From NCBI GenBank assembly GCA_032718475.1, contig JAUCBJ010001705.1:1-42076 (forward strand): a stretch of 42,076 nucleotides of DNA, given 5' to 3'. Below are positions 1 to 42,076 of this stretch, piece by piece. The first letter of the stretch is position 1, and every line of letters starts with the position of its first letter. The DNA is from Nemertoderma westbladi (Eukaryota; Animalia; Xenacoelomorpha). Made by a program: the position numbers and the translations under genes. The notes beneath the pieces were generated by a model. That model ran no database searches, had not been told where the DNA came from, and worked only from the letters and a program-made list of their open reading frames with translations.

Positions 1-741
1 GCTACTTATATTTTATGTAATCTTTATAACAAACATTATTAAGGAATCGAATTATACTTTACATATTATATTTATTTATTATTTTTTTTTTACCTAAATC
101 ATGATTAAATAAATAAATAGAATTAATGTACCGATTCGTGCGAGTAATTGATTTTATATGGACCTTGTAAAGTTAGTAGAGGTAAATGCGTCTGTAAAGA
201 CTGAAAGATTTTTAAGATATGAGTCTGGCTAAAAAACACCACATAATACTGGAGTAATGTACAGCATGTGCGTGTATTACGGCATTATATATATAGATAG
301 GAGATAGCAAGTACACCGTACACGTACATGGCAAGAGATTAATATGCTGACAAAGAGAGACCCACAAGAACTGAAAACAAATAATTTGGTCCCAGCCACA
401 AAGATGAAAGAAGGGCAATCTAACAACCGATTTTAATATTAATTTTATCTCCTTTGTGCTTTAGTGTATATATATGCCAGATGGATTTTGATAAATCATG
501 CCGAAATATATCATTTTTCAATTATGATCATTTCCAATTTTTGTGCATATTCTTAGGCCCGGGTCACACATGAGCTTTCAACTTTCAACATGCAACTTTC
601 AAAATGCACTAGTCCTATGTTCTATCTTACTTGAAAGTTGAAAGTTGGCATTTCCAGCATTGACAACCAATCAGAAGTTTAAGTCGTGTTTATATTAAAT
701 TATAGCAGCTACAGTATATAACATTTATGTTATATACTTTA

Positions 742-2032
742 CGGATCTAGGACACTTCCCCCCGCCCAAGTAGGACACTTCCCCCCGGATACTTCCCCCC
801 CGGACACTTGCCCCCCGGACACTTCCCCCCCAGTTAAAGTGTTAAAATTAATCTGGGTGCATCAAAGCAATAAACAAAAGTTAAAGATGGTTACAGGACA
901 AGTTGTATCTAGACAAGTTTTTTCAAAATTATAAAAGAAACATTTTTATAGACAAATTTTGTTTGTTTTTCTTTTAATTCCTTTAATTCTTTTAATTTCT
1001 TTTAATTGGGGGCTGTCGCCCCCAAACCCCCGCTTCTTTTCTTGGGGGTTGCCGCCCCCAAACCCCCGCTTCTTTTCTTGGGGGCTGCCTCCCCCAAACC
1101 CCCGCTTCTTTTCTTGGAGGTTATCGCCCCCAGACCCCGGCATTTCCCTGAGTGCCCGTGGTGAAAGACTTAAGACCATTTTGAAATAATTAATTCATGT
1201 TTGTATCATCAGATAATAAATTGACTAAGCCTAAAGTAGGAGCTGTATTGAACGTTAACCAATTTAATATATAAATTACTACAATATTATATAATTCAAC
1301 AAAATCCTATTAAAAATATTGCAAGTAACCAGGAAATTTAATATGTTGTGTGTATAATATCTATATAGTATGTATAGTAGTAATATGTATATCAATATGT
1401 AATGCTGAACACAGAATACAGGTCGACGCATGTCGATTTTACACTGGAGAGGTATAATTGTGATTGCAACAATAATATTCATCCCCATCTGCTACAATTT
1501 GAAGAAGACTATTACATAATAATACCTATAATTAAAACAATTAATTATTATAATTCTATAGTTAATAAAAACAGTATATCATTCCGGGGATGGAATTTAT
1601 AGGTCATCTAATATAATTAATTGTTTAAAGATCAGCAAACAATACGATGTAATTGCATTGATAAAACCCATAAATAAAACTTAGATATAAAATGTAAAAT
1701 CGGGATGCAAAAGATCACTTTCTGAGCTACGAAAGGAAAATTGGATACAACTTATCTGGATACAAGCGGTCCGTTTACCTTACAAAATGAAAAATACGAA
1801 TGTGCGAAGTTAAGAACAGTCGGGGGGGGGGGGAAGTGTTCGCGGGGGGGAAGTGTCCGCGGGGGGGAAGTATCTGGGGGGGAAGTGTCCGGGGGGGAAG
1901 TGTCCTACTTGAGCGGGGGGGGGGACTGTCCGGGGGGGAAGTGTCCGGGGGGGAAGTGTCCTACTTGAGCGGGGGGGAACTGTCCGGGGGGAAGTGTCCG
2001 GGGGGGGGGGGGGGGGAAGTGTCCGAACACCG
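742..2032. mobile_element. Non-autonomous foldback/MITE-like element with modular inverted ends
   Basis: Left end 750-833 has tandem GGACACTTCCCCCC; right end 1832-2025 has tandem reverse-complement GGGGGGAAGTGTCC, including GTCCTACTTG matching left CAAGTAGGAC. No ORF and no clear TSD; boundaries approximate. Confidence 0.65.
1007..1139. repeat. 33-bp tandem repeat, ~4 copies
   Basis: Unit TGGGGGCTGCCGCCCCCAAACCCCCGCTTCTTTTCT-like with a GGGGGC/GCCCCC mini-hairpin; explains ORFs 946-1179 and 959-1189. Confidence 0.85.
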
Positions 2033-2420
2033 GAAATATAATATATCCAGCAGGAGTTAGTAGAAGTAAAGATAACCAACCCACCATCATTTTGCAATAT
2101 AATATTTATGGTTGGGTACTATTAATACATGTGTACATTGTAGATCAGTTGATCCACTGACTACTTGTTACATGAACAACAGCACATGGGTTCCACCATA
2201 AAGTCAGCTACAATGCACGAGCTGAAAGTCTACATAATGTATAACAATCGGAGATTAAATTCATTGACTTAACTTGTATTGTCCTGGTTACGGAATCATA
2301 AACTCTTTATTTTCGGTAGCCCATTTAATTAGATGAAAAACACTTTAGAACCTTTAGGATAATTGTTTTAATATACTTTGTACATTAGAAAAATTTAAAC
2401 TGTAGATAATAATAATTTTA

Positions 2421-3686
2421 ATGACCCCGTCAAATAGAAACGATATTGTGGAAGGATGGAGATTCTACTTCTTAGTGAGTTTCCTTATCGCCTTCCAAAT
2501 GATACCAGGATGGTGTACCAATTTAATGGAGTCATTCTTTCCTATTGTTGTCCAACAGCGGGGATGGTCAAACGCTCTGATTGGTGCTCTACTTGCCGCG
2601 TTTTCTCTAGTCAGACTATTGATCTATGTCGTCTGCCCACATGCTATCAGTAACTGGGGGACCCGGATTTCTATTGGAATGTTCGGAATTATAGGATCAA
2701 TTTCGCAATTGGCTTTTGGATTTGTGGAATATATACCCATTAATGAATATGGATTGTATATATTCGCGTGCTTTTTTCTACGAATTATTGAAGGTATAGG
2801 TCTTAACATTAGTTATACCTATTCTTACAATCTTTTGGTGGAATTGATGCCAAATTATCGAAGTTTCTTGAGTGGTATAGTTATTATAATTGCCTCCCTT
2901 GGATATACACTTTCACCGATTTTCGGTTCTGCTATTTATGTTCAGTGTGGGTTTGAATTTCCATTTGTTATTTCTGGTTTAATGTTTTTCATCATTGTCG
3001 TTTACATCTGGTTCGAGGCACCTGGTTATCTTTGCGACAGATGCGAAAACTCGGAGGATCGTCCGACATATAGCGGAATTCTCAAGAATCCAGGAATTAC
3101 AGTTTTACTTATTTTGCAAGGATATTCAGCGAGTTTGATATATTTTGCAAATGCTAACTATGCTGTCTATGTTCAAAGATACTACAATGCGACACAATAT
3201 TACATTGGGCTATATTTTATGATTTATCCTGTTCTTCAAGGTTCTATAAGTTTCTTCTTCGCCGTTTCGCTGAGTAAATGGACTACAATTTATCCAACTA
3301 TAATTGGTATTATTTTAGAGATTGTATCGGCGCAGCTAATCGGCCCAACCGAAGTACTCGGTATTCCGTATTCCTTAACGACTTCTCTTATTGGACTGTC
3401 GATACTTGGATGTGGGGGAGGAATGTTTTTTGTTCCTGGATTTGAGACTATAACTCGACTCGCTGTAAAAGTTGGTGGTTTCCGAGACAACGTGGATACG
3501 AGGGCTGTTCTCCAACAAGCTCTTAGAATTTCATTCTCTCTTGGTTATATAATGGGATCAGTGTTTGGGGGTCTTCTGAATGATCTGTTCGGATACCAAA
3601 TTGGTTCGTCGCTGTTTAGTCTTATTGGACTACCATTTGTGTTTGCTTTGATAGCGTTATTTTTCTGTCATTATGTTGATGAGTAA
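2421..3686 (+). CDS. Major facilitator superfamily transporter, SLC18B1-like, single exon
   Basis: 421-aa ORF with ~12 hydrophobic segments in two bundles split by a hydrophilic loop (CDRCENSEDRP); MFS-type segments FFPIVVQQRG, FFLRIIEGIG, LGYTLSPIFGS, GSVFGGLLND. Confidence 0.85.
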   Translation: MTPSNRNDIVEGWRFYFLVSFLIAFQMIPGWCTNLMESFFPIVVQQRGWSNALIGALLAAFSLVRLLIYVVCPHAISNWGTRISIGMFGIIGSISQLAFGFVEYIPINEYGLYIFACFFLRIIEGIGLNISYTYSYNLLVELMPNYRSFLSGIVIIIASLGYTLSPIFGSAIYVQCGFEFPFVISGLMFFIIVVYIWFEAPGYLCDRCENSEDRPTYSGILKNPGITVLLILQGYSASLIYFANANYAVYVQRYYNATQYYIGLYFMIYPVLQGSISFFFAVSLSKWTTIYPTIIGIILEIVSAQLIGPTEVLGIPYSLTTSLIGLSILGCGGGMFFVPGFETITRLAVKVGGFRDNVDTRAVLQQALRISFSLGYIMGSVFGGLLNDLFGYQIGSSLFSLIGLPFVFALIALFFCHYVDE

Positions 3687-3890
3687 TATTGTGAGCAGTT
3701 TAATGTTGTCTTGGTGGAAAATTAAATCGCTACTGTTGGTGATGGTTGCTAGAGTAGAGAGCAGCAGCATAATTGAAGCAAAATAACATAATTTATGTCA
3801 TTTTTACATTTTATTTATACAGCAATTAATTTAATTTGTGCAGTTTCTATCACTTATAATATATATATATACAATCATTTCATAATGTTA

Positions 3891-5310
3891 ACTAAATGTT
3901 AACTTCCTTGGGCAGCCACCAAACATCGAGGTCAGCCCTACAAGGAAAATATATGACAAGACACTACCTATAGAAACAGGGGACTTCACACCTGCCGAAC
4001 TCCAAAGAAGCATTAAAAGCATGTCCAATAATAAAGCGAGTGGATTAGATGAAATCCCATGCGGAGGTATGGAAAACATGAGTGTTAAACAGACCATTAT
4101 TGAATGTTTGCAACCGGTTGTTAAAAGGGGAAAAGCCACCACCAATTGGGACTAAATGTCAACTAAAGGCTCTCCCCAAGGAAGGAGACCTCGGTATACC
4201 AACAAACTATCGTGGGATCTGTCTGCTTGTGGTAGGTGCCAAAATATACAATAAAATGATTCTATATAGGATTAGGCCTCACATAGAGAAACTACTGCGC
4301 AAGAGCCAAAACGGATTTCGACCAAATAGATCAACAATAGCTCAGATACTTGCACTACGGAGGTAAAATGCTTGTAATCCTAAGAGCTTATGGAATACCA
4401 GAAGTAATAGTTGCTGGCATTGGATTGTTATATTGTGGCACAGAAGATTATGATGATTAGGATTATGCAATGAGGATGGCAACAAAGGGTGAAGATCTGG
4501 GATTCACACTTCAAGAACGCAGAAGTAGTAGATATCCGGCAACTACAGTCACAGACACCGACTTTGCGGATGACATCGCCCTGCTCTCTAATACGCTAGC
4601 AGATGCACAGCTTCTACTAAATAAAGTGGAGAGGGCTGCTAAGGAGGTTGGATTGCATAAAATGCTTCCCAGACCGAATTAATGAGCTTTAATGTTGATG
4701 GAAACTTGACAACCATTAATAATAATCAACTAAGGAAGGTCTATGACTTCCAGTACCTTGGATCATGGATAGAGAGTAGCAAAAAGGACATAGAAGTTAG
4801 GAAAGCAAAGGCTTGGGTAACTCTATTAAAAATGGATACCATCTGGAAATCAGATCTCTCCAGGCACCTGAAGACTAAGTTCTTTTGAGCCACAGTGGAA
4901 AGTGTATTTTTATACAGGGGTGAGACCTGGACACTGATTAAATCACTTGAACAACGAATTGATGGTTTCTACACAAGACTACTAAGGGTAGCCATAAACA
5001 TCAGCTGGAGACAACACATGACAAACGCCGAGCTTTATGGTACAATACCACCTTATCAACCACCCTCCGTGAACGCAGATTAAGATTCAGTGGGCACTGC
5101 TGGTAAAGTAAAGACGAGGTCATACCAGATCTACTTTTCTAGCAACCAACTCATGGAAAGCGTAGTTGTAGACCGGCCATAACATAAATATATCAACTTG
5201 AAAGGGATACTGAACTTGGGAGAAACGAAATTGCGACAACTATGGAGAATCGGGAAGACTGGAAGGATCTCATTTCCACTGTCCGAGTTCGCTCGACCTA
5301 GTAGTAGTAG
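3891..5310 (+). mobile_element. RTE-clade LINE, 5'-truncated and decayed
   Basis: RT motifs KASGLDEIP, NYRGICLL, QNGFRPNRST, DFADDIALL, FQYLGS broken by stops, frameshifts and deletion of the LQGD region; (TAG)n 3' tail; 21-bp TSD TACAATCATTTCRTAATGTTA at 3870-3890 and 5311-5331 (1 mismatch). Confidence 0.9.
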
Positions 5311-5322
5311 TACAATCATTTC

Positions 5323-5518
5323 GTAATGTTACAATTTTGGAATAAAACTACATACAATCTTGTTGCAATGTACTTTACAGTGTTCTGATCCTCGTTGCCT
5401 TATTTTCACTCACTCACTACGTTTGTTCGTGTAACAAATCACTCGGATCAGCACACTGTAAAATGCTACTTTACACACAAGATTTAAATAGTTAATTATT
5501 CCAAAATTGTAACATTAC
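5323..5518. repeat. Small hairpin element with nested inverted repeats
   Basis: 23-bp perfect IR GTAATGTTACAATTTTGGAATAA / TTATTCCAAAATTGTAACATTAC; inner IR ACAGTGTTCTGATCC / GGATCAGCACACTGT around a TTTCACTCACT...AAATCACTCG core. Confidence 0.7.
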
Positions 5519-5844
5519 TCAACGCCGTTAGTATTAACAGTGAGTTGTTATTGAGCACTTTACAACTTTTGAGGACATTATAGTCTCATTGTATTGTCCT
5601 GTACATGTAGTATTGTATTTGGTGTTATTCGTTAAGTAATGTCCCCTTCGTGGACATACTTAACGCCGCATTGGATACCAAGTGAACAATAGGTGAAAAT
5701 TTACCTGAGAGCCAGATAGGCCTACTGCATTACCTACCGGTAGACGGGGTATAGTTATTAATAACCAGTTGGGCCTAGCTATATTATTATAACATTGCTC
5801 CACACGCCGCCATAAATATAAGCTAACTTATTTATAACATATTG

Positions 5845-6113
5845 TAATTTATGTCATTTTTACATTTATTTATAAAGAAACTAATTTAATTTGTGCAGTT
5901 TCTATCACTTATAATGTATATGTACAATCATTTCGTAATGTTAAAATTTTGGAATAAAACTACATACATACTTGTTGCAAAGTACTTTACTTTAGGCCTA
6001 CAGTGTTCTGATCCTCGTGGCTTTATTTTCACTCACTCACTAACGTTCGTTCGTGTAACAAAGCCACTCGGATCATCACACTGTAAGTTACTTTACACAC
6101 AAGTATGTAAATA
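5845..6113 (+). repeat. Local duplicate of 3789-3890 + 5332-5490 lacking the RTE (empty site)
   Basis: Colinear with both RTE flanks joined, with a single copy of the TSD sequence. Confidence 0.8.
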
Positions 6114-6940
6114 GTTATTACATAACTTATTATTAAATATATTAAATTAATGTAACGATTCGAGCCAGTAATGGAACTTATATGGACCTTTTGATTGAAA
6201 TTATTTTATTCTTAAATTGTTACTTTTTCGATCGCATATACCCCAAAATCACGAGAAAAATGGAGTAGGGCCTACCGGTACTTATTAAAAACCCTTTGGA
6301 TTGCATTAACTTGACTTTTTTCCCATAAAAAAAAGTAAACTAAAATATTTTTGATGGCATTTCTTAAATTTTATTACATGTGATGAAAGAGCATCGATTA
6401 TAGCATTGAGTAATTTGAGCAAACTCCATTCACACACTTAAAGTTAAATAAATATTCGAGAACACTAAATTAATTAACATTGAGCATAAGGCAGCATCAG
6501 AAGTTGAAGAGTAGAGTACTTTTGAATCGCAGTAACTATGGAAGGAAGTAACTATGGACAGTTTAATTTATTTTCATTATATCGCTCTATGTTTTGTTAA
6601 CAACCAATTTAAGAATAAAATTGCGTATTAGGCCTACTAAATAGGAAAAACGTAGAACATTTCTTTTTCGATATTCTCCCGCCCTTTATTAACCTCACTG
6701 GCACAACTAAATTTAGTTTATTGTTTTGGTTAGAAATGCATGCCATTATAACCTGCTACTTTCCTTTAAAATGTACCTTAAATAGTGAATATCGATATTA
6801 AATATTCGCTAAATTAAGTTAATATGTTAAAATAATCTGAAATGACAACCCAATTGGTAATATGCCTACCGGTACGCAAAATACTGCAGTACTACAATCT
6901 ATAATCCGATAAACCGGCTACAGGTAGTAGGTGCTAAAAT

Positions 6941-7175
6941 GCACAACGAGCAACAATGAGCATCAACGAGCAACAACGAGCAATAATAGAGTACAACAAC
7001 GAGTAACAATGAGTAACAATGAGCAACAAAAGGCAATAGTAAAGTACAACAACGAGCAATAATAAAGTACAACAACGAGCAACAATGAGAAACAACGAGT
7101 AACAATGAGAAACAACGAGCAACAATGAGAAACAACGAGCAACAATGAGAAAAAACGAGCAACAACGTGCAACAA
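6941..7175. repeat. Degenerate ~20-bp minisatellite (CAACGAGCAACAATGAGAAA)
   Basis: Visible tandem periodicity; produces the spurious LLLVVSHCC-type minus-strand ORFs. Confidence 0.85.
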
Positions 7176-7381
7176 TTAAAAATTATGGCGACACCTCGTA
7201 GGGAGCATCTATTGGACATTTCGCTTTATTTCGTTTAGAAATGTAGAAGATTCTGCATGTCAACTAGTTTTATAACTACCACAGTCTTTCTTTAGGCCTA
7301 CTTCAACTTGCCTTGGTAAACTAAAACTTTCTACTTTGATCCGGTTAGCAGGTTTAGTGCATTGCAAGTAGATAGGCCTAC

Positions 7382-8328
7382 TACTACTACTAGGTCGAGC
7401 GAACTCGGACAGTGGAAATGAGATCCTTCCAGCCTTCCCGATTCTCCATAGTTGTCGCAATTTCGTTTCTCCCAAGTTCAGTATCCTTTTCAAGTTGATC
7501 TATATATGTTATGCCCGGTCGTCCACGACTACGCTTTCCATGAGTTGGTTGCCAGAAAAGTAGATCTGGTATGACCTCGTATTTACTTCGCCAGCAGTGT
7601 CCACTGAATCTTAATCTGCGTTCACGGAGGGTGGTTGATACAGGTGGTATTGTACCATAAATCTCGGCGTTTGTCATGTGTTGTCTCCAACTGATGTTTA
7701 GGGCTGCCCTTAGGAGTCTTGTGTAAATCAATCATCAATCCATCAATTCGTTGTTCAAGTAATTTAGTTAGTGTCCAGGTCTCACCCCCGTATAAAAATA
7801 CACTTTCCACTGTGGCTCGAAAGAACTTAGTCTTCAGGTGCCTGGAGAGATCTGATTTCCAGATGGTATCCATTTTTGATAGAGCTACCCAAGCCTTTGC
7901 TTTCCTAACTTCTATGTCCTTTTTGCAACTCTCTATCCATGATCCTAGGTACTGGAAGTCGTCTTACATCTTAGTTGATTATTATCAATGGTTGTCAAGT
8001 TTCCATCAACATTAAAAGCCATGAATTCGGTCTTCCCCGGTCTTGGTAGCATTTATTTGCAATCCAACCTCCTTAGCAGCCCTCTCCACTTTATTTAGTA
8101 GAAGCAGTGCATCTGCTAGCGTATTAGAGACAAATGAGAGCAGGGCGATGACATCCGCAAAGTCGGCTGTGACTGTAGTTTCCGGATATCTACTACTTCT
8201 GCGTTCTTGAAGTGTGAATCCCAGATCTTCACCCTTTGTGGCCGTCCTCATTGCGTAATCCAGCACAATTACAAATAGTAATGGTGCTAATGTGTCACCT
8301 TGCAGTACGCCAGCCAGGATTGAGAAAA
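7382..8328 (-). mobile_element. RTE-clade LINE 3' fragment, same family as 3891-5310, inverted
   Basis: GVLQGDTLAPLLFVIVLDYAMR, DFAD, RLRFSGHCWR, RGRP; same 3' end and (TAG)n tail; candidate TSD TAGATAGGCCTAC at 7369-7381 and 8353-8365. Confidence 0.88.
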
Positions 8329-8373
8329 GAGACTATAGAAATAAAATAAAAATAGATAGGCCTACCTACCGGT

Positions 8374-8720
8374 ATTCACTATTGACTGACTGAACTGATA
8401 GTAAACTAAGTTTTAGGTTGTACACTTCTACAGTAGCCTATGTAATATAACTGTATGTTTAGGTAGGCCTATACAGGTATACTGTTAGGCAACTTGTAAG
8501 ATTTTATCATAAATTAACATAATGGCGGAGCATGTTAGGCCGTATATATAGTAGGCCATGCCTATTCACTATTGACTGACTGAACTGATAGTAAAATTTT
8601 AAGTTTTAGGTTCTACAGTAGCCTATGTAATGTAACTAACTGTATGCATGCATAGGCCTACATAGGTAGGCCTATACTGTAGGCAACTTGTAAGGTTTTA
8701 TCATAAATTAATATAATGGC
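8374..8720. repeat. Direct duplication of ~160-190 bp
   Basis: TATTCACTATTGACTGACTGAACTGATAGTAAA...TTTTATCATAAATTAA occurs at ~8374 and ~8563. Confidence 0.8.
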
Positions 8721-9688
8721 TGAGAGGCAGTTCACATGTCCATTGAAGTTTGCTTCTGAAACCGTACTATCGTATCACAAGATTAGAGACCACGAGGACG
8801 TTAACTACGTTTCAGTTGAAGTACGGCGAGGTTTATTACTGTCGAAATCTATTTTATTAGATATTCCGGATCTTTTCGCCGTGGATGCTGTGGTTCCGAC
8901 GGCAGATCTTTGCAACTGCAGTATCGTAACATTGGTATCGTAACGGCGTCAACATCGGTATCTACCCGTATTATTATTCTTTCGTATTATTATTACTTTC
9001 GTTCACATTATGAACGACACTTCGTCAAGTCCCATTCGATTGGAAGCATGACATCCTTGTTGATGGTGTTCGAACCCGTTTCGTACCATAACTAAAGAAG
9101 TGTAATACACAAGTCAGCAAGTTGTAGATCAGTTCAATGGGGTAATTTAATAAGTGTATTAATTTTCTGAACAAAATGAAGCCGGTGAATCACATCTTCA
9201 CTAACTTTACGCCTGATTTTAATTTACCGGAACCAACGGGTCAATGACGCAGCGAAGGCCACACTGGAATTAATACGTAATAACAAAGGAGAAGGCTGAA
9301 GCTCAACAATAATTCTGGTTGTCTGTCATTAATTTAGAAATTTATTATAATAATAATTGAATTAAATGCATTTGATCTCGTGTATAAGCAATATGCATAC
9401 GATATCAACCGTTTCAAACGTATACAGTACTTTTTCGATATATGTAGTATGTTTTTGTTACGGTTACAGAGTGTAATAATGTATATTATTATTGAAATTT
9501 AGTAAATCGGCAGTGATCCCAACGTTATTACCTATATTTAATCTCCCTTTCAAACATTTACTCATTTTTAATCTGTCAAATTTACTTATTTTTAATACGG
9601 ATTTTACCCCTTCTCTGACTTTACGGCAATTCATTAATTATCTCCAGCCTTAGGTATTGTTAGTACCGGTAAGTAGCCTATCAACGAC

Positions 9689-9797
9689 ACTAGCCGAACA
9701 GAACAAGACTGTCAGTCTTGTTCTGTTCGGCTAGTAATTAAAGTAATTAAAGGTATAATATTATGGACCCATAATACAGTATTACACCTTTAATTAC
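9689..9797. repeat. Two adjacent palindromes
   Basis: ACTAGCCGAACAGAACAAGACTG-T-CAGTCTTGTTCTGTTCGGCTAGT (23-bp perfect arms, 9689-9735), then GTAATTAAAGGTATAATATTATGG / CCATAATA(cag)TATTACACCTTTAATTAC (9743-9797). Confidence 0.8.
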
Positions 9798-9844
9798 AGT
9801 TGTTGCAACAGCTCATCTCCAATTTATTTAATTAATATCACCTA

Positions 9845-11080
9845 TAGATAGATAGATTTATTTATACATTATGTAAAAACAATAACAAATACACCAAACA
9901 ATGTACCGGTATAAAGGTATTGTCCAACATAACATATAGGATTACCCCTAAAGCTTTGCAGCTTATTTCCAAGGGGGTCCTTTATGTTACTTCTACTTGG
10001 TTACAAATACAATATTACACTACGCTAACCTAAAACCAATATAAAACGTAATTACACTATTACATGTACAACTTTACCAAGAGCGTGACAATGCCCGACT
10101 CAACAATAAAGATGTAATGTACAGAACAATTTATTATAAAACGTAATTACAGTATAAATAGCAAATAATTAATAAACTAATAACTTACTGTAGGACTATT
10201 GTACCTATTTTTACATTGCACATGGAGGTGAGATTTAACTGCAGATTTAAAAGAATGTGGATTATCTAGGTTTTTAATTTCATTAGGCAGAGCGTTCCAA
10301 TTTTTAATGCCGTTAAAAAAGAAAGTATCAGATTCAAAGGATTTACAATTCGGGAGGTAGAAGTTTGAAGCACTAGCTCTGGTACTGTAAGAGTGTGTAT
10401 CGCGTACACTGCTAAATTTTTGTTTTAGGTAATTGGGACATTTACCATTATACACTTTATGCACATGGTTGAGGCGTAGCTGCTTAACTCTACTATCTAA
10501 GTTAAGTAGTCCAGATTCAGAAAAGTCATCTGGAGTTACGTGGTGCCTAGGTTTGTAGTCTTTAATAAATCGTACTACTTTATTCTGAGCTACTTGTAAT
10601 TTACATTTAAGCTGTTTGGTTAAGCCTTCATACCAAGAAGAGCACGCATAGTCCATGTGACACTGTATTAAAGAAGAGCAAAGTACTGTAACTTGCGGGA
10701 GTCGGTATTTAAACTATTTTTATTTCTGTATAGAAACCTAAGCCTACTGTTAACTTTCGTGAAAATATTTTTCACTGTGCTTTCTCCTGATAAGCAGTTA
10801 TCCAATGTGGCGCCTAAATATTTAACTTCCTTTTTATTTTCAATCTTATGTCCATTACTAGTGACTTCAAACTTAGTTACCTTCTTTAACTTTCTTTTGG
10901 AACCAAACAAAATACTTTTAGTCTTACCGTAGTGAATGGATAGCTTATTATCAACCAACCACTCATTACAGGATTCTAGAACTGCACTTAACTTTTGGGA
11001 AATATGGATAGGATCTTTATGAGAGAAAATAAGAGCACTGTCGTCGGCATATAAAATGAGTTTAAAATCGGGTGCAATAC
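9845..11080 (-). mobile_element. CR1/L2-group LINE, 3' fragment
   Basis: Minus strand reads LILYADDSAL...WLVDNKLSIHYGKTKSILFGS...VKYLG...DYACSSWY...HSYSTR...WNALP; frameshift near 10670-10690; 3' UTR, AATAAA and (TCTA)n tail. Confidence 0.88.
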
Positions 11081-11249
11081 TGCAATACAGTACCTGGCAG
11101 CAATACTCGAGCTAAATATTTATTTATTTGTACTTCAGCTCCTGTTTCACTCTAGCATACTTGAGGCCGTTAGGTCCGCTGTTAGAGATAGAATATATGC
11201 AACTTAAGACTGCCCGTCCAATAGAAGCGGATTAGGTGGGAGTGTGAGT

Positions 11250-11355
11250 GTCAGGGGCTAGTGGCTGAGCTGGTTAGCGCTACTGATGAGGCCTGTTAGG
11301 CCGAAACGTACGTATAGCGCTGGTTCAACCCCCGGTGACGCGCTTTCTAATTTTT
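11250..11355 (+). promoter_or_regulatory. Pol III type-2 internal promoter (A and B boxes) and T-run terminator around the ribozyme
   Basis: A-box TGGCTGAGCTGG 11262-11273; B-box GGTTCAACCCC 11322-11332; GTCAGGGG/CCCCGGTGAC closing stem; TTTTT at 11351-11355. Confidence 0.65.
11276..11321 (+). ncRNA. Type I hammerhead ribozyme with minimal helix III
   Basis: Helix I AGCGCTA(11276-82)/TAGCGCT(11315-21); core CTGATGA(11283-89); helix II GGCC-TGTTA-GGCC; GAAA(11303-06); helix III AC-GTAC-GT; cleavage triplet GTA, predicted cut after 11314. Confidence 0.88.
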
Positions 11356-11613
11356 CCACTTCTGAACAAACCCATAATATTCCACCTTTAATTACAGTTG
11401 CAACAGCTCATCTCCAATTTCTTATTTAGGCCTAATGGGGTAAAATTAAGTTCAGGCTGTTTAAAAATAACATACAGTAGGTCGATTCGCCGTGTCCCAT
11501 CCCACAAAGTTTTTATTTTATTCGAATATTTAATATAAAGATGTATGGTTAGGCCTATTTATTGATTAAACATTAAATAGTGTATAATATGTAATATTCG
11601 CCCAACAGGCTCA

Positions 11614-12845
11614 TATGGCGTCTGATTTGAGCCAAAATACCTTAGAATTAGAAATGTGTACCTTACATTTTTCATTAGCTTATATTTATAAGCATCGCTT
11701 AAAAGTATGGTATTTTCTTGCATTTGAATTTATACATCGCTTAAAAGTAAGCTATGTTTTATGAAGTTGACTTTAATAAATCGCTTAAAAGTAAGGTATT
11801 TTTTACAAGTTCTCTTAAAACATCGCTTAAAAGTAAGCTATGTTTTTTGTATTTGCCTTGAAAATCGCTTATAAGTAAGCTAAATTTTTGCAATTGCCTT
11901 GAAAATCACTTAAAAGTATGGTATTTTATTGCATTTGAATTTATACATCGCTTAAAAGTAAGCTATGTTTTATGAAGTTGACTTTAATAAATCGCTTAAA
12001 AGTAAGGTATTTTTTACAAGTTCTCTTAAAACATCGCTTAAAAGTAAGCTATGTTTTTTGTATTTGCCTTGAAAATCGCTTATAAGTAAGCTAAATTTTT
12101 GCAATTGCCTTGAAAATCACTTAAAAGTATGGTATTTTATTGCATTTGAATTTATACATCGCTTAAAAGTAAGCTATGTTTTATGAAGTTGACTTTAATA
12201 AATCGCTTAAAAGTAAGGTATTTTTTACAAGTTCCCTTAAAACATCGCTTAAAAGTAAGCTATGTTTATGTAGTTGACTTTAATAAATCGCTTAAAATTA
12301 AGATATTTTTTACAAGTTCTGTTAAAACATCGCTTAAAAGTAAGCTATGTTTATGTAGTTGACTGTAATAAATCGCTTTAAATAAGGTATTTAATTGCAG
12401 TTCTGTTCCGACATTGCTTAAAATGAAGTATGTGTTTATGCAATAATATAGTTTAAAGTAAGCGATGTTTTTACAGTGTCGTTTAAACATAGTTTAATGT
12501 AAGCGATGTTTTTACAGTGTCGTTTAAACATAGCTTAAAGTAAGCGATGTTTTTACAGTGTCGTTTAAACATAGTTTAAAGTAAGCTATGTTTTTGCAGT
12601 ATTTTGTCCAATCAAATGCGTTGTTGACAATATCTGCAATTAGTAAATAGATCACAAGAGGGCGCTGTTGAGCAATTGTTGTATTCCAGTATTCGATCAG
12701 CAAAATCGAATTTCTGATAGGGTACACGGTACGGACAGTATGGTTAACAGAATACAGTAGTTACACTGCAGTAGGTATGGCATCCGAAAATTTCATCTCG
12801 GAAATTGAGAGCCTAATACGGAGGTGCCAACAAATTTCAGAAGAT
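11614..12845 (+). repeat. Left terminal inverted repeat (~1.23 kb)
   Basis: Reverse complement of 27233-28223; ~42-bp subrepeats (ATCGCTTAAAAGTAAG core) in ~211-bp five-unit blocks, plus 41-bp repeats. Confidence 0.93.
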
Positions 12846-14609
12846 GAGACATTTTCAAACTTAAATATAATAGAATATTTAACACGTATTTTTCAATATA
12901 AGATTGATGTACTGGCTCGCCTAATAGAGGATGGGAATACAGGTAATAGCCCTAGCGCCGCCGATACCAGTACAACACGTAATTCTGGAATAATTTATTT
13001 AAATCAAAGCCTCCGTGAATGGCTGCATTGGTTATTAAGTTTACCTATTGCGCGGCATCAAAGTAGCTACTGCATTAGTGCTGCATTACATTGTCCCACT
13101 CTACCTAAAACAGGAGATGCTGGTCGTCCACGTTTCGATGTATCTAAAGACTTATTAATAAACTTGCTGGAAGAAAAATTCTCTAAAGTTCAGATATCCC
13201 GGATGCTCGGTATCAGTCGACGAACCATAACAAGAAGAGTTAGCGATTATGAACTCCAAAATCGAAATCGAATACAAACTGTAGATGATGATGAACTTTT
13301 GAATCTTGTAAGTTTGTTGCATCGGGAGTATATTCACGCTGGTTGTCGGATGATGAAAGGCCTTCTCTTGGCTCGTTTTAATCTTAATGTCCCTTTATAT
13401 CGAGTACATGCTTCATTGCGTTCTGTTGATCCAATATTAGCGAGCGAAAGGTGGGGTGCTGTTGTAAGGAGGAGGACTTATACTGTGTCTGGCGCTAATG
13501 CTCTTTGGCATATTGATGGGCACCACAGCCTTATACGGTGGGGCCTTGTAGTGCATGGGGGGATCGATGGATATTCTAGATCAGTTGTATATTTGTGTTG
13601 CAATTCCAACAATTACGCAATGGCTGTTTTGAAATTATTTCAAGAAGCTGTGCAATGTTACGGCCTTCCATCTCGCGATAGAGCAGACAAAGGTGGGAAA
13701 AACCGTCAGGTTGCGCATTTTATGATCGAAAATCGTGGCATTAATAGAAATAGCTTCATAACCGGTAAATCTACGCACAACCAGCGGATTGAGAGGTTAG
13801 GCAACAGCCTCCACCCTTGCCATTTCTAATTTCTCAATGACTTACTCTCACTAATTTAAAGTATTTTTATAAATATATTTCATTTGAAATATTTAAATAT
13901 AATTTTTAAATATATTTAAATAAAATAAACAAATAAACATAAAGTAGCGATAAACAACTTGTTAATGGTACCTCTAGGCTAAGGCTTTGCTCACTTCTTG
14001 GCTCGCCCCAAAGTCGGTATTACTTAGTACATTTACAATCATAATACATGATAGGAATTGTAATGCTTACTGACTTCGTGGCTCGCCCCACTATTGCGAT
14101 TTAGACACTTAGACCCTGGGTGGGGGCATTTAATGCCTCATATGTAAAGGTTGTGGAGGGATGTTTTTCGGACTGTATGCCAGACCTTCTACAGTTTGTT
14201 TTACTGGCTTGAATCCCGGGAAGAACTTACTCCTACAGACAACTTACATTTATATGCTCTACAATATATATTTCGTCCACGAATAAACCGCGCGCTTCGA
14301 TAATTTTGCATTGCATGGAACACACATGGACTTCGTTCAGAACATAACTGGTCTCCAAACCAAATATTTGCGAACAGCCTTATGGCCGGTACATTTGCTG
14401 GTGATATGTTATCGGAAGAGGCTGATACATATGGTATTGATTACGAGGGATATATTATGGAAGAAGACGAGTCCATCGTTGATGTCGATGATATAAACAA
14501 TCCTCTCCGAGATGAAGATATGGCCGAATTCATAACTAGATTCGGTCACATTGAACAGTGCAATGATTTTGGCATACAATCGTACATAAACTGCAGGGAT
14601 TCTATTGCA
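12777..14609 (+). pseudogene. DDE (rve/integrase-like) transposase; exons 12777-13795 and 14150-~14609; one in-frame stop
   Basis: GRPR + HTH (ISRMLGISRRTITRR), WHIDGHHSLIRW, HGGIDGYSR, PSRDRADKGGKN, STHNQRIE; GT-AG intron 13796-14149 restores RIERLWRDVF; then LHLYALQYIFRPRINRALR*(TAA 14301-03)FCIAWNTHGLRSEHNWSPNQ; 3' end interrupted by a LINE tail. Confidence 0.9.
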
Positions 14610-14980
14610 TTTAAGTTTAAGTTTAATGTTTCCTCAGAACAAGCACCCAAAATACAAAAAAAAAAAATGTTATAACAAAGGAACATGGTTTGGCTATAGC
14701 AAAGCTAGTGTAGCCTTACCATATTCCTATAAGAGGAGGAAACGTGGAAAAATGCTGAATAAGAGAAGTGTGACAAAATTTTCAGATTAAGTTTTTTAGA
14801 TTAATTTTGTTTTAATTACTAGCTAAAAAGCTTTAATTACTATTATATCTTATATTAAATACTATTGGAATACCTGAATACTACTGTTATAATTATAAAC
14901 TGAATTTTAAACTACTTCTAGTACTAAATAAATATAATAAATATATATTTATATTATTAAATAATTCTAAATAATTAATT

Positions 14981-15943
14981 ATGACTATGGCGGAGGAATT
15001 CATTAAAATCCAGAGCGAAATTATATCAACAATAAGGTCAATCAAATCGAAGAAAAGTGTTAACGCGAACGACGAACAATCTCTGATGGACCATTTACTT
15101 TCAATGAATGCTCTTTATACCATTGCTGTTGGCAAACTAAGCGAGGCCCAACACGAACTCATCGAATACAAGGACAAACTCACCATGGCCACATCTGTTC
15201 CGATGACGAACCCGACTAGCAACTCCGTCCAGACCGATATCCTGCGCGAGCATGTGGATTCACAATCCCACGCGCCCCAGCAAAACAACAAGCGATCTGG
15301 TGATCCGCATGCCACTGCGATGGCGACCGTAACATCCGGGAACGACGATAACTCACAAAACCCATGGCTCGAGGCACACACTCGACGGCAGAGGAGAGGA
15401 AACAGACCAGGTCCGATAGGACCGCCAACACCATACATCCCCGTTACTATCGGAGAGGGAGGAAGCCAGCATCCTAGGGAGTCACTTTCACGCCAACCGA
15501 CGGAACACCGAACATTACGTGGAACTAAAATCGGAAGCTCATTACATGCTGCAGCACCACCCTCATCACTCACCCAGAACCACCCGGTGCCTCCGCCACG
15601 GAAAGCTCATATCCACGTAGGCCGCGTAGCACTCGACGAGTCCGAGGAAACTCTGGGAGAGTATCTTCAGTGTGAAAAGATCCCATTTACCCAAATCTGT
15701 GGACTCCCAGTTCACCCCGAATCGGTGTATCGTTCTTTCCACGTTATATGTGACCAGGAACATAGACAAATGATTATGAACCCCGAGATCTGGGAAGAGG
15801 GAATAACAGTTAAAAACTACAAATTGACCAACGGCGAGAGAGAATCATTTGGCCTACGCCCGCGGGTACAACACCGCCACCGCCAGGAAACCCAACATGT
15901 GACGGCGACAGCCCCTCGTGTAGACGGTAACGGAGCGGATTGA
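14981..15943 (+). CDS. LINE ORF1 protein
   Basis: 320 aa: N-terminal coiled-coil-like segment, Pro/Arg-rich linker, RRM-like C-terminus (HIHVGRV...YRSFHV...MNPEIWEEGITVK); lies directly upstream of the endonuclease. Confidence 0.8.
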   Translation: MTMAEEFIKIQSEIISTIRSIKSKKSVNANDEQSLMDHLLSMNALYTIAVGKLSEAQHELIEYKDKLTMATSVPMTNPTSNSVQTDILREHVDSQSHAPQQNNKRSGDPHATAMATVTSGNDDNSQNPWLEAHTRRQRRGNRPGPIGPPTPYIPVTIGEGGSQHPRESLSRQPTEHRTLRGTKIGSSLHAAAPPSSLTQNHPVPPPRKAHIHVGRVALDESEETLGEYLQCEKIPFTQICGLPVHPESVYRSFHVICDQEHRQMIMNPEIWEEGITVKNYKLTNGERESFGLRPRVQHRHRQETQHVTATAPRVDGNGAD

Positions 15944-18779
15944 CAACCAATCTCTAAAAGTAAAATCAATGTTTCGCTGTGGAATGTGGAAGGATGGAAC
16001 TACCTACAAACAAATCTAAACCCTAAAGAACTATTTAGTAACTCTGACATACTATTACTAACCAAAACGTTTCAAGTAGAAGAAAATATTTGCAGCGCCC
16101 CATATAAACCTTTCGTCCAACCAGCAAAAAAGAATCAATATGGCCGCCCATCTGGAGGTCTAATTGTCCTAGCTGTTCCAAAATTAGATCCTCAACTACT
16201 TATCAAAACAAATGAATACATGGCAATTAAGACAATGGCTGGAATTTATATTGTCTTCTATTTTACCCCCGACACTCCTGTAGAAGAAGTAATATTTGCA
16301 ATAAACGAATCACTATCATACACAGATGCTGATGACACAATAACTCTTGGTGGGGATTTCAACTGTCGAATCGATTCGGGGGATAGGGGAAACGACCTGA
16401 CAGAATCACTCCAAGATATTGGGTTCGAGTTACTCAATAATCCGAAATTAAAGACATATATCTCTCCCCAGGGCGAGAGTACTATAGATCTTCTCTATAT
16501 AAGAAACCCCACTTCCCACCGATGCACAAACATCACGGTCAGCTTAGAGAGCAATCCTATCAGGAAGCACCAGAAAATGCATCTATCAATGGAGTACTCC
16601 AAAGAAAGTGGTGAATGTAACCCAGAACCTGTTTTTCGAAGTAGTAGGACTCTAAACCTTAACCGCCTTGAGCAGGAACTTAATGAAGACATGATCGAAT
16701 TCTTCTTAGAAAAGGAAGACATCGACGCAGCGACAGCACACCTAACAGAAACAATAAACCCTGCGTCATGCCCCCCCCCCCCCCCCCCCCCCCAATAAAG
16801 TCTCAGACCACCACAATAAACCATGGTTCGATGACGAGTGCAGGACTTGCAAGCACCAACTACTTGAGATGATGGCCAACCACCAAAACTCGCCTGCTAA
16901 CAATGACCTGTACTGGGCGAATAGGAAGAAATATAAAGCCTTACTGAAAAACAAGAAAATAGCGTATGAGGAAGAAATGCTACTCGAAAACTTAAAACAG
17001 GCGGAGATCAAACCTTGGATGATCTTCAAAGAGGGGAAACTGGCGAAATCAATCCCCATAGAACCAGCAACTCTGAGGACCCACTTCGACAATTTATTGG
17101 GTGTAAGACTGGACCCTCCCGGAAGCAGCACCCCACCTTCGCCATCTGAACAGGAGAAATGTGTTGAAGAGTGGTACAATGAGCCAATCAGAGAACAAGA
17201 GGTAAGCGATGCTATACAGAACTCTGCATCAAAGAAAGCCTGCGGCCCAGATGGAATATTTTATGAACATTTAAAAGCTGCAGGTCCCCTCCTAATTACA
17301 ATTATAACTCTCCTTTTCAACTTCTGCCTAAACATGGGCGCAATCCCACTGTCATGGACATGTAGCATCATCAAGGCTATATACAAGGGGAAAGGGAGCC
17401 TGATGGACCCAAATAACTATAGAGGTATCGCTCTTATCTGTGTTTTCCTAAAATTATTAACCTCCATACTAAACAAACGGGTTCAATGGAACATATCCCA
17501 CCTGTTCCCAGATGAGCAATATGGATTTATACCAGGGAGATCAAATATGCAAGCAATAAGGAAACTCGTCTCAGATATTAACAAAGCCCTTCACTCAAAA
17601 GAAGACCGTGTAATGTATGTAGCCTTTGTTGATTTTAAAAAGGCATTCGACCTAGTGAACCGAGCCTTGCTCCTTGGCAAGATATATAACGATTTCGAAA
17701 TAAAGGGGAAATTATTCGGCTTCATTAAGGCATTATTAACAAATACAATAAAAATATCCGACGGTTTCAGCCTATCAAAACCGATCACACAGTTGCGAGG
17801 AATTCTGCAAGGAGACTCATTCTCCCCAACTTGCTTCATAATTTTTATTACCAGCCTCGCAACTGCACTCCGTGCAATATCGAGAGCGATACGATTCATA
17901 TTCTTTGCGGACGATCTAGCCTTTTATTCTTCGAATCCACAAGTTATCCAACGCGGTCTTGATGTCCTAGAAAAATGGTGTATAAATAATTCAATGGAAG
18001 TGAACCTCTCTAAAACAAAAATAATGAAGTTCCGTAAAGGTGGCCGGCTGTGTATTAACGATAAATTCTACTACGGGGGAAAATAAGTTCTCATCTGCAA
18101 TGAATACGAATATCTTGGCATAACCTTGCAACCGACCCTCACTTTTACCAAACATGTTAACAAAAGAAAACGGAAATCTTATGCAGCGATTGGTTGTCTT
18201 CGAAATTTAAACAGACTGTCAATATGTACTGCAATGAAGATCTTCGCAATGAAAATACAGCCAATGGTATCCTATGGTCTTGTAGAGATTGGTTGCTTCT
18301 TTACAGTTGCACACATGAAAGAACTGGATAAAATCAAATCAAAGTTTATTAAAAGGGTGCTCTCCCTACCATCCAACTCATCGACAACCATGGCCATTAA
18401 AGCTATAGGAGAAAAAACATTCATTGAAGATCTCCTTATCGTAAACCCCACGCTATTCAACCCTACAGCATTAGACCAATATCGCTCTTACCGAACCGAA
18501 CGCACAGAAAACTTCAACCGGCAGGGTTACACAAGGGGCCCAGCCTTCACAACTTCGAGTTGGAAATCCTCACAGCAGAGAAACCGGCACACTGTCACCA
18601 GGGCAACCACCGCCCATGGGTTTCACTACCTCATCTGCTTGACCTGCACCCCTTTCCACGAGCTGTCATCGCAATGTATTTGTAAATATTGTAAGAACTC
18701 AGCCGTGGACAGATACCACGCTCTCAACTGCGATTGCTGCCCCTCTCTGACAGAACTGGCCAGCCACCCATATCACTAA
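15944..18779 (+). pseudogene. LINE ORF2 (APE endonuclease, RT, C-terminal CCHC-like knuckle), disrupted
   Basis: WNVEG, GRPSGG, GDFN, STID; KPWFD, GPDGI, NYRGI, DFKKAFD, LQGD, FADD, YLG; CKYC-x8-H-x3-C. Frameshift at C23 (16771-16793) and in-frame TAA 18084-86. Confidence 0.9.
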
Positions 18780-19321
18780 AAGAAAATTGGTTCACCACAG
18801 CCATGAGACTTTGATATTCGTACTGAATCGTATTTCATTCCAACTAATTGTAAAATTTTTAATTAATTTTAAACGTATTGCTCCCTCCACCTGTATAAAA
18901 GAATAAACCTTTTACCCCGTTTAGGGGTGCACCTTGTTTTAAAAAAATAAGAGGAGGAAACGCGGAGAACAGGTGAGATACGGGTGATGCAGGCGTATGG
19001 AGTATGATATAGCTGGGATTAAACTATTAGTTTGTTTACCTTTACTGTAGATTGTCATGATAAATTTCTAACTGAAAGAATGCTTTATGGTTTTTCCCAG
19101 ATCCAAATTTTGCATAATTGCAAACACACTGAGATATATATCTTATGGGATACTGAATACTCAAGTGATTAAGAGCGGAAAACATTATAGAAGTGAGATA
19201 TAAAAGATGAATGAAAAATTAAATGATTTTTCAACCTTTGCATTATAAGAAATTTCCAGATTCAAAAATTTTCTTGCGAAAAATTTGTTAAAAAGAAAAA
19301 GATAGATAATAGTTATTATTA

Positions 19322-22300
19322 TCACGACCCAGAAAGAAGATTGATTTTTACTTGTTTTTTGAAATGCACCTTATTACTGCTATCGCGGATATCTCTCGAG
19401 AGGGAAATCCAGAGAAGAGGGCCCTGCATTGAAAGGGACTGATGCCGGACTTCCGTGTGCGTACTGGGTAAATGAAAAAGACCAGCGGAGGCAGAGCGAG
19501 TATTGTATGTGTGAACAGATGATGCTTTAGTGAATAAGTGAGAAAGAGGATGAGAAGGATTGTGGTAAATTTCATACATTAGTAAGAGGACCTGGTATTT
19601 ATACAGACGATCTAGTGGTAAAATGCGTAGCTGCTGATAAATAGAAAAAGATGAGGACTGATAGTGGCTGAAGGTAATACATCGGACAATTTTATTAAAT
19701 TTGGTTTTGAGGGGACGAGTAATAGATTTGAATGTATTTCCCCATACTATCAACCCGTAAAAAATATAGGGGTAGACTAACGCAGAGAATAGAGTTCGCA
19801 TTATAATTATATGAGCTGGGACAATATGGCGTAGTTTATAGAATAATCCTCCACTCTTGGATATTTTTTTCAAGATATGGCTGATGTGTTCCCTATATGA
19901 TAAATTGGAATCTATTAATATACCTAGATATTTAGATGTTGTTGTGGATCTAATTGTTTTGTTATTAATGATTATATGTGGTGGCGGTATTTCTGACTTT
20001 GATTTTGAGAATATTGTATATTCAGTCTTGTCTGTATTTAGAGTTAGTTTGTTTTCAGTTAGCCATTCGGATAACAGTTTGAGTTCAGAATTCATATAGT
20101 CGATTAGTGGAGAGATATTTCGATCGTTGCACATCAGTGAAGTGTCATCGGCAAATAAGGTTACTAATAGGGATGTGCAGTTTGGGAGGTCATTGATGTA
20201 CAGTAGAAATAAAATCGGCCCGAGGACCGAACCCTGCGGAATACCACAGATTATAGACCTAGAAGATGATAAAACATTATCTACTGAAACGAATTGTTGT
20301 CTATTACATAGATAACTAGAAATGAGTGCTAGAGGACTTCCGCGGATACCATATATTGGGAGCTTCTTTAATAGAATCGAATGGTCGAGGGTATCAAACG
20401 CCTTTTTTAGGTCTAGATACAGTACAGTCGCAAGTCGGTGGTCATCAAGGGCTTCCCTAAGGGACTCTACGATATTTATAATGGCAAAAGACGTTGTATA
20501 TTTTTTACGAAAACCAAACTGGTTAGGTGAAATAATTTTGAATTTTTCTAGATAGGATATCTGTTGCGTGTAAATGATGCTTTCAAATACTTTGTGAAAT
20601 ATCGGGAGTAAAGATATAGGTCGGTAATTAGTGGTAGCTAGAGGATCTCCACCTTTAAACACTGGAATTATTTTTGCAATTTTTAGAGACGTTGGAAAAT
20701 GTCCACGGCGAATACTTAGATTTATTAAATTAGCTAGATGTGTCGAGATTATTGGGGCAGCGATTTTCACCAAGTAAATAGGAAATTCGTCATTAGAAGA
20801 GGTATCGTCCTTCAATAGTAGTAGATTGTAATGGATTTCTACTGGGGTAGTCTCAGATAACAGAAATGAGTTTGCTTTGGAATGGCGGATATGCCGAGTT
20901 GGACAACGAGCAAATGAAGGCAGTGCAGAAGCTAATTTAGAACCGATAGTAGAGAAAAACTCGTTGAATTGGTTTGCAATATCTTTAGGGTTAGTGAGCG
21001 AGATCACGTTACCATTATTGTTAATGTTTAGGCGCTTGGGAATAGAATGTTTATTATTACGATGTAATAAAGAATTTATAGTTCCCCAGGTCTTTTTAAT
21101 ATTATTCGAATTTTTGGCAAACTCAGATTCATAGAAATTTTTTTCAGCTGCCCGCAACAAACTAGTTAGCTTGTTGCGGTACGACTTATAAGTATTATGG
21201 TTCACAGAAGTTGGGTTTGTCATGTATAAGCCGTATAATTTGTTTTTCTTATGAATTCCTAAAATTAGACCAGAAGTAAGCCACGGCTTTTTTGCAACAA
21301 ATTTTTTATGTAACTCTTTGCGAGGTAAATTATGTTTGCAAATATTTGTAAAATTTTCATAAAAATTATCAAATTTATTTTCATCTTGAACCGTACTTGA
21401 AGAGTATTCCCACGACTGAAATTCGAGGTCGTGGATAAATTTTTCCTTGCTAAATTGTTTATAGTCACACACGTACTTCTTTTCGGCAGGTCTAAAATAA
21501 GTGGAATAGTTGTCCAATACTATGAATGTTGGTAAATGGTCCGTGGAGCCCACTTCGCACAAAAAAACCCCAGGTGAGCATATGGCAGAATGAATATTAG
21601 AAATTACATGGTCCAACAGGGTCGCCGAGTGGGGTGTTATTCGGGTAGCTTGGGAAATCGTCTGCGTAAATCCATTTGAAGTTACGTTATTTAAATAATT
21701 TTGTACTTGTAGTTTATTGGGGCTCAAGACATCAACATTATAGTCACCCGTTAAAATTACATCATAATTATTACTAGCCAATTTAGCAAGGTGGTCATTG
21801 AAAGTGGATTGAAACTGGTCCAAATTAACACTCTGAGTACGGTATACACAGCCAATAATTAAAGGCTTATTAGGGTGATTGCGAGTAATTTCAACCCAGG
21901 TGTTTTCAGGGCCGGGAAAGTGTAGGTCCGGTCTAATGGTACCTTCAAGTTCATTACGTATGTATATGGCAGTACCGCCTCTGTCAAGCTTACCGTAAGT
22001 TCTATAATCACAAATGGGTTTCTTGTAACCTTCAATGCAAATGGCATCTAGATCATGATCTTTTGTCAAAAAAGTTTCAGAGAAAGTTAAAATGTCAAAC
22101 TTCGATGACAAAGATTGTAGAAAATCCGTGATAGCAGAAAAATTTGACGTAATACTCCTACAATTGAGATGAAACACGGAAAAGCCGTTATGACAGTCAT
22201 CAAATATCTGGCTAAATTTTGTTTCGTTAAAATATTCATCTGTAATAATATTTGAAACGAGATTTCCATCAGGGTTTATGGAATTAAACATATTATCAGT

Positions 22301-22607
22301 AGGGTCAGTATCCAGACTCATAAGATCTTCCATATCGCAGCCAAATATATCCTTATCATTATTGTCAACAGAATTAAAGGGAAACAAATTTAAGTAGCAA
22401 AAATTACACCAATGATTCGCGTCTTTTTGGATCCCATTAGCAAAGTGTGTTGGATCCAGGAAGGAGCCACTTGTCTATGAAATTGGAATCTACATAGGCA
22501 ACAAAAAAAGGACTGTCAGTCCGTTCAAATTTAGTATAGCATAATCCACAACATACGTCAACATCGGGAGGTCTAAGCGACTGAAAAGCCAATGTGACTA
22601 CATACAT
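19322..22607 (-). CDS. LINE ORF2: PHD finger (frameshifted near 22470) + APE endonuclease + RT
   Basis: Open 1021-aa frame 22387-19322 with HLNCRS, SETF, GGTAIY, GDYN, TDH, NYRPISLL, DLKKAFD, PQGSVLGP, FADD, YLG; upstream CGLC..CCLCRFQFH / WCNFC from ATG 22607. Confidence 0.9.
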
Positions 22608-23196
22608 GTAAAGTGACAGACAGCCAGGATGAAAAAAACAAGGTGATACTACTCTGTTCGAACGGGAGTCGAGTAGTAATTTATTTTTGTTTATTTAAGT
22701 TAATTTAAATTCTTTAAATATTAAGGTGGTGATTTTTGTATACGGAAGATAAATAAGTAATCCTTCCCAATCGAACAGAGGTGTAATGGCTATAAGTATA
22801 CCTCGAAATAATCGAGATAGTGAAGTGAAAGACGGTGAAGTACATAATGTTAATAGTGATAAATGTTAATTCATATTAACAAAGGAAAAATGAGAATGAT
22901 ATAACAACCGCTTCTTTACTTGTGCGGATTATTATTTAGAAATGTTAATTAGTTTCATATATAAATGAAATACCATAAAACCAATGGGTAAAATGTTTAA
23001 GGAAAACAAGTGGAATAAAGGAGTAATGAGTACCTCAACCACCCAGCTAAATAAAATTCTGGGACTAAAAAGTCTGCGCTTAGGTTACAATCTCAGTTTA
23101 CGCTGCCTACTGTATGTATAACTTCTGCCTGCTATGAGTCGGAGGTTGTTAATTATGTTATAATGTATGTTTATATGTATGAATGTATGTTTAAAC

Positions 23197-23856
23197 TCAA
23201 CTAGTTGATGGAGACCGGTTCACTTCCGGACTTTCATGACTACTGGAAGGATTCCGGTTAGTCGAGTGAACTGTCGACGGGACTGAGGGCGACTTTAACG
23301 AGGATGGAGTGGAATCCGATTGCGTAATCCCTTTCACATCGGTGTCCGAGGTAATGGGGATTGGGTTCGATCCTTCAGCACAACGCACAAAAATATTCCC
23401 GTTGCGAGTGTAGAATGAATATATTTGTTTGTCGCGCCATAGATTTCGTACCATATTAAGTAAAGCGGCACGATGAGGGGTAAGATGCTCAGAGACACCT
23501 ATGGGGCGTTTAAGATTCTTTTTGTTTCCAAAAACACGTATCCTCGGGCTATGTCCAAAGAAGCGAACGATAAGTGAACGCGGTTTAGATCTAGATGCCC
23601 CAATGTGACGCTTGCCCAGGCGGTGAAAAAGGTCGACATATGTTAAGGACAACCCCAAAGGGGACAAGACCTGGGTAACGAGATAGTCCCATTCTTCCTC
23701 AGCAGTACTAGCCTCAGGAAGGTTATGGACAAGAATATTGTTGCGTCTCTGATATTGACTTAAATCGTCAAACGAGGCCTCTAGTGCAATATTCTTCTGT
23801 CGAATTCCGTGAATCTCTTTACGAATTTCAATGAACGTCGAATGGAGATTGGACAA
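23197..23856 (-). CDS. LINE ORF1 (L1-ORF1-type RRM + CTD), probably 5'-truncated
   Basis: Coiled coil then QYQRRNNILVHNLPE, FHRLG, PRSLIVRF, VSEHLT, YTRNGNIFVR; no ATG start in frame. Confidence 0.82.
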   Translation of the reverse strand: MSNLHSTFIEIRKEIHGIRQKNIALEASFDDLSQYQRRNNILVHNLPEASTAEEEWDYLVTQVLSPLGLSLTYVDLFHRLGKRHIGASRSKPRSLIVRFFGHSPRIRVFGNKKNLKRPIGVSEHLTPHRAALLNMVRNLWRDKQIYSFYTRNGNIFVRCAEGSNPIPITSDTDVKGITQSDSTPSSLKSPSVPSTVHSTNRNPSSSHESPEVNRSPSTS

Positions 23857-24516
23857 AATGCCGTGATGGAGATTAAAGACAACCGACAGAGTTCACATTG
23901 CAGCAGGTTTTTTTTTCAAAATATACACTGTGAAAAGTTTCTAAACGGTTAGAAAAAGTTTAGAAAATCTCAATTTTGTTTAGAAAACTAAATTAATTTA
24001 CCAAATGAATTGAGTGTGAAAAGTAGGCCATGCAATAGTGCTGTATTGCTTGTTTTCTACTTTATTTTTTCATACTGTAAAGTAAATCTTGCAATCTTAG
24101 GTCCCCCACCTATAATAATATTATCATTGAAATATTGAACTAATTAGGCCCCGACTTCTAAAACCGCTTTGTTAAACTAAAGCCGTTTTATTGAGAAGGA
24201 CAAATAATACTCCATATCATTGGTGATGGTCACAGTAGAAAGGGCCAACAAAGAAAAATATGATTTTGGGTTAAATGGGTTTAAATTTGCTTTGGTTTGC
24301 TTTGGTTCGATATCCTGGTTAATGGAAAGGAGCAGGTGACATGTAATTCTGACCAAATCAATAAACGAGAGTTAATATTACATGTTACAATTTAATTTTT
24401 GCTGGGAATAAATATATTTATGGTAAGAAATATATTTTCTCTATAAATAAAACTACTGTAGGCAACAACACCTAAGGCTAATGCCGCAGGACCTAATTAA
24501 GTAACATAGTGACATA

Positions 24517-24625
24517 AAGGACCCCTTTGTAAATAAGCTACAGCTTTAGGGGTAATCCTACAGTGTATATGTTATGTTGGACAATACATATTATAATATT
24601 GTTCTTGTTTTTACATGATGTGTGA
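24517..24625 (+). repeat. Isolated 3'-UTR fragment of the LINE family at 9845-11080
   Basis: AAAGGACCCCTTTGTAAATAAGCT...TTTAGGGGTAATCCTA...TATGTTATGTTGGACAATAC matches the reverse complement of ~9917-9983. Confidence 0.75.
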
Positions 24626-24674
24626 TAATAATTTCACAAACTAATTGAAACTATTAAACTAGTTAGTAAACTGG

Positions 24675-24780
24675 TAATTCCGGTAAAATTCCGGCCGGAA
24701 TTGACCCCATTCCGGCCGGAACCGGACTCTGGCAAAAACCGCCGGAATTCCGGTCGGAACGGAATTCCGGGACATCCCTA
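24675..24780 (-). mobile_element. One end of a hAT-like MITE
   Basis: Minus strand starts TAGGGATGTCCCGGAATTCCG followed by repeated CCGGAAT/TTCCGG motifs; partner end not found. Confidence 0.45.
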
Positions 24781-24797
24781 TACATTACCATTCTTAC

Positions 24798-27126
24798 CTT
24801 CACTAGATCCAATATATGTAGGTCAGTTAAACCCTTACAAAAAGCATCTAACTGAGCTTTCCTAGACAATATTAGCTCCTGCCGTATAATTGAATCAATT
24901 ATGTCTTTCAAATTGGTTTTTGATAACCCTTCGTGAGGATCTAAATCACACTGTTCGACCAATACCGTAAGTTTATCTTGATCGTCGGAAATTGTCTCCA
25001 ACATCATTTCACAAGTTTCTGAGTCTAGGCTGTTCGCTTGAAACAACTATAATAAAATTGATTTTAAAATGATACAACTTTATGTATTAGGCCTACTTTA
25101 TGACTTACTATAATTGCATTCTAAAGATTCAGAAGGTGAATCGAATAGTGATGTGCTACCTACTGTATATCCTATAAATTTAACTCAATACGAAATACAG
25201 TAAGTAAATGAACAGAAATAAGAAAAGGTTTTACTTACCTCTTCGAGAATTTTTCTGCGACTCAAGCATGCCGCAGTTGCAGGGAAGTCATGCAGACTGC
25301 CCACAGGCAAATCCCAACAATCAGAAGATATACTTAAGTAATGGTACGCGCTCTCCGCCAAAGGAATAGCTGGGCCACCATGAAACATACTATATGATAC
25401 CACACATCCTGACAGTTCCATCAGTCGCGCACTAATTGTTTTCCTCGGTATGAATCCCGATCCAACTTCTTCAAAGCAAGCTAAATATTAAAATATTGGC
25501 TAGAGTTCCGTATGTCTCCCACAAGAGCCATGATATAGTTCTTTATAGCCCAGGGTATTTTAATAGAGGCAAGAATGGTAATCTAATAAAGTGCTGGATT
25601 CTCACTCCAGTTATAAAGCATTGTCACCCGCTGTATAAAGTTCTAAAAAAATTATTATATCTATGGAGTTACGAGATTGGGGGGGGTACTGGTCTGGACG
25701 TAAGTCCCATCTCGGCGAATTAATATTTCGTCTCAATGTTAAATTACCAATTTAGGGAAAGGAGCTGGTTACAGTGACACGTTATTTTAACCAAAACAAT
25801 AAGCTATAGTCAATAGAAAAGGTTAGTTTTATTTTTAGGAATAATCAGCTGTTATTTGCGTCCAATTTCTGAATAAAGTTCTCACATAAAGTACTGTAAA
25901 ATAAATTGTTTTTAGTAGCAAATAAAATATATTTTATAATTACCTTTAAGTGTTTGTTCTATGGCTTTCGATAGAAATTGCCTCGTCAAACCACCCACGT
26001 CAATTCAACTGTCAGCTTCATCGAGAACTTCCAGTTGATAAGCAACAAACGGCTTTTTATATGTTAAAGTAGGGTCTCCATGTGAAAATCTTTTAATCTC
26101 AGACATCAGCCGGTGCATCTCAGAACCGTGAACCACATTACCAATGTGGTGCTTTTGTAGATTACATAAATTAGACTGTAGTTGAAGAAGCAACACACCA
26201 CCATTCATTAACTGAGACATCCCGCTTTCCCAAGTAGGAGATGAGCCACTAGCGCCTGAAAATGATGAACCGCAACCTGTAAAAACTGTATCGCTAGTAT
26301 CATCAATAGAAATTGTTTCGGGAATTTCATCATCAACAGGTATTTCGATATCTTGAACTTCGGGTTCGGAGACTGTCGTTGATGTGTGAGTATCACACTC
26401 TTGCAATAAACGAATAATAACAGCCCCTTGATTAGGATACACTGCTTTGATTGCTTGGCCATCAACCAAGGACTGAGACAATGATATTGGAGCAACTCGT
26501 CGATTGGTACCTTTTATAAATTCATAGTCGATTAATATTCCATTTTAATAGCAAGTTCTTCAACAAGCATTTCTCTAATATTGTCGTGATTATCCGCCAC
26601 GTCAAATTTCAATAAACCATGCATTATTACATTGCGTTGATGGGTGCTGGTAGATCCTACTTTAAGAACAACCAGCGATTTGCACAAATTTCTACGCCCT
26701 CGCCCAGTAGGTCTACCGGAACTACTTTGTAATCGGCACCCAACTCGCTGAGGCTGGCTGGTACTCCGACGACCATGTCTACCAAAACTCCGTGGTGGTA
26801 CAGCTAAGGAAGGGTCAAAGACTGTTTGTAAGGGCTGAAGGGACGCTGCACTGTGTACGGAGCAAACGCTCGACTAATTTCATCTAGCGTTGTCTGACGC
26901 CTTGTAGGTGTATCCATTATTGTAGGAACAGCGGGTGGGGGATCTGACCTACCCGCAGTATTGGTACTTGTTGCGGAAATACCTGGAGGGACAGTGGTAG
27001 AGGTAGTGGAAGGCGTCTCATTGCCACTTCGTAAACCATCTTTATTAAGGCCGCAATTGTGGCAAAAGGGGCCACAGCCAGCCAATACTTCTGCCAGTCT
27101 GCCCCACAATATGTACAAAATACCAT
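24798..27126 (-). pseudogene. Transposon second gene: zinc ribbon + HECT-like ubiquitin ligase N-lobe; exons 27126-25944, 25480-25239, 25046-24798
   Basis: MVFCTYCG/..PFCHNCG; DEADS*IDVGGLTRQF (HECT E-G-D-GG-REF motif); frame-preserving GT-AG introns give ACFEE..., GCVVSYSMFHGGP..AYHYL and RKAQLDAFCKGL..LHILDLV; about 3 frameshifts and 1 stop; C-lobe not found. Confidence 0.8.
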
Positions 27127-27232
27127 ATTAAAGTGCAGTTATTTCAGTCTTCTAACTGCGTAAATCTAACAGAATCACTACTCACTAGTCTCCTATTACC
27201 CCTAATCCCACCTCTATTCTTATATGTACTGT

Positions 27233-28223
27233 ATCATCTGCAATTTGTTGGCACCTCCGTATTAGGCTCTCAATTTCAAATATGAAATTTTCAGATGACA
27301 TACCTACTGGCTACTGCAGTACTCTGTAACTATACTGTTAACCGTACTGTCTGTACCGTGTACCCTACATATCAGAAATTCGATTTTGCTGATCGAATAC
27401 TGGAATACAACAATTGCTCAACAGCGCCCTCTCGTGATCTACTTACTAATTGCAGATATTGTCAACAACGCATTTGATTGGACAAAATACTGCAAAAACA
27501 TCGCTTACTTTAAACTATGTTTAAACGACACTGTAAAAACATCGCTTACTTTAAACTATGTTTAAACGACACTGTAAAAACATCGCTTACTTTAAACTAT
27601 ATTACTGCATAAACACATACTTCATTTTAAGCAATGTCGGAACAGAACTGCAATTAAATACCTTATTTAAAGCGATTTATTACAGTCAACTACATAAACA
27701 TAGCTTACTTTTAAGCGATGTTTTAACAGAACTTGTAAAAAATATCTTAATTTTAAGCGATTTATTAAAGTCAACTACATAAACATAGCTTACTTTTAAG
27801 CGATGTTTTAAGAGAACTTGTAAAAAATACCTTACTTTTAAGCGATTTATTAAAGTCAACTTCATAAAACATAGCTTACTTTTAAGCGATGTATAAATTC
27901 AAATGCAATAAAATACCATACTTTTAAGTGATTTTCAAGGCAATTGCAAAAATTTAGCTTACTTATAAGCGATTTTCAAGGCAAATACAAAAAACATAGC
28001 TTACTTTTAAGCGATGTTTTAAGAGAACTTGTAAAAAATACCTTACTTTTAAGCGATTTATTAAAGTCAACTTCATAAAACATAGCTTACTTTTAAGCGA
28101 TGTATAAATTCAAATGCAATAAAATACCATACTTTTAAGCGATGCTTATAAATATAAGCTAATGAAAAATGTAAGGTACACATTTGTAATTCTAAGGTAT
28201 TTTGGCTCAAATCAGACGCCATA
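27233..28223 (-). repeat. Right terminal inverted repeat (~0.99 kb)
   Basis: Near-identical inverse of the left TIR, shorter by about one 211-bp block and one 41-bp unit; identical spurious 74-aa ORF in both TIRs. Confidence 0.93.
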
Positions 28224-28449
28224 GGCTCAAACCTCCCCCGTTAGTGAGTGGGGAAGGATTTTTCTCCGTATCATCAACATATTTATAATTATTGAAGGCA
28301 GTGATTTTTAATGTTAAATTGCTTTTTTTTTTATTGGACTTTTTTTCTCCTCCTTTTTTTACGAATTGTGCATAATGACTTTTTGTTGTCCCTTTAATGA
28401 CTTTTGTTGTCCTTTTTATGTATGTATTTCTTCAAACTGTCAGACTGCT

Positions 28450-28690
28450 GATTTCTGGACTGTCAGGCAGTTGATTTCGACATGCCTATGGCAAAACATT
28501 CAAAATTTGTTGATTTCTGGTCTGTCGGACAGTTGGTTTCACTAAGCCTGTGCCAAAACATTCAAAATTCCATGATTTATAGACTATGAGATAGATTTCC
28601 ATATGCGCCTGTGGTAAAAGACTCTAAATTTAATAGTTTGTGGTTGTTGTCGATAATCGATTACCACATGACGTAGCAAAACACTCATTT
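28450..28690. repeat. Degenerate ~60-bp tandem repeat, 3-4 copies
   Basis: TGATTTCTGG..TGTC.G.CAGTTG.TTTC...GCCT.TG.CAAAACATTCAAAATT recurs. Confidence 0.6.
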
Positions 28691-28699
28691 TATAGCCAA

Positions 28700-29296
28700 A
28701 AACAATTACCAATTGATGGAAAGGAGCAGGTTAAGGCCGGATTTTCTAACCAAAACAATAAACAGTCACTTTACCAAATATAAAGGAAAGGAGCAGGTTA
28801 CAGAGGCTAGCCTTTCTAACCAAAACAATAAACTTTGCCAAATCAGGGAAAGGATCAGGTTACATAGGCGGGATTTTCTAACCAAAACAATAAACAATCA
28901 CTATATCAAATGAAGGAAAGGAGCAGATAACATAGATGGTCTTTTCTAACCAAAACAATAAACGATAACACATTACCAATTGAGAGAATGGAGCAAACAG
29001 AGGCGGGATTTCCTAACCAAAACAATAAACGATCACTTAACTAATTGAGGGAAAGGAGCAGGTCACAGAGGCGGGATTTTCTAACCAAAACAATAAACGA
29101 TCACTTAACTAATTGAGGGAAAAGGAGCATGTTACAGAGGCGGGATTTTCTAACCAAAACAATAAACGATTATTTAAGTAATTGAGGGAAAGGGGCAGTT
29201 TACAGAGGCGGGATTTTCTAACCAAAACAATAAACAGTCACTTTACAAAATGAAGGAAAGGAGCAGGTTACAAAGGCGGGCCTTTCTAACCAAAAA
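28700..29296. repeat. ~60-69-bp minisatellite, ~9 copies
   Basis: GGAAAGGAGCAGGTTACAGAGGCGGGATTTTCTAACCAAAACAATAAAC units; solo copies near 24320, 25755 and 33215. Confidence 0.85.
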
Positions 29297-30928
29297 TTCT
29301 GCGCTTGAACAACGTTCTTATGCGCCTGACAGCCTGAGTCAAAAATTCTGTGCTCGAACAACGTTTTTCTGGGCCTGACTGCCTGAGTAAAAAATTATGC
29401 ACTTGAACAAAAAAAATGAACAAAAATTATCTGTTTTTGTAGGCCTACATACCCAGATACCGGTACTGCCTGACTGCTGTACTGACATAATAAATAAATA
29501 ATTTTTATGTTACCGTACGTCAGTATGTGTGTTAATTCTGTATACCAGTCTGCCAGTACAGCAGTAGGCCTATGCCTATACCGTAGCAGCGTAGGCTAAC
29601 TAACTGACTAAAACAGACTTGTATTTGTTTACCGGCGACCGGTAGGCCTACTTAATTAATTAATTAATTAAGCATTTAAGTCAAATATTTTCTTTCCGTT
29701 TTTCTTCACAATCTTCGTAAATTGTATTTCCAGATCTTTTCGTCACACCGTTGTGATATGAATGAGTCCGATATAACTCCGTATTTCACCGTTTGGGTCC
29801 GTTTGGGTTTTTTTAGTCCTACCGGTGACCGGCTGACCGGGGCCTATCCTACATCCTATAGCCTAGTACATACTTTGCCAAGATTCAGCTTATGGTAAAC
29901 AAATTAAAATCACGGCAATGAAAGAAGGTTTTCATTTTCAGACATTTCGAGTTCGCCCTCTTGCGGCGGACTGGAGAACTGCAGCAGTACCGGTTGCACT
30001 ACCCAATCACATTCCAGCCTTCATCAAAAAAGATGCAGCTGCAGCATGCAGGCATGTAGTCGTGGTCTGGTACTGTAATATATTATAAGGCTCAGCTTAA
30101 ACAGATTAAGATGAAGGAAATGGATCGATTTTGTCCCAAATTACCCAGTTTACCCTATCTGCCTATTGCGTCTGTCTATGTACGTACAGTGTCAGCAGGT
30201 CAGAGTGTACAAATGTATGCTGTACACTGCAGCACTGTACAGCTGTACATAGTTACAGAGTTAGGGTTCAACAGAAGGCACTTTATGGGGCCGAACCGAA
30301 CCGAAGCAGGGGCCGACTTTGGGCCGAACCGATCCGAACCGAAGTTCAGAAAGTTAGCAAGTTATGGCAGTATGGTCATCATAACAGCATAAATTCGTAT
30401 TTACGTCTTACGTCACTATACTAGCTGACTGGCAGTGGCAGACTGGTACCTATTTTGGTCAGCGGGCTTAGCGAGAAAGCTATGATTAATTAAAAAAATA
30501 AGTACTACAAAATAAAATGGCAATATTTACATTACTGTACATTACTAACATAAACTACCGATACTGTATACTTACTGCTGTACTGTATGCATGCACTTAC
30601 TGTAGCGTAGCCTATGCAACACATTTTCACCCATAGTCAGATAGTACTGCTGTACTGTGTGACTGTAGTAAGCCGTATAGTAGTAACATCAAATTTAGAA
30701 AACCTCAATAAACACTAAATGTACAGGTAGTCTTTGTAATACTATTTATATATGAGGTAGTAGGTATATTTGGTATTATGTATCAAAGTTATGATTAATT
30801 AAAAAATAGGTGTACTACATAAGTAAAATGACAATATTTAGCCTAACCTAAACTACTGTATAATTAAGCTAATTTTGAAACTACCCAAGTAATCTGGAAA
30901 CAATTAAAAAATTAATGCCATTTAATTG

Positions 30929-33900
30929 GGTCCGACGAATTTGTACAAAAAAAGTACAAAAAAATACAAAATAGTAGGCCTACAATATAGTACAAAAGAA
31001 TACAAAAGAGTACAATAAAGTGCAAAAATAGTACAAAAGAGTGCAAAAATAGTACAAAAGAGTACAAACGAGTGAGAAACGCTTACAAAACGTGTATCCA
31101 AGTGTAGTTCAAATCGTTTAGAGGGGCGCACATGATGTGCAAAATAAAACAAAGCATTGTCTGATTGTGGGGCGAGCCATGCATTGAGCGGGGGCTGATC
31201 TAGCAGTCAGACAGTCAGAGAGTATTACAATACAATCTTATGAGTTTTAATGCAGCTTTTTGTTTTCGAAAAACACCCAAAACTGTCCCAAGCCCGCAAA
31301 ATTGCAGAGGGAGAACTCAATAAAGTTGCAGATAGAGGCGTACATACAGACATACATAAACATAGCCCACATAACGTAGCATACAGTCTATCCTTCAGTA
31401 CTGCAGTACTGGTATATGGGCTACTTTAAGACTATGACCTAAATTTTGAATCACAGTTACAGTATAGAGAGTTTTATCTACCCACTGCATAATATGTATT
31501 GCATTATATTGTATTATACGAACTGTAGCCTATTGGCCTATACTTGTATGCCAGTCAAAATCTACATGAATCAAAGTTCTGTCAATCATTTCATACTGAC
31601 CACAGAACCATGGCCGCTAGTGATTGACACTGTAGCGGCGCATATTTCTGTATTTCAGGTGCCGTTGCATTTGCTTACAATTTATTATATTTGTATACAA
31701 GTGCAGTAAGGTAGTCAGCCAGTTAGAGGTTTTGTGCAGCCAGATGAAATCTCACTTTTTTCCAGCCAGTTCATAGAAACACCAGCCCGCACCTGGCTGG
31801 TCTGGATATCAACTGGCTGGCCAATTGCAGTTCCGTTATCGGGCTGCTTTGTTCAGTATGATTTGAAGGAGTTAACCCTCTCCAGCTCTGATAAATGATT
31901 GACAGACTTTCTTGTGATGTAGCCGCAATGCTTGACAGATTTCTTGTGATATAGCCGCAATGCTTGCAGGTGTTCTTGTGATGTAGCCGCTCTGTGGGAG
32001 GTTGGGTATAACTGAAATAGAGGCGCCCCTTGGTGCTTGGTGCTGTGCCTGGATTACAACTGTGAACTGTAGATGCTGAATTAACCTTACGTTAAGTTTG
32101 TAAGTTGTAATAATAAGTTGATTTTGTGTTAAAGTTTAAAATGCGTTAAATTATGCAGCGTTATCTGTTTGTGCTTTGGATGTAACTTTTCCTCTCTCAT
32201 AAGTAAGCCATAAGCTGGCTGCTACTGATAGACAATAGACATTGTGACATGGCTGCATGGCTTATGAAAAGATTCATAATTGAATAATCTAAATACATGG
32301 ATGGCAATTAACCTTATACATATTACATAATAAAGTAATAAACTTACATAACATATTAGCCAATAAAGTAATTAACCTTACATATTACCTAATAAAGTAA
32401 TTAAATTAACCTTACTTTACCTTACATATTATCTAATTGAGTATTGCGGTCATCGGTCATGCCATGGTCTGATGGTATAGTTGATAGTTTAATAATATTA
32501 ACTATATATACGTCATTGTTCATAAAATAGAACTTTTATAGCGTTACAGCACGAGTGATTTTGTTTCCCTAGCGACAGTGAGTGAAATAATAGAACAAGG
32601 GCCGTAAAAGCTTTAATGTGCTAATTATGAACAATGACGAATCTAATTTTATTTATTTGTGGGGAATTATTTGTAGTTATGAACTCAAACTTTCTAGAAC
32701 AACCAAATAATGACGCGGTGACATACATACATAGTATGGCGTAGGGACATACTGAGAAATATTGTCACACTGCGATGTAAAGCTGGAAAATATGTCGCCC
32801 TGGCGATTTGGTAGTGCGAAATTAATTCCACACAAATAAATAAAATTGTATTGGAAATATTACATTATATTAATTATAATATGTTTCGCGGGATTTGGAG
32901 GTGTGAGAAAATGTCCCACCTCATCTCATACTGACTGAATAATTATGTTTACTCTAAAATCTATAGTCTATCTGCAAGATCAATTTAATTTCTGAAAAAT
33001 TTAAAAAATTATCAGAACTTAAAATTTTCAGATAGGGGAGGGGGGGGGGGGGGGGGGGAGCTGGACGCAATAAAAATGCATTCCTCTCCAGGAGAAATTC
33101 GACGCAAATAACGGCCCATGCAGCCATGTGAAGAATACAAGACTTTCTACCGTTATATTTCACTTTGCAGTTACCCCCATGTGAAGAATACCGGTACCAG
33201 GTTTTCACCAAAAACACAGGTTACAGAAGGGTTGAATCTAACCAAAACAATAAACAAATTAGAATATGTACAGGTTAAGACAGAAACTACAGCTGTTGAG
33301 CTAAATAAAGTTCTGCAGTTTGTTATAGTACGCAGGTAGGCTAAGCTTACTGCGTAATATCCCCCACGGCGTTGTAGGCTACTTGGCTTGACACTAGTAT
33401 TGCAGTATCAGAGTATGGGCTGTGGATTCGGTAGTCTATTAGTTGGTTGGTTAGTCTGTTGCTGTTGTGTCAATGGTACTGGTATGTATGTAGAGTCCAG
33501 TGAGCTGTAAATAATTGGCAGCCATCTGGCAATAGGGAGCTTTTGAGTGACATACTAGTACGTCGGCTCTCTGATTGATCTCAGAGAGGTTATGTTTGGA
33601 CACCATCTGGCTGGTAAATATCATCTGGCTGGATTTTTGATTTAATTATATTATTTACAATAACTTCTTCATACAAGCTCTAAATTTATTGTACAAGCAC
33701 GTCAAGGTGTAGAATTTGAAGCCGGTTCTAATGATACTAATATCTCCGTGCCCAAATTTTATTGAGAGTGCCCGTTTAAATTTAAAAATTCCAATGATAA
33801 GCTACGGGGATTTCCACTTAAAAACTGCAGAATCCAGCCCCCATCTGGCTGTACAAAAGACATGAACTGGCTGACTGTACCTTACTGAAGTGTAGTGTAG

Positions 33901-34092
33901 TGTATACTTACTATATACAGCTACACTGGCAGGTGACTGGTATACCTGTATACACGTTTTGTATGCGTTTCTCACTCGCTTGTACTCATTTGTACTATTT
34001 TTGCATTCTTTTGTACTATTTTTGCACTTTATTGTACTATATTGTACTATTTTGTATTTTTTTTATACTTTTTTGTACAGATTCGTCGGACC
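30929..34092. mobile_element. Non-autonomous TIR element with ~170-bp TIRs
   Basis: GGTCCGACGAATTTGTACAAAA...GAGTGAGAAACGC...AAAACGTGTAT (30929-31097) is the inverse of 33950-34092; possible degenerate 8-bp TSD ATTTAATT/ATTCAATT. Confidence 0.78.
31698..33892. mobile_element. Nested TIR element flanked by TA
   Basis: CAGTAAGGTAGTCAGCCAGTT...CAGCCAGATG inverse to CATCTGGCTG...AACTGGCTGACTGTACCTTACTG; internal CAGCCAG/CTGGCTG repeats; no ORF. Confidence 0.6.
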
Positions 34093-34630
34093 GATTCAAT
34101 TAAATTGAAGTTCAGTCCAAAATTAATTAGTTCAACGATGGACAGATTGTAGTCTTACTGTCTTCTGGTCTTACCGGTAGCTCAATCAGTCAATGTAATA
34201 CTTGGAATATTTAGCAAATATCTAGCAAATTTCTGCGCCTGATATAGTGATATATATCCATGACATTGTACATACTTTGAAATCGGACCATTTGGTGCAT
34301 TTGCCATTGGGATTGGGAAGTTGGGTATTCGATTGGGTAGGCCTAAAGTTGGGTGGTATTGGGTATTGGGTATATTAGTGCAGAAGTGGTGTAAGCCATA
34401 AGCTGTAACTGTGTAAGGTTGGGTAAAGTTGGGTATTTAGTAGCTAGTAGGACCGTACGGCAAAATACCTTTATTACAGTATTACCCTGCCGGTGCGGTA
34501 ACTTATTAGGCTACCATGTTTAGTGTCTAGATCGCTGTGTCGAACATTGCCAGATTGCCGTCCCGAACAGCAGTCAGCAGTACAGCCGTATACAATATTC
34601 ATATTCATCTAGACTGCCAGAACAACTTGA

Positions 34631-34735
34631 ATGGATGAACTGGCACTAAGCGACCTTCTCGAGTGTTCCGTTTGTTTGGAACGTTTGGATTCGGACAATC
34701 ACAAGGCGCTTCCTTGCCAACATACTTTCCATAAG
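34631..34735 (+). CDS. SH3RF1: SH3 and RING finger E3 ligase (POSH/SH3RF family), coding exon 1
   Basis: [35 protein letters not shown] then AAG|GTAAGT; matches the POSH N-terminus; too short for the ORF track. Confidence 0.92.
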
Positions 34736-35372
34736 GTAAGTCCTGAACTCAGTAAGTACTGATGTAGTAGGGCCTAAATCAGTAAGTAGTGGGTGCCTTT
34801 TTTACACAATGATCTAAATAGATGTAGACACCTTCTGACCTTCAAAACGACTTCCAATTACCGCACCGATTAAAAAATAGGACAATAAAACCGCAATTTT
34901 ACGGTAGAGGTTCGTGCAGGCTACACAACATTATGCCTAACGGTTGTACTGGTCAGCAGGGACCTAGGCTTACCGCTATACACGAATCTGAAACAGGCGA
35001 CCGGCTGACAAACGTAACGGTAGTCAAATTTATATTTTTATAACAAATATTAGCTGTAATTTATTATTACGTACCGGTAATTTGGAAAAAAAGTGTACCG
35101 GTACCCAGTATAACTTTTTTCCAATGTCTGAATGTAATATCTGAATATATAACAACTACCGGTACCGGTATTAATTTTATTTTTATTTTTTTTTTAGTTT
35201 GTTTTGAAAAAAATGGATGTTTTTTTTCAATTTAGGCCTACAGGACACGTATTAATTGTGGTTGGTCCTATTACAGTATTATGATTAGTACAGAAATCAG
35301 GCATCAGGGTGGGGTATTTCTCTAGGCCTATAAATAACTATTATATACCCGATCGGTATTTATAAATTCCAG

Positions 35373-35565
35373 CAATGTCTTATCGATATCCACCAAAAAC
35401 GTGATGAACTGCGTTGTCCGGAATGCCGGGTACTGGTAACCTACCACGTGGATGAATTACCGCCCAATCTGATGCTGATGCGGTTGTTGGAGGGACTAAA
35501 ACCGAGACCGAGTCCAGCTACTGCCGAGCAACAAGGTTACCCGTCCCGATATACTGGTTCTACAG
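35373..35565 (+). CDS. SH3RF1: SH3RF/POSH exon 2 (rest of RING)
   Basis: TTCCAG|QCLIDIHQKRDELRCPECRVLVTYHVDELPPNLMLMRLLEGLK...; phase-1 donor CAG|GTCAGA (3' boundary less certain). Confidence 0.88.
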
Positions 35566-36167
35566 GTCAGACGGGCATTAATTTTTACTGTTATTATTTT
35601 GTAGTTATATCTAATATGGATATGGATCCGCAGCTAAAATTATTTCTAGATTACTGTATGTAAGAATATCTACCATATTACGAATATTTAATCTTAATGA
35701 CACAAAGGCATTATTTTAAAATCACCCAGGGACACCTACACCCAGGACCCAGATAAATGTTTTTTTCTGAATTTCGCCATTTTCTGTGCTTCTATATACC
35801 AAAAATCTAGAATGGCCATGGCCAAATCTAACTACCCAAAAGGGCTGTTGAACAGGTAGATCCCGATTACGCTGGAGGCCCCGGGATCGACCCCTTTGTA
35901 CTTTATTTTAATATTTCTGAGCTAAAAATACTGAAATACGAAGATTTTATGATCCAATTTTAAGGAAACGTCAAAACTAGCTCCTGTTTACTGGTTTACT
36001 ATGTATGTGGGTGATGGTAAACCAATGTTTGTGGTTTTTTGAGATGCAAAAAAGGTTTCTCATTTCTTTTTAGCCGCCGCCAAGCCACCCTCGGTACAAT
36101 AGAAAGTTTATTGCGTTTCGTTAACTGCGAGTTAATGTGTATGATCTATCCCTGTTCTGGTCCATAG

Positions 36168-36564
36168 TAGTGTTTAAACTGGATCAGACTTTTCGGGATT
36201 TCCAGGATCGGGATTCCGCCTTTCGGGATCGGAATTGTAAATTTTGGATTAAAATTCCTTGAAGTATTTTAGTATATGTGGCGGGTTTGGGGTGTAACAC
36301 TGAATTTATCTTAACACTAATCGTACGACAAAGATATATTCAATTACAATTCCTTACAATTACTTACAATTCATTACTGGATGGTTTGCTGACATAAAAA
36401 TTCGATATAATCAAAACATTTTTATTTATCAGATATTCAACTAATTTACTTAACTATTTATACTTCGGGATCCCGTTCCAAAAAAAAGTCGGGATCGGGA
36501 CCGGGATCGCATTTTTCGCCGGGATCCCGGTTTTTTTTGGTATCAGGATCCCGTTTAAACACTA
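36168..36564. mobile_element. hAT-like MITE in intron 2
   Basis: TIRs TAGTGTTTAAAC.GGATC / GATCCCGTTTAAACACTA; subterminal CGGGATC repeats; TSD ambiguous. Confidence 0.65.
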
Positions 36565-36696
36565 GATCCATATTCCATAGCCAAGTTCTAGTCCTCCCTT
36601 CCCGTGAACACTCAGTTATTGCGCCACAGTACCATATAAATATTTTATTTATATCCTGTTTGTTCGTAATCGTAAATAAACTCGCTTGTTTTTCAG

Positions 36697-37216
36697 GGTA
36701 TAAACCGACGGCCCCATCTATAGATGTCCCTCCCGTTGGTATGCGACGCTCCGTTTCCTCTCCAATATCACCCAGGAGACGGACCTCCCCGCTCCCGCCT
36801 AGACCTCCGCTTTCACCCAAGCATAAACTGCAACTGGGTAGTCAAAACTCCGGCCACACACCTGTCTCTCATAGCCAAACCACCGGTCACACAACTGTCA
36901 CTCATAGCCAAACCACCGCCCATCCAACTGTCACTCATAGCCGAACCACCGTCCATCCAACTGTCACTCATAGCCAAACCACCGCCCATCCAACTGTCAC
37001 TCATAGCCGAACCACCGTCCATCCAACTGTCACTCATAGCCAAACCACCGTCCATCCAACTGCCACTCCTAGCCTAACTTCCATCCACGCAGTTGTCACT
37101 CATAACCAACCAACTACTCATCTTGATGTATCGGCGAATAAAGCCCCCGGCCAAGCATCACTATCTCAGCGGCCGTGCGCCAGGGCTTTGTTTAAATACG
37201 GCGGAACAGATGACGT
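36697..37216 (+). CDS. SH3RF1: SH3RF/POSH exon 3 (Pro-rich linker, 11-aa repeats, start of SH3-1)
   Basis: TTTCAG| phase 1 matches exon 2; ends RPCARALFKYGGTDD then |GTAAGT. Confidence 0.85.
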
Positions 37217-37469
37217 GTAAGTGCGGTTATAATATCTTAAACACTTAATTGGTACGGTACCTTAAATCAATTGGGATCGAGCTGAAAATGCAACTGTATT
37301 TAATAATATAGTATTTTGTCCAGAAATGAAAAATATGTGTAAGCCGAGAGAGAGAAACTTGATGAATAAAAGAAACAGCTTGATTCAATTTAGTTGTATT
37401 TTCCCCCCACCCTCGTTAAATTTGTAATTAAATTTAGGCCCTTATATGTATTATGAATATTTTTTCCAG

Positions 37470-37584
37470 AGATCTTTCTTTCGAAAAAGGTGACTTCATT
37501 TACTTAAAGAAACGGATCGATGTGAACTGGTTGGAGGGGGAATGTAAAAATCGTAGTGGTGTATTTCCCTTCAACCACGTACAG
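37470..37584 (+). CDS. SH3RF1: SH3RF/POSH exon 4 (SH3-1)
   Basis: TTCCAG|A then DLSFEKGDFIYLKKRIDVNWLEGECKNRSGVFPFNHVQ, donor CAG|GTCAGT. Confidence 0.92.
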
Positions 37585-40193
37585 GTCAGTGTATGTTGGT
37601 TCAATTCAACCCCGTACAGGTCAGTGTGTGTTGGTTCAATTCAACCCCGTACAGGTCAGTGTGTGTTGGTTCAATTCAACCCCGTACAGGTCAGTGTATG
37701 TTGGTTCAATTCAACCACGTACAGGTCAGTGTGTGTTGGTTCAATTCAACCACGTACAGGTCAGTGTGTGTTGGTTCAATTCAACCACGTACAGGTCAGT
37801 GTGTGTTGGTTCAATTCAACCCTGTACAGGTCAGTGTGTGTTGGTTCAATTCAACCACGTACAGGTCAGTGTATGTTGGTTCAATTCAACCACGTACAGG
37901 TCAGTGTGTGTTGGTTCAATTCAACCACGTACAGGTCAGTGTGTGTTGGTTCAATTCAACCCCGTACAGGTCAGTGTGTGTTGGTTCAATTCAATCACGT
38001 CTAGGTCAGTGTATGTTGGTTCAATTCAACCACGTACAGGTCAGTGTGTGTTGGTTCAATTCAACCACGTACAGGTTAGTGTGTGTTGGTTCAATTCAAC
38101 CACGTACAGGTCAGTGTGTGTTGGTTCAATTCAACCACGTACAGGTCAGTGTGTGTTGGTTCAATTCAACCACGTACAGGTCAGTGTGTGTTGGGTCAAT
38201 TCAACCACGTACAGGTCAGTGTGTGTTGGTTCAATTCAACCACGTACAGGTCAGTGTGTGTTGGTTCAATTCAACCCCGTACAGGTCAGTGTGTGTTGGT
38301 TCAATTCAACCACGTACAGTACAGGTCAGTGCGTGTTGGTTCAATTCAACCCCGTACAGGTCAGTGTGTGTTGGTTCAATTCAACCACGTACAGGTCAGT
38401 GTATGTTGGTTCAATTCAACCACGTACAGGTCAGTGTGTGTTGGTTCAATTCAACCACGTACAGGTCAGTGTGTGTTGGTTCAATTCAACCACGTACAGG
38501 TCAGTGTGTGTTGGTTCAATTCAACCCCGTACAGGTCAGTGTGTGTTGGTTCAATTCAACCACGTACAGGTCAGTGTATGTTGGTTCAATTCAACCACGT
38601 ACAGGTCAGTGTGTGTTGGTTCAATTCAACCACGTACAGGTCAGTGTGTGTTGGTTCAATTCAACCACGTACAGGTCAGTGTGTGTTGGTTCAATTCAAC
38701 CACGTACAGGTCAGTGTGTGTTGGCTCAATTCAACCACGTACAGTACAGGTCAGTGTGTGTTGGTTCAATTCAACCCCGTACAGGTCAGTGTGTGTTGGT
38801 TCAATTCAACCCCGTACAGGTCAGTGTGTGTTGGTTCAATTCAACCCCGTACAGGTCAGTGTGTGTTGGTTCAATTCAACCACGTACAGGTCAGTGTGTG
38901 TTGGTTCAATTCAACCACGTACAGGTCAGTGTATGTTGGTTCAATTCAACCACGTACAGGTCAGTGTATGTTGGTTCAATTCAACCACGTACAGGTCAGT
39001 GTGTGTTGGTTCAATTCAACCACGTACAGGTCAGTGTGTGTTGGTTCAATTCAACCCCGTACAGGTCAGTGTGTGTTGGTTCAATTCAACCACGTACAGG
39101 TCAGTGTGTGTTGGTTCAATTCAACCCCGTACAGGTCAGTGTGTGTTGGCTCAATTCAACCACGTACAGTACAGGTCAGTGTGTGTTGGTTCAATTCAAC
39201 CCCGTACAGGTCAGTGTGTGTTGGTTCAATTCAACCCCGTACAGGTCAGTGTGTGTTGGTTCAATTCAACCACGTACAGGTCAGTGTGTGTTGGTTCAAT
39301 TCAACCACGTACAGGTCAGTGTATGTTGGTTCAATTCAACCACGTACAGGTCAGTGTATGTTGGTTCAATTCAACCCCGTACAGGTCAGTGTGTGTTGGT
39401 TCAATTCAACCACGTACAGGTCAGTGTGTGTTGGTTCAATTCAACCACGTACAGGTCAGTGTATGTTGGTTCAATTCAACCACGTACAGGTCAGTGTATG
39501 TTGGTTCAATTCAACCACGTACAGGTCAGTGTGTGTTGGCTCAATTCAACCACGTACAGTACAGGTCAGTGTGTGTTGGTTCAATTCAACCCCGTACAGG
39601 TCAGTGTGTGTTGGTTCAATTCAACCCCGTACAGGTCAGTGTGTGTTGGTTCAATTCAACCCCGTACAGGTCAGTGTGTGTTGGTTCAATTCAACCACGT
39701 ACAGGTCAGTGTGTGTTGGTTCAATTCAACCACGTACAGGTCAGTGTGTGTTGGTTCAATTCAACCCCGTACAGGTCAGTGTGTGTTGGTTCAATTCAAC
39801 CACGTACAGGTCAGTGTATGTTGGTTCAATTCAACCACGTACAGGTCAGTGTGTGTTGGTTCAATTCAACCACGTACAGGTCAGTGTGTGTTGGTTCAAT
39901 TCAACCCCGTACAGGTCAGTGTGTGTTGGTTCAATTCAACCACGTACAGGTCAGTGTGTGTTGGTTCAATTCAACCACGTACAGGTCAGTGTGTGTTGGT
40001 TCAATTCAACCACGTACAGGTCAGTGTATCTTGGTTCAATTCAACCACGTACAGGTCAGTGTATGTTGGTTCAATTCAACCACGTACAGGTCAGTGTGTG
40101 TTGGTTCAATTCAACCACGTACAGGTCAGTGTATGTTGGTTCAATTCAACCACGTACAGGTTAGTGTATGTTGGTTCAATTCAACCACGTACA
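37570..40193. repeat. 35-bp satellite, ~74 copies, built from the exon 4/intron 4 junction
   Basis: Unit TTCAACCACGTACAG|GTCAGTGTGTGTTGGTTCAA; four 40-bp variant units. Confidence 0.97.
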
Positions 40194-40195
40194 AC

Positions 40196-41500
40196 TTAGT
40201 TGTTCACGTGCTGCTCGAAATCCCAGACTAGTTAACCAGTCAGTTTAGTTGTTCACGTGCTGCTCGAAGTCCCAGACTAGTTAACCAGTCAGCATAGTTG
40301 TTCACGTGCTGCTCGAAGTCCCAGACTAGTTAACCAGTCAGCTTAGTTGGTCACGTGTTGCTCGAAGTCCCAGACTAGTTAACCAGTCAGCTTAGTTGTT
40401 TACTTGCTGCTCGAAGTCCCAGACTAGTTAACAAGTTAGCTTAGTTGTTCACGTGCTGCTCGAAGCCCCAGACTAGTTAACGTGCTGGTTTAGTTGTTCA
40501 CGTGCTGCTCGAAGTCCCAGACTAGTTAACCAGTCAGCTTAGTTGTTCACGTGCTGCTCGAAGTCCCAGACTAGTTAACCAGTCAGTTTAGTTGTTCACG
40601 TGCTGCTCGAAGTCCCAGACTAGTTAACCAGTCAGCATAGTTGTTCACGTGCTGCTCAAAGTCCCAGACTAGTTAACCAGTCAGCTTAGTTGGTCACGTG
40701 TTGCTCGAAGTCCCAGACCTGTTAACCAGTCAGCTTAGTTGTTCACGTGCTGCTCGAAGCCCCAGACTAGTTAACGTGCTGGTTTAGTTGTTCACGTGCT
40801 GCTCGAAGTCCCAGACTAGTTAACCAGTCAGCATAGTTGTTCACGTGCTGCTCGAAGTCCCACACTAGTTAACCAGTCAGCTTAGTTGGTCACGTGCTGC
40901 TCGAAGTCCCAGACTAGTTAACCAGTCAGCTTAGTTGTTCACGTGCTGCTCGAAGTCACATACTAGTTAACCAGTTAGCTTAGTTGTTCACGTGCTGCTC
41001 GAAGCCCCAGACTAGTTAACGTGCTGGTTTAGTTGTTCACGTGCTGCTCGAAGTCCCAGACTAGTTAACCAGTTAGCTTAGTTGTTCACGTGCTGCTCGA
41101 AGCCCCAGACTAGTTAACGTGCTGGTTTAGTCGTTCACGTGCTGCTCGAAGTCCCAGACTAGTTAACCAGTCAGCATAGTTGTTCACGTGCTGCTCGAAG
41201 TCCCAGACTAGTTAACCAGTCAGCTTAGTTGGTCACGTGCTGCTCGAAGTCCCAGACTAGTTAACCAGTCAGCTTAGTTGTTCACGTGCTGCTCGAAGTC
41301 CCAGACTAGTTAACCAGTCAGCTTAGTTGTTCACGTGCTGCTCGAAGCCCCAGACTAGTTAACGTGCTGGTTTAGTTGTTCACGTGCTGCTCGAAGTCCC
41401 AGACTAGTTAACCAGTCAGCTTAGTTGTTCACGTGCTGCTCGAAGCCCCAGACTAGTTAACGTGCTGGTTTATTTATTCACGTGCTGCTCGAAGCCCCAG
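40196..41500. repeat. 49-bp satellite, ~27 copies
   Basis: Unit TTAGTTGTTCACGTGCTGCTCGAAGTCCCAGACTAGTTAACCAGTCAGC with a recurring ...CCCCAGACTAGTTAACGTGCTGGT variant. Confidence 0.95.
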
Positions 41501-41816
41501 AATAGATAAAACAACAACAATAACGGATGAGTGAGTTAAACCGATAAGAAATAATTTATTCTGATTCAATGAATTACATTTAGTCTTACTGTCTTACTCT
41601 ATTCATGTATTTAATGTTAAAACAGATTTGAATTTACCGCCAAAATATAGGTGGCAGATCTGATCTGCCACCCTTTCCAGTACAAATTACATGTCTTTCA
41701 ATCATTTGAATTTCCCGCGCTATGGAGCAGGGTTGTTTTAGAGAAGTTTTAGGGACTTGTCGTGGCACCGTGGACTCTAACAGTGTAATTAGTAACTAAT
41801 TAATATGCATCCGCAG

Positions 41817-42014
41817 ATCATTACTCCCCTACCGGCACCAGCTCCCTACTGCCGGGCCCTTTATGATTTCAACGTAGATAAGAGCACGCTAGAGAAGGAT
41901 TCCTTGAGTTTCCGTAAAGGTCAGGATATTACGCTAATTCGTCGAGTCGACTCTAACTGGGTAGAAGGTATGATCAACGGCACCGTCGGTATATTCCCTC
42001 TAGTGTTTGTCGAG
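41817..42014 (+). CDS. SH3RF1: SH3RF/POSH exon 5 (SH3-2); gene continues beyond the window
   Basis: CCGCAG|IITPLPAPAPYCRALYDFNVDK...LSFRKGQDITLIRRVDSNWVEG...GIFPLVFVE|GTGAGT; phase 0 joins exon 4. Confidence 0.93.
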
Positions 42015-42076
42015 GTGAGTTCATTACATCATTACTGTAGTCTGCCGACCTATGATGTCTGATTTTCCTAGAATAA

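Follow-up and report, generated by a model that had tools for sequence, protein, structure and literature searches.

The locus raises the question of whether a self-cutting RNA motif enclosed by the promoter boxes of a tRNA-like gene head belongs to a mobile element, and it touches the two open points on animal retrozymes, namely their mode of transcription and the enzyme that mobilises them. The window, here the whole stretch of DNA that was analysed, comprises 42,076 bp of the Nemertoderma westbladi assembly (contig JAUCBJ010001705.1, forward strand). An earlier note, made from its letters, had read the motif as a hammerhead ribozyme built into a tRNA-like Pol III unit.

Extent and parts of the window copy

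Alignment to its family (family A) placed the element at 11092-11423 on the plus strand (332 bp, ~96% to a young family A unit), which corrected the extent of 11100-11370 given earlier. The copy is solo and consists of one 341-bp unit less 9 bp, running from unit position +120 round to +108 (numbering from the predicted cut); it terminates at the second of two hot spots of insertion ends (+101 to +130), where a second reverse-transcription start may lie. No target duplication was found. With no second unit following it, the copy can probably not release a monomer, and it is likely a dead solo insertion, inactive as a source. The broken LINE fragment whose shortened end abuts it does not resume beyond the retrozyme.

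The closing stem and the T5 run lie where the earlier note had put them (Table 1); T5 is the only stretch of at least four T in the plus strand of the unit, and T6 takes its place in most family A copies. In the predicted hairpin the outer pairs start upstream of the tRNA-like start and would hold both cut ends of the monomer together.

Table 1. Positions of the retrozyme parts, the neighbouring fragment and further frames of the window
Feature	Position	Strand	Remark
Predicted long hairpin, ribozyme at tip	11223..11363	+	Folding of a family unit (prediction)
Acceptor-like closing stem, 5' strand, and leader	11250..11261	+	GTCA at 11250-11253; likely region of Pol III start
A-box-like motif	11262..11273	+	9.9 bits; 60 nt before B box
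Type I hammerhead motif	11276..11321	+	Predicted cut after 11314
Hammerhead helix I	11276-11282 with 11315-11321	+	7 bp plus T-G pair
CTGATGA	11283-11289	+	
Hammerhead helix II	11290-11293 / 11299-11302	+	GGCC, 4 bp, 5-nt loop
GAAA	11303-11306	+	
Loop of hammerhead helix III	11308-11311	+	Palindromic GTAC; helix of 2 bp
GTA triplet	11312-11314	+	
B-box-like motif	11322..11332	+	15.6 bits
Closing stem, 3' strand	11336..11339	+	TGAC; place of tRNA acceptor 3' strand
T5 run	11351..11355	+	Possible Pol III terminator
First hot spot of insertion ends	11375..11394	+	+61 to +80; putative start 1 of reverse transcription
~40-nt 'tail' between the two hot spots	11387..11423	+	Insertion-end positions
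Broken LINE reverse-transcriptase fragment	10177..11070	-	Outside element; shortened end abuts retrozyme
Membrane-protein frame, presumably transporter-like	2406-3686	+	Uninterrupted, 426 aa
Presumed LINE fragments, inverted pair	4460-5312 and 7379-8261		From translation
Presumed second, broken LINE	14975-18779	+	From translation
Presumed LINE-type endonuclease/RT frame	19322-22474	-	1050 aa, open; from translation
Exon-like pieces, presumably RING and SH3	35334-35663, 37438-37570		

Other features of the window

Long inverted repeats (11614-12845 and 27233-28223; 95-100% complementary, made of 41-85-211-bp subrepeats) flank ~15 kb with an integrase-core frame (12672-13829, PF24764) and nested LINEs, and the stretch between them looks like a large DNA transposon. 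A Twister-P1-like motif at 31244-31315 on the plus strand (39.6 bits, E 2.4e-5, cut-off 67.2) lies within ~30927-31707, a copy of a separate repeat of ~800 bp with at least 41 matches (40 of 134 candidates scored) and an inverted piece at ~33886-34093; copies of the motif at 7 of 7 other loci scored 36-56 bits. The exon-like pieces are followed by two tandem arrays (37570-41509; 35 bp x 74 and 49 bp x 27). A weak Rfam hairpin-ribozyme match on the minus strand (41654-41791; 17.4 bits, E 0.58) is probably due to chance.

The hammerhead motif

All motifs of a complete type I hammerhead were found between the A box and the B box, as had been claimed, and genome copies and box scores bear the claim out. 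By the definitions available from PMC4209133, a canonical type I motif has the conserved core, G10.1-C11.1, a helix I of ~6 bp and a helix II of 4 bp, and a short helix III has 1-2 bp with a palindromic loop. On sequence comparison with these definitions the window motif is a canonical type I hammerhead with short helix III, a description that replaces the term 'minimal' used before.

Within the window, the bare core pattern was not enriched (3 matches vs 1.99 expected), the folding stability of the 91-nt domain was no better than that of shuffles (z -0.59), and ARAGORN called no tRNA. The proposed Infernal/Rfam check did not recover the motif above cut-off: a scan of the whole window detected no hammerhead, and a scan of 301 bases returned Hammerhead_3 at 19.2 bits (E 0.12), below the gathering cut-off of 48.5. 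Genome-wide, the 52-nt core had 78 exact copies vs 0 for the reversed pattern, the hammerhead pattern gave 1825 matches vs 134 for its control, and a pattern of A box plus core matched 245 times with 0 matches for its reversed control. The hammerhead is regarded as real because of the 78 exact core copies, the genome-wide pattern excess and box scores above those of 300 shuffles. It is highly probable that family A RNA cuts itself, a putative activity.

Matches in metagenome contigs to a hammerhead-plus-B-box pattern (115, of which 1 had both helices of at least 3 bp, in a collection poor in animal DNA) were treated as chance. Four metagenome contigs (L120, L134, L146, L190) carry a common type III hammerhead-like motif unrelated to family A.

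Copies and arrays of family A

The family A unit is 341 bp long and protein-free, and its tandem units measure 340-341 bp. The 25 nt that follow the cut recur exactly at least 455 times in the 407-Mb genome, with 0 matches for the reversed-pattern control, and a DNA search of the same genome returned at least 47 matches (40 of 1118 candidates scored). Arrays reach ~5.8 units with the hammerhead motif in every one of them. Both the genome-wide family and the tandem copies expected by the earlier note were thus recovered, the latter as 341-bp arrays of up to ~6 units, and family A fits the DNA-level definition of a non-LTR retrozyme.

Within an array, the median difference between units is 1 nt (42 pairs) vs 7 nt for units of different arrays (588 pairs), and in 5 of 12 arrays a private variant is common to the units and absent from every other array. 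This homogeneity favours repeated copying of one unit, with contributions from local amplification and subfamily structure.

Two candidate observations were set aside. The idea that helix II descends from the anticodon arm of tRNA-Asn, with which young copies share a 6-nt word, was rejected because older lineages have another loop, and the match is likely a coincidence. One run, of uncertain kind, yielded a 371-nt contig that goes round the unit once; tandem DNA explains it equally well, and it was not counted as circle evidence.

tRNA-type boxes

Boxes were scored with a weight matrix built from 19 distinct tRNA cores of the assembly, some of which look bacterial. The A/B pair of family A scored 25.6 bits, a tRNA-range value (18.4-33.8 bits for 25 tRNA sequences of the assembly) that was reached by 0 of 300 shuffles, in agreement with the tRNA-derived boxes read from the letters earlier. 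The pairs of the other families described below scored 34.4 (B1), 23.8 (B2) and 25.2 bits (C), with 0 of 300 shuffles reaching the score in each family. Five other hammerhead regions gave -1.7 to 12.8 bits, and the best of 214 window tiles gave 18.3 bits, a control that serves as no more than background, since the element itself was split at a tile border.

Bacterial-looking tRNA genes were seen in clusters on two contigs (G000:C1846 and C2853; loci L073, L075, L088, L099 and L100), and the assembly may include contaminant contigs.

The boxes of family A are 60 nt apart, vs 43-46 nt in the 19 tRNA cores, and stand at -53 (A box) and +8 (B box) relative to the cut. Its head pattern, searched at normal tRNA spacing, gave 21 matches, of which 19 were deleted family copies and 2, the sole matches outside the family, were tRNA-Asn genes. 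Alignment of family A to tRNAs scored 48.5 vs a shuffle maximum of 44.0, the best two being Met-type tRNAs, a weaker signal than that of family B (below). The origin of the family A frame from a tRNA is well supported, its isotype apart.

Two further families

The 100 listed hammerhead-pattern matches included two further large families, B and C. Family B (loci L051-L055, L274-L293 and L357) has a unit of 368-370 bp that repeats the family A layout, running from the closing stem through A box, hammerhead and B box to the other strand of the stem and a T5; its T5 stands at +33, and the T run falls at +33 to +40 in A and B. Its two halves align best to tRNA-Lys(CTT) (57.5 vs a shuffle maximum of 47.5), so that its ribozyme stands in the place of the anticodon and variable arms. 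A compensatory change distinguishes the closing stems of subfamilies B1 and B2.

Family C (loci L056-L060 and L352) has a 412-bp tandem unit without a T5 run, in which a whole tRNA head lies just upstream of the hammerhead; its pattern gave 483 matches, the 100 listed ones all belonging to the family, and its arrays reach 15 units on G000:C939. The arrangement given for Sm-alpha in the available description, with the whole promoter upstream of the hammerhead, is found in family C and is absent from family A. Apart from the ribozyme core and short words, A, B and C have no similarity to one another. The hammerhead-inside-tRNA layout is present in two sequence-unrelated families (A and B) of one genome.

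Insertion ends

Ends were determined for 72 family A insertions from 73 loci after 4 rows had been removed as the same place; some of those counted resemble duplicates of one event (e.g. L018/L021, L235/L243 and the two arrays in L239). Two windows, +60..95 (50) and +100..135 (46), hold 96 of the 109 outer ends. Of 37 two-armed insertions with head-to-head inversion, 23 use both sites, one for each end, and in 3 the two ends share a site. In 32/72 insertions an automated, uncurated procedure found a word of 10-17 nt common to the flanks near the ends. In a second sample, for which the B-box side was the sole selection criterion, 90 arms at 78 loci were drawn from the first 100 of 443 listed matches; 76 of these 90 arms had their 3' end at +61..80 or +101..130. 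The two end sites are ~40 nt apart; measured from the T run, 3' ends fall 35-85 nt further on. In family B, 32/35 ends fall at two sites, 9/10 pairs use different sites, and duplication-like words accompany 13/25 insertions.

The available text of PMC8557442 and PMC3846280 describes Penelope-like elements by a 30-40 bp one-sided tail, an inverted 5' copy and an AT-rich target, and that of PMC11167929 reports that the anole Penelope element PAc primes in vitro at two internal sites, on both nicked strands. Family A insertions likewise have AT-rich targets, a one-sided tail and inverted arms; since this end geometry matches the Penelope tail and inversion, Penelope-type mobilisation is likely. 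The genome holds candidate autonomous elements, with 829- and 834-aa RT frames between hammerhead-bearing repeats and, in a further candidate, a 993-aa frame of RT plus GIY-YIG. Among 55 Penelope-like loci, drawn from 150 matches to one RT fragment and sampling part of the lineages, no autonomous partner sharing terminal sequence with A, B or C was found, only short chance words.

Several smaller features of the ends were recorded. Family A 5' ends cluster near -120 (9/89) and -240 (6/89) from the cut; the latter lies roughly one turn of the unit away from the +115 start, and both clusters may reflect hairpin ends or AT-rich microhomology. Several second arms of family B begin within 10 nt of the cut. 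At L353 (7050-9340), a 47-bp minisatellite, whose unit includes the A-box half of family A, adjoins tandem Penelope-like frames, and L382 holds a local tandem of a short fragment from the 3' part of the ribozyme through the B box.

Template and dimer folding

Of 89 arms, 55 extend upstream of the tRNA-like start, 69 carry both boxes and 2 end within 10 nt of the cut. The cut site lacks a preceding A in 12 copies, and three of these begin exactly at the cut. A weak excess of 5' ends occurs at the tRNA-like start (14/89 in -75..-55 vs 7 and 8 in the adjacent windows), a figure that subfamily divergence near this start can inflate. A count in which all insertions span the cut (72/72, 25/25) was true by selection and was dropped. 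Since copies cross the cut and extend upstream of the tRNA start, the template was likely a ligated circle or an uncut multimer.

Co-folding of two family A domains predicted a double hammerhead (-46.0 vs 2 x -17.5 kcal/mol), and a lone unit was predicted to fold with a misfolded core. Loop III is self-complementary in 132 of 140 sequences (GTAC 99, GTGC 29, GCGC 4; overlapping loci may count twice), its variants including a wobble subfamily and a compensatory one. The cleavage as dimers expected by the earlier note is accordingly upheld as a capacity, through co-folding and self-complementary loops, and may not be an obligation: the available part of PMC7229834 reports that most invertebrate retrozyme motifs cleave efficiently and that dimers are needed mainly for vertebrate ones. 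For Xenopus retrozyme dimers, 8 of 9 did not cut according to the portion of the source available. As a circle, the family A unit was not significantly more stable than 40 base shuffles (-81.6 vs -77.7 +/- 5.7 kcal/mol); the family B circle gave -102.7 vs -81.3 +/- 4.9 kcal/mol for its shuffles.

Proposed mechanism and alternatives

The reading that we consider the most plausible, with moderate confidence, is a self-cutting 341-bp repeat with an internal tRNA-derived Pol III promoter, whose RNA would be circularised and copied by a Penelope enzyme into AT-rich DNA. On balance, TFIIIC may be expected to bind the A and B boxes straddling the ribozyme, and part of the Pol III transcripts would read past the T5/T6 run into the next unit. 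This run is the main difficulty for the proposed mechanism: as seen from the promoter, both priming sites are located beyond it, so that a Pol III transcript ending at the run cannot serve as template.

The same obstacle to the priming sites counts towards a less likely alternative, to which we give about one chance in four, that a Penelope-mobilised retrozyme keeps its tRNA boxes as a relic for RNA structure and is transcribed by read-through from a neighbouring promoter, the route proposed for retrozymes at large. In the predicted hairpin the A box is paired with the B box, so that structure alone could keep them. The abundant B2 subfamily lacks a full A box, having lost its GG (A box 4.9 bits), and one divergent family A lineage has 4/12 A-box positions changed; 5' ends form no clear peak at the tRNA start, and retrozymes 'seem to lack promoters' and carry no motif pointing to a partner according to the available text of a 2020 review (PMC7761336). 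Box conservation was seen only in small groups (L218/L219, 2/23 vs 33/115 in the rest), which were preselected on the B box. The relic view is opposed by the presence of tRNA boxes, in two layouts, in three sequence-unrelated hammerhead families of one genome. The B box, moreover, is unchanged between B1 and B2 (0/11 changes vs 42/290 elsewhere) and between old and young family A, and family C has kept both boxes outside the ribozyme core.

Under the Pol III reading, two ribozymes would then cut, probably aided by pairing of the palindromic loops III, and free a 341-nt monomer. As the cut falls between the boxes, a linear monomer would begin with the B box and finish with the A box, and a copy with the whole promoter can arise only from a circle or multimer. 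It is reasonably probable that the terminal hairpin would hold the ends for a host RtcB-type ligase, which would rejoin the A-box half to the B-box half; RtcB closes mussel and axolotl retrozymes in vitro, as reported in the part of the source available.

Rather improbably, the template could instead be uncut linear multimeric RNA, the ribozyme being dispensable for transposition and no circle being formed. Copies that cross the cut are equally compatible with uncut RNA and with circles, the core of a lone unit is predicted to misfold as described above, and in the available text of PMC11167929 the dominant substrate of the anole Penelope protein is uncut RNA, with the ribozyme dispensable in vitro. 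Arrays that are near-identical inside, with a private variant in all units of 5/12, as repeated copying of one unit would predict, speak against this template, as do the core and self-complementary loop III kept in all three families and the 3 copies that begin exactly at the cut.

For the last step of the preferred mechanism, a Penelope enzyme would, with very high probability, nick both strands, one being primed at +75 and its partner at +115, which would yield inverted arms, a one-sided tail and partial-to-multimeric copies. A conventional tRNA-headed SINE moved by a LINE, as a 105-nt box-to-T5 transcript or a head-starting monomer, would suit the boxes, closing stem and T run in tRNA-gene geometry and the LINE fragment that the window copy abuts, and is nevertheless most improbable, being already contradicted by the end distribution: copies do not begin at the tRNA head (14/89 arms start near it and 55/89 pass it), priming lies 35-85 nt past the T run at two sites, so that the 105-nt mobile unit and SINE-like start of the earlier note were given up, the units show circular permutation and frequent head-to-head inversion, and the LINE is not resumed past the element.

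Beyond the Penelope-copied circle itself, we suggest tentatively, at somewhat less than even chances, that a hammerhead replaced the tRNA anticodon and variable arms at least twice, and that a promoter split by its own ribozyme is rebuilt via a tRNA-ligase circle and Penelope copying; the tRNA-like ends may recruit the ligase, and the T run may attenuate transcription to short self-cutting RNAs.

Comparison with known systems

In the titles, abstract openings and text passages of the openly accessible papers searched, no account placed a hammerhead between the A and B boxes of a tRNA. Families A and B carry a candidate promoter together with the Penelope scar, including different start sites per insertion (23/37 in A, 9/10 in B). 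If the proposed mechanism is true, the two families would represent passengers of Penelope enzymes that descend from tRNAs, and would offer a compact natural way of making RNA circles from a Pol III unit. Among other non-autonomous retroelements, tRNA-derived SINEs have internal A and B boxes of tRNA origin.

As far as the available parts of the sources go (PMC7229834, PMC7761336, bioRxiv 10.64898/2026.07.22.740005), family A resembles metazoan non-LTR retrozymes in its non-coding tandem units (150-450 bp in that group) with one type I hammerhead each, low GC, target duplications of >4 bp, the occurrence of monomers and multimers, proposed Penelope dependence and the lack of an LTR-type layout. 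It differs from the non-LTR retrozymes described there in the tRNA-type boxes round the ribozyme and in the Penelope tail and inversion scars. Similarity to Penelope terminal repeats, found in 21/57 Xenopus families in the accessible account, was not found for family A among the 55 loci.

With the Schistosoma elements Sm-alpha and Sj-alpha (PMC6765202, PMC2770079, PMC8490949, each available in part), family A shares a tRNA-derived Pol III promoter (a candidate promoter in family A), a type I hammerhead, a similar repeat length (~335 bp in the Schistosoma elements) and frequent tandem arrangement. According to a review legend, the promoter of the Schistosoma elements stands ahead of the ribozyme, which is also the arrangement of family C. 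In families A and B, by contrast, the ribozyme lies between the boxes, so that cutting would separate them.

Helenus TRIMs also combine A and B boxes of tRNA origin with a non-autonomous retroelement, there within LTRs (PMC10886601, available text). Family A differs from them and from tRNA SINEs in having no fixed 5' start at the head and no LINE-type tail or LTR, and in that a ribozyme replaces the anticodon and variable arms.

Penelope elements such as PAc of the anole, as described in the accessible parts of PMC11167929, PMC8557442 and PMC3846280, share with family A two start sites 30-40 nt apart, a one-sided tail, an inverted 5' copy, AT-rich targets with duplications and a hammerhead in the repeat. 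Family A departs from these elements in its lack of a reading frame, its GC-rich tRNA-derived frame and its starts ~75 and ~115 nt after the cut.
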